DNA of 53,493 nucleotides from an uncultured Bacilli bacterium (GTDB lineage Bacteria > Bacillota_I > Bacilli_A > RF39 > UBA660). The position numbers and the translations under genes are program-made. The first letter of the stretch is position 1. The number at the start of each line of letters is the position of its first letter. This document shows positions 1-53,493 of the stretch, piece by piece. Under the pieces are notes generated by a model. The model searched no databases, was not told the DNA's origin, and was given only the letters and a program-made list of their open reading frames with translations. The stretch is taken from positions 1-53,493 of the forward strand of contig CALVIS010000003.1 in NCBI GenBank assembly GCA_944331805.1, in the 5' to 3' direction.

Positions 1-106
1 AGATATTCCTTTCTAAATTCACTCTCGACACTATTATTATATCACTATCCCTCAAATTCTACAACATAGCGTAAATTAAAAAAAAGTTAACAAATTAATG
101 CTAACT

Positions 107-2044
107 TTACTTACCACAACATTTTTTATATTTCTTACCACTTCCACATGGACAAGAATCATTTCTACCTACTTTTTTCTCTTTAGGCATAGAATTAACT
201 TCATTTTTAGTATAACCATTATAAGTCCACATAGGAATATCATTTCTATATTTATTAATGATATTTGTAATATTATTATACTGATTACTTGTTAAGCTTA
301 AACCATTACTCTTACAAGTGTATATAAAATCATCTTTATTATAAGCATTAGCACATATCATAAAGATTATTGTACCAATACAATAAGACTGTTTAATTTC
401 ATTAACATTAATACTAGTAAAATAACTTTCTAATTCCTGTTTTAAAGCATATATAAACTCTACATTTAAATTAAGTGTTTCATCTAATTTCTTATATTTA
501 CCAAAAGACTTCTTAATAGATAGTATACCTTGATCTACTAACTCAGTTAAATCTCTATCAGTACAATAATAATTATCAAAAACATAAAACTCACTATTAT
601 TAACTACATCATCTAACTCATCAATAGAAAAATCCAAATTATTATTTTTTAAAAGTAATTCTTTTAATACGTTTTTATCTATAACACCATTTATTGCAAT
701 ATAACTTAGTATAATAGGACTATCAGGATTACCTATATTATTTAAGTTTATTACTCCACCCATAGCCTCTTCTAACAGACCTATTACTTCTCTTGGTAAA
801 TAAACTTTTATTTTATTATCTTCTTTATATAAGAAAATTAATCCATTTAATACTCCATTTGTAAGGAAACTATTCATCTCAAACTCTTTAAAGTTATAAC
901 TTAATAGATCAACTACTAAATCATTTTCTTCTAATTCTTTAAGATAAAAATCTTTAAAATAAGTTAATAAAATATCTTCAAGCTCCGCTTTACTATCAAA
1001 AGAATAGTTATCACTTAAATACTCTATTGCATCACTAGATAGTAGGTTTAAAAGACTAGTATAACTGTCATTTTTAGGTTCCTTATCTAAAATAAAGAAA
1101 TCTAAGGCCTTTTCATCTATAGTTTTACCACCATATTCCCAAAATCTTATATTAGGAAAACTTTCATAAAGAATATTACTAATTTCATCAACCTTTTTAT
1201 TATCTAACTTATAATATTCTTTCATTTCATCAAGTATATCAGATACTTCTTTAGGTTTATCCAACACCATTATTGCTAATTCATAAGTAATTGCTAATTT
1301 ACCTGTTATAACTTCACTTATTTCTTCTAAGGCATCTCTAATTTCATCATAGTACTTTGTATAATCATCATAACTTCTTTTGAAATAAATAATATCTTTA
1401 AAGTTTTCTTCATCAATTTCTAAATCACAGTATTTATCTAATAGATAAGTTTCTCCATTTATCTTATAAAATTTAAAATCTTCTTTTAAATTATCTTCTA
1501 GTTCGTTCTTAGTTATTAAATTATAAAAATTATCATCATAAAAACTTAATAATATGCTTTCTTTTACTATTGCAAAATTCATGAATAAAACATGACCTAG
1601 TTTTTTTACTTCTTCTATAAATAATTTTTTCTTATCTTCAAGACCAAACTTTTCTTCATACATTTTTTTAATATCTAAAGGAATAGATACTTCATCATTT
1701 TTACCTAAGAAAGCAAGACCTAGTAGTACATATTGATGCCCAAAACTATCTATTTCCTTATTATTTATCATCTTATCAAATGAAATAACATTAAAAAATG
1801 AAAGCTTATAAAATATTTTATTAAAGTTTTCTTTTATAGCATTATCCAATAGTTTTATTTTTTCACCCTTACTCTTATTCTTTAGTTTGTCATCATCAAG
1901 ATATAAATAAATTAAATCATTTAGTTTATCATCGTCATATTCTTTTAAATAGTTGATTAAATTTCCTTTTGTACTATTAGATATATAATAATCATCTGGA
2001 TAATATTTTTCTAATAGTTCCCTTATTTTATCATAAAACTTCAT
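107..2044 (-). CDS. SEC-C metal-binding motif-containing protein (645 aa) with internally duplicated domain
   Basis: C-terminal [22 protein letters not shown] is a SEC-C motif; the pre-SEC-C segment appears twice ([13 protein letters not shown] and [13 protein letters not shown]); starts 4 nt after the jetD stop. Confidence 0.8.
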
Positions 2045-2048
2045 ATTT

Positions 2049-3278
2049 TTACTTCTCCTTTACTTTAATTTTAATAAATCCTTCTATAGATATCAAGTTA
2101 TTTTCTTGATAACCGCACTTTTTATTTTCTAGTAATAATCTTTTCACATCTTGCAACTCTTTTGACTTTATGAGTTCTAGTTTATGTAATCTGTTATTAC
2201 TTAAAGAAACATTTGGTTTAGTATTTAAATAACTTTTCCCATCATAAAGAAACAATTTAATATTATCATATTTATTATTTAGTTTATCTGCTATTAATAA
2301 TCCTTCGGGATCATAATCTCCATTATAATAAAGAGTTGTATCACTAGTAATATTTTCTAATAATTTATAGAAAGCAAGATTAGGAATACCAGATGTTATT
2401 ATAATAGAAATATCTAAATCTTTATTCTTTAAATAGTTTAAGATAGAAGGATTTTCAAAGATAAATATCTTATTACTCTTGCCAGTTATATTATTTAACT
2501 TAGAAATATTATCAATATTTAGATTTAAAACATCAAAAGGTATTTCTTTATCATAAACTAGGTTATATGTAATAACATAGTTACTAAGAGAATCTATATA
2601 GACATTTATCTTTTCTAATAGTTTAGTCTTATCTAAATTAGTATTAGGTGTATCTTCTCCTAGAATATTACTTAATATTCTATAAAAAAGGTTACTACTC
2701 TTAGCATTATAATCTAAATAATGAGGATTAGAGGTTATTGAAGCATAAATTGGTAAATAAGTTATCTTATCTGGAATATTACTTAATAGTTTATCTATCA
2801 TAAGTAATTCTTCTTTTAAAGCTCTTTTATTTTGTTTATATTTACTTTTTATATTACGCATAGTACTAAAGTTTTTATTTATATTTCTTTCAAAAAAATC
2901 TTTAAGTTTCTCACTTTTAAACTCTAAAAGTAAATCTTCTATAAATGAAACAAACTCTTCATGAAATTTTCTCTTCTTTAAGGTATTAGTAAGATAAGAA
3001 AAATCATCATAGGTATTATAGAAGTAATCAGTAAACTCAAAGTCTTGAAATTTGCTTTTATCAAGTACTTTATTAAATTCACTTATCTTTATTTTATAAG
3101 TCTTACCTTCTTCAAATTTTCTAGCAAAGAAATCTGTTAAACTAACTGCTTCTTCATAAGTTATATTATCAAGAGTAATAATTCCTGTTACCCTACCATA
3201 ACTTTGATACTTCTCTTTAGCTTTTACCATAAACCTTTCAAAACCTTTATTATTCTTAAAATAATCTAAATAATCCAT
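2049..3278 (-). CDS. jetD: Wadjet JetD Toprim-like nuclease (TIGR02679 / DUF3323+DUF2399 family)
   Basis: Toprim motifs FENPS (catalytic Glu) and YNGDYDPEG (DxD); fourth gene of a coupled operon after an SMC-like ATPase. Confidence 0.85.
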
Positions 3279-6200
3279 CTATTCCACACTTTCTCTAACT
3301 AATCCATTCCAACGATATCTTTTAATACTTACAGTATCTGCTGTTAAAGGTTTAATAAGTTCACATATTGAAATATCTTTTATTTCTTTATAATCACACC
3401 ACAAAGCTTGACTTGTTAAGATATAATCTAAATCAAAACTTGCAAGGATTGCAAACATTTCTTCAATATTAACTTCATCTACACCTGCAAAGGCTTCATC
3501 TAAAGCGATTAATCTAGGAGATGAAGGTGCTGCACTATCTAATTTAGCATAGATACTTGCAAATAAAGGCACATACATAGTCTTTGCTTTCTCTCCTCCA
3601 CTAAAGACAGAAAATATCTTATCAGTTAATTCTCGTTTTTGATTACCATCTTTTTTATAAAAGAGTTTAAAAGTAAACCAATTACGATAATCTAAGATAT
3701 TAAAAATCATTTGGAAGTACGTTATATTATTAGTAAGCATAGACTCTTCTTCTCTTTTTATCTTAGATCTAAAATGCTTAATTAATCTATTAGTATCTTC
3801 AGGCTTTATAAAATTACTTGGCATCATAAATATCTCTACTAAATCTTTAGTATCCATCTCATCAAGAGCCTCTCCACTTTTAGGTTTCCAATCTAAGTAA
3901 AAAGATAAATTACTATTTTGTTGTTTTATTTCCATAATATTATTAATCTTTTTAACCCAATCTCTTGCTTCTATTATTTTCTCTTTAATCTTAGTCCCAA
4001 TAGTTCTAAGTAAAATATCTTCAAACAAATGTCTATCTTGTTCATTAAGATAAATCTTATCTGCTTCATAACTTTCTAATAAAGCATTAGAAAGTTCATA
4101 GATATTTAACTTCTTACCTTGATAACTAGTTAAAACATCTTGTCTTTTCGCATCGTTATATATATTAATAACTCTTGTTCTATCAGATACTTTATCACTA
4201 TAATGATTAATTAAATTATCTCTTTCATTAAATAAAACTACATCTTGAATATTATACTCTAATAATTCCTGACGATATTCATTAAATGAACGATAATAGT
4301 TCATAGTAACATCTTTCAAATCTTTAGTTTTAGCATCATTATTTCTTAAAAAGTTCTTAATAGTTTTAAAGTCTACTTCTAAATCTTTAACAACATAACC
4401 TAAATCTAGTTCTTCTTTTAAAATATTAGATAGTATTTCTAAAAAAATCTCTTCTTCTTTTTTCTGTTCTTCTAAAGACTTAAGTTGTTCTTCTTCACCT
4501 TTAAAGCTCTGTTCTAAAACACCTAATCTCTTTGATAAATTAGCACTCTTAAAAGGATAATCTTCAATAGTCTTTACGATTTTCTCTATTTTTTTACTAA
4601 GTTCAAGATACTCTTTAGTATTAAGAATCTTTAAAATAGTATTAAGTTCTATTTCTCGTTTTTTCTTATCATTAACTAAACTAGATATAGTAGCATACAC
4701 TTCATCATGATTAGTAGTTAAGTCATCTAATCTTTCTTTATTAGTCATTAATAATTCCTTTTTCTGATTTAATTTATCATAAAGAGCATTTAACTCTTTA
4801 GTAGTATCTAAAATATCTCTAATTACAACACTAGCTTTATCATAAGTTACAAGGTTAAGAGGAATATTACTTCGATATTTCTCTAATTCTTTAATAACCT
4901 CTTCAATTTGTTGTTGATACTTTCTAATTTCTTCTTCAAGTTCCTTTTCTTTATTATTAATAAAATCAAGTTCTAAATCTGTTTCTTTAATCTTAGCTGT
5001 AATTTCTTCTAATATTCTATTACTAGGAAATAATTTACTTTCATTATTTAAAGTATTTATAGAAGTATCTAATGTATCTAATTCAAGTTCTTTATTTCTA
5101 ATAACTTCTTTAATAGCATTAATCTTCTCTTTCTCTTCTTTTATAAGTAATTGATGTTCTTCTTTTCTTTTTAAAACTCCTATATATTTACTATTATAAT
5201 CACCTTTAATATTACCTTTAATAAAGTCAAAGTTATAATTATTTTCATTAATACTAATAACATCACTATCACTAGTACTAATAGATTCTAATATTGAAGT
5301 AATAAACTCATTACTAAAAACTTCATTAGGATATGCTTTTAAATATTTAGTCAAGTTATCTTTCTTTTTACTACTTTTCTTAAAGTAAGAAATATTCATA
5401 TTTTCTATCTTTCTTAAGTCTTCATCTCTAAATATCTTAGTATTTAAAATCCCTGATGAATATAGCACTTCTTCTAATTTATTTTTAGTATCATCATCTA
5501 TTCCTTCTTTAAATTCTACTACTTGATAAAGTGCAGCATAAGGAATATTTTCTTTATCTAAATAATCTATTGTCTTTCTAGTTAAATCATCTTCTTCTAG
5601 TTTTATCTCTTCCATTTCTAATAATTCTTTTAATAATAACTCTTCTTTACTTAACTTATCTTTCTCAGTTAAAAGTTCAGTCTTCTTAAAAGATACTTCT
5701 TCTAGTAATTTACTATACTTAATCTTATATATTTCTTCATACTTCTCTTTAGATTTTAAATAACCTTCACTACTATATTCATCTAAATAACTAGCAATTT
5801 CCTTCATATCATCACTTAATAAAATAAGAAATTTATTATTAGTTCTAATATTATTTAATGAAATAAAGAATAGTTCAAGTTCATTATCTAGTTCTTGATA
5901 AAAACCATCTCTTATCTTTTCTTTTTCTAAATAATCTGTTTTTAATTTTTCATATTCATTAGACTTAATATTTTGAGTCTCTAAAAGATTTCCTTTTCTT
6001 ATAAGTAGTTCTTTAGTCTTTTCTATTTCCTCTTTCTTAAAATTTATCTTTTCGATAATATAACTAACTTGAGTTTTCTCTTTTATAAAAGGAATTAAGT
6101 CTTTTAATTCATCAAAACTAATCTCATCTCCTAAATCACTTAAGTTAGTGATTAAATTAGTTATTTCTTTATCAAGGTTAGTAATATCATCTTCATTATC

Positions 6201-7316
6201 GTTTATTAAAGAAGTTATCTCACTCATCTTCTGTTTCAAATTATCAATTACTTCTTCTTCTTTAACAAGTCTTTCTTTAAGTATCTCTAACTCATTATCA
6301 AGTTCTACTTTTCTTTTACTTTTTTCTTCTAAATCAGTATTGTTTAAATGTTCTTTCTCCTCTTTAGCAGTATTAAATTCATCTAATAGTACTACATCTT
6401 CTTCTTTTAGTCTAGCAATCTCTTCTTCTAAACTAGTAATAGCATTAGTTTTCTCAGTAATTTTAACCTTTATATTTTCAAGAGCTTGGTACTCTTTATA
6501 ATAATTAGTCGCTTTAGCAAGTAATACTGCTTCATTATAATTTTTAAAGACTTTAGTAAAGTTAGAAAGAATATCAATGTTATTTTTTAACTCATTAATC
6601 TTTTCTTTAGTAGCATTTAAATTTTCAATAGTATCAGATAAAGGCCTTAAAGTCTCATCTGATAAAGGTGGTAAAACTTCATTTAATACTTCCATTAATT
6701 TAGTAGGCTTATACTCTTTAGATAATTTTGGACTCCTAATTTGTAAGATAATATTGATAAATTCATCAAAAGTTTCTATATTTCTAAATTTAAATAAATT
6801 ATCATTAACTAACTTTTTATATTCTTTAGCAGTTTCTACTAAATTATTAGAAACACCTAAAGCACTTCTTAACTCTAATTTAGTTAAAGGCGTCTTAGTA
6901 AAACCATCTTTTGTTTTATATAAGAAGAAATCTTTTCCTACTCTTCTACCATCTTTTAAGATAAAACCAAAGAAGTCAGTAGGCTTACCCCTTCTCGCTC
7001 TAAGTCCCATACCAATAGTAATATATCTATCTTCTAAATTATTATAAAACTCCATATATAAATAACCAGTAGAATCATCTTTTTCATTATTTTCTCCAAG
7101 TAAATAATATTCTATATGTTTGTCAGTAGAACCAAAAGTATCTAATCTTTTAGGAGATTTATTACCATCTAATATTAAGGGAATAAATGATTGCATAGTA
7201 ACAGACTTTCCTGATCCATTTTGTCCTCTAAGTAAAAGTTTACCATCATAAAAATTAAATACTTCATCATCATATAACCAAAAGTTTATAAGTCCCATTC
7301 TTGTAGGTTTAAACAT
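3279..7316 (-). CDS. jetC: Wadjet JetC SMC-like ATPase (TIGR02680 family)
   Basis: Walker A GQNGSGKS, long coiled coil, signature FSGGE, Walker B IALDEAF; start moved to ATG 7316 behind GGAGGTG. Confidence 0.9.
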   Translation of the reverse strand: MFKPTRMGLINFWLYDDEVFNFYDGKLLLRGQNGSGKSVTMQSFIPLILDGNKSPKRLDTFGSTDKHIEYYLLGENNEKDDSTGYLYMEFYNNLEDRYITIGMGLRARRGKPTDFFGFILKDGRRVGKDFFLYKTKDGFTKTPLTKLELRSALGVSNNLVETAKEYKKLVNDNLFKFRNIETFDEFINIILQIRSPKLSKEYKPTKLMEVLNEVLPPLSDETLRPLSDTIENLNATKEKINELKNNIDILSNFTKVFKNYNEAVLLAKATNYYKEYQALENIKVKITEKTNAITSLEEEIARLKEEDVVLLDEFNTAKEEKEHLNNTDLEEKSKRKVELDNELEILKERLVKEEEVIDNLKQKMSEITSLINDNEDDITNLDKEITNLITNLSDLGDEISFDELKDLIPFIKEKTQVSYIIEKINFKKEEIEKTKELLIRKGNLLETQNIKSNEYEKLKTDYLEKEKIRDGFYQELDNELELFFISLNNIRTNNKFLILLSDDMKEIASYLDEYSSEGYLKSKEKYEEIYKIKYSKLLEEVSFKKTELLTEKDKLSKEELLLKELLEMEEIKLEEDDLTRKTIDYLDKENIPYAALYQVVEFKEGIDDDTKNKLEEVLYSSGILNTKIFRDEDLRKIENMNISYFKKSSKKKDNLTKYLKAYPNEVFSNEFITSILESISTSDSDVISINENNYNFDFIKGNIKGDYNSKYIGVLKRKEEHQLLIKEEKEKINAIKEVIRNKELELDTLDTSINTLNNESKLFPSNRILEEITAKIKETDLELDFINNKEKELEEEIRKYQQQIEEVIKELEKYRSNIPLNLVTYDKASVVIRDILDTTKELNALYDKLNQKKELLMTNKERLDDLTTNHDEVYATISSLVNDKKKREIELNTILKILNTKEYLELSKKIEKIVKTIEDYPFKSANLSKRLGVLEQSFKGEEEQLKSLEEQKKEEEIFLEILSNILKEELDLGYVVKDLEVDFKTIKNFLRNNDAKTKDLKDVTMNYYRSFNEYRQELLEYNIQDVVLFNERDNLINHYSDKVSDRTRVINIYNDAKRQDVLTSYQGKKLNIYELSNALLESYEADKIYLNEQDRHLFEDILLRTIGTKIKEKIIEARDWVKKINNIMEIKQQNSNLSFYLDWKPKSGEALDEMDTKDLVEIFMMPSNFIKPEDTNRLIKHFRSKIKREEESMLTNNITYFQMIFNILDYRNWFTFKLFYKKDGNQKRELTDKIFSVFSGGEKAKTMYVPLFASIYAKLDSAAPSSPRLIALDEAFAGVDEVNIEEMFAILASFDLDYILTSQALWCDYKEIKDISICELIKPLTADTVSIKRYRWNGLVRESVE

Positions 7317-8487
7317 CTTCTTCACCTCCAAATAAATCCATCTGTTTTGTATTATCTTTTATAAGTTTAGCATTAAATCTAGCGATAGTTGGTAATACTA
7401 AATAAGTATTATCCTCTTCTTTTAAGAAAGAATACTCTATCATATAATTTACTACTTCATCAAAGAATTTCTGTAAAGATAAATTAAGATACTGTTTACT
7501 TAAATACTCTTTATTATTAGTCTTAATGTCTTTAATAATCATTTCTAAACTTTCTTTTTTTATTCGTCCTATCTCTTTATCATCAAGAGATATTTCTTTA
7601 TTTTTAATCATTTCATAAAGTTTAGTATTTATCATTAAAACTATATCTGTAATTTTCTTATTATTAGGAAAATTATCTTTAGAATTACTTGTTTCATATT
7701 CATAAAGAAAAGCCATATTCTTTGTAACTTCAATTTCGAAGTTTAAATTAGAAAACTCATTTTCTAAATAACCACGCATCTTCTTAATATAATCAATTTC
7801 TGCTTCTGTTAAGTTATAAGAAAAAACAGCAGGAGTAAATAAAAGATTACGATAAACTTTATATCTTCTAACATCACCTTTTTCTAAAGTTTGATATTTC
7901 CATTCATCATTTAAAAAATCATTAGTATCTTCTATTTCAAAAATATCGTTTGTAAATAATCGCATTACATAGTTAGCAAGACCTGTTACTTCATATAAAG
8001 CTTCAGCATTTTGATCATCTTTAAAGCTTATCTTTTCAGCATCTTTAACCTTTATTACTGATATTTCTGTTAAGAAATCTATTACTCTAACTAAACTTTG
8101 TCTATCACTTCTTAAATTCCAATCTGGTATTGTCTCAAGATTTAAGGTAACCGCGGTATTTTTAACATAATCTATTAGTGATGATAAAACAAAGACTTCA
8201 CCTCTAGTTTTATCTTCTAAAAATAATAGAATTATACACAAAATGACATAGTCTTGTTTTGAATTAAAGTTATCTATTCCTAGATTATCAACTCTACTAC
8301 TAGGAATCTTTTCAAGTTTAACAAATCTATCATGAATAATTAATTTACTACCAAGAGTCTTAGTAACAAAGTCTTTAATAATATTTTGTTTTCTTTTAAC
8401 GTCATAGTATAAGTCAGGATTATCTTCTTTTAAAATCCAAAAGTTAGTTAAAAGTTCTCTTATTTCATTTTCAATTGATTCCATCAT
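7309..8487 (-). CDS. jetB: Wadjet JetB (TIGR02678 / DUF2398 family)
   Basis: Size and position between the jetA-like and SMC genes, overlapping both; LEKIP and RYKVYRNLLFTPAV segments typical of the family; start at 8487 or 8484 after GAAGGGGG. Confidence 0.8.
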   Translation of the reverse strand: MMESIENEIRELLTNFWILKEDNPDLYYDVKRKQNIIKDFVTKTLGSKLIIHDRFVKLEKIPSSRVDNLGIDNFNSKQDYVILCIILLFLEDKTRGEVFVLSSLIDYVKNTAVTLNLETIPDWNLRSDRQSLVRVIDFLTEISVIKVKDAEKISFKDDQNAEALYEVTGLANYVMRLFTNDIFEIEDTNDFLNDEWKYQTLEKGDVRRYKVYRNLLFTPAVFSYNLTEAEIDYIKKMRGYLENEFSNLNFEIEVTKNMAFLYEYETSNSKDNFPNNKKITDIVLMINTKLYEMIKNKEISLDDKEIGRIKKESLEMIIKDIKTNNKEYLSKQYLNLSLQKFFDEVVNYMIEYSFLKEEDNTYLVLPTIARFNAKLIKDNTKQMDLFGGEEDV

Positions 8488-9955
8488 AACCCCCTTCAAA
8501 AATAATACTTAAACTAGGTAAAGTAAATATTCCATCATCACTAATAATTCTACAAGTAGTATTACTATCATTAAAGTTAACTTTATAGTTAAGTCCAAAT
8601 AAAGGTTCTTTAAAATAATTAGTACTATTTCCTGCTTTACTTATTAGATTTAAAAGATATCCTCTTTCTTCTTTAGTTAATCTAACTTCATCTTTTAACT
8701 CTACTACTTTAGTTTGAACGAACTTCTTTAACATTTCTTTTTTTCTAGTTTCTTCTTTCTCATATAACTCTAATATTTCTTTTTTCTTACTAGTTTTATC
8801 TACTATAGTACTATGACGTTTTTCTGCTCTAATTTTTTTATCATTAGGTAATACTGATATTATTGTTGGCTTTACTTCATAAGAATTAACTAAAGAATCA
8901 GTATCTTTTTTACTAATACCTTTAAAGTGTTTAACTCTATAAATTCCAAAGACAGCATTAGATAAATCTCTTACTTCAGTTAGATTAGTTTTTTTATCAA
9001 AAAGTTTACAAATATACTTATACTCTTCTTTACGTTTTATCATATTACCATGAAGTTCTATAAGACTACTAGCACATTTAGTAATTCTACTGATAAGATT
9101 ACTAGTAACTTCTAAAAGTCTATCACCTTCACTCTTTTCTTTAGTATTAACAAACCATTTATAAATACTTCTCCATTTACCCAAATTAACTTGATTAAAT
9201 TTCTGATAATTAAAGTCTAAAGCTATTTTAGGAATACCTCTTTCTGCTTCTTCTAATCTTTTAATAAGATTATCTTGAAAGTTATTATCCATACTCTTTA
9301 AAATTTCTCTTATATCTTCAGCTTGATTTAAGTACCCTGTTATAAAATCTTTTAAGTACTGAATCATTTTATTTTTATATTCTAGAAAGACTGTACTTTG
9401 TAAAAGTTCTTCAGTTTTTGACTCTTGAAACTTCTTTAAAAAGTCTTGATAGTTTCTATTAATATCACTAAATTCATTAGTAATTCTCTCCCAAGTATCA
9501 AGTAATTCTTCGTTAGATAGAGAATCTAATTTTTTTATCTTTTTTAATAAGTCTCTTAATACTTCAAATCTTTTAGGAGATAAAGATGCAACCTTTACTT
9601 CCATTTCTTCAAGTTCAATAGTCATACGTTCTATAGCGATAGCATAATCTGTTAATTGATATCTATATTTTTTATATTTAAAGTCGGCAAGCGAGTTAAT
9701 ATTATTAACATCTTGAACAGTAGTTAAACTTAAATTATCTACTAAAAACTCTAAATCTCGTTCTAGATCTTCCATAGTATAGTTATCTATTTTATCCTTT
9801 AATTCATCATAGATATCTTCTTTAAAAAGCCAATTCTCTGCTTCTTCATATTTATGATAAAAAAAACGCATAATAGGTCTATAACGATAAGTATTTTCTT
9901 GTGATAAATATTTAGTCTCCGTAATAGCTTTTTGTAGTACTTCAAAATTATCCAT
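8471..9955 (-). CDS. jetA: Wadjet JetA kleisin-like subunit (TIGR02677 / DUF2397 family)
   Basis: N-terminal YLSQENTYRYRPIMRFF and YRYQLTDYAIAIER segments; first gene of the operon; ATG 9955 preceded by AAAGGAGA. Confidence 0.8.
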   Translation of the reverse strand: MDNFEVLQKAITETKYLSQENTYRYRPIMRFFYHKYEEAENWLFKEDIYDELKDKIDNYTMEDLERDLEFLVDNLSLTTVQDVNNINSLADFKYKKYRYQLTDYAIAIERMTIELEEMEVKVASLSPKRFEVLRDLLKKIKKLDSLSNEELLDTWERITNEFSDINRNYQDFLKKFQESKTEELLQSTVFLEYKNKMIQYLKDFITGYLNQAEDIREILKSMDNNFQDNLIKRLEEAERGIPKIALDFNYQKFNQVNLGKWRSIYKWFVNTKEKSEGDRLLEVTSNLISRITKCASSLIELHGNMIKRKEEYKYICKLFDKKTNLTEVRDLSNAVFGIYRVKHFKGISKKDTDSLVNSYEVKPTIISVLPNDKKIRAEKRHSTIVDKTSKKKEILELYEKEETRKKEMLKKFVQTKVVELKDEVRLTKEERGYLLNLISKAGNSTNYFKEPLFGLNYKVNFNDSNTTCRIISDDGIFTLPSLSIIFEGGYDGIN

Positions 9956-10036
9956 ATACTTCTCCTTTATGGCTATTATTCTATCATATGTTCTAGTTAA
10001 TGTATAGTTATTTTTTTGCATTTTCCAAATGTTACC

Positions 10037-10071
10037 AAAAAAGAAAGAAATCTATCAAAGATAGACTTCTT
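10037..10071 (-). terminator. Rho-independent terminator upstream of jetA
   Basis: Minus-strand hairpin AAGAAGTCTATC-TTT-GATAGATTTCTT followed by a T-rich tail. Confidence 0.6.
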
Positions 10072-10266
10072 AAAGTAATTATTATTGCTATAATACTTGT
10101 GATAATTCATCTTGTATAGCATGTTTATTACATAATTGAACACTTAAGTCTAAAATCAGCTCTTTATAAGATTACTGACTATTATTCATATCTTCCTTTT
10201 TTATAGCATTAAAAATATTATTATACATTTTTTCTATTCTTTATTATTATATTTACTGATATTGTC

Positions 10267-10296
10267 AAAAAAATTACTCTAGAAAGTAATTTTTTT
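10267..10296 (-). terminator. Terminator-like hairpin downstream of gmrSD
   Basis: AAAAAAATTACT-CTAGAA-AGTAATTTTTTT inverted repeat with A/T tracts on both sides. Confidence 0.55.
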
Positions 10297-10415
10297 GGTT
10301 TTTTCTTAATTTATTACTGCAGTACCTTCTTATATATTTTAAAGTTTATTATTTTTAATTAAAACAGTTTCTATTAAGACGTCTAAAGTATTACTCGCAT
10401 CGTTATTATTAATTA

Positions 10416-12254
10416 TTATAATTCAAACTCTTTCATAAAAAAATCTACTAATCTATTTGTTCTTTCCTTTATGTCTTCGATATGCCAAGCATCTTTACTC
10501 ACTACATCGTCATTCAATTTTAATCCATTTTTATAGCCAATATAATTACCATCTTTATTAACTCTATTCTTTTTCTTTTCAAAAGACAAATTACTTAAGT
10601 TTTGGTTATATCCTGTTATAGTTAAATTTCCTAAAGTATGTACATAATTATTTAAATATTCAATTGCTAAATTTTTATCACCATTTGCTATCATATTAAT
10701 CCACTCTGTGGGAATATTTTCTCCTTCAGGGAAAATATGTTCTATTGTCCAAATATATTTATTACTATTATCTCTACTCCACAAATTAGTATATATTTCA
10801 TTTGTTTTAAATTTATCTTCATAATAACATAGTAAAAATCTTGTAGCATCTGGATTATCTAAATATATTGATCCTTTTAATTTTGCTTCAAATATTTCAT
10901 TAGATGATGAATTAGCTTTTAAATTATTGATAATCAAATCATATATTTCAGTACCTTGTTTATCTTTAATTAGTGCTACTAAATCCATAAATATCTTTGT
11001 TAGATTTCTTGTATTTGGATAATCTGTAATATTCCTTCTAACAAAAAACTTTGTTAAATAGTTAATAATATTTGCAATAATTTCATTATTTAAATTTAAT
11101 TCTTCTTTTTTTGACATCAAATATAAAAGTAAAATATATGCAGGTGCTCCTTGAATTTTATCTAAATTAAATAATGGCTGTGCTAATTCTTCAATAACAT
11201 CATCTTCACTTGCATTGTTAATTAGAATTGAATAATTTCTAGCTTCTTTTTCAACTCTATTTAAAAATTTTTCATAATCTGTTTTAATTAATTTTTCATA
11301 GATATCTAGTATTGTACTTTTTGTAGCTAGATAACCTAATGCATATTTTACTTTTCCTTCTGCTTTATATGGCTCGTTTAATTCATCCCTATAAGCATTA
11401 TAAAATTGTCTAAAAAATCTTTCTTGTACGCTATAATCTTCTCCTAAATAGGAAAGTATTTTTTTCCATTTAGAATAGCATTCATCTGATTTACCATCAT
11501 CATCTGACACACTAATTAATAAATTTTTTATTAAATCAATAGCAGATAAAGGAACTCCTCTATTATTCAAAGATTCAAATAGCATATAAGCATCTTTATG
11601 AGTTTCTACCTGAATAGAGACTAAGATAGCAGAATTAAATTTGTTTACTAACTCAAATAAAATATCTATTTCATTTAAATCTGAATCTTCTTTTTGAATT
11701 TCTTCTACATATTTATCAATTAAATTAGAAAAGTAATAATAGGCTCTATATATTCTTCTATTACCAGCATTATTCTTTTTTTCATAGTCTAAAAGCAAAT
11801 CATTTTCACATAGTAAACTAAAATAATCATCTCTATTATTATTTTGAACTTGTGGTTTTAATCTTGAAATATTTTTTCCATTTCTTTTAACAACTAATTC
11901 CCTTTTAATATTATTTAAATCTGTAAGTCCATCTTCATCTAATTGACTCTTCTTTTTATTTAATTTATTGTATAGAGCTATTAATAAAATAGAAATAGAT
12001 GTTAACCTTTGTTGTCCATCAATAACTTCTAATATAGCGTCGCTCCAAGCACTGACACTATCATCTACACAAATAATAGAACCTAAAAAATACCCTTTAT
12101 CATTTTCAATTACATCATTAAATAATAGATTCCATTCTTTTTGTCCCCATGTATATTCTCTTTGATATTTTGGTATGTTATATAAAATGCTTTTTTCATT
12201 AGAAAATATTTGAGCTATATTATTTGGCTCTGTATATTTAATCATTACACTCAC
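10416..12254 (-). CDS. gmrSD: GmrSD-like type IV modification-dependent restriction endonuclease (DUF262 + DUF1524/HNH)
   Basis: DUF262 motifs IPKYQREYTW, IDGQQRLT, FESLNNRG; C-terminal TIEHIFP...LGNLT...N HNH-like motif; true start may be ATG 12245. Confidence 0.9.
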   Translation of the reverse strand: MSVMIKYTEPNNIAQIFSNEKSILYNIPKYQREYTWGQKEWNLLFNDVIENDKGYFLGSIICVDDSVSAWSDAILEVIDGQQRLTSISILLIALYNKLNKKKSQLDEDGLTDLNNIKRELVVKRNGKNISRLKPQVQNNNRDDYFSLLCENDLLLDYEKKNNAGNRRIYRAYYYFSNLIDKYVEEIQKEDSDLNEIDILFELVNKFNSAILVSIQVETHKDAYMLFESLNNRGVPLSAIDLIKNLLISVSDDDGKSDECYSKWKKILSYLGEDYSVQERFFRQFYNAYRDELNEPYKAEGKVKYALGYLATKSTILDIYEKLIKTDYEKFLNRVEKEARNYSILINNASEDDVIEELAQPLFNLDKIQGAPAYILLLYLMSKKEELNLNNEIIANIINYLTKFFVRRNITDYPNTRNLTKIFMDLVALIKDKQGTEIYDLIINNLKANSSSNEIFEAKLKGSIYLDNPDATRFLLCYYEDKFKTNEIYTNLWSRDNSNKYIWTIEHIFPEGENIPTEWINMIANGDKNLAIEYLNNYVHTLGNLTITGYNQNLSNLSFEKKKNRVNKDGNYIGYKNGLKLNDDVVSKDAWHIEDIKERTNRLVDFFMKEFEL

Positions 12255-12287
12255 ACTCCTAAAGTTATTCTATCATATATTTATAAT

Positions 12288-12317
12288 AAAAAGAAATGAT
12301 TATAATTTCATTTCTTT
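12288..12317 (-). terminator. Rho-independent terminator closing the BREX/HEPN transcription unit
   Basis: Minus-strand AAAGAAATGA-N10-TCATTTCTTT followed by TT. Confidence 0.55.
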
Positions 12318-12451
12318 GGTCAAAAATAATTATTTTCGATTTTTAATATGTGGGGCGATGGGCATTATCTTTTAAAATAATTAGATAAAAATCGATTCCT
12401 TGTGTTGTATGTTAGCTCTGTTTGAGGAGGATTGCAAGTTATTTTTCAACT

Positions 12452-13276
12452 TTAAGATTGTTTTAACAAGGTTTGATAAAAAGTTTGAATTTCTTGCACT
12501 ATTTGTTTAGTACTTCCATTTTCATTGCTATATATTTCCAATAACTTTTTATACATCGTTTCTCCGTAATATTCTACAAATTCTTTTTTTAAATATGTAT
12601 TTAAAAAGTAATTTTTAAACTCTTCATAAATTTCATCTATTAAATTTTCTGTTAAATTATTAAAATTTATATTTTTTAATTTTTGTAATAACCTTTTGTT
12701 CTGTTGATATAATTCAAGATGTTCTTCCTTCTCTTTTTCATTTCGTTTATCTAAATGTAAAATTGTCTTCTGAATCGATATTATAGTTTCAGGATTTTCT
12801 AAAATCATACTTTTAATTTCATCTGATGTTAACTTGTTCAGTTCAAAATCTACAACATTATTACAAATATGAAACAGTAGTATAAATTCTTTTTGTGGAA
12901 TACTTGTATGAAAAATTGTATACTGATCAGCATCATCAATTTTATTTGGATGCTCATATCTATTTCTATAGACAGAATATAATTCATAAATAGTATATGT
13001 GCTATTTAATGATTCTGCATTTAGTGGAATAACCTTTTTATTTAACTCAGATTCTAAATTTTGATATTTATCAAAATATTCTTTTTTATCTTTTATCGCT
13101 CTTATATAATTATATAAGTTGATTTTAAAATAGTTAAGTGTATCCTGAATTTCCAATTGAAAAGTTAGATTTAAAGCTTGTTTACTATATAATTCATCAT
13201 ATCTTTTTAAAGTCCTTTTGGTCCTTTCTCTAGCATTAAGCAAAGTTATCAATGTTTTAATCTTTTTCTGCTTCAT
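12452..13276 (-). CDS. Putative HEPN-domain protein (274 aa)
   Basis: All-helical sequence with RxxxxH motif YRNRYEH; ATGA overlap with the upstream 149-aa gene. Confidence 0.5.
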   Translation of the reverse strand: MKQKKIKTLITLLNARERTKRTLKRYDELYSKQALNLTFQLEIQDTLNYFKINLYNYIRAIKDKKEYFDKYQNLESELNKKVIPLNAESLNSTYTIYELYSVYRNRYEHPNKIDDADQYTIFHTSIPQKEFILLFHICNNVVDFELNKLTSDEIKSMILENPETIISIQKTILHLDKRNEKEKEEHLELYQQNKRLLQKLKNINFNNLTENLIDEIYEEFKNYFLNTYLKKEFVEYYGETMYKKLLEIYSNENGSTKQIVQEIQTFYQTLLKQS

Positions 13277-13722
13277 AGTCCTTCTACCATATTGAAAATT
13301 AATTTTTCGATTTGTACAACAGTATTAACTATTCTTTTGTTAGACAAGAATTTTAAATAATTTTCATATTGATTTTTATATTTAAATTTTATATCCAAGC
13401 CAGTAATATCTAACCAATAAATTCTATTACATGGAAACTCAATAGGAAATTCTATTGGAAAAGTAAAGCCACCATCTTCCACGTTTTTAATACTTAATAT
13501 AGTATTTTCGTGTTTAGTTAAATTAAATGCAAATTGTAATCCTGATAGTAAATCATTATTCATTTTATTATAAAGTCTATATCTACTTAAATTAGCTAGA
13601 AAAGAAATTATTTCTTTTTCTAGTCTTATCCAATCTTCTTTAATATAAATATCCGTGTTTTCTATTTTAGTTAATACTTCTTTTAAATCTTGAATAGCAC
13701 ATAATAAAATTTGCTCATTCAT
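13273..13722 (-). CDS. Hypothetical HEPN-like protein with degenerate motif (149 aa)
   Basis: GLQFAFNLTKH resembles a HEPN RNxxxH motif lacking the Arg; FTFPIEFPIEFP mini-repeat; 6 nt after the brxL stop. Confidence 0.4.
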   Translation of the reverse strand: MNEQILLCAIQDLKEVLTKIENTDIYIKEDWIRLEKEIISFLANLSRYRLYNKMNNDLLSGLQFAFNLTKHENTILSIKNVEDGGFTFPIEFPIEFPCNRIYWLDITGLDIKFKYKNQYENYLKFLSNKRIVNTVVQIEKLIFNMVEGL

Positions 13723-13728
13723 TATTTT

Positions 13729-15759
13729 TTATTCTATTCCTAAGGCTTTATATACAGCATCTTCTGGAGAATTATAAAAAGAAATATTAAATTTAGAAAA
13801 CAAATCACTAGGAACATTAGAAATATCTCCCGCTGATGACATTGGTAACAAAATTTTCTTTGCTCCCGAATCAAAACACACCTGTAAAGTGTTAGCAAGT
13901 TCCTCTACTTTACTTATTGTTCCACCTATACTCATACTTCCTAGAATAACTAAACTGCCTTGCATAGGCTTTTTTAATGCACTACTACACATAGCAACAA
14001 AAGCCGCTAGTGATACATCCTTAGATGCTCCAACTCCTTGTAAATCTTCTACATGCAATAAATAATCTACATTTTCTACTTGAATACTTGCACTAATATT
14101 TTTCTTATTACCTTTAAAATAATTATATGCTGTATTTAATGCTTCTTTTGTTCCTCTATCAGATCCAATTCCCGTGATATTAAATTTACCATGTCCACTA
14201 GGAGATTCCACTTCAATTTTAAATGTTCCTATCATTCCAGAACTACCTCTTCCTATGAAATAGGTATGTCCGGCCTTAAGCATTCCTTCTGGTATTAATT
14301 TTCCGCCTCCACATTCTGGAACAGAAACAAAATTTTCTTCCATTGTATCTAAATCAATATATGAGAAATGAACATCATAAAATTCCATTCCACCTATTTT
14401 TTTAAGTTGCTCTTTTACACGACGTCTTCCAACTAAAGCATATTCTAATATTTCTCTTAATTCATCTTTAGTATATTCTCCATTTGGATATAATAATTTA
14501 ATTAGACCAGAAACTGTTTTTCTTACTGCAATAACATCACGTTGGTTTAAATTATTACCTAGTTTAAAATATTTATCTAAAGAATCTGAAAAAGTTCTTT
14601 TTCTCATTTCTCTAAAAAACTCTGATAAATAGTCAGTAATAAAACCATATTCATCTGTAATTAATTCAGGTCTCATTTTTGGAATTTCCCAACCTGGTAA
14701 ATAATAATGCATTCTATCAAAGAAAGCTGAATCAGTTGCCATTTCTTGTGGAAAAGGTTCAAAAAGATTAGATGTCTTTAATAATACTTCAACACTTTGA
14801 TTAATATTACCAACAAATACCATTGAGGCATTTGCATTTTTTTCTTCTTTTCCTCTTGCAAATGATCCTGATGCCATATAATCTTTCATTATTTGTATTC
14901 CATCTTTGTCTTTAAAGTGAATACCTGCTACTTCATCAAATGCAACACAATCCCACATTCCTACTAGTCCTATCTTCTTTTGACTCATATTATAAAATAA
15001 ATTAGCAACTGTTGTTTGTCCCCCTGATACTAAAATACTATTAGGAGATATTTCTTTATAAATATGTGATTTCCCTGTACCTCTAGGACCTAATTCACAT
15101 AAATTATAATTATTTTCTACTAATGGTACAGCTCTTTCAATAAAATGCCATTTTTGATTATTACTTAAATGAGTAGGTTCAATTCCCATTGAGCGAATTA
15201 ATACATCTATCCATTCATCTTTGCTAAAGTGCTTTCTTTCTTCAAATAAATCACTTAAATCCATATTAGGTAGTTGAATAGGATCTAAACTAGATATAAT
15301 AAATGGACTTTTATGTCTATCTTGATCATCATAAGAATAACTAACTTTAATAATACACCAAATACCACCAACTAGTAGTTTTTCATACTTTTTTATGTAT
15401 TCTTCACTAATAAGAGCATCTTTGATTCCTAAATTTGAAAATTCTGCTTGGTATATATCTAATCTCTCATTTAATCTAACAGTTATTTTATCAATAATTG
15501 TATAGATTCCTTTTTCTTTAATTTTTGATTTAATTTTCTCAGCCTCATCTGGGCGTACAAAATTATCTGCCAATATTCTTTTTACATTTTCAACACCATC
15601 ATTTATTGCTCTTTCATCATTTGTAGCACAATACATTCCTAGTAAATATTCAAGAACATATACAGGTACATTAGCACCTTCTTTTATCTTTTTTGTCAAA
15701 TCTTTCCTAACTACTTTACCTGGAAAATATTTGTTTAATTTAATATTTAACTCATCCAT
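13729..15759 (-). CDS. brxL: BREX Lon-like AAA+ protease BrxL
   Basis: FPGKVVRKDL N-terminus, Walker A GPRGTGKS, Walker B VAFDE, C-terminal Lon-like domain. Confidence 0.95.
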   Translation of the reverse strand: MDELNIKLNKYFPGKVVRKDLTKKIKEGANVPVYVLEYLLGMYCATNDERAINDGVENVKRILADNFVRPDEAEKIKSKIKEKGIYTIIDKITVRLNERLDIYQAEFSNLGIKDALISEEYIKKYEKLLVGGIWCIIKVSYSYDDQDRHKSPFIISSLDPIQLPNMDLSDLFEERKHFSKDEWIDVLIRSMGIEPTHLSNNQKWHFIERAVPLVENNYNLCELGPRGTGKSHIYKEISPNSILVSGGQTTVANLFYNMSQKKIGLVGMWDCVAFDEVAGIHFKDKDGIQIMKDYMASGSFARGKEEKNANASMVFVGNINQSVEVLLKTSNLFEPFPQEMATDSAFFDRMHYYLPGWEIPKMRPELITDEYGFITDYLSEFFREMRKRTFSDSLDKYFKLGNNLNQRDVIAVRKTVSGLIKLLYPNGEYTKDELREILEYALVGRRRVKEQLKKIGGMEFYDVHFSYIDLDTMEENFVSVPECGGGKLIPEGMLKAGHTYFIGRGSSGMIGTFKIEVESPSGHGKFNITGIGSDRGTKEALNTAYNYFKGNKKNISASIQVENVDYLLHVEDLQGVGASKDVSLAAFVAMCSSALKKPMQGSLVILGSMSIGGTISKVEELANTLQVCFDSGAKKILLPMSSAGDISNVPSDLFSKFNISFYNSPEDAVYKALGIE

Positions 15760-15771
15760 TTATTACACCTC

Positions 15772-18315
15772 CTAAAAATCAAAATTATTAGCAATTACTA
15801 TATCTATATAGAACTTTATTTTATCTTGAACAATTCCAGTTTCTTCATCAATAATTACAAGATAATAAGAATCATTTTTATTATATTTAATATTTTTAAA
15901 TACAAATTTTTCTTTAAAGAATCTATCTTTAACTTCTGTATTCTCATAATTAGCAATTATAGTACACTCATCAGATATTCTATTTCCATCCTTATCTTCA
16001 AAGTGTAATAAATATCTACAAGGTTTATTATTTTCATCAACATTTGAATCTTGAAAGAATTCAAGATAAGTAATAGCATTTGTTATTTTAGTTGATAGCC
16101 CCCCATAAGTAATACCTACTTTTTTACTCTTTTCAGTAGTTCTAGTAGATTTAAAATCTATAACAGGAATTATTATTTCTTGAGGAAGAATTCCCCCATG
16201 AACATAGTTTATCCCAGAACCTTGCCTAGCAAATATAATATTACCTTTAGGGATATTAACATAGCCACTATTTTCCCCAAATAAATAATCAAGACTTATT
16301 GATAAAATACCTTCTTCATTAACATTATTATCTGAATAAGAATATCTTGTTTTTTGTTTTGATGAATTAGTAGTTTTACTTGTTTTCTCAAAGTTTTCAA
16401 TTTTTCCTCTTTTATAGAAGAATCCATGATCAGCAGTTATAAATGCATTTATACCACTGAAAGTAGTGTGCAAATCTTTTACTAATCTTTCTAATTCATT
16501 TATCGCTTTATCACAAGCAGTAAAGACTTCATCTTCATTATGTTCTCCTACCTTATCTATTGTATCATGATAAATATAAACAATCTTTTTACCAGAAAAT
16601 AATTTTTTCCATTCTGATTTTGTTATCTCATATAAATCATCATATTTAATTGCAATAGAATGTGGATTTTCTTTTTGTAATAACAGTTCTCTACTCTTAA
16701 TACTACTTGATTCTTTTCCATCTACTAAAATATCATCACTATCACTAACTCTTGATAGTTCTTTATTTGGAAGTAGTGCAGCCATACCTAACTTCGTATA
16801 AGATGGAACTAATCCTTGCATATAAGTAATATCAGACTTACTTGCAAACTGTTTTAATTTTTCATTAAGTTCTTTAGCACATTCATATCTAAATGCATCT
16901 GATATTATTACTATTATCCGATCTTTTTTATCATTAAACGGTTTTATAAATTCTTTATAGAAATTATTTTGCAGGATCATACGACTAGAATCATATCTAG
17001 TCATACTCTCTATCATATCACTCCATTTAATAGATAACTCTCTCATAAAATTATTGACATAAATATTCTCTACTTTATTTTTTAAATCAATAAATAAGTC
17101 TCTATTTTCAATGTTGTCAAAAAAGAAATACATTTTTCTATACAAAGTATCAACTTCACTAAAGTTATCTGCATAATCTTTTGCAAATTTATCAATATCA
17201 ACAACTTTAATTGAATCTTCTACTATATTTATTTTTCTAAAAAATGATATTATTACTTGTAATAAATGATACTCATCATTTAACTTTTCAAACCAATACT
17301 TATTTTCTCTTATATTGATATAAGTATTATATAAGTTGTATTCTCCTATTCCAGTATATAACTTATCAACTATAAATTTTATAATATATTTATCAGCACA
17401 TTCAAATGCATCACTAAAAATATAATCATCTATATCCATAGAAGCAAGTAATTCATCAATTCCAAATTCTTTTTCTACTTCTTTAGACAATTTTTCAAAG
17501 CATCCTTTTGTTAATTTATCTCTCATTAAATTATTGATAAATACTGATACATTTGTTGCTTTATGAGTAAGTAAATATTTGCTATATCTACTTACTTTTT
17601 CAATATTTTTTAGACTAGTAGCAAAATATGTGAATATTAATGATTTATACACTTCTGGTAGTTCTTCGTGAGAACTTATACTAGCACCAAATGTAGTATT
17701 AAATAAATCTAATATAAATTCTTCACTACCAAACTTAAATAATTCTTCATATTTTTTTGAATCTTCATAATAACATTTAAGTATCTCTTTTAATATTTCA
17801 TCTTCATTTATAGACTTAATATTAAGTAATATAGCAGTAACAATTAAATCAATATTATCATTATTTTTTTCTTCAACATCAAAATTATTAAATTTGTTTT
17901 CTCTTTTCTTATCATTAAAGAATTTCCTATATTTTTTTACAATATTTCTCTCATCATCAGTTAATCCTAAATGTTTTATTGTCATTGTTGTTGAATCTGG
18001 ATTAAATAATAAATCACTATTAGAAGTTTCTAAATCTAATAAATCATTATCTATTCCCTTTTTTCTTTCAAAAGGAAGATAGATAACAATATTTTTATTG
18101 AGTTCTTCTTTTTCAATATGATATCTAATCCAAAAACTATTATTATCATATTTAATTATCTCTGTATTATCTAATACAAGTTCATTTATAAAATCTATAT
18201 ATTCCTGCTTTGGATCATACCAAAAGATTATCTTTCTAGTTCTTTTTCTTTCATTATCTCTTGAAAAAGCACCATTTAAAGTATCTTTTAATAGTTCTAA
18301 TACTTCATCAAACAT
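15772..18315 (-). CDS. pglZ: BREX-1 PglZ alkaline-phosphatase-superfamily protein
   Basis: RKIIFWYD N-terminus, IISDAFRYE, PSYTKLGMAALLP, ITADHGF, YVHGG motifs. Confidence 0.95.
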   Translation of the reverse strand: MFDEVLELLKDTLNGAFSRDNERKRTRKIIFWYDPKQEYIDFINELVLDNTEIIKYDNNSFWIRYHIEKEELNKNIVIYLPFERKKGIDNDLLDLETSNSDLLFNPDSTTMTIKHLGLTDDERNIVKKYRKFFNDKKRENKFNNFDVEEKNNDNIDLIVTAILLNIKSINEDEILKEILKCYYEDSKKYEELFKFGSEEFILDLFNTTFGASISSHEELPEVYKSLIFTYFATSLKNIEKVSRYSKYLLTHKATNVSVFINNLMRDKLTKGCFEKLSKEVEKEFGIDELLASMDIDDYIFSDAFECADKYIIKFIVDKLYTGIGEYNLYNTYINIRENKYWFEKLNDEYHLLQVIISFFRKINIVEDSIKVVDIDKFAKDYADNFSEVDTLYRKMYFFFDNIENRDLFIDLKNKVENIYVNNFMRELSIKWSDMIESMTRYDSSRMILQNNFYKEFIKPFNDKKDRIIVIISDAFRYECAKELNEKLKQFASKSDITYMQGLVPSYTKLGMAALLPNKELSRVSDSDDILVDGKESSSIKSRELLLQKENPHSIAIKYDDLYEITKSEWKKLFSGKKIVYIYHDTIDKVGEHNEDEVFTACDKAINELERLVKDLHTTFSGINAFITADHGFFYKRGKIENFEKTSKTTNSSKQKTRYSYSDNNVNEEGILSISLDYLFGENSGYVNIPKGNIIFARQGSGINYVHGGILPQEIIIPVIDFKSTRTTEKSKKVGITYGGLSTKITNAITYLEFFQDSNVDENNKPCRYLLHFEDKDGNRISDECTIIANYENTEVKDRFFKEKFVFKNIKYNKNDSYYLVIIDEETGIVQDKIKFYIDIVIANNFDF

Positions 18316-18317
18316 AA

Positions 18318-19304
18318 TTAACTATTCACCTCCTCTTTTTCTAATTCTTGATATATGTATTCATTCCATTTATTTAAATTATTTGTAAAAGTTTCTTCAT
18401 CTATAAGAGTATCTATTCCAATCTTTTTTAAAATTAACATTCTATATAACATAACAATTTTAAACATAAATAAAGCTGATTCTTTGCCATTCAAAGTATC
18501 TTTTTTAGTGACAGAATGTGAAAATTTGTTTCTTGTATTAACTAATTTACTTAACAAAGAGTCAATATAATATTTGTTGTTATCATCTAAGTCTTCTTCA
18601 TACTTAAATACTTTAAATCTTGTATATTGAATATAAAATCTTAATTTGTCAATAAAATGTAAGTTTGATACTTTTGTCATGTCATCTTTTAATTTTTCAT
18701 AATCAGAAGCTGGTATGTTCATTACATCTATTGTATTAAGATAATCTTTTATTCTATTTAATTTTAAATTTATAATATCATTTCTACAGTCTTTAAATAA
18801 TACTTCAAATAAACCATCTAACGATTGAAGAACATTTACCATAGTAATTTCAGGATATAGATTACTTTTCATTGTTGAAACATTAAATATCGTAACCGGA
18901 AAATTTGCATTTTTATATATTTTTCTATATTCTTTAAAAGAATTAAAAAAAGTTTGATTATCTATTTCTTGTATATATTGTTCACTTGCTCTAATAAAAC
19001 ATTCTTTTGTCTTATATTGTTCTACAATATTTTTCAATTGGTTTTTATCCATAAATGATGCTTCTAAAATTTCTGGAAAATATCCTAATATTATTTCTAA
19101 ATATGAATAAAAGGTCCAAAATATATTTCTCAACTCTTGATCATCCAAAACACTAGAATTTAAATTGATTATAAATCTCTCATATTTATATTCAAACTTT
19201 ATTTCAAAATTATCAAATGCACAACTGGCATTCTTAAATATTTCTGGCATTATTATATTATTACCATTATTCTTTTTTACAACTGTTGATAGTTTTATTT
19301 CCAT
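18318..19304 (-). CDS. ApeA-like HEPN-domain protein inserted in BREX
   Basis: C-terminal LVNTRNKFSH (RxxxxH), preceded by LQSLDGL and followed by MLILKKIGI, an arrangement typical of ApeA-HEPN. Confidence 0.65.
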   Translation of the reverse strand: MEIKLSTVVKKNNGNNIIMPEIFKNASCAFDNFEIKFEYKYERFIINLNSSVLDDQELRNIFWTFYSYLEIILGYFPEILEASFMDKNQLKNIVEQYKTKECFIRASEQYIQEIDNQTFFNSFKEYRKIYKNANFPVTIFNVSTMKSNLYPEITMVNVLQSLDGLFEVLFKDCRNDIINLKLNRIKDYLNTIDVMNIPASDYEKLKDDMTKVSNLHFIDKLRFYIQYTRFKVFKYEEDLDDNNKYYIDSLLSKLVNTRNKFSHSVTKKDTLNGKESALFMFKIVMLYRMLILKKIGIDTLIDEETFTNNLNKWNEYIYQELEKEEVNS

Positions 19305-19312
19305 ATTTATAC

Positions 19313-22300
19313 CTACCTTATTTTTGCAAGTATATCTTTAAACTTTTCGTAATTTACTTTTACTCCGTCATCTAAATCAATACTTATTCTTTGATTTGCA
19401 ATATGTGCTATTTTTTCATCATATTCTTTTATTTCTTGTAGCTTAGAATTTAAGTTAGCTTGTCTTTTTAGTGTATCTTTTTTATCACTCATTGATAATT
19501 CAGTAGTGAGTTTATATTTTATATCATCTAACATTTTTTTATAAGTAGTTTGCATTCTATGTAAATAATCTAATCTGATTTTAGGCACTAAATTCTCATT
19601 ATATCTATGCATATATATTAGTGCTTTAAATCCATTTTTCTTTCCACTATCAAATAACCAATATATAGGTCGTTTTTGATATATTTTAACATGATCATTA
19701 AAGAAGTCATTTACAAAATATCTTCTTATAGTATCTTCACTTGTTTCTGTACCCTTTTGTCCTAATGTTTCTGCAATGAAGTCAAGATTTTCATTTAATG
19801 TTTCTTTTCCATAAGCCACACTTATAAACTCCTTAAATCTCGCAACAATGTCATCTTCAAAATATGATTCATCAGTTATAGGAATAACATTATCATTATC
19901 AACTTCAAAAGACAAATCTATTTCTTTTCCATTATCATTTAAAACTTTATAATTTGCTAGGCTGACACCTGCCCAACCACCATCTTCTTTCTTATATTTT
20001 TTATATATTTCATTAAAATCTCCACCTGCATATATTAGACCTTCCTTATCAAGAGAGTATCTACCAAACATACAGCCAACTGCATAACTAATTAAAGATT
20101 TTATTTCTCTTACTTGATCTGCTTTTCTTATAGTAACATCTTTATCATCTTCTTCTGGTGTTAGCTCATCTTGAAGTCCATATATATCAATGAATATTTT
20201 ATTAAGTTCTTCTTCATTTCTTTTTAAAGTAAAAAATTGCTTTTTAGTAAATTCTTCCCATTTATCATATGAATCTGATATTCTTGCTTTTATTGGCAAT
20301 TCATCTACAATAAAACATTCTTCACCATAATTATTTTTTATTTTTTTTAAATGAGGAATAGGAACTTGTATATTAGAATCATGCAATTCAGGCATTGAAT
20401 TTATAAATTCTAATAGAGGATGTTTTTTAAAGTCCCAACTAGTTTCAAATGAATCCCAATCTTCTTTGGATATGGTTATATTACATTTAACCAATTCATT
20501 AACTGTCGATATAAATTTTTCTTCAAATATAAAAGGTAAATTTAATAAATGGCCTGGTTTTGTATCTCGTGTCCCAGACAAAAACTCTAAATATTTTTTG
20601 GCAACACTAGAATTAAGAAGTGCCAAATAATAGAGTAAATTATCATTGTTATATGCAAAAGCCATTGAACCTTTTGAATCAAATAATGTATTTTTTTCAC
20701 TAATTCTAAAACTTGCACCAATTGAGCTAAATGCTCCCCAAGTTATTCCATCTTTATAAATAAATTCACCATTATAGTTGTGAGATCTTGTTCTTCCAGT
20801 TTTTTCATCTTTAAAACTTTTTATTTCTTTTCCATTATCTTCCCAATTAACAACATATTCTTTATTTCCATACCATTTTCTACAAACTCCACCTTTATTA
20901 TAAGGAAACCACTTCGGATTATTTTTTATATTATTATATATTGCCATTTTCTGATTTTCAATTTCAAACCACATTCTCAAAAATCTGTCATTTTTGCCAG
21001 TTGTCATTCCTTCTCTTGTTATAATAAATTTCCCTAATAACTCTTTAGTAAAATTATTCAACATATTTTTAGATATTGTATAAGCAATAGCTTTATTAGG
21101 TAAAATTTTAAATATTTTCTGATTTATTTGATATCTTTTTGCTTTTAAAAAATTTATTCTTTTGTCTTCTGATGCTTTATACGGAGATAATTCAATAAAT
21201 ATAGAATTAAAATCATTTTTCTTTTCAGAACTAATCACAAAGGCCGTTGTTCCAAAATCAGTTCCAAATGCTCCAACTCCCATATGTGCCATACTTATAA
21301 TAGTATGATTTTCTAACAAATCGTTTCTTATATCATCTAAATCTCCCAAAGTCATCCAAGAATGTGGAGTAATCATAGAATAATATGAATCATCTCTAAT
21401 TAAAAAGATTCCCATTCTTTTAATAAATGCAGTAAACAAATCATTTGAAAAACATTTATAATTCTTATCCAAAAAATTACGTAATTTCATTTCTAACTTT
21501 GCTTTTATGGCATAAGGTGGATTAGTAACAGCAATATTATATTTTTTTGACAATATTTTTGAAACTTTAATAATTGGAAGTAACTTTTCTCTTAATTCAA
21601 TTCCAAAAATTGTAATATCATCATTTATGTTTTTTATAAGTCCTGAATAATTTTTATCTTCTAAAATAAGAAGTGATCCTATTTCTTTTGCATTTTTAAA
21701 ATTATCAATTAAATATTTTGCTTGTTCTTTTAAATTTTCTTCAAAAATATTATCAATGGTAAACTCCGAAATAGTATTGGATTCTTGAATACTCATTATA
21801 TGTAAGTTTCTTATTATATCTTTATTAAAAATATTTCTGTCATACTCTCTTGCTTTTAATAAAACTGATAGAATTGACAATTGACCTGCTCTATCATCTA
21901 TATCTAATCCATATAGATTATTTTTTAATATAAGTTCAGGTATATCATTCTTATTATAACCAGTTTGAAGATATATTTGATAAAATACCTCAAAAGCATA
22001 TGCAAGTATATGACCACTACCACAGCAAGGATCAATAAATGTGATTTCTGTCGGATTTAATTTTTCTTTTTTATTTTCTAAATTTTCTTTTATAAAATAT
22101 TTCCAATTATCTGTTATGGAAGAAGATAGGGATAAACTATTACTTGGATATAAATTATCTGATTGATATAAAGCTCCATCTCCATTGTGTTCTACCCAAT
22201 ATCTTACTAATGAGTTTTCAACCATATATTTTACAATCCAGTCTGGTGTAAATAATTGTGTAGCATAAGGAATCTCATTCTTTTTGTATGCTTTTTTAGC

Positions 22301-22996
22301 AGAAATAACTCTGTCTTTTTCAGCCTGATTATAATATTGATATAACCAACCTATTATTTCTACTTGTTTATAATTATCTTCTGGAACTTCATTTATTACT
22401 TTTGTAACAAAACCTGAATCATTCAATAAGTTATCAGGTATTAATATATCAATATAATCAGTAATACCATCAAACACCTGTGGTATTACCATGCCAAGTT
22501 TTTTACAAACTAATAATAAAACATATTTAAATTTTTCATTATCATCTTTTAATTCGGCATATTTTTCTTTCCTAAAATTAATATCTAAATCTGGATTCAT
22601 TAGATTAGTAAACTTTAATATTTCTGGGTCAGGAGTATTATCTTTTGATGATAATACTCTTATACCTAGACTTTGATTATCTCTTGTTAATGGTAATATA
22701 TCATTGATTTCCATATATCTAATAGCAATTATTCTATTAAACCAAGTATAAGCTGCCTCTTCTATTACTTGATCAAGAGATAACTCTACAATCCTTTTAA
22801 TTAAAAGATTACGCTTTGTGTATTCTTCATATGTTAGACTCAATGAGTGTTTTTCATTAGATAAAATATATAAATCACCTTTTTGTTCTATATTAAAGTC
22901 TTCATTAACATAAAAGGTATTTATTTTATTTTCCATTTTTTCCATTAAATCTTTTCTTGATTCAATAGCAAACTTTTTTAATATAGTTTTATCCAT
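19313..22996 (-). CDS. pglX: BREX-1 adenine DNA methyltransferase PglX (BrxX)
   Basis: MDKTILKKFA start, EEAAYTWFNR, TQLFTPDWIV, motif I DPCCGSGH, motif IV NPPY, DWDSFETSWDF, IDLDDGVKVNY end. Confidence 0.95.
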   Translation of the reverse strand: MDKTILKKFAIESRKDLMEKMENKINTFYVNEDFNIEQKGDLYILSNEKHSLSLTYEEYTKRNLLIKRIVELSLDQVIEEAAYTWFNRIIAIRYMEINDILPLTRDNQSLGIRVLSSKDNTPDPEILKFTNLMNPDLDINFRKEKYAELKDDNEKFKYVLLLVCKKLGMVIPQVFDGITDYIDILIPDNLLNDSGFVTKVINEVPEDNYKQVEIIGWLYQYYNQAEKDRVISAKKAYKKNEIPYATQLFTPDWIVKYMVENSLVRYWVEHNGDGALYQSDNLYPSNSLSLSSSITDNWKYFIKENLENKKEKLNPTEITFIDPCCGSGHILAYAFEVFYQIYLQTGYNKNDIPELILKNNLYGLDIDDRAGQLSILSVLLKAREYDRNIFNKDIIRNLHIMSIQESNTISEFTIDNIFEENLKEQAKYLIDNFKNAKEIGSLLILEDKNYSGLIKNINDDITIFGIELREKLLPIIKVSKILSKKYNIAVTNPPYAIKAKLEMKLRNFLDKNYKCFSNDLFTAFIKRMGIFLIRDDSYYSMITPHSWMTLGDLDDIRNDLLENHTIISMAHMGVGAFGTDFGTTAFVISSEKKNDFNSIFIELSPYKASEDKRINFLKAKRYQINQKIFKILPNKAIAYTISKNMLNNFTKELLGKFIITREGMTTGKNDRFLRMWFEIENQKMAIYNNIKNNPKWFPYNKGGVCRKWYGNKEYVVNWEDNGKEIKSFKDEKTGRTRSHNYNGEFIYKDGITWGAFSSIGASFRISEKNTLFDSKGSMAFAYNNDNLLYYLALLNSSVAKKYLEFLSGTRDTKPGHLLNLPFIFEEKFISTVNELVKCNITISKEDWDSFETSWDFKKHPLLEFINSMPELHDSNIQVPIPHLKKIKNNYGEECFIVDELPIKARISDSYDKWEEFTKKQFFTLKRNEEELNKIFIDIYGLQDELTPEEDDKDVTIRKADQVREIKSLISYAVGCMFGRYSLDKEGLIYAGGDFNEIYKKYKKEDGGWAGVSLANYKVLNDNGKEIDLSFEVDNDNVIPITDESYFEDDIVARFKEFISVAYGKETLNENLDFIAETLGQKGTETSEDTIRRYFVNDFFNDHVKIYQKRPIYWLFDSGKKNGFKALIYMHRYNENLVPKIRLDYLHRMQTTYKKMLDDIKYKLTTELSMSDKKDTLKRQANLNSKLQEIKEYDEKIAHIANQRISIDLDDGVKVNYEKFKDILAKIR

Positions 22997-23008
22997 TTAA
23001 ACCTCCCA

Positions 23009-23809
23009 TTATTTTAACAAACTTTGAACAAAAGTTATTAATTCTTTAATTGAAACTGCTAACTCTGCTAATGTTCCAAGCTTAGGTAATACTTCTTGAA
23101 GCGAAGAAATAAAAGCTTTAACTCTTCCTTTTTTAATATCTTTTTTCTTTAATTCTTCCTGTATTCCTTCTGCATTATCAATAATTTCTTGTTTTAGTTC
23201 TTCATCTTCAATATTATCAACCTTTTGTTTAACGTTAGATACCAATCTGTCTAATTCATTATAATTGTTTTGTATAGCGGTAATATTTGCATTTTCTCGC
23301 GCAAGGTTAAGTTGTCCACCATTATTTATTATTACAAATTTTGTTTCTTCATCCATTCCCATTTCTATAAATATCCTTTCATAATTAACATTAATATAAT
23401 TTATAAGAGGCTCTACTACATTATCACAAAAACTTTTTAATTTATCTTGAAATTTGCTAGAAGAAGAATAAGATTTTATATATGCTCTACAATCTATATT
23501 ATTATCAATGATGTATTTTAAAATTTGATAAATATATGCTACTTCTTTTTCTTCCTCTATATAATCTTCAAAAATACAGTCATACTTTGTACATACCTCT
23601 TTAACGTCATCTTCTATTTTAAGTTCATTATACTTGCAAATACAAGAATCTATATATTGCTTTATTACTTCATTGTTATCGATAAAAATAATTAATCTTT
23701 TAAGGTTACCATTAAATACCTGAAAATCACTTGTAAGTGTTCTGCTTGCTATTGTTCTAAATTCTATACTTTCTTTTTTCAATTCTTTTTTATTTATTGG
23801 TTTACTCAA
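23009..23809 (-). CDS. Hypothetical helical protein (~266 aa) inserted in BREX
   Basis: TTG start at 23809 behind GGAGGTG overlapping the upstream stop; helical N-domain, NNGGQLNLA linker, helical C-domain. Confidence 0.7.
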   Translation of the reverse strand: MSKPINKKELKKESIEFRTIASRTLTSDFQVFNGNLKRLIIFIDNNEVIKQYIDSCICKYNELKIEDDVKEVCTKYDCIFEDYIEEEKEVAYIYQILKYIIDNNIDCRAYIKSYSSSSKFQDKLKSFCDNVVEPLINYINVNYERIFIEMGMDEETKFVIINNGGQLNLARENANITAIQNNYNELDRLVSNVKQKVDNIEDEELKQEIIDNAEGIQEELKKKDIKKGRVKAFISSLQEVLPKLGTLAELAVSIKELITFVQSLLK

Positions 23810-24251
23810 AATTAGCACCTCCACATAAAGGACAATAACTTCCTGTAACAATAGATCCAGTTTTTATTTTTGCCATAGTTTTACAACAATCATATTTCAT
23901 TATCTGCATATTTTCTATTCTTGGTTTTATTATACTAACAACTTCCATTTCTGGTTTCTTTCCGACCTTAAAGTTGATAAATTTATTATTTTTTGTTTTT
24001 CTTTCTAATTCTTTTAATGAATTAAACATCATTCTATTTGCTTCATTTTTAGCCATTTTCATACTCATATCCAAAACTTCTTTTGTATAATATTCTTTAC
24101 CATTTAATCCACAATAGGGGCACCATATATTTAATGTTGATTCATCATTTAAATCACTCGCAAGTAATTTAAAAAATTCCCCACAAAGACTACATTGCAA
24201 TAATATAAATCCATCTTTATCACTTTTTATCGATATTTCAAATGTACTCAT
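23802..24251 (-). CDS. Multi-zinc-ribbon protein (TFIIB-type Zn ribbon-like) inserted in BREX
   Basis: CSLC, CPYC, CC and CPLC cysteine clusters; AGGAG RBS right after the brxC stop. Confidence 0.75.
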   Translation of the reverse strand: MSTFEISIKSDKDGFILLQCSLCGEFFKLLASDLNDESTLNIWCPYCGLNGKEYYTKEVLDMSMKMAKNEANRMMFNSLKELERKTKNNKFINFKVGKKPEMEVVSIIKPRIENMQIMKYDCCKTMAKIKTGSIVTGSYCPLCGGANFE

Positions 24252-24262
24252 AACGTTTTCTC

Positions 24263-27200
24263 CTATCTAATAGTTAAACTACTATTCTTTTCAAACTCTT
24301 TTAATAATTTCTCTTTTAGTTCTTCTACATATTTATCAATATCTTCTTTTGAATTAATCTCATAAGAATGATTCATTAAACTATCAGCTCTTATTATTGT
24401 TCTTTTAACTATTTTTTCTTCTACAACTTCTCCTGTTTCATCTATTGCATTTTTCTTACTCTTTTCATATTCTAAATCATTAATAAACTTATCCTCAAGT
24501 TGATTTATTCTCGTTTGTTGAGCAAATATATCTTTCAATTCATTAGATCTTTCTAATGTATCAATAACTTTTTTACAAGTATCAATATATGGCTTAGCAA
24601 AATCTATATCTATTCCTGCATTTTTTACTTCATTCTCTATATATTCAATAGTACCATTTATCTTTTTTATAATAGGCTCTGATTTAACATCATACATATT
24701 ATTTAATATATCTATTAAATCTTTTCTTAATGTTGGTAATTCATGTATTTCACTATATGGCTCTTTTGAAGTAAGAATTGCAACCATTCTATTTACAACA
24801 TTTAAAAGTTCATCAGTTTTATCAGCATAGTCTTTATTATTATCATAAATAGTAATTATCTTCTTTGCTTCATCAAATTGCTCTTTTTGTGCTCCATCAA
24901 AGAATTCTAATACCATTTCTATTTTAGGTGCTAAAGCAATAAGATCTTCTTTACAATTTGACACCTCTTTAAAGAATTCTCCAACATCCCTTATTTTTAA
25001 TAATCTTTCCATTATATTAGTCGCTTCATCTTTTACCTCTTGTCCTGGATACTGATAATTACTACTAGAACTATAATAATATCCAGCTATTCTATTTAAC
25101 TTATTTAAAGTATTTTGAAGACAATTGTTTTTAAAATCCTCAACCATGCCATCTTCATCATCTCTTAAATTCATAACATCAAAAGCACTTCTTGCAACTG
25201 ATTTTAGATCATTTATTAGACTTATATCAATTTTTTGTCTAATTTTAATTATAGTCCTATCATAATATTCTCTTTTTAAAATCTTTGTTAATGTATCTTC
25301 TGAAGTTATATTTTGCACTTCGTTATTATAAATTAAAGATACTACCTCATCTTTTAATAATCTTGTTAACAAATATAATATATCTTCATCTAAAAATCCA
25401 TAAGGTGCAGTACTAAAATCTTGTAATAAAGTTCTTATTGTTATTGGCATACCAAAGGCATTTTTTTCTTCACAATATTCTTTCATTGCATCATAAGCCT
25501 TTTGGTTAACAAATTCTACTTCATTGCCAAGCAAATTCTGCCTATTCTCATGAAATAAATCTTTAATATCTTGTGTACTAAAGTTATGTTTTATATATGA
25601 GAACTTTGTATATATATTATTAACCAATATTTCTAAAGCTTCATTAACTCTTGCCTTAGCTTCTTTAGCATTTATATTTTGTCTATCCCCTGCAATAATA
25701 ATTTCTGCTTCATTTATTTCTTCTTTAATATATTCTTTTATTCTTCCTTTTGTATGATCTGTTTCTCTTTCTTTTGCTCTAATAATATCTACAATTTGTT
25801 GTGTTTGAAGTATTCTACTATTAATTCTTCTAAATTCTTCCACCTGTAAGCAATTTGTTATCTCATCATAGATTAAAGAAGAAATTTCAAGTTTTATAAA
25901 GACATATTTGTTTTCTCTAAAAGACTGCATCAAAATTTCAGTATCACTTTTTCCTGAAAAATTAGTAATAACTTTTATACCAATTTCATACTCTTGTGTA
26001 TATTTAATGGTATCTATGTATTCTGTAAGTGAAAAAATTCTTTTTTTATAAGATAATTTATTATCTACTAATATTTGACTAAAAATTAATTTTCCTAGAT
26101 AATCCGCAACTCTATTTGGTTCAATGGATATTTGTTTTATTTCTCTATTTATCTCTTGTTCTTCATCTGTCAAGAATTTATATTCATCATTATTTCTTTG
26201 AATTAGATTTTGTGATTCTAGCCTTCTTAATGAATCTGAAATGTTCTTTTTTATTGTTATTTTATCATCATTAATATTTGATACATATAACGTTGATAAG
26301 TTATCAACATTAGCAGGTATATCCTTGATGTTTTTAAGCATAAATAACATTTTCAATACTTTAATATCTATATCTTTTAGTTCTCCACTTTTTACCATAT
26401 CAAGAGCATTATTTATTACATTTTTAATCTGATGCTCCAAAAACTGTTCAATGGTATCATAGAAAGCATAAAAAGGAATAAGAGTTCCAACTTCACTATC
26501 TCCAAACCTTTGTGCAGTTTCTTGGAACGCACCTAATAATGATCTTTCACCGCTTGATAAATGCTTCCCTGCATATCCATGCTTTCTAATATCATTAAAC
26601 ACATCCTGTAATAATTTAAATTGATATGGTATAAATGGGTATATTTCTGCAAAATCATCACTATCTTCATATACTTTTTGATAAGTAGCATTTTTAAAAG
26701 TTAATAAATTTCTTATTATAGACTCTTCTTTATCATAAATCATTTTTAAACTTACTTTCGCTTCATCTGTTTTATCAAGTATTCTTTTCTTGATTACTTC
26801 ATCTATATCAGAACTTGATAAAGAAAGCTTTGTATCAAATCTACCTTGTATTTTAGAAAAATCATTACCTTGAACTTTTACAACATCATCTATCGCTTCT
26901 TGTGATGTAACAATTACCCATGCTTTTCCACCACATTCTAATCCTAAATCTTCAACTATTGTTTGGAGATTTAACATTAATCCTCTATCATCTCCGATAT
27001 ATTGTCCAATTTCATCAACTAAGAACACTACATGATGATTATTACCTTTAGATTTAATGTAATCTCTAACTCTTTCTGCATATTTTTCTACTGATAATGT
27101 ATAATTTTTTTCTGTTCTTTCTACTACATTACGAGCTTCTTCTACTGATTTACCAAAAACTTCAGCATAAGAATTAGCAAATTCATCTTCTACAAATTGA

Positions 27201-27790
27201 ATTCCATCTCTCATTTCTTCCCAAGAAGCATTAGCATTATGTTGAAAAGCCTTTTTAAAATCATCATACTTTCCTTGACTAATCATATATCTTTCTATTT
27301 CTGCAACAAAAGGTGTAATAGAAAATCCCATTTTTTCATTGAATACTTTTTCAAATACCTCTAATATCTTGTCTTTAGTTCCATTACTGTTTTCTGTTTT
27401 TGAATCAATATTAAATAATATTACATCTGTTGATATACTGCCCGCTCTTTTGATATCAGCAAGTAACATCTTATCATCTATCTTATCATCAAAATAATCA
27501 ACTGCTGCTTTACCATTAACAATTTTATTTTCTAATAAATAAGATATTATTTTTAAAAAATGAGACTTACCACTACCAAAGAAACCAGAAATCCAAACTC
27601 CCATCTTCTCTGTATTACCATTTATTCCTGCATTATAAGCCTCAAAAAAACTATGAAAGTGCTTTAACAATTCATCTGTTACAACATACTCTTCAAGCTC
27701 TTGACTAATATAACTTTCATCGTCTACTTTAATTACCCCTTGTATTTCTCTTTCAATATCTTTAGCATATATTTTTTTTAAATTATCCAT
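24263..27790 (-). CDS. brxC: BREX P-loop ATPase BrxC
   Basis: GVIKVD, ELEEYVVT, Walker A GFFGSGKSH, Walker B LVDEIGQY, KIQGRF, YPFIPYQ. Confidence 0.95.
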   Translation of the reverse strand: MDNLKKIYAKDIEREIQGVIKVDDESYISQELEEYVVTDELLKHFHSFFEAYNAGINGNTEKMGVWISGFFGSGKSHFLKIISYLLENKIVNGKAAVDYFDDKIDDKMLLADIKRAGSISTDVILFNIDSKTENSNGTKDKILEVFEKVFNEKMGFSITPFVAEIERYMISQGKYDDFKKAFQHNANASWEEMRDGIQFVEDEFANSYAEVFGKSVEEARNVVERTEKNYTLSVEKYAERVRDYIKSKGNNHHVVFLVDEIGQYIGDDRGLMLNLQTIVEDLGLECGGKAWVIVTSQEAIDDVVKVQGNDFSKIQGRFDTKLSLSSSDIDEVIKKRILDKTDEAKVSLKMIYDKEESIIRNLLTFKNATYQKVYEDSDDFAEIYPFIPYQFKLLQDVFNDIRKHGYAGKHLSSGERSLLGAFQETAQRFGDSEVGTLIPFYAFYDTIEQFLEHQIKNVINNALDMVKSGELKDIDIKVLKMLFMLKNIKDIPANVDNLSTLYVSNINDDKITIKKNISDSLRRLESQNLIQRNNDEYKFLTDEEQEINREIKQISIEPNRVADYLGKLIFSQILVDNKLSYKKRIFSLTEYIDTIKYTQEYEIGIKVITNFSGKSDTEILMQSFRENKYVFIKLEISSLIYDEITNCLQVEEFRRINSRILQTQQIVDIIRAKERETDHTKGRIKEYIKEEINEAEIIIAGDRQNINAKEAKARVNEALEILVNNIYTKFSYIKHNFSTQDIKDLFHENRQNLLGNEVEFVNQKAYDAMKEYCEEKNAFGMPITIRTLLQDFSTAPYGFLDEDILYLLTRLLKDEVVSLIYNNEVQNITSEDTLTKILKREYYDRTIIKIRQKIDISLINDLKSVARSAFDVMNLRDDEDGMVEDFKNNCLQNTLNKLNRIAGYYYSSSSNYQYPGQEVKDEATNIMERLLKIRDVGEFFKEVSNCKEDLIALAPKIEMVLEFFDGAQKEQFDEAKKIITIYDNNKDYADKTDELLNVVNRMVAILTSKEPYSEIHELPTLRKDLIDILNNMYDVKSEPIIKKINGTIEYIENEVKNAGIDIDFAKPYIDTCKKVIDTLERSNELKDIFAQQTRINQLEDKFINDLEYEKSKKNAIDETGEVVEEKIVKRTIIRADSLMNHSYEINSKEDIDKYVEELKEKLLKEFEKNSSLTIR

Positions 27791-27805
27791 CTTCTACTCC
27801 TCCTA

Positions 27806-28375
27806 CTATCTTTCAACAAACTGAAATGCTCTATAATAATTATCATTTTCTAATTTGTTAAATAATTTAAAACTTTGTCCATTATAACTACCAGGATAAA
27901 ACATTATTAAAGGATTCTTTGTTATAACACTGTGTAAATTATTTAATATTGTATGGCCCCTCACTATTCCATAACATTTTCCTATACCAGTTATTATAAT
28001 TATTTGATTAGGCTCTACTTCACTTTTAATTTTCTTTACAATTAAATCATTACAAGAACCAATTCCAAGTGTTTTTGAAATAATAGTGTTTAAATATTTA
28101 GCCCCCTTTTTCTTTTCATATTCAAAGCATTTTTCAAGAAAACCTTTTTCTTTAAGAATCTCTATAATAATGTCATATACATCAAACACTTTTATATTTA
28201 ACTTTGCTCTTTTTAATAAGTAATTTTCTAAATATTCTCTTACTATATATTCATCTTCTGGATCATAATCAAAAACGTGAAAATTTATTTCGTTTCCAAG
28301 GCCATTAGATTCAAACAATTCTTTACTACTTAATTTATTTGTTATTTCTTGTAACCTTATATTTATATTTTTCAT
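27806..28375 (-). CDS. brxB: BREX BrxB (DUF1788)
   Basis: GLGNEINFHVFDYDPEDE, HTILNNL, MFYPGSY, DNYYRAF. Confidence 0.92.
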   Translation of the reverse strand: MKNINIRLQEITNKLSSKELFESNGLGNEINFHVFDYDPEDEYIVREYLENYLLKRAKLNIKVFDVYDIIIEILKEKGFLEKCFEYEKKKGAKYLNTIISKTLGIGSCNDLIVKKIKSEVEPNQIIIITGIGKCYGIVRGHTILNNLHSVITKNPLIMFYPGSYNGQSFKLFNKLENDNYYRAFQFVER

Positions 28376-28971
28376 AAAAGACCTCCTATTGCTTTAGCAT
28401 ATTCCATATCTCCTTTTTTATCTAACATACTTATGTATTTTTCCTTTAATAACGGTCTTACTATCTTAAATCTATTCTTTTCTTTAATAACTAACCCAGA
28501 ATCCTGTAATATCCTCATTATTACTTGTTTTAATTTAGCAGCAGTGGATTCTGTACGTTCTTTCAATGTCTTGCTGAGTATACATTTTTCTTCATACCAA
28601 TTATCAATATCAAATTTTTCTATATGCTCTTTTCTCATAAGCAATTTATCTTTATACACTTCAACAATAAAATCCCTTACTAATTTATCTGTTTTCATAA
28701 TAGTGTATAATAATATATATTTACTTGTTTCTATATCTGCATTAACAAACTCATATAACATTTCATTATCCATAACATTAAGCCTTCTAAATATCGGAGA
28801 ATTAACTCGTGTTATACTTTTTGGTGATTTATATTTAATTAAGTTTTCAGCTACATTTCTTCTCTTCAGCTCTTCTGAACTTATTCCATCAAGTAAATAC
28901 TGAGCAAGTATTTTAGTTTCTTTATACAAAAATGGTTCTGCAGTTAACTTTGCACTATAATCTTCCATCAT
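28372..28971 (-). CDS. brxA: BREX BrxA (DUF1819)
   Basis: YSAKLTAEPFLYKETK N-terminus, ESTAAKLKQ; ATG behind GAGGAGG; first gene of the operon. Confidence 0.9.
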   Translation of the reverse strand: MMEDYSAKLTAEPFLYKETKILAQYLLDGISSEELKRRNVAENLIKYKSPKSITRVNSPIFRRLNVMDNEMLYEFVNADIETSKYILLYTIMKTDKLVRDFIVEVYKDKLLMRKEHIEKFDIDNWYEEKCILSKTLKERTESTAAKLKQVIMRILQDSGLVIKEKNRFKIVRPLLKEKYISMLDKKGDMEYAKAIGGLL

Positions 28972-29106
28972 TTCCTCCTCTTTTAAAGAATAATAACTTA
29001 ATAGCATTATATCATATAATATCGCTTTTTCATACTTTTTTTAAGAAAAAATATAAAATATTCGCAAAAAAAGAGAACTTTATCTAAAAAATTCTCACAT
29101 TTATAA

Positions 29107-29943
29107 TCAAAATAACTCTTTCACTATCAAGTTTTCCGAATGTAAATTATTGTTTTTACCTAATAATAAATTCTCATAAAACTTAATTAAATAACTTTTA
29201 TCTTCTTTTATATTTAAATCATTATTAAAGTAATTACTTCTTACTAAAGCATTTCTAAAATATACTGATTTATCTTTAAATAAAGATTTATATACATTAT
29301 ACCCTAAACTAATTAAATACTTTTCTATAAATAAAGCTATTGTTCTAGTATTACCTTCTCTAAAAGGATGAACTTGCCATATACTAGAAGAAAAATCAGT
29401 AATATTTTTAATTACATCTACAATAGACATATCTTTATAATTTTTCTCTTTTTCTAAACGTATATCATATTCTAATGATTCCGTTAAAGTTTTACAATCT
29501 CCATAAGCAACTGAATCATTATTTAAGATAATCTCATGTTTAAAAAAATTAATATTTCTAAACTCCCCTGCAAATTCATAAACATCTTGAAACAAATATT
29601 TATGAATATACTTTAAATAATCTACTGATAACTCAAAATTATCAACACTTAATAACTCTACTATTCTCATGGATACAAAATCACATTCTAATTCATTATA
29701 ATTAATGCTATTTTGTTTTTCTTTTTCTATATAATAATCTTTTAGTTCTTTCTCTACTTCTTCTATTGTTAATTCTCCTAAAATGCTCTTTTCTATAAGC
29801 TCTTCTAAATATTTAGATGGTTCTAAATTATCTACTTCTTGTAAGCCAATAGCCATATCCCATTCTAACTGTTTAAAGTAGCCTTTAGGATCATTTATCA
29901 CGTTATAATCATTAATACTAGAATCCAAATCTTTTTCACTCAT
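29107..29943 (-). CDS. Fic-domain protein with VbhA-like N-terminal extension
   Basis: Fic motif HPFREGNTRT; IHKYLFQDVYEFAGEFR; N-terminal WDMAIGLQEVDNLEPSKYL. Confidence 0.88.
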   Translation of the reverse strand: MSEKDLDSSINDYNVINDPKGYFKQLEWDMAIGLQEVDNLEPSKYLEELIEKSILGELTIEEVEKELKDYYIEKEKQNSINYNELECDFVSMRIVELLSVDNFELSVDYLKYIHKYLFQDVYEFAGEFRNINFFKHEIILNNDSVAYGDCKTLTESLEYDIRLEKEKNYKDMSIVDVIKNITDFSSSIWQVHPFREGNTRTIALFIEKYLISLGYNVYKSLFKDKSVYFRNALVRSNYFNNDLNIKEDKSYLIKFYENLLLGKNNNLHSENLIVKELF

Positions 29944-29964
29944 ACTAACAAACTCTTATATAAA

Positions 29965-30756
29965 TTATTTAACAAAATCCGCCTTAACATTAGCTATCAT
30001 AACTATTAATTTATCTTCTTCTAAATCAGAAAGATCAAAAACATCTTTTGATGCTGCTACCGGTATTATACCTATAGATGTTTTAACTTTTATTAATGTA
30101 AATGGAACTAACTCCTCTCCGATTATAGCATTAACAGATGAAAAGGACACAACTCTACCAATAATAATTGAACTAATATATCCACCAAAAATATCTCCAT
30201 TACCAACAAATTCTTCACTATAGCCATTTACATCTAAATCTAATTCTTTAACTTTTATAGGTTTAATAAATCCTAATGCTTTATTTACTTCCTCCATAGT
30301 ACTAAATATAGATAATATAAAAGGAAATGCTGATATATAAACATCTTTTCTCTTATTAACGATATCCCTATCTTCTATTTTATATCTATTAACTGTCTCT
30401 ATTTGAAAATGAACATTATTATCTACTGTATGAACATTATAATATTCATTAGAATCACTAGACTCTTTAAGCTTTGAATCAAACTCTAAAGTTATTTTAT
30501 TTTCATTAAGTAATTCTAAATCTACATCTAATATTTCATAAGAGTCTCCATCTTTAGATAATTTAGTTGTTATTACTTCTTTTCCAATTATTTCCATATT
30601 ATTTTTATCAAGGATATCTTTTGAGGCAATTATTATTTTTTTATCTTCACTTATAAAAACATTCGTTGAATTATTAAAATCCTTTTTAATAATACCTAAG
30701 AAAATATTATTTTCTTTTTCTTTGTTTTTTACAATTGAATTTAAATGTACTGGCAT
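29965..30756 (-). CDS. Hypothetical protein (~263 aa, beta-rich)
   Basis: Open frame with GGAGGTG RBS before ATG 30756; no recognisable motif. Confidence 0.7.
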   Translation of the reverse strand: MPVHLNSIVKNKEKENNIFLGIIKKDFNNSTNVFISEDKKIIIASKDILDKNNMEIIGKEVITTKLSKDGDSYEILDVDLELLNENKITLEFDSKLKESSDSNEYYNVHTVDNNVHFQIETVNRYKIEDRDIVNKRKDVYISAFPFILSIFSTMEEVNKALGFIKPIKVKELDLDVNGYSEEFVGNGDIFGGYISSIIIGRVVSFSSVNAIIGEELVPFTLIKVKTSIGIIPVAASKDVFDLSDLEEDKLIVMIANVKADFVK

Positions 30757-30839
30757 ACTACACCTCCATGTTTCTATAAGAATAATATAACATAAATATA
30801 ACTTTAACTTCAATCTTAAATAGTAATTAATATCTTAAG

Positions 30840-30948
30840 AAAAAAATCGACTCCTAAGAATCGACTATATCATTAAGTCTATAAGACTATATTCCCATTA
30901 TGGGGCAATAAACCAATGAGTTTTGCACCCAAGTTAGTAATACTTGAT
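30840..30948 (-). ncRNA. Putative ~110-nt structured small RNA
   Basis: Extended -10 TGtTATAAT (30955-30963) and -35 TTGATG (30979-30984); GC-richer body with hairpins; terminator GTCGATTC-TTAG-GAGTCGAT-T tract (30840-30866); no RBS-led ORF seen. Confidence 0.5.
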
Positions 30949-30991
30949 GAATTAATTATAACATATTTATTCAATATACATCAACATTATT

Positions 30992-31162
30992 TTATTTAAT
31001 TCCGTAAATATAAGAATTTTTTTGTACTTGTGGAGTATTTATTTTTAATGATGTAAAATTGGCTTGTGACAAATTTTTTCCATACTTGCCTTTTTTTGCA
31101 TCACTAACGAATGATAGGATACTTTTATTTTTATTTTCTGTTTTTTCAGTATTCTTTTTCAT
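30992..31162 (-). CDS. Unannotated 56-aa basic microprotein (MKKNTEKTENKNKSILSFVSDAKKGKYGKNLSQANFTSLKINTPQVQKNSYIYGIK)
   Basis: AGGAGGT RBS; own promoter TTGCAT-N17-TATAAT (31208-31180); shorter than any ORF in the supplied track. Confidence 0.65.
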   Translation of the reverse strand: MKKNTEKTENKNKSILSFVSDAKKGKYGKNLSQANFTSLKINTPQVQKNSYIYGIK

Positions 31163-31213
31163 ATAGACCTCCTATTATTATTATATTTCATTATTCTTTT
31201 TTATGCAATTATC

Positions 31214-32413
31214 TTAACATATTTTTTTCTTAAATTGACTTTCTATTTGACTTCTAACACCTTGAAGATTTATATTAAACCCACATTCACATTTTAGCTC
31301 GTTGTCTATCGGAAATGGAATTCTACCTTTTTTGCTCATTTCAGCATCAATTTGTTTATTATTAATCAATTTAGCATATAACTTATGAACTTTTCCACAA
31401 TTTGGACATTCTTGATCTAATTCAACATTATGTATATTGTCTGGTATTACTTGTTGTACATTAGATTGAGTATTAGGTTGAGCATTAAAAGAAATAATTT
31501 GATCAGAAGTACACATAATTTTATAAGAATTACTCATGTTTAACATCATTCTACATACCATATTGATTTTATACACAATTTCTCCAATATCTTTATTATT
31601 TTCATCATCTAAATCAACTATTCTCAATCCTAACTCCTCTAAATCTTCTAGTTTTAAGGATCTACCATGAGTTCTCCAAAAATTATGATTACTTAATTTT
31701 TTAGCAATTGATGTTGCTCTAGATTTTCTCATTCTGTCAGTTACTGGTTTGTGCGTTGTTTCTGTGGTTTCCCAATTCTTAAATTTATAATCATTCAACC
31801 ACTTTTTTACTAAATCTTCAGCAAACTTTAATGAGTTTATAACACCATTTAACTCCCCAGGAGTTATTTGTGATAATATTACAACATCTGCTGGATTTAA
31901 TGTACCTGTTTTTTCAGCTTCTTTTTTCTTTTGATTCATCCAATCAATATAATCATATGCAGATACTACATTACCATGCATTACTATTTGTGCATCAATA
32001 GGTCCCAAACTTCCTGTTTGGGTCATTAAAATTTCATCACCTGACATAGCCATAATAGTACCAGCACTTTTTGCCTCTCCACAAATAACGAAAGATACTT
32101 TGTCATAGTTTTTTCTAGTTAGTTTTACTATTTCCTCAGCTGTTGTTCCACTTCCACCAGGAGTTTCGATATATATGTCTAAATTCTGGCTAGTATTAGT
32201 TTCATTTTTCTCTATTAAATCTTTTATAAAGTAATAATCTTTTTGTTCTAATGAACTTGGTAAATTTGGATTAAATGATGAAACATATAAAAACATATAT
32301 GTATTTCTTTTTGAGTTATAAAGTTTTATTAATCTTTTTAATTCTTTTTCAAATTCATTATATCCCCAATGCTCAAGATTTATTTTTTTCATGTATTCAC
32401 TCAAAACTGTCAT
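31214..32413 (-). CDS. SDH-family Clp-fold serine protease with C-terminal zinc ribbon
   Basis: ETPGGSG, AKSAGT (catalytic Ser), LGPIDAQ, HGR; C-terminal CPNC...CECG. Confidence 0.85.
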   Translation of the reverse strand: MTVLSEYMKKINLEHWGYNEFEKELKRLIKLYNSKRNTYMFLYVSSFNPNLPSSLEQKDYYFIKDLIEKNETNTSQNLDIYIETPGGSGTTAEEIVKLTRKNYDKVSFVICGEAKSAGTIMAMSGDEILMTQTGSLGPIDAQIVMHGNVVSAYDYIDWMNQKKKEAEKTGTLNPADVVILSQITPGELNGVINSLKFAEDLVKKWLNDYKFKNWETTETTHKPVTDRMRKSRATSIAKKLSNHNFWRTHGRSLKLEDLEELGLRIVDLDDENNKDIGEIVYKINMVCRMMLNMSNSYKIMCTSDQIISFNAQPNTQSNVQQVIPDNIHNVELDQECPNCGKVHKLYAKLINNKQIDAEMSKKGRIPFPIDNELKCECGFNINLQGVRSQIESQFKKKIC

Positions 32414-32460
32414 AATTTATCACCTCTTGTTCTAATATTATATACCTTTTATTATTTTTT

Positions 32461-33360
32461 TCAATATTTACTTACTATCTTATTGAATATTGGTACATTA
32501 CCTTTATAACTCTTTGGAGAGATAGGACTAGGATGATAAATAGGTAATATCTTATAACCATTTATTTCGTATATGTTACCAACCACTTCTGAAAATTTAT
32601 TAAATTTAAAATTAAGTAAATTTCTAGTTGGAAATTCTCCTAAGGTAATAACTAATTTAGGATTTAATATTCTTAATTGTTCTAACATTATACTTTTACA
32701 ATTACTAGAGCAAGTTTTTAAATTTTTTCTTTCATGTGGATAACACTTAACTGATTCTAAAAATGTAGTTTCAAAAATATCTCTATCAATAATATCAAAT
32801 AGTTTTTGCAATACAACACCACTAGGTAACACTTTATCATTTACATCAGTCCATAGTTTATGACTTTTTCTCCAACCATTATTTGCAGGTGCTTCGCCAA
32901 CTAAAACTATGTCATTATCTTTTCCAAGAAATACTGTTGCAGCATTAGGAAATTTATCAACTAATTCACTACAAGATTTACATGAATATACTTTTTCATC
33001 TACTTGTTTTAGTAATTCTTTTACTAATCTTGCTTTTAATATTTTATATCTATTTTTTGTATCTTCTGTTAATATATTTTTTCTATCTATAATTTGATAA
33101 TCTTTATAATCCATTTCATGATTAAACTGACTTGAAGTTAAATCTATAATTTTGTCCTCTATTAAATTAAAATAATGACTAATTCCATCAACATAAATTT
33201 TACAAATAACTCCACCAAAATAATCATTAATGATTAGAGATGTTATTGCACACATACCAAAGCATTTATTATTATCATTCCAATCATCTTGAACTTTAGG
33301 ATAACATAAATCTTTTGAGTAACATTCTAATAATGCTTTTTGTATATTTTCAATATTCAC
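32461..33360 (-). CDS. YunG-like domain fused to uracil-DNA glycosylase (family 4-like)
   Basis: N-terminal GMCAITSL...HYFN...DLT; C-terminal CKSC, VGEAP, VKCYP, C, HPSP; GTG start behind GAGGTG. Confidence 0.8.
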   Translation of the reverse strand: MNIENIQKALLECYSKDLCYPKVQDDWNDNNKCFGMCAITSLIINDYFGGVICKIYVDGISHYFNLIEDKIIDLTSSQFNHEMDYKDYQIIDRKNILTEDTKNRYKILKARLVKELLKQVDEKVYSCKSCSELVDKFPNAATVFLGKDNDIVLVGEAPANNGWRKSHKLWTDVNDKVLPSGVVLQKLFDIIDRDIFETTFLESVKCYPHERKNLKTCSSNCKSIMLEQLRILNPKLVITLGEFPTRNLLNFKFNKFSEVVGNIYEINGYKILPIYHPSPISPKSYKGNVPIFNKIVSKY

Positions 33361-33413
33361 AATAACACCTCGTTTCATTAAGTTTTAACTATAAATATTA
33401 TATCAAATAAAAT

Positions 33414-33968
33414 TTAGCGTGTCTTGAATTTTAAATTGTTTTTTTGCATTTCTAAATGCCATTTATATTCTTCCAATTCTTTTAAATAATCTCTTTTAAA
33501 ATAATTTTCATATAGCCATTTAACACCTTCTTCTTTAACGCATATAACATCTTCTTCTTCAAAGGTTATAGGATAAGGAAAAACTTTCCTCATCCTATGA
33601 AGTGCTACATGAATAACACTTACACTTTTATCAAATTTATATGGTAGAAATCTTAAAGAAGTAGATACATATTTATTTCTTTTATGATCTATTCCTAACT
33701 CATTTTCTAAACCAAAAATTTTTTCTTTATAAAACTCAATTTCAGAAGTTAAGTAATGTACTTCTTTATTGAAATAAACTTTATTTAACCACTCAACACA
33801 TTCCTTTTTTATATACATTTTTGATTTATTATCTTTATCTCTTTCAATCCATAAAAAATAATCATATTTGTGTCTTCGTTTTATATTTCTTAATACTCTT
33901 CCAAATTGTTTAGTTGTTAATGAAAACATTTCTTGAATATCTTTTCTTTCTATCCATTCTTGATTCAT
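33414..33968 (-). CDS. Putative DNA-binding protein with two tandem repeats
   Basis: HTH-like ERKDIQEMFSLTTKQFGR; internal repeat IKKECVEWLNKVYF / VKEEGVKWLYENYF; AAAGGAG RBS. Confidence 0.6.
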   Translation of the reverse strand: MNQEWIERKDIQEMFSLTTKQFGRVLRNIKRRHKYDYFLWIERDKDNKSKMYIKKECVEWLNKVYFNKEVHYLTSEIEFYKEKIFGLENELGIDHKRNKYVSTSLRFLPYKFDKSVSVIHVALHRMRKVFPYPITFEEEDVICVKEEGVKWLYENYFKRDYLKELEEYKWHLEMQKNNLKFKTR

Positions 33969-34026
33969 ACACATCTCCTTTCAAAATAATAGGGAACGGG
34001 TAACGTAATATAGAAATTCAATATAT

Positions 34027-34081
34027 CAAGCATGGTGTATACACACCCGTCCACTTGTTAGGGAATTCTCCCTAAGACCCC
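34027..34081 (-). other. oriT-like inverted-repeat element
   Basis: GC-rich patch; minus strand TTAGGGA-GAAT-TCCCTAA hairpin, CAAG, then GGTGT-GTAT-ACACC hairpin abutting ATGCTTG (similar to MOBP-type nic sequences). Confidence 0.5.
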
Positions 34082-34086
34082 AATAA

Positions 34087-34293
34087 TTAGTCTCCGACAG
34101 TTTTATTTTTTTCTATATATTTCTCACTAACTTTATTAGATTTTTCAATCATTTCTTTCACTTCTTTTTCATAGTTCTTATTATTAATTAATGCTTCAGA
34201 AAGCAAAGAATATGGTATATCCTTTGCATTTTCTTTAAAATACTCTAACAATTGTGGCACAACTATTTCAAAGAAATAATTTATAAAATTCAC
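34087..34293 (-). CDS. Small hypothetical protein (~65 aa)
   Basis: Open frame with an RBS-like GAAGGTG that overlaps the annotated GTG, so the start is uncertain. Confidence 0.5.
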   Translation of the reverse strand: MNFINYFFEIVVPQLLEYFKENAKDIPYSLLSEALINNKNYEKEVKEMIEKSNKVSEKYIEKNKTVGD

Positions 34294-34314
34294 CTTCTTT
34301 CAAAATTTAGGCAC

Positions 34315-34340
34315 AAAAAAAGAACACATTTCTGTGTTCA
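34315..34340 (-). terminator. Terminator ending the recombinase cargo operon
   Basis: GAACACA-GAAA-TGTGTTC followed by T tract. Confidence 0.7.
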
Positions 34341-34362
34341 ATTAAATAAATTTTCAATATTT

Positions 34363-34767
34363 TTAGAATGTATAAGTTTCTAAAACTTCTCCTTCTTCAT
34401 CATAAATTATTGCATCTGCATTAGCCATATACAATACTTGAAATTCTGGATTATCAAGTGTATATCCTGCTTCTAATGCCCAATCAAATTCATCAATAAC
34501 AGCTTGTTTAACTTTCATATTTTGACTATCATCTATCAATTCACAATTAATTCTTATCCATTTTTCATCATCATACGCTACTATACAAACATTATTATTT
34601 TTTTCAATTTGTTTAGATACATTTTTGTGTTTATTAGTAATAACATATATCTTATTATCAACCATAATTGGATCTCCAAATGGTCTACAACTTGGTTTTC
34701 CATCATTAATTGTAGATACATAATTTACTTGTGTGTTTTCTTTTAAAAATTTATAAGTTTCATTCAT
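34363..34767 (-). CDS. Pyridoxamine 5'-phosphate oxidase-like FMN-binding split-barrel protein
   Basis: STINDGKPSCRPFG, TNKHKNVSKQIEKNNNVCI, WIRI motifs. Confidence 0.8.
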   Translation of the reverse strand: MNETYKFLKENTQVNYVSTINDGKPSCRPFGDPIMVDNKIYVITNKHKNVSKQIEKNNNVCIVAYDDEKWIRINCELIDDSQNMKVKQAVIDEFDWALEAGYTLDNPEFQVLYMANADAIIYDEEGEVLETYTF

Positions 34768-34791
34768 TTTTTATATTTCCTTTCATTTAAA

Positions 34792-35265
34792 TTATAATTT
34801 ATTTACTATCTTTTTTATATCACCACTAATAATTTTCCAATCATCAATAGTCTCAAATCCTAATCTCTTATACCAACAATATGGGAATCCATTTTCATCT
34901 TCATAAGTATGAGCTTCTAATGTAGTAGCGTCATATTTATCAATAGCATATTCAAATAATTTTTTAAATAACATTTTGGCAATTCCTTTTTGTTGATATT
35001 CTTTACAAACAAAAGTTTCACCATCTTCTAAATGCATACCATTCCACCAAGGTTTTAAACAAGTCATAATTACACCAACTGGAATTTCATTATCATAAGC
35101 AATAAAAAATAAATCAGGTGCTTGATTATAAAAGTATTTAAATAATTTTATTGCAGATTCTTTTGTCCATTTTTCTTCTAGAACTGAATTATTGTAATAA
35201 TTAGAATATTCTTCTGCAATTATTTCTAAATCTTTTTCTTGTTTTAGATTACTAATTTCTATCAT
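34792..35265 (-). CDS. GNAT acetyltransferase (aminoglycoside AAC(6')-like cannot be excluded)
   Basis: Acetyl-CoA motif FVCKEYQQKGIA, WYKRLGF; EKWT and KPWWNG. Confidence 0.8.
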   Translation of the reverse strand: MIEISNLKQEKDLEIIAEEYSNYYNNSVLEEKWTKESAIKLFKYFYNQAPDLFFIAYDNEIPVGVIMTCLKPWWNGMHLEDGETFVCKEYQQKGIAKMLFKKLFEYAIDKYDATTLEAHTYEDENGFPYCWYKRLGFETIDDWKIISGDIKKIVNKL

Positions 35266-35280
35266 TTTATTTTGTCCTTT

Positions 35281-36102
35281 CTAATTTAATTCTATTATTT
35301 CTAAATCATCAGGTATTAAAATATTATTAGAATAATACTGTTTACCTTCGTTTAAATATAATTCCTTTCTATTATTTAGATGTGTATCTTCAGTATGAAA
35401 TAATATTAAGTTTTTTATATTAAAATCTTTAAAATTTTCACATACTGATTTTACAGTAGAATGATGTTTTTCATAAGGTTTAAAAATATCTTGTTCACTA
35501 TCTAAACAAAAGGCTTCGTGCATTACGTAATCACAGTTTTTAATTTTATCATAAATTTCTGGGTTACAAGTTTCATCACCAAGGAAAACAAGTTTTTTAT
35601 TATCGTCTAATTCTGTTTCAAATCCATATAATTTATTTCCTCTGGCTTTTGCATCAAAAAAAGTATAATCCTTGCCAGCAATATTTTTCGTTTCATTATC
35701 ATTTAAAATAACAATATTTAAATATTTAGTAATTAAATCGACATATAAATTAGGAAATAAATTAGGATAAATGTTCCTTATTGAATTTGCTACTTCATCA
35801 TTACAATATATATTTAAAGACCCTTCATATTTTCCAGAACGTATCATCCCAGCTAATCTTTTTAAAATCCAAAATAACCCAAGTATATGATCAGTATGAC
35901 AATGAGAGATAAATATATCATGAATTTGACCAAGATTTATATTTAGCTTTTGTAAATTTTGAACAATATGAGCGCTCCCTCCTGTATCAATTAGAAAATA
36001 CTTATCATCATTTTGCATTAGAAAACATGTATTATAGCAATCAAATACAAATCCATGTCCTGTTCCAATCATTATTAATTTTTGCAAAAAAATCATCTCC
36101 AT
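35281..36102 (-). CDS. Metallo-beta-lactamase fold hydrolase (RNase Z-like)
   Basis: IGTG, LIDTG, SHCHTDH (HxHxDH), LGDE, HEAFC, HHST, FHTED. Confidence 0.85.
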   Translation of the reverse strand: MEMIFLQKLIMIGTGHGFVFDCYNTCFLMQNDDKYFLIDTGGSAHIVQNLQKLNINLGQIHDIFISHCHTDHILGLFWILKRLAGMIRSGKYEGSLNIYCNDEVANSIRNIYPNLFPNLYVDLITKYLNIVILNDNETKNIAGKDYTFFDAKARGNKLYGFETELDDNKKLVFLGDETCNPEIYDKIKNCDYVMHEAFCLDSEQDIFKPYEKHHSTVKSVCENFKDFNIKNLILFHTEDTHLNNRKELYLNEGKQYYSNNILIPDDLEIIELN

Positions 36103-36125
36103 TTCACTTAATATTTTACCATATT

Positions 36126-37865
<1,740 letters not shown>

Positions 37866-37897
37866 TCATCTCTCCTTTTCTATATTTTTTAAACGAC

Positions 37898-38010
37898 AAA
37901 AAAACACAAGAGAATTTCCCTTGTGTAAGAACTTCAAAAACTACTCAATATACGACTTATCTAGAATTGTCGTATATTACCATAATACCACATTTTTTTA
38001 GGACATGCAA
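37898..38010 (-). promoter_or_regulatory. Recombinase promoter with operator-like palindrome and leader terminator
   Basis: TTGCAT-N17-TATTAT with TG extension (38010-37982); 10-bp perfect inverted repeat AATATACGAC/GTCGTATATT (37947-37978); terminator ACACAAGGGAA-A-TTCTCTTGTGT-T tract (37898-37926) before the RBS. Confidence 0.6.
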
Positions 38011-38089
38011 CGGCACGATTTTGAAAAATAGATAGTAAAAATACCATTTTACCCTTATAAACAAAGGGAAAAATAAAATTTAAATTTTT

Positions 38090-38383
38090 TTAATTTTTTT
38101 CTAAAAACCCATTAACTATGTTTGTTAGTTCTGATATGGTAACAACATCAGATAACTCTTCATTATATAGATTTGTATCATCATCATAACAAAGTAAAAC
38201 TAATGTATCTATACCGTTACTAATAATAATTTTATGTGGTTCTTTTAATCCTAAATTAGAATTATTAAAGATAATATTCTTTCCTGCAATATATTCTATG
38301 TTTAGTTTAGTTATATCTTTAATTCTTAGTATCTTATTTTTTACGCACAAAGGAAATTCTAAAATTTCTATGGACACATTCAT
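38090..38383 (-). CDS. Hypothetical protein (97 aa)
   Basis: Open frame with AGGTGGTGA RBS-like sequence, first gene after the tRNA terminator. Confidence 0.65.
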   Translation of the reverse strand: MNVSIEILEFPLCVKNKILRIKDITKLNIEYIAGKNIIFNNSNLGLKEPHKIIISNGIDTLVLLCYDDDTNLYNEELSDVVTISELTNIVNGFLEKN

Positions 38384-38410
38384 TTTATAATCTCACCACC
38401 TTTGCTAAAG

Positions 38411-38445
38411 AAAAAAGTCCATAATACCAAGTATTACGAACTTTT
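38411..38445 (-). terminator. tRNA-His terminator
   Basis: AAAAGTTCGTAATAC-TTG-GTATTATGGACTTTT hairpin with T tail. Confidence 0.7.
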
Positions 38446-38483
38446 ACTTATTTAACACACAAAGGTGTGCGTAAATTTCAATA

Positions 38484-38560
38484 TGGGGCGGTATAAGGGA
38501 ATCGAACCCTTGCATACTGGTGCCACAAACCAGCGTGTTAACCACTTCACCAATACCGCC
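38484..38560 (-). tRNA. tRNA-His (GTG)
   Basis: Reverse complement GGCGGTATTGGTGAAGTGGTTAACACGCTGGTTTGTGGCACCAGTATGCAAGGGTTCGATTCCCTTATACCGCCCCA: cloverleaf, GTG anticodon, TTCGA loop, G-1, encoded CCA. Confidence 0.96.
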
Positions 38561-38660
38561 ATCTGAAATACATACCTATTATAACCATAAAACTATCAAT
38601 TACGCAAGTTTTTTTTGCAATAATGTATAAAAAATAGAAATATGTAAATAATAAAAATAA

Positions 38661-38702
38661 TTAGCACTTTAACTTGACAAGTGCTAAAATTAGTGCTATA
38701 AC
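38661..38702 (+). promoter_or_regulatory. CIRCE (HrcA operator) overlapping the sigma-A promoter of hsp20
   Basis: TTAGCACTT-N9-AAGTGCTAA (38661-38687); -35 TTGACA 38674-38679, 17-nt spacer, TGcTATAAC. Confidence 0.9.
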
Positions 38703-38729
38703 ATAATTGTGAAAGGAAAGTGATAATAT

Positions 38730-39119
38730 ATGTTACCAACAAGATTTTATTTTGATAATGCATTTGATCAATTATTTGGAAATGAAGGAAGTAAGATGAT
38801 GAATTGTGATATCTATGAAAAAGATAACACATACCATGTAGAAATGGATTTACCAGGATTTAAGAAAGAAGAAATTAAAGTAGAATGTAACAAAGGAAAC
38901 TTAGTTATAACTGCTGAAAAATCTGAAAACACAGAAGATAAAGATGAAGATAAAAAATATCTACGTCGTGAAAGAGTTTATGGTAAATACCAAAGAAGCT
39001 TCTATCTAGGAGATATTAAAGAAGATGCTATTGAAGCTAAATTCGATAATGGTACATTAAGTATTTCTATTCCAAAAATTGATGAAAATGAAAATAAAAG
39101 ACTTATTGATATAAAATAA
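38730..39119 (+). CDS. Small heat-shock protein (Hsp20/alpha-crystallin)
   Basis: DIYE, DLPGFKKEEI, RRERVYGKYQRSF, AKFDNGTLSISIPK; CIRCE upstream. Confidence 0.95.
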   Translation: MLPTRFYFDNAFDQLFGNEGSKMMNCDIYEKDNTYHVEMDLPGFKKEEIKVECNKGNLVITAEKSENTEDKDEDKKYLRRERVYGKYQRSFYLGDIKEDAIEAKFDNGTLSISIPKIDENENKRLIDIK

Positions 39120-39120
39120 T

Positions 39121-39148
39121 AAAAAGGCCAAGTTACTGGTCTTTTTTT
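39121..39148 (+). terminator. Bidirectional terminator between hsp20 and the convergent operon
   Basis: AAAAAGGCCA-N-TGGTCTTTTTTT. Confidence 0.6.
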
Positions 39149-39531
39149 ATATCCCAAAAATAGATAAACAAAGTATTTAAAATAATTCCTAATATTACTA
39201 AATCTATAATAATAAAATTAGTCTTAAAGTAATCATAATTTAGTGTATACATTAAACTATTGGCTCTATAATCTGTATATAATTTAACTACTATTATTCC
39301 TAAATAAAATGTTAATGCAAAAGAAATTAAATTATAACTAACTAATTCTTTATAGATATCTTTTCTACTAAGTACTGTAAATATATTAATTAAAACAAAC
39401 AAACTACACATAACAAGAAAAGTTATCCCAAATGCACCACAGTTAAATACTACATTTAATAGCAAACAAACAAATATAACAAAGAAAACTACAGAAATTA
39501 ATCTCAGATAATAAACTATTTTTTTAAGCAT
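39133..39531 (-). CDS. Membrane protein with about 4 TM helices
   Basis: Four hydrophobic segments; overlaps the stop of the upstream ATPase. Confidence 0.75.
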   Translation of the reverse strand: MLKKIVYYLRLISVVFFVIFVCLLLNVVFNCGAFGITFLVMCSLFVLINIFTVLSRKDIYKELVSYNLISFALTFYLGIIVVKLYTDYRANSLMYTLNYDYFKTNFIIIDLVILGIILNTLFIYFWDIKKDQ

Positions 39532-40456
39532 GTGTTAAACCTCTATCTAATCCATCCGCTATCTCATTCTTAAACTCTTCCTTAAATCTAGGAAGCTCTT
39601 TTTTAATAACATCAGGATAAACATTTTTAGTGTTTTCAATCGCTTTTTCTATATCAAAGATATTTACTTCTTTTCTATTATTATAAATAGCATAAGAAAA
39701 AGCTTGTTGTAAAATAGTTAGAGTTACATCAGGATATCTTGAACCTATTTCATATATTCTTCTATATTCACTAGTAAGATCTGTTAAAAAAGCCATAATC
39801 TTTTGTTTAACATAAGGATCATACATCAACTTAGCACCTGTTTTCTTTTCTATTTTAGGAAGAGTACCCATACAAATAGCAATAGTTTGTTCTCTTGTAG
39901 GTTCCTCTACTTCTACTTTTTGAAAACGTCTAACAAAAGCTTTATCTCTTAAAATATATTGTTCATACTCTTCAGTAGTAGTCGCCCCTATTACTTTAAT
40001 ATCTCCTCTATCAAGACCTGGTTTAAACATATTAGCAAAGTCAAGAGACTCACCCTTACTTCCCATTAAAGTATGAATCTCATCTATAAATAATATTAAG
40101 TTAGTATATTCTTTTAACTCATCTAAAAGTATCTGGATTTTACTTTCTCCTGTATCAGGATCTTCCCCAAGTAATGCTGACGTATTAACTTTAATAATCT
40201 GATAACCCTTTAAGGCATCAGGAACATTACCTAACTGAATCCGATAAGCAAGTCCTTCAACAATAGCAGTTTTACCAACACCAGGTTTACCTGTTAAAAT
40301 AGCAGACTTCTCAGGTGTAAGTAATATCAACACTAATTGTTTAATTTCTTCTTCTCTTCCAATAGCAGGATTAGTAATATATTCTTTTTCTGTAAAATTT
40401 TCTCCATAACTTTTTAATATACTAACTTTACTTTTTCTAATTAACTCATCATTCAT
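39524..40456 (-). CDS. Stand-alone ClpA/B-type AAA+ (NBD1) ATPase
   Basis: PAIGREEEI, Walker A GKPGVGKT, Walker B LFIDEIH, IGATTTEEY, DKAFVRRF. Confidence 0.85.
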   Translation of the reverse strand: MNDELIRKSKVSILKSYGENFTEKEYITNPAIGREEEIKQLVLILLTPEKSAILTGKPGVGKTAIVEGLAYRIQLGNVPDALKGYQIIKVNTSALLGEDPDTGESKIQILLDELKEYTNLILFIDEIHTLMGSKGESLDFANMFKPGLDRGDIKVIGATTTEEYEQYILRDKAFVRRFQKVEVEEPTREQTIAICMGTLPKIEKKTGAKLMYDPYVKQKIMAFLTDLTSEYRRIYEIGSRYPDVTLTILQQAFSYAIYNNRKEVNIFDIEKAIENTKNVYPDVIKKELPRFKEEFKNEIADGLDRGLTHA

Positions 40457-40497
40457 TCTTATCACCTTTACTTCTTTAGTATAACATAAATATTAAA

Positions 40498-41949
40498 TTA
40501 TTTATACCCTATATCATAGTTACTTGGCCCCATAATACTTTTACCATCTAAATCAAATCTAGAACCATGACAAGGACAGTCCCAAGTCTTCTCTACTTCA
40601 TTAAAGACCAAACCACATCCTAAATGAGGACATTTATTATAAACAATATGTTCTCTACCCTTATCATCTTTATAAATTGCAACTGCTTTACCATCTATTC
40701 TTGTAAATTTAGGATTTCCATTATAAAAAGATTTATTTTTATTAACTTTACTATCTATAAAACTATAAAGATTACTAAAGATGTTTATTGGATAATTAAT
40801 TAACTTCTGTTTATTAAAAGCTCTTCTAGGATCAAATAACTCTTTATAGATATTATATTTATTATCAATTAAGTCTTTTATTATCGTACTAGCAAGTATA
40901 CCATTAGAGTTACCCCAAGTATTATAACCAGTAGAAAGTATTAAGTTATCATCAATAAAACCTATTAAAGGAAGATGATCTAAAGTCATTAAATCATAAT
41001 TACTCCAAACATAATCATAATTAGTTATATTAGTATTATTCTCTAAATCACTAACCATCTTTTTACTATTAGAAGCAAAAGCAAGATTAGCTGATGATGA
41101 TACAGTTAATAAATAATCATTATAGTATCGGATAGATTTTAAAGGTTTCTCTATATTAATAGCATTAAAGTCATAACTATTATTAACACTTGAACATACT
41201 AAGAAAGACTTTTCTAAATAACACTTAAATGGCATTAAATAAGGAATTAAGAAGTAAGGATAATGAAGAGCTAAAACGATCTTTTTAGTCTTTATAATAT
41301 TTCCTTCAGTATAGCATTTAAAAGAATCTCCATCTTTTTCTATTTTAATTATCTTAGTTTTTTCATAAACTCTATGATTAAGACTAATAGATTTTTTAAC
41401 TATTTCTTTTATAAATTTTAAAGGATGAAAGGTATAAGTATCATTAACATAAAAACCTGATTCTACTTTCATTCCATTAGGCAATTTCTTAATAGAAGTA
41501 GTCTTCTCTCCAAAAGATGAAAGTAATTCCTTTTCTTTTTCTATTTTCTTAATATTAGAAGAATCTAATGTATATAAATAAGACTTACTTTTCTTTAAAT
41601 CACAATCAATTTTTTCGTTTTTTACAATACAACTAACCATCTTTAAAGCTTCTTTTTGACTACGATAATATAAATAACTTTTATCTCTTCCAAAGATATA
41701 TTTGAGTTTAGTATAAATATCTTCCTGTAAAAAAGTTATTTTAGCACTACTTCTACTAGATGCTCCACTGCCTATTCTATTCTTTTCTACCAAAGCTATT
41801 TTTCTATTATCATCCCTAAACTGATAAAAGGTACTACATCCTGTAATACCTCCACCAATTATTAAAATATCAACATCTATATTTTCATTTAATGCTTCAT
41901 AATTATCACTATCATTAACAGTATCTTGCCAAATAGAAATATTTTTCAT
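40498..41949 (-). CDS. FAD-dependent oxidoreductase with Rieske domain (YhfW/PuuB-like)
   Basis: GGGITG Rossmann motif; Rieske CPHLGC and WDCPCHGSRF. Confidence 0.9.
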   Translation of the reverse strand: MKNISIWQDTVNDSDNYEALNENIDVDILIIGGGITGCSTFYQFRDDNRKIALVEKNRIGSGASSRSSAKITFLQEDIYTKLKYIFGRDKSYLYYRSQKEALKMVSCIVKNEKIDCDLKKSKSYLYTLDSSNIKKIEKEKELLSSFGEKTTSIKKLPNGMKVESGFYVNDTYTFHPLKFIKEIVKKSISLNHRVYEKTKIIKIEKDGDSFKCYTEGNIIKTKKIVLALHYPYFLIPYLMPFKCYLEKSFLVCSSVNNSYDFNAINIEKPLKSIRYYNDYLLTVSSSANLAFASNSKKMVSDLENNTNITNYDYVWSNYDLMTLDHLPLIGFIDDNLILSTGYNTWGNSNGILASTIIKDLIDNKYNIYKELFDPRRAFNKQKLINYPINIFSNLYSFIDSKVNKNKSFYNGNPKFTRIDGKAVAIYKDDKGREHIVYNKCPHLGCGLVFNEVEKTWDCPCHGSRFDLDGKSIMGPSNYDIGYK

Positions 41950-41979
41950 ATAATCACCTATTTCTATTATGGCTAAAAA

Positions 41980-42579
41980 TTAATCATATATACTATCTCT
42001 ATCGTAACTAACTACCTCACCAGTATTAGCATTTATTTTATAGTCATATTCATAGTCACCATGAGTAAAATCAATTTCATAAACAAGAACACCATCATCA
42101 TACTCTTGCTCTGTTCTTAAAAACTGTACAGCATCTTCAGTTAAGTTAGCATTAGTAAGTGCAATATTTTTCGCTTCATCAAGAGGTATACTAGCAGTAG
42201 TTGTATTATTACCATTATTAGAGCCATTAGTATTAGAATTATTACTGTTATTACTATTATTATCATCAATTATACCATTAGTAAAATATTTAAAATCAGT
42301 ATAAATAATGCTTCCACCTTCAGTATCAGTTCTAGCATCAACTTTATATTCATAAGCATCATTATGATAATAAACTTCTACTTCATAAATACCTTTGTCT
42401 AGATCAAAATCAATATCTTCAAAATATAAATCATTTACATTAGCATTCATATTAGCTGCGATAATACCTTTAACTTCATTTTTACTAATAAATGTTGTCT
42501 TAAAATAAATTAAGATAAGTAAAGCAATTACAACAAGAATACCTACTACAATAATAATTATTTTTCCATATTTTTTCAT
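41980..42579 (-). CDS. Membrane-anchored double PepSY-domain protein
   Basis: N-terminal TM helix, two YEV/YEI...YKV/INA..G PepSY repeats, Asn-rich linker. Confidence 0.85.
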   Translation of the reverse strand: MKKYGKIIIIVVGILVVIALLILIYFKTTFISKNEVKGIIAANMNANVNDLYFEDIDFDLDKGIYEVEVYYHNDAYEYKVDARTDTEGGSIIYTDFKYFTNGIIDDNNSNNSNNSNTNGSNNGNNTTTASIPLDEAKNIALTNANLTEDAVQFLRTEQEYDDGVLVYEIDFTHGDYEYDYKINANTGEVVSYDRDSIYD

Positions 42580-42646
42580 ATCATCTATCCTTTCTATACT
42601 TAAATTTTATCATTACATTTTATTTAAGTAAAGATGAATTTAGAAG

Positions 42647-42674
42647 AAAAGAAGAACCCTATAATTGTTCTTCT
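42647..42674 (-). terminator. Terminator downstream of the Schlafen-like gene
   Basis: AGAAGAAC-N9-GTTCTTCT followed by TTT on the minus strand. Confidence 0.55.
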
Positions 42675-42752
42675 AATAACTTACTAATTATATTTATTAT
42701 CAAATAAAAACCTATAATAAAATCAATGTTTTTTTAATAGTTCTTATTATAA

Positions 42753-42772
42753 ATCAAATAACTATCAAATAA
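42753..42772. repeat. Left copy of 20-bp direct repeat ATCAAATAACTRTCAAATAA
   Basis: 19/20 identical to 44265-44284; built from two ATCAAATAA boxes with 11-bp period. Confidence 0.8.
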
Positions 42773-42773
42773 A

Positions 42774-44252
42774 TCATGCCCAGTATGGAAGGTAACTTTT
42801 ATATTTTCTAGACTCAGAATTAGGTTGATATTCCTTTATTACACCAGATAACACTGCATCGGCTAAAAGTCTTGAAGCAATTGCTGAATTCTTTTTTTCA
42901 ATATTAAATCTAGTACGTAAAGTTTCATTGGTCATTTTTTCGTTTGAAACATATTGCAAGCATGCATGTTGATAGCAAGCTCTAATTTTATCTTCTTTAC
43001 TCATCTCACTCAATTTTTTATACTCATATAAAATAACTTTTGTACCACTATCATATTCAATAAAATTAGGAGCTGGTAGCTGAAATAATTCTATAGATTT
43101 TATTGTTTTATCTATGCCACTACCTTTTTCTTCACACATATTAAATCTTCTCATAATGCTTGCTAGTTTTTCATTTCTAGAAATTGGATTATGGTCAATA
43201 AATCTATCAATATTAATTAGTGGTGAACCAGGATTTAAAATTTCAAGTCTGTCAGAGAACAATTCTATTAATATACTTGCCCCCTGAATGGTAAAATCTT
43301 GATGAATAACAGCATTAGCTATCAATTCTCTAAGTGCAATTTCAGGATACATCTTAATTTGTGAACGAAATGCTACTCCTATATGTTCATTTTGAGGAGT
43401 TAATAAATCTAAATTTTTTAAAATTTCTTCAAAACATAAAGCATATCCTTTATCATAATTTATTTCACGTATAGTCTCAAGTTTATTCTTTGATTTATAT
43501 TGAATTAATCTAATTGTTTTCCTTGAAATAGTTCTAAACTGATGAATATTCTTAGCAAATAAAATAGCTCCTAAATTTGTTATGGCAAGTTTACCATACA
43601 CTTTTTTCACAAAACCTTCTGATAAAAAATCTTCAATTAGTTTATCAATAGTATCTGGATATGGTAAATCTAATAATTTATAATAAGCTGTAACTTCTAA
43701 TAATTCTACTATATCATTTTTGTTTAATTTAGAAATTGCTATCTCATCTTCGAAAGATATTTTATTCAATTGATTCCATAATTTTTTCTCTTTTTCTTTA
43801 TAATCACATAACTTATGCTTTTGTTCACCTACTCTAATATAAGCAACTTTATCAAACTCTACTGGATAATTCTTAGCTTTATCTATTTCAATTATTAAAA
43901 TAGATTTATTTTCATATTCAACTTCATAAGCTTCGAACTCTATTTGCGGTTTTAATTTTCGATATATCCAATTATACAAAGGCTCGTTACCTTTCTTTGT
44001 GTTATAAAAATCAAAATTAGTACCTATAATATTTCTAGTTTTATTATCTATCCCATATACTAAATAAGCATGTTCTTTATTCCATAACGCTGCTGAATTA
44101 GACAAAGCTGAAATATATTCACCAATCATATGAGGATCATCATTATTCACTTTAAATTCAATCCATTCATTTTCTTTATTAAATTTTAATAATGATTTCA
44201 ATAAATCAATTAATTCATTTTTAGAAATTTTATATTCTTCTACATCATACAT
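42774..44252 (-). CDS. Schlafen/AlbA_2 domain + HATPase_c_4-like ATP-binding protein
   Basis: ENEWIEFK, ISALSN, LVYGIDN (Schlafen-like acidic residues); LRELIANAVIHQDF, NPG, SRNEKLA, EEKGSGI; C-terminal wHTH ending YLPYWA. Confidence 0.85.
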   Translation of the reverse strand: MYDVEEYKISKNELIDLLKSLLKFNKENEWIEFKVNNDDPHMIGEYISALSNSAALWNKEHAYLVYGIDNKTRNIIGTNFDFYNTKKGNEPLYNWIYRKLKPQIEFEAYEVEYENKSILIIEIDKAKNYPVEFDKVAYIRVGEQKHKLCDYKEKEKKLWNQLNKISFEDEIAISKLNKNDIVELLEVTAYYKLLDLPYPDTIDKLIEDFLSEGFVKKVYGKLAITNLGAILFAKNIHQFRTISRKTIRLIQYKSKNKLETIREINYDKGYALCFEEILKNLDLLTPQNEHIGVAFRSQIKMYPEIALRELIANAVIHQDFTIQGASILIELFSDRLEILNPGSPLINIDRFIDHNPISRNEKLASIMRRFNMCEEKGSGIDKTIKSIELFQLPAPNFIEYDSGTKVILYEYKKLSEMSKEDKIRACYQHACLQYVSNEKMTNETLRTRFNIEKKNSAIASRLLADAVLSGVIKEYQPNSESRKYKSYLPYWA

Positions 44253-44264
44253 AAATTTTCTCCT

Positions 44265-44284
44265 ATCAAATAACTGTCAAATAA
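44265..44284. repeat. Right copy of 20-bp direct repeat
   Basis: ATCAAATAACTGTCAAATAA adjacent to the RBS of the Schlafen-like gene. Confidence 0.8.
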
Positions 44285-44418
44285 GAATTTCCTTTATTTA
44301 AAAGGAAATTTTAGATATTTATTTATTTTTTTATATATTTATCAAATAAAATTGTACCAAAGAAAAACAAAAAAAGATATAATTTTTTTTAATCATATAT
44401 ATCTTTTAATATATTTTT

Positions 44419-46830
44419 CTACTCAATGCCAAGCTCTATTTTATTAATTATATAATTTTTATCTATTTCATTTATAGTTAAATTATTTATAAATAATGTT
44501 GCCTTAAAATCTTTTATTGAACTTTCTATCGCTTCTTTGATATCGTTTGAACACTCTAAATCCAATTCTTTTACTGGTGTTTTCAACGATAAGTTATTAC
44601 TAGATTTTTCACCTCTAACAGCACTAATTATTTCACACATTAAATCTCCGTTAGTTACTTCTTTATCAAATGAATAATCAAATTGTTTTATTTCCGTTAA
44701 ATGAATTGATTTATTATCATGATAAATTTCTTGATATATCTCTTCAGTTATATAAGGGAAGAATACACTAAAGTCTTGTAATAACTTATATAAAATCATA
44801 TAAACTGTTTTTTGTCCTGAATATCTTGCCTTTTCTCCAAACTCTTCTGGTCTGTATAATCTATGCTTAACTATCTCTATATAATTATCACAGAAATTCC
44901 AAAAGAATTTTTCTAATATATTTAATCCTAAACCAATTTCATAATTATCTAAATATTTAATATATTCTTTTTCCATTTTCATAAAATTTCCTAATATCCA
45001 TTTGTCAATATATTCAAAATCATTAAATTCTTTATCTTCATAATCCTGTAAATGCATCTCTATGAATTTAGAAACATTCCAAATCTTATTAACTAACTTC
45101 TTACCTCGTAATAAAGTTTCTTCACTAAATGTTATATCAGTTCCAAGTCTTCCAGAAGCAGCCCAATATCTAACTACATCTGCTGAATAACTGTTAATTA
45201 AATCTAATGGCTCTACTTTAGAGTTTCCTTTACTTTTACTAATTTTCTCTCCTTTATTAGCCATTGCAAAACCTGAAATCATAATATTATCCCATGGTCT
45301 TATACCAAAATGATAAAAACACTTAACAATAGTATAAAAATCCCATGTTCTAATTATATCTGAAGCGTTAGCCCTTAAACTCATTGGTTTTAAAATATCT
45401 TCATAATTATCTTTTTCACCATATTTCATATTTATTAGAGGTGTTACTGATGAGGTTGCCCATGTATCCATTACATCAGATTCTGGAACAAATTCCTTAC
45501 ATCCACATTTAGGACACTCCTTTTCTAATGGACTATCAGTAAGAGGATTAACTGGTAATTGTTCCTTTTTAGCAAATATTGGCTCACCACATTTCTTACA
45601 ATACCATACTGGAAATGGAACGCCAAAATATCTTTGACGAGATATACACCAATCCCAGGCAATATTATTTACCCATTCTTCATATCTATTATGCATGTGT
45701 GATGGATACCAATTGATTTCCTTACCAATTCTTAAAAAATCTTCTTTATGATTCATAATATCAATAAACCATTGGTTCATTACAGTATATTCTACTTCTC
45801 TACCACATCTTTCATGAGTTTGTACTTCATGCTCTAATTCTTCTATTTTTACTATATAACCTGCTTCTTGTAAATCTTCGACAATCTTACCTCTCGCTTC
45901 CTTTATTTTCATTCCTCCATAATTAGGAATAGAATCTATTATTCTTCCATCATCAGTAAAAATGTATTTTAAAGGTAAATTATATTTTTTCCACCATTCA
46001 ATATCTGTCCCGTCCCCAAAAGTACAACACATAACAATGCCTGTTCCTTTATCTATTGCAACTTTTTCATCTGCCATAATAGGTACTTCTACATCTATTA
46101 CAGGTATATGTGCAGTTTTATCAATTAAATGTTTATGTTCTTCATCATTTGGATTTACAAAAACACTTACAATTGCTGGTAATAATTCAGGACGAGTTGT
46201 TGCAATAGTAAACTTTTCGCCATCCTCTACTGTTTCAAAATTCACATAATTAAATGTTGTTTTTATAGTTTTTGTTTCAAGTTCTGCTTGGGCTATTGAA
46301 GTTAAACATTCATTACACCATAAAGCAGGACTTTCTTTATGATAACAATGTCCTTTTTCTATTAAATCAAGAAATGAAGCCTGACTAATTTTAATAGTAG
46401 ACGGACTTACCGTTTTATAGTGCATACTCCAATCAGTACTAACACCAAGACGAGAAAATAAATTTTGAAATTCACTTTCATATTTATCAGTAGTTTCATA
46501 GCATAAAGCTGAAAACTTTTCTCTACCCATTTCATGAGCTTTCTTACCTTGTTCTTTTTCAACTAATCTTTCACTTGGAAGACCATTATCATCAAAACCA
46601 AATGGATAAAATACATTATATCCTCTTATTCTTTTATATCTTGCAATCATTTCTGCTTGTGAATAAGAAAATATATGACCAATATGAATTTTACCATTAA
46701 CTGTTGGAGGTGGAGTATCTATAGAATATATTTTCCTTTTATCAGGAACAAATTCATAAATTTTATTTTCTTTCCAATAATTTAACCATTTTTGTTCTTT
46801 TTCTAAAGCATTGTATTTTTTATCTAACAT
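44419..46830 (-). CDS. valS: Valyl-tRNA synthetase, type 2 (archaeal-like)
   Basis: IDTPPPTVNG, HIGH, GFDDNGLPSER, GTGIVMCCTFGD, WCISRQRYFGVPFP, KISKS; no C-terminal coiled coil; Val T-box upstream. Confidence 0.9.
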   Translation of the reverse strand: MLDKKYNALEKEQKWLNYWKENKIYEFVPDKRKIYSIDTPPPTVNGKIHIGHIFSYSQAEMIARYKRIRGYNVFYPFGFDDNGLPSERLVEKEQGKKAHEMGREKFSALCYETTDKYESEFQNLFSRLGVSTDWSMHYKTVSPSTIKISQASFLDLIEKGHCYHKESPALWCNECLTSIAQAELETKTIKTTFNYVNFETVEDGEKFTIATTRPELLPAIVSVFVNPNDEEHKHLIDKTAHIPVIDVEVPIMADEKVAIDKGTGIVMCCTFGDGTDIEWWKKYNLPLKYIFTDDGRIIDSIPNYGGMKIKEARGKIVEDLQEAGYIVKIEELEHEVQTHERCGREVEYTVMNQWFIDIMNHKEDFLRIGKEINWYPSHMHNRYEEWVNNIAWDWCISRQRYFGVPFPVWYCKKCGEPIFAKKEQLPVNPLTDSPLEKECPKCGCKEFVPESDVMDTWATSSVTPLINMKYGEKDNYEDILKPMSLRANASDIIRTWDFYTIVKCFYHFGIRPWDNIMISGFAMANKGEKISKSKGNSKVEPLDLINSYSADVVRYWAASGRLGTDITFSEETLLRGKKLVNKIWNVSKFIEMHLQDYEDKEFNDFEYIDKWILGNFMKMEKEYIKYLDNYEIGLGLNILEKFFWNFCDNYIEIVKHRLYRPEEFGEKARYSGQKTVYMILYKLLQDFSVFFPYITEEIYQEIYHDNKSIHLTEIKQFDYSFDKEVTNGDLMCEIISAVRGEKSSNNLSLKTPVKELDLECSNDIKEAIESSIKDFKATLFINNLTINEIDKNYIINKIELGIE

Positions 46831-46855
46831 TTTATCATCCTTTCTTTTATCTTAA

Positions 46856-46915
46856 TTAGTTTATATTTAGCATAAGAAAGACTCGTACATAATCACTTTT
46901 AAATATATATTTCAT
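46856..46915 (-). other. 19-codon ORF (MKYIFKSDYVRVFLMLNIN) between the T-box and the second valS
   Basis: AAGGAG RBS at 46927-46932; leader peptide or gene remnant. Confidence 0.35.
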
Positions 46916-46937
46916 TTATTATCAACTCCTTAAAATT

Positions 46938-47161
46938 AAAAGACGAGCAACTATCCAAAGGACGAATTGCTCGTGGTACCACCTTAATTTATAGTATTTC
47001 TACTATCTTAATTCCTTTAATGCAGGAATACACCATATCTTACTATTATTTCAGATATAAAACTCCCAAGCTACCTTCAATTACTCTTCGTTAAGAAAGG
47101 CTTTCAGCCAGTGGCCCTTCATTTCTAATAACTACTAACTAATCTACTCCTCTTGTTCTTA
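46938..47161 (-). promoter_or_regulatory. T-box riboswitch, Val (GUA specifier), transcriptional terminator type
   Basis: AGTA motif, GCTGAAA loop, specifier GAAG-GTA-GC, T-box AATTAAGGTGGTACCACG, terminator ACGAGCAATT...AGTTGCTCGTCTTTT. Confidence 0.9.
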
Positions 47162-47171
47162 GTATTTATAT

Positions 47172-49709
47172 TTACAATTGTTCTTCTAATAACTTAAGCT
47201 TAGCTTCTTCTTCTTTTAATTTCTCTCTATCAAGGTCAACTATATTCTTAGGTGCTTTATTAACATAGTTTTCATTACTAAGTAATTTCTTACGTCTTTC
47301 GATAGAGTCTTTTAACTTCTTAATATCTGCTTCCAACTCTTCTTTATTAACTTCATTTTTAAAGAAATAAGTAATATCAATTAAACTAGATTTATAGTTA
47401 ATAGACTGATAATCTTCTAAAGGCTCTTTAATTATAATATCATCAGTAATCTTTAATTGTGACTTATAGATATATTCTAAATCACTATTAGTACTAAATA
47501 TTACTAAATCATCTTTTTTAATATTATTAGTAGCCTTTAAATTTCTTATCTCTCTTAAATCAACTATTACTTTAGATATTTCTTCTGCTTCCTTATCAAA
47601 TACAGTCTCACTATCATACTTAGGATAAGTACTAATTACAATAGATTCACTATCTTTAAATGGTAACATCTGATAAATCTCTTCTGTTACATAAGGCATA
47701 AATGGATAAAGAAGCTTTAATATAGTTGTTAAAACATCAAGCAAAACACTCTTAGTTGTATCATTCATATTCGCTTTACTTAACTCTATATAGTTATCAC
47801 AAAAGTCTTCCCAAATAAACTTATATAACATATTACCAACATTATGGAAGTCATAACTATCCATATTTTTAATAACATCTTTTATTAAGTTATTTTTTAA
47901 AGTTAAAATCCATTTATCTGCTTTACTTAAATTCTGATAATCATATCCTGCTGTTTTCATATCTTCAAGATTCATTAATACATAACGAGAAGCATTCCAT
48001 AACTTATTAATAAAGTTCCAAGTAGATTTAACTTTCTCTTCATCATAACGCAAATCTGTTCCAGGAGCAGTATTAGTAGTTAAGAAAAATCTAAGACTAT
48101 CCGCACCATACTTATCAATAACATCCATTGGGTCTACTCCATTACCTAAAGACTTACTCATCTTACGTCCTTCTTTATCACGAATAAGTCCATGGATAAG
48201 ACAATCTTTAAATGGTCTTTTACCAGTAAACTCTAAACCTTGGAAAGTCATACGATTAACCCAGAATGGAATAATATCATAACCAGTTACTAAGACATTA
48301 TTAGGATAATATCTTTTAAATAACTCTGTCTCTTCTGGCCAACCTAGTGTTGAAAATGGCCATAATGCAGATGAAAACCAAGTATCTAGAACATCTTCAT
48401 CTTGTACCCAGCCATCACCCTCTGGCGCTTCCATTCCAACATATACTTCATCATCTTTATACCAAGCAGGTATTCTATGTCCCCACCATAATTGACGAGA
48501 TATACACCAGTCATAAGTAATTTCCATCCAGTGATTCATTGTCTTTTCATAACGTTCTGGCACAAAGTTTACTTTAGTATCTTTATTCTTTTGATTTTCA
48601 AGAACTCTATCGGCAAGGGGTCTCATCTTAACAAACCATTGTTTAGATAAAGTTGGCTCAACTACGGCATCACTTCTCTCACTATGTCCAACATTATGAG
48701 TCATCTCTTCAATACCAATTAATAAGTCTTGTTTCTTTAAATCTTCTACTAATTTCTCTCTACACTCTTCTCTAGTCATTCCCTCATAACCAAGAGCATT
48801 CTCATTCATAGTAGCATCCAAGTTCATTACCACAACCCGAGGTAAGTTATGTCTTAGCCCTACTTCATAGTCGTTGGGGTCGTGTGCTGGAGTAATTTTT
48901 ACGATACCTGAGCCAAAGTCTGGGTCTGCATGAATATCACCAACAATTGGTATTTCTTTATTAACAATAGGAAGAATTACAGTCTTACCAATTAAATGTT
49001 TATATCTATCATCAGAAGGATTAACAGCAACTGCAGTATCACCAAATAAAGTTTCAGGACGAGTAGTTGCAACATCTAAGTATTCATCAGTACCAGTTAT
49101 ATAATATTTAATATGATAAAATGCTCCCTTATCTTCTTTATAGATAACCTCTTCATTAGATAAAGCTGTCATTTGAACTGGATCCCAGTTAATAATTCTC
49201 TCTCCTCTATAAATTAAACCTTTCTCATAAAGTTTAACAAAAACATACCTAACCGCTTTACTAAGTCCTTCATCTAAAGTAAATCTTTCTTTAGTATAAT
49301 CAAGACTAAGTCCAAGTTTTGCCCATTGTTCATGAATAGTAGTAGCATATTCATCTTTCCAACTCCAAGCATGTTCTAACCATTCATCACGAGTTATCCC
49401 CCGAGGATTAATACCCATTTCTCTTAATCTCTTATCAACTTTAGCCTGGGTTGCAATACCAGCATGATCCATTCCTGGAACCCACAAAGCATCATAACCA
49501 TTCATTCTCTTATATCTAATTAAAATATCTTGTAAGGTTGTATCCCAAGCATGACCTAAATGTAGTTTACCTGTAACATTAGGTGGTGGTATTACGATAC
49601 AAAAAGGTTCTTTACTCTTATCTTTATCTCCTTTAAAATAACCCTTATTTACCCAATTATTATACTTATCTTTCTCTACTTCTTTATGATTATATTTTTT
49701 ATCTAACAT
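47172..49709 (-). CDS. valS: Valyl-tRNA synthetase, canonical bacterial type
   Basis: [55 protein letters not shown]-terminal coiled coil. Confidence 0.97.
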
Positions 49710-50580
49710 GACCTTTCTCCTCCTTTAGTTTTTTATATTTTCCATATCTTTTATTAACTTCTTTTTCTATTAAGTCAAAATCATCAAGTGTTTCTATAAC
49801 TAAATTACCATCTCTATCTTTAACAGCAGTTGCCTTCTTATCTACATAATTTAAAATCATTTCTCTATTATTAACAAAGTAATTATATTGTCTTTCAGTA
49901 ACAACTTCTGGTATATACATTAATATATTACTAATTGATTCAGCAGTATTATAACAAAAATGTCCAATACTAGCCATTGTAAGAGGTGCAATGTAAGAGT
50001 CGTTGTCACTAAATTCATAACCTAAATGATATTTATCAGAAAAATCTTGATACCTATCAACATGATTTTCATTACCAACAATAATTTTCTCAAACACATC
50101 ATCTTTTATTTGTTCTTCATCTGGAACAATAATGACTCGCCCTTCTACTCCTAAACTTTTTCTAAAATTTAAATATCTTTTATTTATTTCAACAACCTCT
50201 TTTTCCAAATCTTCAATTCTTTCTTCAATAACTTCATCATCTACTAAACTATAATTATTAAAACCAAGATATTCATAATTCTTAAAACTATCTAAATTAG
50301 TATCTAACCAACTTTTCTGATTATCTGTTATAAGTTCTGGTACATAAAATACGACTATATTCATATAATCCCAACTAGTTTTAACAACTAAAAACCCATC
50401 TTTAGCAAGCAAAGCAGGTGCTTCATTACTATCATCATCACTAAATGAATATGAAAGATTATAAGTATCAACAAATTCTCTTATATATTTTAAATGATTC
50501 TCACCATCTTTTAATATTCTAAAGAAAACACCACTGTTTAGCATATATTCATTTGGAATAATATATAATCTACTCTTAAT
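49699..50580 (-). CDS. Hypothetical protein made of two tandem ~145-aa repeats; probable ATT start
   Basis: GGGAGGTG lies 7 nt before an in-frame ATT (50580); the extension RLYIIPNE aligns with RVIIVPDE in repeat 2; ENH, YxFSDxDS, AP and YvPE..T..Q shared. Confidence 0.7.
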
Positions 50581-50590
50581 AATAACACCT

Positions 50591-50826
50591 CCCTTAAAAT
50601 AAAAAATAACTATAACTTAAGGGCATAGACAATCTACGCTGTACCACCTTAATTTATAGTTATTAAACTATCTTATTACTTATAACGGCCTATCCCGTGG
50701 TAACTTACTACTTTTTCAGAAACCCTGCTCTATTCACTACCTTCCATATATCATATTGTTAATTTTCACCAACCATTAACTCTCTATAAATACTTTATAT
50801 GTACTCCTTGAATATCAATCGCATTT
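50591..50826 (-). promoter_or_regulatory. T-box riboswitch, Val (GUA specifier)
   Basis: GGAGTA, AGAGAG...GGTGAAA, specifier GGAAG-GTA-GT, T-box AATTAAGGTGGTACAGCG pairing with TGCCCTT. Confidence 0.88.
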
Positions 50827-50832
50827 AAATGT

Positions 50833-50861
50833 ATTATACGCTATAATTGTTTGTTTTTCAA
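50833..50861 (-). promoter_or_regulatory. sigma-A promoter of the valS operon
   Basis: TTGAAA-N17-TATAAT just upstream of T-box stem I. Confidence 0.8.
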
Positions 50862-50929
50862 CTACTTAATTTTATCGTGTAACAATATATCACAAATAGT
50901 TAATACAATTTAGTACTTTTATGATTAAC

Positions 50930-51940
50930 TTAACTACTATATGTAGTTTTAATTTTAACTTTTCCTTTAGTAGCTAGAAACTTTAAATATAGTACCACTG
51001 TCTCATTTCCAAGTTTATAACATAGCTGCTTAATCTCATTCGCACTTATCATACCATATTTATCATAAATAACTTCACTCATTTCCTTAAGTGCTTCTTC
51101 TTTTTTTTCTTTAGAAACATTCCATTTATTAATATCAAAAAGTATTGATATAGAACTTGATAATTTTAAAAATCTTATTTCTTTTTTAAATATATTATAT
51201 TTATTTATACTTTTAACATCTTCCTCTAATTTATCTACCACTTTAAAGATATCATATATTTTATCAGTTTTTTTATAAGTTCTAAAAGTTAAGCTTCCAT
51301 AATTATTTATCCTATAAAAATAATTAAAATAAGGTAAGATAACTGATTTGTCTGATTTCATAAGCATATAATGACTAAATGCTACATCTTCAAATAAAGT
51401 ATTTTCTAAAAAACGATAGTTGCCTATAAACTCTCTTTTAAATAATTTATTACAAGAAGAGGGACTTTCATTAATAACTTGTTCTTTACCACTAGCATTT
51501 GTAGGATTATATACTATTGGTTCACTTCTTAATACTACGTCATTTTTTAAATCTATATCATCCATTACATAAAGAAGCAGTACAGATACTAAAGGTGCAC
51601 TATTATTAACAGCAGCCTTATACATATCCTCATACATAGTATATCTAATATAATCATCACTATCAACAAAACCAATATATTCTCCTCTTGCAATATCAAG
51701 TCCTCTATTTCTAGATGCTCCTTGTCCTAAATTCTCTCTATTATGATAAACCTTAATATTATGATACTTCTTAGCATAATCCATTAAAATAAGTAGACTA
51801 TTATCAGTAGAACAATCATCTACAGCAATTATTTCTATATCTTTAAGTGTCTGATTAACTAAAGAATCAAGACAAGTCTTTAAATATTTTCCACTATTAT
51901 AAACTGGTACAATTATACTAACTTTTGGCAAAATAACCAC
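50930..51940 (-). CDS. Glycosyltransferase family 2
   Basis: VSIIVPVYN, VDDCSTD, GQGASRNRGL, GFVDSDD, FEDV; real start probably the TTG of LPKV. Confidence 0.92.
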   Translation of the reverse strand: MVILPKVSIIVPVYNSGKYLKTCLDSLVNQTLKDIEIIAVDDCSTDNSLLILMDYAKKYHNIKVYHNRENLGQGASRNRGLDIARGEYIGFVDSDDYIRYTMYEDMYKAAVNNSAPLVSVLLLYVMDDIDLKNDVVLRSEPIVYNPTNASGKEQVINESPSSCNKLFKREFIGNYRFLENTLFEDVAFSHYMLMKSDKSVILPYFNYFYRINNYGSLTFRTYKKTDKIYDIFKVVDKLEEDVKSINKYNIFKKEIRFLKLSSSISILFDINKWNVSKEKKEEALKEMSEVIYDKYGMISANEIKQLCYKLGNETVVLYLKFLATKGKVKIKTTYSS

Positions 51941-52112
51941 TTCCTTTCAAATTTTTCTTAATTAATTATTCTTTTTATTAAGGACAGAATAACTGCAAAG
52001 TCTTTTAAATTTTTTCATAATAAAAAGTACTAAATAATTAGTACCAAAATATTTAATAATTCCTTTCATTTCTATTATATAAACTTTTTCTAATTTTTTT
52101 TCGCATATTTAT

Positions 52113-53120
52113 CTAATTTTTTAAAGATTTTATTTTTTCTTTTTCATTATCCAAGTAATTAGTATATTCATCACAAATATTAATACCACATTTTGATTGT
52201 AATAATGTAATATCAACACTATCTAAATTACCATATTTTTCTTCTATTAAATGAAACATTTTATCTTTAACTAATATTTTCTTCTCTTCATCTAAATCCC
52301 AATTATTTACTTCTTCTACTCTAATAAGGGAATAAGCAAGTTGTATAAGTTTTATCTCATCTTTAAATATCTCATATCTAGAACTATTTTTCATATCAAA
52401 ATCTAATCTATCTAATACTTTAAATATATCAGTTATATGACTATTTTCTCTATAATTTATAGAAGATACTCCTCTATTTATATCTCTTCTATAGAAATAA
52501 TTAATACTTGGAATAGTTACAACTTTAAATGCTTCCATATATTTTGTATAACTAAAAGGAATATCTTCAAATAAAGAATCTTCTACAAAATAAAAGTCTT
52601 TTAAAGTATCTCTTCTAAAAATCTTATTACAAACAGTAGGACTCTCAGAGATAACAAAAGACCTATCTTGGATAGGATTAATTATCTTTTCTTTACCTCT
52701 TGCTAAAAACTCTAAATCTATATTTGCATAACTATCATCTTTTACAAATATTATCTCAGTAGTAACAAGTTCTGGATAGTTATTGTTAACGAGAGCCTTA
52801 TACATATCCTCGTACATTGTACTTCTAACATAATCATCACTATCTACAAAGCCAATATACTCACCAGTTGCAAGCTTTAATCCTCTATTTCTAGAGGCAC
52901 CTTGACCTATATTTTTTTCATTATGGTAAACTTTTATATTAGGATATTTCCGAGCATAATCAAGTAAAATATTTAAACTATTATCGGTAGAGTTATCATC
53001 AATTGTAATTATTTCTATATCATCAAGAGTCTGTTTTACTAAACTATCAAGACAAGTAGAAACATACTCTTCTTCATTATAAACAGGTACTATTATACTT
53101 ATTTTAGGCAAAGTTATCAC
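52113..53120 (-). CDS. Glycosyltransferase family 2 (paralog)
   Basis: ISIIVPVYN, IDDNSTD, GQGASRNRGL, GFVDSDD, FEDI. Confidence 0.92.
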   Translation of the reverse strand: MITLPKISIIVPVYNEEEYVSTCLDSLVKQTLDDIEIITIDDNSTDNSLNILLDYARKYPNIKVYHNEKNIGQGASRNRGLKLATGEYIGFVDSDDYVRSTMYEDMYKALVNNNYPELVTTEIIFVKDDSYANIDLEFLARGKEKIINPIQDRSFVISESPTVCNKIFRRDTLKDFYFVEDSLFEDIPFSYTKYMEAFKVVTIPSINYFYRRDINRGVSSINYRENSHITDIFKVLDRLDFDMKNSSRYEIFKDEIKLIQLAYSLIRVEEVNNWDLDEEKKILVKDKMFHLIEEKYGNLDSVDITLLQSKCGINICDEYTNYLDNEKEKIKSLKN

Positions 53121-53260
53121 TCCTTTACAGTTATTAATATATAATACATCTAAAATTAGATATTATAAAGTAATTTATTTAGAAACAGCAAAAAAGAGTA
53201 AATTTCTTCGCAAAGAAAATCTGATATAATTATTACTACAGAATAAGAAAGGATGTAGTA

Positions 53261-53493
53261 ATGAAAAAAAGAAGTAAAAAGGAAGAGGAAAAATTACAGG
53301 AAGAAATAAAGAAATATGCAAATGAACCAAGAAGTGTAAGAAGAAAAAAAGAAAGAGAATTAAAGAAAGAATATAAAGATAAATCTATTACAATTAAATC
53401 AGGTAAGAAATTCAAGAAAACTAAAGAACCTCTTACTAGAAAACAAAGAAGAGAACTTTTAAAAGATAAAAATCTATTAAAGGAAGTTTTAAA
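53261..53493 (+). CDS. Partial Lys/Arg-rich ORF running off the window end, possibly a transposase N-terminus
   Basis: AGAAAGGA RBS, ATG 53261, TGaTATAAT upstream, open to the end (MKKRSKKEEEKLQ...TRKQRRELLKDKNLLKEVL); product call is weak. Confidence 0.45.
   Translation, partial: MKKRSKKEEEKLQEEIKKYANEPRSVRRKKERELKKEYKDKSITIKSGKKFKKTKEPLTRKQRRELLKDKNLLKEVL

Follow-up and report, generated by a model that had tools for sequence, protein, structure and literature searches.

A coupled zinc-ribbon and helical gene pair of the candidate defence system PDC-M14 between brxC and pglX of a BREX operon

Two small genes lie between brxC and pglX in the BREX operon of an uncultured Bacilli bacterium and belong, as judged by profile matching, to the PADLOC candidate defence system PDC-M14. 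They were analysed within a window of 53,493 nucleotides (contig CALVIS010000003.1, positions 1 to 53,493), the term window denoting this whole stretch. The upstream gene, A, encodes a double zinc-ribbon protein, and the downstream gene, B, a largely helical one. We read the pair as a self-contained two-protein PDC-M14 module in the BREX operon, serving as an independent second defence line of the abortive-infection or toxin–antitoxin type, and assign this reading a probability of about 0.45.

Protein A matched the PDC-M14A profile PDLC04447 (E 9.8e-50, 166.9 bits, about positions 2–149 of 152) and protein B the PDC-M14B profile PDLC04449 (E 2.4e-63, positions 5–264 of 267), B matching five further PDC-M14B profiles as well. 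At E ≤ 0.1, PADLOC returned only PDC-M14 profiles for the two proteins and no homology to BrxA, BrxB, BrxC, PglX, PglZ or BrxL, which bears out the initial annotation in regarding neither gene as a BREX core gene. The same annotation had found no match to a recognised system; this claim falls, since both proteins match a described one (1e-49 and 2e-63), PDC-M14 itself being a candidate only. Nothing distinguishes the window pair from PDC-M14, with which it shares the two-gene order on one strand. The 145 PDC systems are phage defence candidates from a guilt-by-embedding screen, and embedding in BREX is how they were found, according to the accessible sections of the source (Payne et al., bioRxiv 10.1101/2024.01.29.577857). 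PDC-M14 is not named in the main text of that preprint, nor did a literature search find any paper mentioning it by name. What is new with respect to the catalogue are the linkage counts, the natural fusions, the predicted binding, the TIR-bearing relative, the lack of Pfam and fold matches for both proteins and the small share of BREX loci described below. Database relatives at E ≤ 0.001 numbered 61 for B and 52 for A, so both are real genes rather than chance open reading frames, and a profile search with B collected 985 cluster representatives.

Both reading frames of the cassette previously described between these flanks were confirmed on the minus strand (Table 1), with gaps of 11 nt from brxC to A and 12 nt from B to pglX. 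Gene B starts at a TTG codon (23809..23807), yielding 266 aa, and the TAA stop codon of gene A (23804..23802) overlaps the start of B. The overlap of 8 nt, also part of the earlier description, could be read directly in the sequence together with a GGAGG Shine–Dalgarno motif (23818..23822) located 8 nt upstream of the TTG. The start residue of B is the same in database relatives (for example P0003, MSKPINKK), the 8-nt overlap is also found in loci L001–L010, and the GGAGG, lying inside the Cys-Gly-Gly codons of A, is present in 11 of 12 close copies, window included. By computation on the sequence, A and B appear to be made from one message through coupled translation. A promoter scan of the AT-rich window was uninformative (148 sites versus 159.6 expected).

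Table 1. Positions of the gene pair, its flanking genes and the protein regions discussed in the text.
Feature	Coordinates	Strand	Description and basis
Gene A, double zinc-ribbon protein (PADLOC PDC-M14A)	23802..24251	-	149 aa; ORF and translation
Gene B, 266-aa protein (PADLOC PDC-M14B)	23009..23809	-	Translation
brxC, upstream flank of A	24263..27790	-	Pfam BrxC domains; PADLOC BrxC E=0
pglX, downstream flank of B	19313..22996	-	Pfam Eco57I/MmeI methylase domains; PADLOC PglX E=0
Coupling signal at the A/B junction	23802..23822	-	GGAGG, TTG start and TAA stop, read directly in the sequence
A, first Cys4 knuckle pair, C20-x2-C23 ... C44-P-Y-C47-G-L	24111..24194	-	Invariant C20, C23, C44, P45, C47, G48, L49
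A, second Cys4 site, C122-C123 ... C140-P-L-C143-G-G	23823..23888	-	Invariant C122, C123, C140, P141, C143
B, N-terminal helical domain, predicted docking site for A	23345..23809	-	Residues 1-155; AF2 helices 7-150
B, Asn/Gly/Gln-rich beta-hairpin motif	23264..23338	-	Residues 158-182; core GGQLNLARENANITAIQ at 23270..23320
B, C-terminal four-helix region	23012..23263	-	Residues 183-266; P-K-K loop conserved, last helix moderately hydrophobic

The four Cys pairs noticed at first in the 149-aa protein (positions 20/23, 44/47, 122/123 and 140/143) are real family features, all eight residues being invariant in an alignment of 23 relatives. In the fused relative P0242, a CxxC replaces the CC of the second Cys4 site. 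The best of the AF2 models of A reached a pLDDT of 80.4 and the remaining four 64.9–67.6. Protein A gave no Pfam, NCBIfam or PHROG family above cut-off and no Foldseek match in the PDB at E ≤ 0.001 (best E 1.1); in a Pfam scan, Zn_ribbon_8 was weakly matched by 8 of the 23 A-family members, a generic zinc-ribbon similarity only.

For B, the AF2 model (pLDDT 86.1, pTM 0.62) agrees with the layout first proposed, a helical N-domain followed by an Asn/Gly/Gln linker and C-terminal helices. The linker VIINNGGQLNLARENANITAIQNN corresponds to residues 159–182; the model forms a hairpin from strands 158–163 and 166–171, has low confidence at 174–181 (pLDDT <50) and places the C-terminal helices at 183–197, 203–220, 227–244 and 248–265. 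Among 104 diverse relatives, no polar motif of the B family is conserved as strongly as the hairpin (Q166 90%, N168 81%, A178 82%), which is consistent with a key role of the Asn/Gly/Gln segment. E89 (81%) and E219 (75%) are also conserved in this set, and position 225, Ile in the window's B, is Pro in 92%. The most hydrophobic 19-residue Kyte–Doolittle window of B, at 247–265, scored 1.37, and values of at least 1.6 were reached in only 9 of the 104 relatives, so the last helix does not qualify as a classical membrane span. For B, searches of Pfam, NCBIfam and PHROGs gave no family above cut-off, and a Pfam scan of the 104 relatives gave 25 families, each in one member only. Foldseek, the structural check proposed at the outset, returned no match for B at E ≤ 0.001 either (best E 0.44 in the PDB and 0.064 in BFVD), profile searches of PDB sequences gave no matches, and no catalytic domain of B was found in the Pfam, PDB profile and Foldseek searches.

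Complex prediction, the other structural check suggested, supports binding of A to B, with a score of 0.70 (runs 0.70, 0.72 and only 0.30) against 0.00 for the best of three controls. Of 157 solved complexes, 116 reached the score mark, as did 2 of 215 mismatched pairs, counts that hold only roughly here because the alignments were our own. Agreement between the runs is at least 95% of contacts, with a partner pLDDT of at least 76. In the model, A is predicted to dock with both zinc knuckles on helices 1 and 7 of the B N-domain, the interface comprising residues 22–23, 43, 47–52, 137 and 143–149 of A and residues 11–26 and 129–152 of B. On the A side, nine of 16 interface residues show no or almost no variation, versus 46 of 149 in the whole protein; the B side is not enriched in conserved residues (4/20 versus 59/266 overall). 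The C-terminus of A touches residues 11–15 of B in the model, as the natural fusions require.

Co-occurrence of the two genes, which the initial annotation had singled out for checking, proved extensive. In 15 of 17 genome loci, and in all four plasmid loci inspected out of 30 plasmid records with a B match, the gene immediately upstream of B is A, and the linkage persists down to about 25% identity of B. Among the best 150 of the 985 representatives, six are natural A–B fusions with a full-length A. The comparison indicates that A and B are passed on together, either as two genes or fused into a single chain. In two loci (L011 and L012), B is kept and a 163-aa gene takes the place of A; its product is unrelated to A (hhalign probability 0.3) and has no Pfam family. 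One relative, P0289, carries a TIR_2/SEFIR domain (residues 9–146) followed by the N-domain and motif of B (hhalign probability 99.1). Its database sequence stops 5 residues past the motif, without the C-terminal bundle of B, and its TIR stands at the N-terminus, where the fusions have A.

A defence module of this kind could work as follows. A would act as a regulatory or sensing clamp on the N-domain of B, holding B quiet, until a phage cue changes or removes A. Freed B might then self-assemble through its conserved Asn/Gly/Gln beta-hairpin, and its C-terminal helical bundle would serve as a non-enzymatic effector that arrests the infected cell, with the membrane or an essential host complex as its target. 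Against action on the membrane, B has no segment resembling a membrane span. In the TIR-bearing relative, the TIR would assume the killing role on the same N-domain-plus-hairpin core. If PDC-M14 does protect against phages, it would be a two-protein defence with neither a recognisable enzyme nor a known fold, which points to a mechanism of binding and assembly, not catalysis. Embedded systems have been proposed to come into play as a second layer once BREX has been evaded, as stated in the accessible part of the preprint by Payne et al. (bioRxiv 10.1101/2024.01.29.577857).

The roles of the two proteins could also be reversed, because the TIR sits at the position of A. In that case the N-domain and hairpin of B would be sensor and assembly scaffold, and whatever protein stands in the A position would be the effector; zinc-ribbon A would inhibit a host machine stoichiometrically, and a TIR or the 163-aa protein could take its place. 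TIR domains are a known effector type, and the one in P0289 occupies the place of A in the six fusions; together with the exchange of A for an unrelated gene beside a retained B, this is the picture of a constant core whose partners can be exchanged. On the other hand, A has no enzymatic domain, its best-conserved residues face B in the predicted complex and not an outside target, and P0289 lacks the C-terminal bundle of B, so that its TIR may equally replace the bundle. We consider this reversal unlikely.

The neighbourhood of the pair bears on the independence of the module. Only 4 of 22 loci are embedded in BREX (the window, L001, L004 and L006), and the other 18 lack BREX genes in their vicinity; the pair does not regularly co-occur with BREX genes, and we consider it autonomous from BREX on account of this low fraction. 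The brxC|A,B|pglX placement recurs in L004 and L006, and in L001 the pair follows brxC. The expectation that the pair would also occur elsewhere in defence islands held, the loci outside BREX lying mostly beside restriction–modification (RM) or other defence genes. RM, BREX or other PADLOC families were found at most five ORFs away in 13 of 18 chromosomal or MAG loci, a raw count without background control in which several neighbours are themselves only candidates (PDC-S). These neighbours include type IIG RM (L002, L003), type I RM (L014, L016, L017), Avs3a (L017) and a retron-type RT (L003), and the pair also adjoins type II RM systems. Five of the 18 chromosomal loci and the plasmid loci have no clear defence neighbours, and tblastn against phage genomes gave no match.

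The same neighbourhoods could instead reflect a module for the addiction (toxin–antitoxin) or maintenance of plasmids or mobile elements, not specifically directed against phages, for which positions beside BREX and RM would merely be loci tolerant of insertion. This is a doubtful account of the pair. It would fit the 30 plasmid records, 28 of which are Bacillus cereus-group megaplasmids, the integrase (L018), relaxase (L008, L009) and conjugation-type genes (L020) that adjoin the pair, and the automatic Atlas cluster names, which read 'conjugal transfer protein'. A small upstream gene with coupled translation is typical toxin–antitoxin architecture, and the pair resembles type II/IV toxin–antitoxin pairs both in this and in its predicted complex. 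Against it stand the common orientation and 11–12-nt gaps within a BREX operon in which a sequence scan found no terminator-like site between brxA and brxL, the repetition of the brxC|A,B|pglX position at two other loci, the chromosomal copies that mostly abut RM or other defence genes, and the TIR-bearing relative, which points to immunity. Moreover, many toxin–antitoxin modules are abortive-infection systems, so that the addiction account overlaps with the second-line defence module that we favour.

That the pair is an accessory or regulator with no action outside BREX, such as a modulator of BrxC or PglX, is highly improbable: its place between or beside BREX genes in the four embedded loci would fit, as would a GC content equal to that of the flanks (0.25–0.26 versus 0.25–0.26), but most loci have no BREX genes nearby, the pair stands beside type I, II and IIG RM systems or alone on plasmids, and the passages retrieved by a term search from a 2026 paper surveying BREX components and auxiliaries make no mention of it.

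Among known systems, the lactococcal abortive-infection system AbiT (AbiTi and AbiTii) also consists of two genes, with a small upstream one and a downstream protein without an enzymatic domain. In the accessible parts of two reports (PMC3710099, PMC13064643), AbiTii is described as an N-terminal alpha+beta module, some 180 aa long, that has a conserved Glu and is joined to effector domains in related proteins. Residues 1–182 of B, made up of helices and the hairpin, include the conserved E89, and this module is joined to a TIR in P0289. AbiTi is reported there to be endoribonuclease-like (PMC3710099 / PMC13064643); A, in contrast, is a double zinc ribbon. All the named Atlas clusters closest to B are AbiTii, with scores of 0.76–0.88 that count at lead level only. 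Pfam did not confirm this lead to AbiTii: PF18864 was matched neither by B (E ≤ 0.1) nor by any of the 104 diverse relatives (0 at E ≤ 0.01). An E. coli CFT073 candidate for the 'c2405' AbiTii-HEPN protein was discarded, with an hhalign probability of 1.4 to the B profile and a Pfam match to HHH_3 only, without PF18864; relatives on plasmids align chiefly with its central part and carry no AbiTii annotation.

The composition of the hairpin invites comparison with amyloid signalling, oligomerisation through this linker having been suggested from the start. Relative to the whole protein, the motif is rich in N (19.5% versus 8.1%) and poor in K (2.0% versus 7.5%) and L (2.0% versus 8.5%). In bacterial amyloid signalling (BASS) motifs, N, Q, G and V are over-represented and K, P and L scarce, as given in the accessible part of their description (10.1101/2020.01.06.895854), and B shares this beta-prone bias over about 25 residues. 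B thus contains a short N/Q/G-rich beta-prone motif by composition and by the AF2 hairpin at 158–171. As in amyloid-signalling pairs, the motif lies beside a small helical bundle, and P0289, like the pairs with Bell/TIR effectors, combines a TIR with a C-terminal motif. The known pairs, however, have an NLR-like or Agp-like partner that is lacking here, and the motif of B is internal, forming a hairpin within a folded protein in the AF2 model. Paired-motif amyloid signalling proper was rejected, because its defining feature, one motif shared by the products of adjacent genes, is absent: a six-frame pattern search gave one match, within B, in 17 of 21 loci and in the window, and missed the motif in the other 4. 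Protein A has no such motif. That amyloid signalling works in phage defence is reported for the Bab/Agp system of E. coli in the accessible part of a preprint (10.1101/2024.11.07.622273).

A more specific version of our proposal, in which B is a non-enzymatic executioner with an internal amyloid-like or beta-solenoid-like polymerisation switch, is quite improbable. The GGQ-V-N-I-A...N-A-x-Q-N-N hairpin would stay folded and inert as long as A holds the adjacent N-domain; once A is lost or remodelled during infection, the hairpin could template a higher-order assembly and unleash the C-terminal bundle. Assembly of this kind would turn on a TIR NADase in the TIR-bearing relative. Such a switch would amount to a single-protein variant of amyloid signalling in the phage defence of unicellular Bacillota, dispensing with the paired motif and the NLR-like sensor of known cases.

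The anatomy worked out in silico (knuckle docking, fusions, TIR variant and hairpin) supplies concrete mutants and constructs for a family that has so far existed only in a catalogue. The case also illustrates that BREX operons carry nested second-line systems. The proteins of other BREX-embedded systems in the accessible part of Payne et al., BrxU/GmrSD and PARIS, are unrelated to A and B. The window has a GmrSD-like gene of its own (10416..12254), away from the pair, and an ApeA-like HEPN gene represents the other nested second-line system in the same BREX operon.

Two open reading frames on the minus strand, spanning 23009 to 24251, form the cassette, which is surrounded by brxA, brxB, brxC, pglX, pglZ and brxL (Pfam and PADLOC). 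Only 11 nt separate the brxC stop from the start of gene A, and 12 nt the stop of gene B from the start of pglX; no terminator-like site was found on the strand of the pair between brxA and brxL, and the GC content of the pair (0.25-0.26) is that of the flanking genes. The longest reading frame of gene B opens at 23851. A TTG start at 23809..23807, preceded 8 nt away by GGAGG (23818..23822), overlaps the TAA stop of gene A by 8 nt and specifies the residue with which database relatives also begin. The initial annotation had described both frames, the Cys pairs, the overlap and the TTG start accurately. The overlap is identical in the window and in loci L001-L010 of relatives carrying B, and in 11 of 12 close copies the Shine-Dalgarno sequence is encoded by Cys-Gly-Gly codons of A itself, so the same DNA doubles as coding sequence for a zinc site in A and as the start signal for translating B. 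As the computation shows, the two genes share one transcript context, with coupled translation.

Positions of the A-B pair, of parts of B and of neighbouring genes in the window and at loci of relatives (L numbers)
Feature	Position or locus	Strand	Details
Gene A	23802..24251	minus	149 residues, ORF reading and translation
Gene B	23009..23809	minus	266 residues, translated from the TTG start
Ribosome-binding site of B	23818..23826		GGAGG within conserved Cys-Gly-Gly codons of A; same place in L001-L010 and L013
B, helical domain	residues 7-150		AF2 model
B, beta-hairpin	residues 158-163/166-171		AF2 model
B, low-confidence stretch	residues 174-181		AF2 model
B, four C-terminal helices	residues 183-265		AF2 model
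Cys-free 163-aa gene in A's place	L011 9478-9969; L012 9467-9958
Pair immediately upstream of type IIG RM gene	L002, L003		PDC-S06 or retron-type RT nearby
Pair after type I RM genes	L014, L016, L017		L017 also Aga-type REase, PDC-S59, Avs3a
Pair flanked by PDC-S02 and Stk2-like kinase	L005
PDC-S01 at two genes' distance	L008
Pair position after two MTases and HNH gene	L012		AbiEii nearby
PDC-M04A-like and PDC-S22 genes	L013
No convincing defence neighbour	L007, L009, L010, L011, L015		dehydrogenases, relaxase, transposase-like gene
Pair beside relaxase gene	L008 10835-12118; L009 10835-12118
Fic-domain gene	29107..29943	minus	immediately upstream of brxA
Fic-domain gene	L001 3874-4704		retained
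Fic-domain gene	L004 1349-2176		broken into ORFs of 141 and 107 aa
Gene with borderline HEPN_Apea match	18318..19304	minus	328 aa, between pglX and pglZ
Second pair, first gene	13273..13722	minus	149 aa
Second pair, second gene	12452..13276	minus	274 aa
GmrSD-like gene	10416..12254	minus	PADLOC Orf5/HEC-06
Type II Wadjet, complete	2049..10021	minus	JetA2, JetB2, JetC2, JetD2

Neither protein matched Pfam, NCBIfam or PHROGs above the cut-off. In PADLOC-DB, however, A matched PDC-M14A (9.8e-50) and B matched PDC-M14B (2.4e-63) together with five more PDC-M14B profiles. The pair is PADLOC's candidate family PDC-M14, and the earlier view that it matched no recognised system is therefore not upheld. 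Payne et al. (bioRxiv 10.1101/2024.01.29.577857) describe 145 PDC systems, some of one gene and others of several, as "phage defence candidates"; the name PDC-M14 is absent from the main text of that article, a full-text literature search for it found no paper, and the passages retrieved by term search from a survey of BREX systems published in 2026 (PMC12839542) do not mention the pair. The pair is thus a member of a catalogued, uncharacterised family, and its interest lies in the mechanism of a widespread pair without an enzyme or known fold.

We read A and B as forming a complex whose role is of the defence type and does not depend on BREX (probability about 0.8). A defence pair had been proposed at the outset; that part is plausible, and the linkage, the fusions, the genomic context and the complex prediction all strengthen it. 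In the fuller reading, to which we give slightly less than an even chance, the pair would act autonomously as a module of the abortive-infection or TA type, with A as a clamp or sensor and B as an assembling, non-enzymatic effector.

The two genes co-occur well beyond the window. A scan of species-representative genomes gave 17 loci with B, in MAGs of Bacilli, Clostridia, Erysipelotrichaceae, 'Tenericutes' and one 'Cyanobacteria' MAG, and in Alkalihalobacillus alcalophilus; a homologue of A lies directly upstream in 15 of them (14 by ORF calling, L013 by a six-frame check). The 163-aa gene of L011 and L012 shows no relationship to A (hhalign probability 0.3) and falls in no Pfam family; at both loci B is 42-43% identical to that of the window and is followed by an HSP90-like ATPase gene. 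By tblastn, B was found on 30 plasmid records (28 from the Bacillus cereus group, one from Clostridium estertheticum and one from Lysinibacillus) and on no phage genome. A precedes B by 0-1 nt in all four plasmid loci inspected, an order that holds even where the identity of B is down to about 25-30%. Six of the best 150 representatives are fusions, single chains in which a full-length A, matched over profile positions 1-146 (E 2e-56 to 4e-26), is directly followed by B. No conserved third gene accompanies the pair at the loci examined; the computation shows A and B to be obligatorily inherited together, either paired or fused.

Of 18 loci on chromosomes or in MAGs, 13 have a defence gene, or a candidate for one, at most five ORFs away, a raw count without a background rate in which several of the neighbours are themselves candidates. 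Plasmid copies adjoin an integrase, an 'Abi family protein' (L019, about 1.6 kb off) or conjugation-type genes. One of the main rival readings is that the pair simply serves mobile elements as an addiction module. In two MAGs (L008 and L009) a relaxase gene of the MobA/VirD2 type adjoins the pair on the other strand, which suggests that an integrated mobilisable element carries it.

Complex prediction supports binding of A to B, with a score of 0.70 (runs 0.70, 0.72 and 0.30), the best of three controls reaching 0.00. Of 157 solved complexes 116 attain the mark, as do 2 of 215 mismatched pairs, an approximate calibration since our own alignments were used. At least 95% of contacts agreed between runs and partner pLDDT was at least 76. 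Sequence and fold searches returned no solved complex resembling it. The predicted interface comprises A residues 22-23, 43, 47-52, 137 and 143-149, so that the complex would form through both zinc knuckles, and two helices in the N-domain of B, the first (11-26) and the long one (129-152). The C-terminus of A contacts B residues 11-15, the geometry required by the natural fusions. Interface residues of A are invariant or nearly so at 9 of 16 positions, versus 46 of 149 overall; the B side is not enriched (4 of 20 versus 59 of 266).

Protein A (52 relatives at E ≤ 0.001 out of 56 candidates) has cysteines at 20/23, 44/47, 122/123 and 140/143, all eight invariant among 23 sequences, in the motifs C-x2-C, C-P-Y-C-G-L, C-C and Y-C-P-x-C-G. 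In one fused relative C-x2-C replaces C-C, which supports two putative Cys4 zinc sites. With a pI of 8.6 and a family median of 7.4, a strong hint of nucleic-acid binding is absent.

Protein B is acidic (pI 5.0) and had 61 relatives at E ≤ 0.001 out of 1364 candidates; a profile of 27 sequences matched 985 cluster representatives at that threshold, 466 of them at ≤1e-10 and 161 at ≤1e-30. Its AF2 model (pLDDT 86.1) found no fold match at E ≤ 0.001 in PDB or BFVD. In a set of 104 diverse relatives with a mean identity of 29%, conservation among polar positions is highest at Q166 (90%), G151 (83%), N168 (81%) and E89 (81%), followed by D153 (80%), R23 (76%) and E219 (75%); at position 225, 92% have Pro, whereas the window's own B has Ile. 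The Asn/Gly/Gln linker noted initially is present at residues 159-182. The hairpin region is enriched in N (19.5%, versus 8.1% over all of B) as well as in Q, G and V, and depleted in K, L, P and E. Hydrophobicity windows of 19 residues gave no membrane-span-like segment in B, the most hydrophobic being the last helix (1.37); 1.6 or more is reached in just 9 of the 104 relatives.

Among 90 proteins from a profile search of a larger set, only P0289 (378 aa), known from the protein alone, carries Pfam domains: TIR_2/SEFIR at residues 9-146, with the N-domain and hairpin of B at 193-373 (hhalign probability 99.1). Its sequence as recorded ends five residues past the Asn/Gly/Gln motif and lacks the C-terminal bundle. 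This architecture suggests that N-domain and hairpin are the constant core of the family, and connects this core with a kind of domain characteristic of immune effectors. Another of the main rival readings, with the roles of A and B reversed, is suggested because the TIR domain sits in A's place.

In the language-model Atlas, the nearest clusters to B are unnamed ones of its own kind (0.96) and the nearest named ones are AbiTii families. The whole protein scored 0.88 against these; residues 1-182 gave 0.76-0.79, the ten best named matches all being AbiTii, and the tool rates both as leads only. AbiTii is described as an N-terminal module of the alpha+beta class, about 180 aa long and carrying a conserved Glu, that is fused to HEPN domains in relatives (PMC3710099); it belongs to the two-gene lactococcal AbiT, whose AbiTi is endoribonuclease-like (PMC13064643). 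The layout of the pair resembles AbiT, but membership of B in AbiTii failed on PF18864, which had no match in B or 104 relatives. In length and composition bias the hairpin is like BASS motifs, and amyloid signalling operates in phage defence, as Bab/Agp shows (10.1101/2024.11.07.622273). In amyloid-signalling pairs, however, the defining motif is common to two adjacent proteins, whereas a pattern search matched once, in B only, at 17 of 21 loci and in the window; at these loci paired-motif signalling was rejected. That the hairpin is an internal, single-protein polymerisation switch seems improbable.

The pair stands between brxC and pglX in the window, L004 and L006, and after brxC in L001, where the contig ends past B; a BREX-specific accessory is nevertheless unlikely, because these are only 4 of 22 loci. 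The BREX operon of the window holds a second embedded gene, whose product matches Pfam HEPN_Apea at the borderline (2.1e-05, 25.4 bits where the cut-off is 24.4); this gene is missing from the closely related BREX locus L004, where pglZ directly follows pglX. The Fic-domain gene is the PADLOC candidate PDC-S72 (5.1e-77). Right after brxL lies a second pair with a 4-nt overlap, similar to A and B in size and unrelated in sequence; neither protein has a Pfam or PADLOC family, and the 149-aa one matches phrog_30856 (1e-06). Downstream of BREX the defence island extends over 2049..12254 on the minus strand, the GmrSD-like gene being followed by the Wadjet system.

Follow-up and report, generated by a model that had tools for sequence, protein, structure and literature searches.

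The locus described here lies in a stretch of 53,493 nucleotides from an uncultured Bacilli bacterium (hereafter the window). It raises the question of whether a serine protease gene, a very small open reading frame (ORF) behind it and a putative small RNA (sRNA) form one module, and of what such a module may do. A first-pass annotation had proposed that the three together constitute a protease-substrate or protease-inhibitor switch within a defence island.

The SDH-type protease and its zinc ribbon

The features of the protease gene, in the direction of transcription, are:
32437..32464, minus strand: promoter-like TTGAAA-16-TATAAT just 5′ of the protease gene, a consensus match only
31214..32413, minus strand: gene for an SDH-type protease of 399 aa (ORF, Pfam and structure model)
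32066..32068, minus strand: codon of Ser116, the predicted nucleophile, in the motif GEAKSAGT (alignment)
31217..31429, minus strand: C-terminal zinc-ribbon domain, residues 329-399 (alignment and model)

The protein is modular, possessing a serine protease core of the ClpP/SppA fold, a helical middle domain, a disordered linker and a C-terminal zinc ribbon. Its gene is preceded by a promoter-like site that agrees with the consensus at 11 of 12 positions and is the top-scoring one of the region. The initial assignment to the SDH family is borne out by Pfam SDH_protease (PF01972), which matches residues 73-177 with 53.4 bits (cutoff 31.3), the match spanning only positions 89-189 of the 286 in the profile; NfeD1b_N and CLP_protease are also matched. 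With NCBIfam NF047768 the score of 62.8 bits falls under the equivalog cutoff of 250 bits, indicating a subfamily related to the SDH proteinases yet distinct from them. The architecture of protease plus ribbon gave 3321 matches at E<=1e-3, with 2738 representatives at 50% identity.

Ser116, the serine of the AKSAGT motif pointed out in the first pass, is present without exception in the 25 homologues aligned, and in the PH1510 protease (1510-N) its motif has the serine motif AASAGT as its aligned counterpart. Lys162 (46 residues past Ser116), His249 and Asp140 are likewise invariant among the aligned homologues and are, from the alignment, candidates for the general base. The catalytic lysine of 1510-N has no aligned equivalent, because the alignment stops at profile position 136. 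The structure model (pLDDT 87.9) matches the folds of ClpP (Z 13.6), SppA (Z 11.9) and 1510-N (Z 10.6). Its top Foldseek match is SppA with C-termini bound in the active sites (E 1.8e-5), and the best match by sequence to a solved structure is 1510-N (E 5.6e-6). The usual Kyte-Doolittle threshold for a membrane segment is about 1.6. The 19-residue maximum of the protease is 1.08, indicating no membrane segment and hence a soluble protein, and that of the small protein encoded behind it (the microprotein) is -0.37; the hydropathy scan thus found membrane anchoring of the kind seen in SppA and 1510-N in neither.

The additional ribbon of the CxxC...CxC type that had been noticed behind a Q/N-rich linker also stands. 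None of the 25 aligned homologues lacks any of the four cysteines (C336-x2-C339...C375-x-C377), and the ribbon is modelled as beta strands with a pLDDT of about 90. The Q/N-rich linker before it is variable among homologues, with a pLDDT <50 at residues 313-322.

Weak matches to NF045542 (41.8 bits) and phrog_1684 (2.9e-10) could suggest that a phage head-maturation protease and its scaffold survive here as a remnant or, in a related version, a housekeeping quality-control protease with its adaptor. Either is highly improbable, as the NF045542 cutoff of 120 bits lies far above the score obtained, the best PHROG match is instead phrog_11747 (2e-52), a family with no assigned function, and no capsid genes occur among the neighbours. 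The protease was found in none of the 40 relatives that were searched, which argues against housekeeping.

The microprotein gene

Behind the protease gene lie the following features:
31163..31213, minus strand: spacer between protease and microprotein genes, holding a promoter-like element and a ribosome-binding site (RBS)
31208-31203 (TTGCAT), N17, 31185-31180 (TATAAT), minus strand: promoter-like element before the microprotein gene
31173-31168, minus strand: RBS AGGAGG of the microprotein gene (sequence)
30992..31162, minus strand: 56-aa microprotein gene, partner of the protease (ORF, homologues and model)

The 56-aa ORF and its AGGAGGT RBS were reported in the first pass, and both are confirmed, with homologues of the ORF being kept elsewhere. 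A promoter of its own (TTGCAT-N17-TATAAT) had also been claimed. The element is present, and TTG, N17 and ATATAAT are invariant, along with the RBS, in the four closest loci (the window, L005, L006 and L011), the proteases of which share 53-61% identity. However, in DNA as AT-rich as this stretch, hexamer pairs of this kind do not exceed the chance level, with 18 found against 16.9 expected. The retention of the element in the closest clade is counted in favour of the microprotein being supplied separately.

The microprotein is modelled as a helix at residues 2-23 with the remainder as coil. The N-terminal helix is its best-conserved part (F18, G25, R38) and the long, disordered C-terminal part ends in a conserved motif of aromatic and small residues. 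No family match was found for the microproteins in Pfam, NCBIfam, PHROGs or PADLOC, the best cosine in the ESM Atlas was 0.77, too low to be of use, and a scan of nine of them with Pfam and NCBIfam detected no DNA-binding domain. Neither the literature nor the family libraries yielded a family, a name or a paper for it. The description of the microprotein as basic holds for this copy, with net charges of +5 and +4 in its two halves, but not for the family, where the medians are +2 and -3; the window copy is therefore atypically basic. The last residue is R/K in 39 microproteins and S in 21, and it covaries in a charge-matched manner with protease positions 56 (E/D versus S/N) and 292 (D/E versus S/T/A). 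As this covariation is confounded by kinship, it serves as a lead only.

Contigs from RNA libraries match both genes. Record 23 of data set X4 covers 30899-31158 at the microprotein gene, and record 20 of X3 (32108-32942) runs from the upstream gene across the promoter-like site at 32437..32464. Contig depth is 45.9 for the microprotein (X4) and about 3-6 for the protease contigs, values that show presence in RNA libraries only, since contigs can neither rank expression nor reveal ends or strand. Several bins of 29000-34000 have no RNA-contig cover.

The integrative element at tRNA-His

The cassette of protease and microprotein lies at the end of an integrative element, the features of which are:
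30907..38481, minus strand: integrative element of about 7.6 kb, with the cassette at its far end as the last cargo
36126-37862: large serine recombinase of the element (phrog_95 integrase match, 1.8e-111)
38484..38559, minus strand: tRNA-His(GTG), the integration target
30899..30906: 8-bp core repeat GCCCCATA (minus strand), repeated at 38482-38489 within the 3′ end of tRNA-His
30907..30991, minus strand: terminal 85 nt of the element, an att arm that is also the cassette's 3′ untranslated end
30984-30955, minus strand: promoter-like TTGATG-18-TATAAT within these last 85 nt
30837..30898, minus strand: native tRNA-His trailer, outside the module (congener comparison)
30866-30845, minus strand: intrinsic terminator-like hairpin in the tRNA-His trailer

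Further genes of the element encode a YunG-UDG fusion, MBL, GNAT and PNPOx-like proteins as well as unknowns. GC content is flat across the element and its flanks (0.19-0.28), so composition does not mark the insertion.

It is at this junction that the sRNA had been placed. A three-part module, in which protease and microprotein are joined by a dedicated sRNA transcribed from a separate promoter to a terminator of its own, would draw on the promoter-like TTGATG-18-TATAAT and the terminator-like hairpin, which flank about 100 nt with a fold z-score of -2.18, and on the RNA-library contigs covering 30899-30991. Two terminator-like hairpins were found in the region against 0.4 expected, whereas promoter-like matches occur at chance frequency. 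In congeners that lack the module, 30837-30906 directly follows tRNA-His and homology stops at 30906. The 3′ part of the supposed sRNA, terminator included, is thus the native tRNA-His trailer, and the sRNA does not belong to the module. The RNA contigs point the same way, as those of two data sets (X2 and X4) match the window down to 30900 and 30899 respectively and then differ, the same cassette being followed by other sequence. In the closest cassettes a convergent integrase gene lies 15-75 nt past the small ORF, which leaves no room for an sRNA. A search of 30700-31300 against Rfam found nothing at E<=1, and the region is present in a single copy in the genome. The three-part module is thereby largely refuted and very improbable. 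The sRNA was rejected as a third component, being an integration junction followed by the terminator of the tRNA-His trailer, and the joint occurrence of all three elements envisaged in the first-pass annotation fails at this point.

Pairing and co-divergence across genomes

A same-strand ORF of 53-77 aa lies behind the protease gene in 83 of 84 related loci, its start being located between -26 and +86 nt from the protease stop (median 13); the 84th locus ends 146 nt past the protease. The same holds for viral contigs, of which 22 carry the protease: the small ORF is present in all 20 usable ones, with L093 (no intact protease ORF) and L098 (no DNA behind the gene) being left out. Among these 83 genomic and 20 viral loci no ribbon-type protease with room behind it lacks the microprotein. 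Pairwise identities of the protease and of the microprotein are correlated (r=0.856), a value reached by none of 999 permutations. A copy on a Leptospira plasmid is annotated as a 'peptidase' together with a 61-aa hypothetical protein. No other conserved neighbour was detected, the 477 adjacent ORFs falling into 445 clusters. The small ORF is accordingly conserved, nearly always co-occurring with the protease as the first pass had anticipated, and these comparisons strongly support the two genes as a conserved two-gene genetic unit.

When the microprotein was used as the sole query, the protease was absent from 7 of the 29 loci found. This asymmetry, with microproteins occurring alone and ribbon-type proteases with room behind them never, was counted in favour of a toxic protease held by an inhibitor, although decay of former cassettes would explain the orphan microprotein genes just as well. 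A canonical microprotein gave no match at E<=0.1 in a tblastn search of 50,697 phage records, nor did the E. coli version of the protease at 1e-20, and so these searches hold no evidence for phage-borne orphan copies acting as an 'anti-protease'. Small partner ORFs are also present with ribbon-less relatives. In that sister family no ORF of at least 45 aa lies behind the protease in 19 of 75 usable loci, and a lone protease of the SDH fold is therefore not necessarily lethal.

Inhibitor or substrate

An even chance is given to the cassette being a toxin-antitoxin-like or abortive-infection module in which the microprotein is an inhibitor or pseudo-substrate of a latent protease. The microprotein would bind the protease and its tail would fill the substrate groove, keeping the enzyme latent; on loss or displacement of the microprotein, the protease would harm the cell or an invading phage. 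The strict pairing, the co-divergence, the mobility and the conflict-related context are counted in its favour, as are precedents among the nearest folds: SppA is inhibited by its operon partner SppI, 1510-N acts on its own operon partner, and the SppA structure that is the top Foldseek match has C-termini in its active sites. In two respects the cassette departs from a classical type II toxin-antitoxin system, the protease gene coming first and the microprotein having no DNA-binding domain, and both tell against this explanation, as does the atypically basic character of the window copy.

Alternatively, the microprotein may be a substrate or pro-peptide whose cleavage, for example near the conserved tail, frees an active peptide, which could be a toxin, a signal or a regulator of the anti-sigma kind. 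Parallels exist in defence proteases by which a partner is activated. Such a role would be in keeping with the long, disordered C-terminal part and its conserved end motif, and strict pairing and co-divergence fit a dedicated substrate as well as an inhibitor. In addition, the operon partner of 1510-N, the nearest solved relative, is cut by that protease specifically in its C-terminal region (PMC3795559). However, lone proteases would be expected if the enzyme were harmless without its substrate, and the 83 genomic and 20 viral ribbon-type loci contain none. Moreover, the microprotein has no hydrophobic or toxin-like segment, as its maximum hydropathy indicates, and conservation is greatest in the N-terminal helix rather than in a short core peptide. 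A substrate role is on balance rather unlikely. With regard to the switch proposed in the first pass, the dedicated partner is conserved and the context is defence-like; as to its two alternatives, the microprotein may act as an inhibitor or as a substrate.

Distribution and genomic context

The cassette is patchy, horizontally mobile accessory cargo found in bacteria and archaea, the latter accounting for 6 of 80 loci. An integrase adjoins it in L005, L006 and L011. In the window the element that carries it lies beside an island containing BREX, GmrSD and Wadjet. Among immediate-neighbour ORFs of the cassettes, 25 of 145 have PADLOC-model matches at E<=1e-10, a figure that stands without a background rate for comparison and includes about four matches that look spurious (Der GTPase, FtsK, dCMP deaminase and MBL). 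The matches include restriction-modification types I, II, IIG and III, AbiEii, AbiU, HmaC and ThsB. PADLOC-DB v2.0.0 at E<=0.01 gave no match for the protease or the microprotein themselves, or for the versions from E. coli, Methylosinus and Leptospira. A ribbon-less cousin, likewise accompanied by a 56-aa ORF, is found in an E. coli lambdoid element immediately after a cI-like repressor; the lambdoid region behind the repressor holds rexAB and bstA, according to PMC8585504. A copy of this E. coli two-gene unit with at least 80% coverage is present in 17 genomes, and 20 of 5426 give any match.

This context makes a defence or toxin-antitoxin-like role of the cassette plausible. Counting against the inhibitor-held latent protease as a toxin-antitoxin-like or abortive-infection module, about three quarters of loci have no defence gene immediately adjacent, and housekeeping genes, among them those for IMPDH, tRNA synthetases, EF-Tu and ATP synthase, make up many of the neighbours.

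The pair might also be an addiction or stabilisation module, or selfish cargo, with no anti-phage role; in a variant, it would be a switch controlling lysogeny or the element, with the protease cutting a regulator and the microprotein tuning it. This overlaps with the preceding explanation and differs only in the benefit conferred. Its appeal lies in the position of the pair at the ends of integrative elements adjoining integrases or recombinases, its presence on viral contigs, the placing of the ribbon-less cousin behind a prophage repressor and the toxin-antitoxin genes that often adjoin orphan microprotein copies. Against it, the surroundings of many loci are ordinary chromosome without an adjacent mobile gene, and restriction-modification and abortive-infection genes are the commonest recognisable neighbours. 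It is regarded as distinctly unlikely.

A wider form of the inhibitor explanation is tentatively put forward as possible, though doubtful. The cassette would represent an undescribed bacterial and archaeal class of immune or toxin-antitoxin modules built on a protease, with thousands of members, in which a disordered pseudo-substrate microprotein holds a soluble ClpP-fold protease latent. Infection cues, perhaps perceived through the zinc ribbon (which had been proposed as a sensor), or the loss of a labile microprotein would release the protease against host or phage proteins, and the ribbon-less SDH pairs, including the one at the rexAB position, would be variations of the same arrangement.

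Comparison with known systems

No paper was found in the literature on the function of SDH proteinases, or on a ClpP-like or zinc-ribbon anti-phage protease with a small protein, although subscription journals or supplements may hold one. The main text of a preprint applying language models to defence (10.1101/2025.01.08.631966) has no mention of Clp, serine protease, peptidase, zinc ribbon or SDH.

The SDH family (PF01972, NF047768, PHROG 11747) shares with the window protease the core motifs xSAGT, SLGPID(A/P)Q, KFKxW and HGR as well as the ClpP fold. It differs in that the window protease has an extra linker and four-cysteine ribbon of about 100 aa. Ribbon-less members have a small downstream ORF of the EY.LP..DTIGR type in 48 of 75 loci, and the window microprotein belongs to a different sequence family from this partner.

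Like SppA and 1510-N, the protease has an operon-encoded protein partner (83 of the 84 related loci, and all 20 usable viral ones). SppA-SppI of Bacillus subtilis, an S49 protease with its partner, is nearest in fold (Foldseek E 1.8e-5, Z 11.9). In this system SppI inhibits SppA through the SppI C-terminal domain and SppA alone is detrimental, as described in PMC7568657. However, SppA and SppI belong to the core genome, sit in the membrane and are involved in peptide resistance, whereas the pair in the window is mobile, soluble and of patchy occurrence, and its microprotein resembles no Pfam family. PH1510, an NfeD/STOPP protease, has a Ser-Lys dyad and its operon partner is the stomatin PH1511 (PMC3795559); the protease is membrane-bound and the partner a large SPFH protein, in contrast to the soluble window protease and its 56-aa partner.

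The cassette resembles a type II toxin-antitoxin system in that its genes are adjacent, co-oriented and co-inherited (median gap 13 nt, r=0.856). More broadly, it shares with toxin-antitoxin and abortive-infection systems a compact mobile pair, a disordered small partner with its own promoter-like site in one clade, orphan copies of the small gene but none of the protease, and a defence-island or prophage context. A type II antitoxin would be expected to autoregulate its operon through a DNA-binding domain, and none was detected in the nine microproteins scanned. No described toxin-antitoxin pair is known to have a ClpP-fold protease as its toxin, and the literature searches turned up none.

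The SDH proteases form a large branch of the ClpP fold, with no known function. Its ribbon-bearing part is essentially always coupled to a microprotein that is absent from family libraries, a conserved 56-aa gene which many gene callers and first-pass ORF tracks miss, and a 'hypothetical peptidase' thereby becomes one half of a defined two-component system. E. coli offers a tractable cousin, located at a classic exclusion locus. Should the microprotein indeed be an inhibitor, a ClpP-fold protease would join the effectors of toxin-antitoxin and abortive-infection systems, and the pair would offer a case of natural microprotein control over a protease of the self-compartmentalising type.

The SDH-type protease

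All genes of the cassette region are encoded on the minus strand, the pair itself being made up of two ORFs:

31214-32413, minus strand: SDH-type protease gene (ORF of 399 aa)
30992-31162, minus strand: microprotein gene (ORF of 56 aa)

The protease matches Pfam SDH_protease (PF01972; 53.4 bits against a cutoff of 31.3, residues 73-177), with further Pfam matches to NfeD1b_N and CLP_protease, and scores 62.8 bits for the NCBIfam equivalog "SDH family Clp fold serine proteinase", far under the cutoff of 250. Its AlphaFold model, built from 25 homologues, is confident (pLDDT 87.9, pTM 0.72), and residues ~17-310 superpose on ClpP (Z 13.6), SppA (Z 11.9) and the stomatin-specific protease PH1510 (Z 10.6). 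Among proteins of solved structure, PH1510 also gives the best match by sequence (E 5.6e-6). SppA was matched by Foldseek at E 1.8e-5, the top match being an SppA structure whose active sites are occupied by C-termini.

The AKSAGT motif picked out by the first-pass annotation holds Ser116, which is invariant among aligned homologues and aligned to the PH1510 serine motif; Lys162, His249 and Asp140, all likewise invariant, are candidates for its catalytic partner. The C-terminal Cys ribbon described behind a Q/N-rich linker is also borne out, the linker being variable and poorly predicted (pLDDT <50 at 313-322) and followed in the model by a small beta domain in which four cysteines (C336, C339, C375, C377) are invariant. 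The protease should be soluble, since no stretch of it is hydrophobic (its 19-residue hydropathy peaks at 1.08), and this sets it apart from both SppA and PH1510.

A conserved microprotein partner

The small ORF, singled out earlier for its strong RBS (AGGAGG at 31173-31168), proved to be a real and conserved partner of the protease. Weak tblastn matches of the 56-aa peptide fall just behind the gene for a protease relative, locus after locus, as had been looked for. In 83 of 84 related loci (L001-L084, protease identity 34-61%) the protease is followed on the same strand by an ORF of 53-77 aa (median 60), whose start lies between -26 and +86 nt (median 13) relative to the protease stop. In the single exception, the sequence ends 146 nt past the protease. 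The same arrangement was present in 20 of 20 usable IMG/VR contigs, 22 having been fetched and two set aside (L093, which is without an intact protease ORF, and L098, without DNA behind the gene), and on a plasmid from Leptospira, the two genes there carrying the annotations "peptidase" and "hypothetical protein".

The microproteins fit a common pattern: after basic N-terminal residues come the helix [LI]L.F[LV]..T+.GKY and the motif ..S[LI].Y.R, then a run of acidic residues and, at the end, a motif such as YYYS[VIL][RSK]. That of the window reads SILSFVSDAKKGKYG...SYIYGIK, and its model has a single helix at the N-terminus (residues 2-23), the rest being coil. In the most distant protease clade the partner looks different and ends in ..YTTT or ..TFA. 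Pairwise identities of protease and microprotein are correlated (r=0.856, a value reached by 0 of 999 permutations), which shows that the two are co-inherited as one unit. The microprotein matches no family in Pfam, NCBIfam, PADLOC or PHROGs. Searching with a profile built from 73 microproteins retrieves 144 database proteins at E<=1e-3, the named ones all being "hypothetical protein".

A promoter of its own, TTGCAT-N17-TATAAT, had also been proposed for the microprotein gene. This element does precede the gene, and an invariant TTG, 17-nt spacer, ATATAAT and RBS are kept within the 40-50 nt between protease stop and microprotein start in the closest group of four loci, made up of L005, L006, L011 and the window itself (53-61% protease identity), although promoter-like matches in the region are generally at chance frequency (18 observed, 16.9 expected). 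In this closest clade, expression of the microprotein thus probably does not depend on that of the protease. For most other clades, the gap of ~13 nt suggests coupled expression.

Integrative element and adjoining defence island

The cassette forms the far end of an insert of ~7.6 kb beside a defence island, in the order Wadjet, GmrSD, type 1 BREX, Fic protein, a gene without family match and then the cassette. The features concerned are:

2049-29943: defence island adjoining the element (Wadjet, GmrSD, type 1 BREX, Fic protein)
2049-10021: Wadjet (DUF2397, DUF2398, SbcC-like, JetD-like)
13729-29007: complete type 1 BREX (BrxA, B, C, PglX, PglZ, BrxL)
36126-37862: large serine recombinase of the insert (phrog_95 integrase, 1.8e-111)
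38484-38559, minus strand: tRNA-His(GTG), the integration target

The inserted DNA, 30907-38481, lies between two 8-bp core copies, GCCCCATA (minus strand), at 38482-38489 and 30899-30906, and congeners have an empty site at tRNA-His. Besides the cassette there are a handful of cargo genes, coding for a YunG-UDG family-4 fusion, an MBL-fold hydrolase (weak Apyc1-like match), a GNAT and a PNPOx-like protein, and three ORFs of no assigned function.

An sRNA downstream of the microprotein gene had been put forward as a third component, and this was rejected. In a genus search with 30500-31000, homology ends at 30906 in 15 of 51 congeners. The ~70 nt at 30837-30906 recur in many congeners and, in genomes without the cassette, BLAST and the junction alignment place them directly 3' of the tRNA-His(GTG) end; the terminator at 30866-30845 is thus native to the tRNA-His trailer. 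This makes the "sRNA" the terminal 85 nt of the element joined to the trailer. The region has no Rfam match and a marginal fold z-score (-2.18), promoter-like matches are no more frequent than chance predicts, and the closest homologous cassettes leave no room for such an RNA behind the small ORF. Metatranscriptome contigs from two studies match exactly over the small ORF down to 30899/30900 and continue into unrelated sequence, so the same cassette sits in another flank elsewhere, which offers independent support for the junction reading. Contigs from these RNA libraries also span much of the protease gene without mismatch (31405-32542 and others); they attest presence in RNA libraries, giving neither ends nor strand, and are not proof of transcription.

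Between the trailer and the Fic gene lies an ORF of ~263-282 aa (29965-30813, probable true start near 30756) without family match, which has 94-95% DNA identity in three congeners, where it adjoins tRNA-His. The Fic protein matches PADLOC PDC-S72 (5e-77), and the island also holds ORFs of no assigned family at 12452-13722, 18318-19304 and 23009-24251. Elsewhere in the window, ordinary T-box leaders (46955-47169 and 50616-50828, minus strand; Rfam 110.5 and 103.1 bits) precede long ORFs.

Distribution and neighbouring genes

The full-length protease architecture was found in 3321 of 6593 candidates at E<=1e-3, the best 120 matches having 48-61% identity. It occurs in many phyla, archaeal genomes accounting for 6 of the 80 loci kept, and was not found in the 24 genomes of the window's genus and 16 further relatives searched. 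Apart from the pair there is no conserved neighbour: 477 neighbouring ORFs (up to four per side, 85 loci) fall into 445 clusters, the sole recurrent one being a tyrosine integrase (6 loci), which in the three closest relatives lies convergent just behind the small ORF.

PADLOC matches at E<=1e-10 were obtained for 25 of 145 immediate-neighbour ORFs in 24 loci, about four of them apparently spurious. They include restriction-modification types I, II, IIG and III, AbiEii, AbiU/MzaE, HmaC, ThsB, PglX and several candidate systems, and Pfam adds PIN, RadC, NB-ARC, recombinases and transposases as well as plain housekeeping genes. The enrichment in defence genes, counted without a background rate, is suggestive only.

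Relatives lacking the zinc ribbon

SDH proteases of ~290 aa without the ribbon follow the same theme with another partner family. Among 75 usable loci (80 fetched, L146-L225), 48 have a downstream ORF of 63-80 aa with the motif EY.LP..DTIGR (e.g., L164:3882-4091), a second undescribed microprotein family without Pfam match; a different small ORF, in some cases plainly related, occurs in eight, and the remaining 19 lack any ORF of at least 45 aa behind the protease. A further example is found in E. coli:

L144:3842-4915: ribbon-less SDH protease (300 aa) and 56-aa ORF on a lambdoid element

The two genes lie immediately behind a cI-like repressor on the same strand; 20 of 5426 complete E. coli genomes carry them, with no annotation beyond "SDH family Clp fold serine proteinase" and "hypothetical protein". 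The cI-N interval is a known hotspot, home to rexAB and bstA (PMC8585504). No PADLOC or Pfam match was obtained for proteins of the ribbon-less relatives, the E. coli pair included. Since these relatives also have partners, the ribbon is not the feature that defines the pairing. On a Methylosinus plasmid (L145:3920-6364) a Fic family gene comes after the genes for an SDH-type protease and a 76-aa protein; the window likewise has a Fic gene ~1 kb beyond the cassette, maybe by coincidence.

Orphan microproteins

Sixteen canonical microproteins, used to search genomes, gave 29 loci: in 22 the protease lies directly upstream (gap 23-73 nt), and in seven the microprotein gene stands alone, mostly amid toxin-antitoxin or restriction genes:

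L111, L125, L128, L131, L133, L134, L135: orphan microprotein loci amid HicAB/MazF-like, restriction and unassigned genes

Two upstream ORFs (134-208 aa and 148 aa) are common to L125 and L135. No ribbon-type protease without a microprotein was seen among loci examined with room behind the gene. Such an asymmetry would be expected of a dangerous protease whose antidote is the microprotein, and this is our inference; alternatively, the orphans may be decayed cassettes.

Proposed function and comparison with known systems

On the favoured reading, the microprotein would bind the protease and keep it latent, and the freed protease would damage the cell or the invader, so that the pair would be a toxin-antitoxin-like or abortive-infection module on mobile elements. 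We hold this latency model to be about evenly balanced between right and wrong; it draws on the PH1510 and SppA precedents, the strict pairing, the disordered tail with its conserved end, the separate promoter and the orphan asymmetry. PH1510 cleaves the C-terminal region of the stomatin PH1511 with a Ser97-Lys138 dyad (PMC3795559). The operon of Bacillus subtilis SppA also encodes its inhibitor, SppI, which acts via its C-terminal domain, and over-expression of SppA alone is detrimental (PMC7568657). The main rival to latency, with the microprotein serving as substrate or pro-peptide of the protease, is rated as rather unlikely. Of the protease-partner switch in a defence island originally envisaged, the strict pairing stands and the defence neighbours are suggestive, but the "sRNA" is no part of it.

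Neither the literature nor family scans (Pfam, NCBIfam, PADLOC, PHROGs) yielded a name, family or paper for the microprotein or the pair. The nearest structural relatives of the protease, PH1510 and SppA, are each a protease dealing with an operon-encoded partner. The pair belongs to a known kind in that it joins a protease to a dedicated partner with toxin-antitoxin-like logic; it is genetically well defined, and its function is proposed only.

Follow-up and report, generated by a model that had tools for sequence, protein, structure and literature searches.

The window, that is, the whole 53,493-nt (53-kb) stretch of DNA from an uncultured Bacilli bacterium, carries on its minus strand (42774..44252) a gene that, by Pfam and translation, encodes a 492-aa prokaryotic Schlafen. 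Its upstream neighbour encodes an 803-aa valine-tRNA ligase (NCBIfam). The protein contains an SLFN_AlbA_2 domain (PF04326, residues 27-147; Pfam 75.9 bits against a curated cut-off of 25.3) and, C-terminal of this Schlafen domain, a GHKL-type HATPase_c_4 domain (PF13749, residues 324-408; 75.3 bits against a cut-off of 26). The catalytic Ex4ExK motif is intact in the translation (E27-x4-E32-x-K34), with E32 present in 30/30 close homologues and E27 and K34 in 29/30, and all 16 distant homologues with an annotated N-terminus carry it in the form Ex4(E/D)xK, as defined in PMC13056530. The close homologues all end in PYWA or PYWG, as does the window protein, and three N-terminal extensions among them cover only the ribosome-binding-site region. 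The AF2 model has an overall pLDDT of 71.7, with a poor GHKL region (28-64), and Foldseek matched it to 3lmm first and then to SLFN11/12/13/14/5, the N-domain with a probability of 0.85-1.0. The earlier note, made from the letters alone, had called the gene Schlafen-like, and rightly so, as Pfam domain and Foldseek fold agree. The C-terminal tail (residues ~419-489) is modelled as a three-helix winged-helix-like unit with two strands (pLDDT 65-87); Foldseek aligns it with winged-helix structures at a probability of 0.97-0.99, but weakly (E ~0.1), and a search of the tail for Pfam HTH families returned none at E<=5. The window gene is thus a prokaryotic Schlafen with a GHKL ATPase and a predicted C-terminal winged helix ("Schlatpase-HTH"). 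PADLOC gave weak partial matches only, to Argonaute-associated models.

This architecture has been recorded in two recent papers. Among pSlfn architectures, HisKinase-HTH ranks second in frequency in Perez Taboada et al. 2026 (PMC13056530); according to the preprint 10.64898/2026.05.29.728809, more than half of the Schlafen proteins of bacteria are Schlafen-GHKL fusions, most of which end in an HTH of unassigned role, an HTH is found in >90% of "Schlatpase" tails, and tetramerisation of RzAgo, a related Schlafen-Argonaute protein, is driven by its GHKL domain. The HisKinase-HTH pSlfn, or Schlatpase-HTH, proteins have the same domain order as the window protein (SLFN_AlbA_2, HATPase_c_4, short HTH-like tail) and likewise an intact Ex4(E/D)xK motif, and, again like it, they occur near defence genes.

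Six RTCAAATAA boxes, which read TTATTTGAY on the gene's minus strand, lie within the 360 nt that flank the ORF 42774-44252. All six, as listed in the earlier note, are on the plus strand, starting at 42699, 42753 and 42764 on one side and at 44265, 44276 and 44341 on the other. The 19/20 direct repeat that was said to bracket the ORF tightly is equally real (42753-42772 and 44265-44284, spacing 1512): on the gene strand, its 5' copy abuts the AGGAG ribosome-binding site (44260-44264) and its 3' copy begins 1 nt past the TGA stop. This 20-nt repeat is the sole pair at <=3 mismatches in the window, where the 20-mer occurs twice, and the 20-mer has no match at <=3 mismatches in 983 kb from 80 related loci, which were anchored on the adjacent valine-tRNA ligase gene. 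Box matches in the whole window number 12, against 6.2 expected from shuffles. Dinucleotide shuffles of both intergenic regions held 0.031 boxes on average and at least three boxes in 0/2000 cases, while some 8-mer reached six copies in 33/2000; the best 20-mer match, 19, compares with a shuffle maximum of 18 (300 shuffles). Among 90 real genes with comparable flanks, a top 8-mer count of 6 is found here only, the next being 4. In 180 kb of noncoding DNA we count 17 boxes, 6 of them inside the 360 nt flanking the Schlafen gene, and relative to the background of 0.06 per kb in noncoding DNA of related genomes, the local density is ~270x higher. Matches of 19/20 occur in the background about 4 times per 2 Mb, and hence the bracketing repeat alone is only moderately significant.

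Read in the direction of transcription, the boxes fall into an upstream and a downstream group. The first site of the upstream element is box U1 (44341..44349, minus strand), a single half-site TTATTTGAT located just downstream of an extended -10-like sequence, TGGTACAAT (44351..44359, minus strand). The latter was found by eye and is a candidate promoter of the Schlafen gene; it is absent from our consensus promoter scan, which requires a -35 and which returned 28 promoter-like sites against 27.8 in shuffles, that is, no excess. The second upstream site comprises boxes U2+U3 (44265..44284, minus strand), a double half-site with an 11-nt period that ends at the ribosome-binding site, the distance from U1 to U2 being 65 nt. 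On the downstream side, boxes D1+D2 (42753..42772, minus strand) form a double half-site at the position where the homologues have their first repeat, and the single half-site D3 (42699..42707, minus strand) follows 65 nt after D1. The 19/20 bracketing repeat is accordingly the pair of strong double half-sites of the upstream and downstream elements. The boxes were also considered as promoter -35 elements (TTGAYA) and as remnants of an ancient 65-nt tandem unit; by eye, none of them is followed at 16-18 nt by a suitable -10, and no similarity extends outside the boxes (p 0.15-0.3).

To place the window in context, we inspected 20 homologue loci (L081-L100), whose proteins are 34-48% identical to the window protein. 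These are a non-random sample, taken as top and spread matches of three collections (20 of the 73 plasmid or phage matches of full length, and E. coli), and they come from Pseudomonadota, Campylobacterota, Thermodesulfobacteriota, Cyanobacteriota, streptococcal satellites and a Burkholderia phage. Repeated words adjoin the Schlafen gene in 20/20 loci. The repeats lie downstream in 15/20 loci and upstream in 5/20; when downstream, they begin 1-28 nt (usually 1-14) past the stop, with the second copy 55-110 nt away, and most consist of two half-sites 11 nt apart. With a fixed criterion (a direct repeat of at least 16/18 within 260 nt after the stop), 9/20 homologue loci pass, versus 3/250 control ORFs; the elements of L083, L086, L087, L093, L094, L097 and the Rhizobium trio are weaker, fall below this criterion and were picked out visually or through words they have in common. 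Within each locus, its word is found at element positions only. In all 20 loci the repeats sit on one side of the gene and do not bracket it, with an extra weak third copy (15/18) upstream in L090. A promoter-like TTAACA-16-TAGAAT, noticed by eye, lies between the two sites in the streptococcal satellites. Type I restriction-modification genes adjoin several homologues: L090 and L097 lie between hsdS and hsdR, L082 between hsdM and hsdS, and L084 before hsdR. In several Proteobacteria, no gene lies close behind the downstream element, and a purely "regulates the next gene" reading fails there.

The spacing of the sites follows the helical repeat of DNA. Of 21 distances between sites, 20 differ by no more than 1 from a multiple of 11, the best period being 11.0 (R 0.91), a fit matched by 0/5000 random sets, and 33/38 core offsets leave a remainder of 10, 0 or 1 on division by 11; the E. 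coli element, at 97 nt, is off phase by 2. The sites are conserved as well as phased. Between L088 and L091, whose proteins are 80% identical, the sites are kept at 17/17 and 18/18 positions while the spacer has otherwise diverged; L086 and L093 (proteins 85% identical) have 21-22 nt and 22/23 identical, and the words are also kept between L090 and L097 (proteins 62% identical). Moreover, the word classes covary with the recognition helix of the winged helix, four classes matching four helix types. The window (KNSAIASR) and Burkholderia/Cupriavidus (QNSAMASR/QNSATASR) have TTATTTGAT in common, GC-rich hosts included, and other recognition-helix types go with different words. Kin share both word and helix, and this covariation does not prove co-evolution.

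On these sequence grounds, we consider it fairly probable that the boxes are helically phased operator half-sites bound by Schlafen's own HTH, which would regulate the gene itself or genes downstream of it. They belong to a conserved cis-element that accompanies Schlafen-GHKL-HTH genes and consists of two sites, often tandem half-site pairs 11 nt apart, with 5 to 10 helical turns of ~11 nt between them. The window has two such elements, an upstream one running from U1 through a palindrome to U2U3 at the ribosome-binding site, and a downstream one running from D1D2 at the stop codon to D3. In the proposed mechanism, the C-terminal winged helix would read the half-sites, and oligomers would hold several such helices on one face of the DNA, bridging the two sites. 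Binding of this kind would repress or gate the gene's own expression (the upstream element here; the streptococcal and Rhizobium homologues), and it could also gate transcription into downstream genes, for example hsdS, hsdR or a PLD gene in homologues. One of the two options in the earlier note was an autoregulatory DNA loop to which the wHTH of the protein itself binds, and this is the one that phased half-sites, invariant words and helix covariation favour. A bolder extension is tentative and on balance unlikely: instead of being free-floating sensors, Schlafen-GHKL-HTH proteins, the commonest Schlafens of bacteria, might as oligomers be parked on a dedicated four-half-site element of their own gene, on one helix face and 5-10 turns apart, their occupancy silencing the tRNase and gating hsdR, hsdS and PLD. 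A phage cue that disturbs the bound state, such as competing DNA, lost supercoiling or a rearrangement driven by ATP, would then free or activate the nuclease. If this were true, the cis-element would count as a component of the defence system, and cloned genes without it would misbehave.

The boxes could be real and conserved and yet be bound by another factor, such as an excisionase- or RDF-like protein, the arm-binding domain of an integrase, a nucleoid protein or a neighbouring defence regulator. The geometry is familiar from such proteins, as RDFs and P2-type repressors typically use direct repeats about one helical turn apart (10.1101/784983, PMC1904268), and integrase genes occur near 5/20 homologue loci. 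However, the other 15 have no integrase within the stretch read, the only gene common to all 20 loci and the window is the Schlafen-GHKL-HTH gene, and it is the Schlafen recognition helix that the word classes follow, which together make a different binder quite unlikely. A similarly low probability attaches to an RNA-level element, in which the repeats of the 5' leader and 3' UTR would be sites of the Schlafen RNase or RNA-binding domain, or processing or stability signals between cistrons. All boxes do lie within the probable transcript and on the strand that is transcribed, the N-terminal domain has a nuclease fold, and relatives are named "RNA-binding domain-containing protein" in their source records. 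Multiples of ~11 nt maintained over 55-110 nt, in contrast, are expected of a face of duplex DNA and not of single-stranded RNA; a search against Rfam matched no family, a hairpin common to the element spacers is not general (z below -1 in only 4/15), and in the satellites, where the sites bracket the promoter, the first site would be outside the transcript.

The other option of the earlier note, a single-gene mobile cassette moved in trans, does worse, and we regard it as very improbable. In that reading, the cores for a tyrosine or Xer-type recombinase would be the palindrome and an 11-6-11 site, while the 20-nt repeats would have arisen as duplications at a junction or att site. Several observations speak for such a unit: the repeat brackets the ORF tightly, the Schlafen family rides on plasmids, phages and satellites, and the gene is patchily distributed, being beside the valine-tRNA ligase gene in 0/80 related loci. 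In those 80 loci, neither a Schlafen nor a PepSY nor any other gene of the window lies nearby, and the DNA downstream of the valine-tRNA ligase gene is unrelated and without synteny. Identical or near-identical proteins of three adjacent genes were found on separate contigs (8148, 1836 and 8075 nt), a hint of assembly breaks on either side or of non-synteny, and an outer second repeat (23/24) encloses the Schlafen and valine-tRNA ligase genes together. Against this, the cores are unlike each other. The palindrome at 44286-44310 was confirmed as a perfect 10-5-10 inverted repeat, whereas the supposed dif-like core at 42707-42734 has 6/11 dyad matches, a level also met at 20-27% of positions in these spacers, with a non-significant fold (z -0.5), and finds no support as a core for recombination. 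The two sites agree at only 13/24-25 positions (shuffle p ~0.4). As the earlier note had itself remarked, no recombinase adjoins the gene, the only one in the window being a large serine recombinase 5 kb away (36126-37862). In homologues the two repeats share one side of the gene and so cannot be cassette ends, and the words are kept in different phyla and change with the wHTH of the protein, behaviour not expected of the site of a host recombinase. That the boxes arose by chance or by neutral slippage, with no function, is scarcely credible: these AT-rich genomes often have 5-6 copies of an 8-mer per 1.7 kb, coding DNA included, and 19/20 matches do arise in the background, but the excess of boxes over noncoding DNA, the six copies at this gene alone among 90 and the same architecture in 20/20 homologue loci all speak against it.

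Operator half-sites read by the Schlafen protein itself would have partial precedents. P2-family repressors and Apl of phage 186 are HTH proteins that cooperatively read half-sites ~11 nt apart, which, like those of the window, are direct rather than inverted. Unlike those operators, the window-type element has two sites 5-10 turns apart, which usually start at the stop codon of the gene for the presumed binder, and this binder would be a 490-aa nuclease-ATPase instead of a small repressor. The anticodon nuclease PrrC is encoded within a type Ic restriction-modification operon, and homologues L090, L097, L082 and L084 are alike in placing the gene for a presumed latent tRNA-directed nuclease inside a type I restriction-modification operon; PrrC differs in its unrelated protein fold, the window copy lies outside any such operon, and we know of no DNA element for PrrC. 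The wHTH regulators of defence islands, BrxR and CapW among them, are encoded next to defence genes and bind repeats where the controlled operon begins. They are small dedicated regulators with inverted repeats upstream, whereas in the present case the helix is part of the effector and the sites are phased direct repeats. Integron cassettes, like Xer-dependent dif modules, are single genes without a recombinase of their own that are bounded by short sites, and they require two like recombination sites at their ends, in contrast to the unlike "cores" of the window and the one-sided repeats of the homologues. For annotation, a tight "repeat-gene-repeat" arrangement thus need not mean mobility.

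An earlier description of a phased repeat element beside Schlafen genes was not found in the literature searched, and a term search of the available parts of PMC13056530 and 10.64898/2026.05.29.728809 found neither repeats beside the gene nor operators mentioned, nor any binding of DNA by the tail. The phased element provides a concrete, testable target for the HTH of Schlafen-GHKL proteins and suggests that Schlafen-GHKL-HTH proteins bind DNA sequence-specifically and thereby control their own genes or defence genes nearby. In PMC13056530, the HisKinase fusions that were tested, the only ones so far, gave no defence against a coliphage panel and had been cloned with only 100-150 nt of upstream sequence. 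Upstream-only constructs leave the element out in most Proteobacteria, because there it lies downstream of the stop codon.

Three hairpins accompany the elements of the window on the minus strand. Directly past the stop codon of the valine-tRNA ligase gene (44419-44421), an A/U-rich hairpin with a U-run (44372..44407; -7.4 kcal/mol, z -1.7) is the probable terminator of that gene. The palindrome (44286..44310), located in the spacer of the upstream element, would fold in RNA into a 10-bp stem with 2 G-C pairs (-9.5 kcal/mol including the next small stem; z of the spacer -5.75), followed by the U-rich stretch CUUAUUUG, which corresponds to boxes U2/U3. It is not called by the terminator scan, which requires at least 3 G-C pairs, and it could act in the manner of a terminator or attenuator, or else serve as a second operator. 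Behind D3, a hairpin GAAGAAC...GTTCTTC followed by UUUUCUUCU (42641..42674; -11.2 kcal/mol, z -2.4) is the probable terminator of the Schlafen transcript, and its 5' arm lies within the outer 23/24 repeat.

The minus strand of the window carries the Schlafen ORF (42774-44252) and nearly all other genes, and a sequence check found the six same-orientation RTCAAATAA boxes where the earlier note had placed them, reading TTATTTGAY on the gene strand. Upstream lie U1 (44341-44349), U2 (44276-44284) and U3 (44265-44273), the last immediately 5' of the AGGAG ribosome-binding site; downstream lie D1 (42764-42772), which begins 1 nt past the TGA stop, D2 (42753-42761) and D3 (42699-42707). The 19/20 direct repeat said to bracket the ORF is also present and corresponds to U2U3 versus D1D2 at a spacing of 1512; it is the sole pair with ≤3 mismatches in the window, and no match at ≤3 mismatches occurs in 983 kb of related genomes. 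One other intergenic box exists in the window (33402-33410), lying within TTTTATTTGATATAAT and overlapping an extended -10-like TGATATAAT ahead of ORF 32461-33378.

In shuffles of the two spacers, boxes averaged 0.031 and at least three were reached in 0 of 2000, some 8-mer attained six copies in 33 of 2000, and a 19/20 match arose in 0 of 300. In a set of 90 real genes flanked on each side by a spacer of 80-350 nt, the Schlafen gene alone has an 8-mer at six copies (runner-up, four), and a bracket repeat of at least 19/20 is found at three. The earlier note had asked whether box frequency equals the AT-rich background: 180 kb of noncoding DNA hold 17 boxes, 6 of them inside the 360 nt of Schlafen flanks, which are thus far denser. 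When coding DNA is counted too, it is common for an 8-mer to reach 5-6 copies per 1.7 kb, and isolated 19/20 matches have a background of ~4 per 2 Mb. Setting the shuffles, gene set and noncoding density against these two backgrounds, the box cluster is robustly above chance, and the bracket repeat, taken alone, only moderately so.

Repeated words also accompany the gene in homologue flanks, where the note had suggested searching for the motif. A search placed homologues at 34-48% identity on 129 plasmids and in 28 phage records, and all 20 loci compared (16 plasmid, 3 phage or satellite, 1 E. coli chromosome; 17 after merging near-identical L088/L089/L095 and L081/L098) carry such words beside the gene, each confined to those positions in the stretch read, L090 excepted, where there is a weak third copy. 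The first repeat begins 1-28 nt past the stop codon in 15 loci, with the second 66-110 nt further on, and in most loci each repeat comprises two half-sites 11 nt apart, a shape matching that in the window, whose downstream element likewise starts at the stop codon. Examples of such half-site pairs are TTGCTTGATCGTTGCTTGA in Providencia, TTTGATCGGGTTTTGAT in roseobacters, Cereibacter and phage Musica, and TATGTGACTGGTATGTGAT in Desulfosarcina, and the Burkholderia and Cupriavidus word, TTATTTGAT, is the same as the window's, though the DNA is GC-rich. Streptococcal satellites carry GAATTTACTTGGAAAATAAA twice upstream, 55 nt apart and flanking a promoter-like site, and upstream of the gene in three Rhizobium-type loci are two or three sites with a common GGATAAAA, at 65-66 and 109-110 nt. 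Under a fixed criterion (a direct repeat of at least 16/18 within 260 nt past the stop), 9 of 20 homologue loci pass compared with 3 of 250 control ORFs; elements failing it were identified on the weaker ground of shared words or pairwise conservation. Several homologues (X) lie inside defence operons, as hsdM-X-hsdS (L082), hsdS-X-hsdR (L090 and L097, whose word is a distinct one, GTGTTTTAACGCAAA in L090 and differing from it at two positions in L097, copies 66 nt apart), X-hsdR (L084), and between genes for a DUF1156 protein and a PLD anti-phage protein (L085). PrrC sits within its R-M operon, a position that those homologues share. Downstream of the stop in Burkholderia loci L086 and L093, a conserved word, CGATATCGCAAC, comes after the first half-site, and the phage Musica spacer (L083) holds a palindromic TTGCGATATCGCAA; either may be the site of a second factor.

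Phasing, footprints and covariation point to a functional element. Of 21 site-to-site distances, 20 (including the window's two of 65) lie no more than 1 nt from a multiple of 11, the exception being E. coli (97 nt); the best-fitting period, 11.0 (R 0.91), is equalled by 0 of 5000 random sets. Between loci whose proteins are 80%, 85% and 62% identical, the sites show little or no change in spacers that have otherwise diverged. Where helix 3 of the C-terminal tail begins, the residues agree within a word class and vary from class to class, a covariation that is descriptive only, kin sharing both word and helix.

On this sequence evidence, we read the window as holding two elements, U1-palindrome-U2U3 preceding the gene and D1D2-spacer-D3 following it, so that the 'bracket' would be the pair of their strong double half-sites. 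The palindrome noted earlier lies between U1 and U2 and folds into a perfect hairpin. Because the Schlafen gene is the sole gene shared among all loci, the most economical predicted binder is its own product, acting via the putative winged helix; the proposal of a DNA structure bound by the protein's own wHTH is thus favoured over a mobile cassette. An oligomer would put several helices onto one DNA face. Autoregulation would be expected where the element overlaps a leader or promoter (window, satellites, Rhizobium), and downstream elements would control read-through or a spacer promoter into hsdS, hsdR, the PLD gene and others. Neighbour regulation cannot be the whole explanation, because some Proteobacteria have no gene closely behind the downstream element. 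We found no earlier description of the element in the main texts of PMC13056530 and preprint 10.64898/2026.05.29.728809 (repeats, intergenic DNA, operators, DNA binding, autoregulation), nor among the papers searched on AlbA_2 combined with HATPase_c_4 or with R-M, on Schlafen with an HTH, direct repeats and operators, and on Schlatpase.

The Schlafen-like assignment of the protein is borne out by Pfam (SLFN_AlbA_2, residues 27-147; HATPase_c_4, residues 324-408). The motif Ex4(E/D)xK, catalytic in prokaryotic Schlafens according to section 6 of PMC13056530, is present as E27, E32 and K34 and retained in close and distant homologues. The AF2 model (pLDDT 71.7) is good at 10-250 and 410-480 and poor in the ATPase part; its closest structure is 3lmm, followed by the N-domains of SLFN11, 12, 13, 14 and 5 and SAMD9. 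The C-terminal tail has three helices plus a small wing in the model and matches no HTH family in Pfam; with this predicted HTH, the architecture is that of a 'HisKinase-HTH' pSlfn. According to PMC13056530, HisKinase fusions make up 34.0% and HisKinase-HTH fusions 19.2% of pSlfns, and the 2026 preprint 10.64898/2026.05.29.728809 names this architecture, with its C-terminal HTH, 'Schlatpase', finds GHKL in 58.6% of 103,533 Schlafen proteins and an HTH in >90% of Schlatpase tails, and describes ATP-driven tetramers of a Schlafen-Argonaute relative. The family has thousands of members; ~27 protein clusters show 72-84% identity to the window protein, beyond which identity drops to ~50%. By alignment, P0030, P0032-P0036 and P0078 are truncated or chimeric relatives, among them N- or C-terminal halves (277-347 aa) and a 555-aa ORF with a signal-peptide-like foreign N-terminus joined at residue ~107 and a differing C-terminal end; they look like decaying copies.

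The rival proposal, a single-gene mobile cassette, fares less well, since the homologue repeats and putative cores are unlike cassette ends: the 11-6-11 'core' has symmetry at background level and is dissimilar to the palindrome. In a ligase-anchored genome scan (80 loci, uncultured gut Bacilli and Clostridia, 71-90% identity), the Schlafen gene, PepSY and any other window neighbour were absent from 80/80, and the DNA downstream of the ligase was unrelated to the window's. The 100%-identical Schlafen protein is known only from a 1836-nt contig, the 100% ligase lies on an 8148-nt and the 99% PepSY on an 8075-nt contig, and the three hit lists share no contig of equal nt size; this suggests, without proving, that assemblies are interrupted both before and after the Schlafen gene, possibly through strain-level presence/absence. 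In a related MAG (L004), a 317-aa ORF is flanked by ~80-100-nt direct repeats 1213 nt apart (2818-2900 and 4031-4114).

A larger direct repeat (47176-47199 and 42663-42686; 23/24 match, 21 exact) encloses a T-box, the 803-aa PRK13208-type valine-tRNA ligase gene (44419-46830) upstream of the Schlafen gene, and the Schlafen gene itself. In it the last codons (KLLEEQL + stop) of the preceding canonical 845-aa valS (47172-49709) reappear 4513 nt downstream, again in frame with a stop, and form the 5' arm of the hairpin GAAGAAC...GTTCTTC + U-run (42641-42674) that is predicted to end the Schlafen transcript. Simulated windows contain an exactly repeated 21-mer inside 6 kb in 0-1.3% of cases, and the downstream copy may be the original valS 3' end and terminator, displaced by insertion. 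Each ligase gene has a T-box leader (46955-47169 and 50616-50828), with no terminator after the 845-aa valS ahead of the second T-box; past the 803-aa ligase stop lies an A/U-rich hairpin, then a U-run. Rfam had no match in the Schlafen flanks. Downstream of the Schlafen gene are PepSY and DAO-Rieske oxidoreductase genes, with a promoter-like TTTACT-17-TAAAAT ahead of pepSY, beyond the terminator hairpin.

The tandem order of the two ligase types recurs in L078, and several of the closest relatives (L013, L015, L017, L074 and L077, at ~3190-5500 and 6001-8409; also L014) have a tandem duplication of the PRK13208-type valS, with numerous collinear 19-20/20 DNA matches offset by ~2812-2819. Elsewhere in the window, a large defence island (107-37862) holds a four-gene DUF2397/DUF2398/SbcC-like/DUF3323+DUF2399 (JetD_C-like) set, GmrSD, a Fic protein and a full type 1 BREX set (BrxA, BrxB, BrxC, PglX-like methylase, PglZ, BrxL), and terminates in a large serine recombinase (36126-37862) adjoining tRNA-His (38484-38559). 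In the region 39133-40465 and 38730-39119, an unassigned 132-aa ORF precedes a 313-aa ORF that matches the first AAA domain of ClpA/ClpB alone, far under cut-offs, is possibly a fragment, and has a divergent Hsp20 gene alongside. Tandem family-2 glycosyltransferase paralogues (50930-51940 and 52113-53120) have 19/20 DNA segments in common, offset by 1180.
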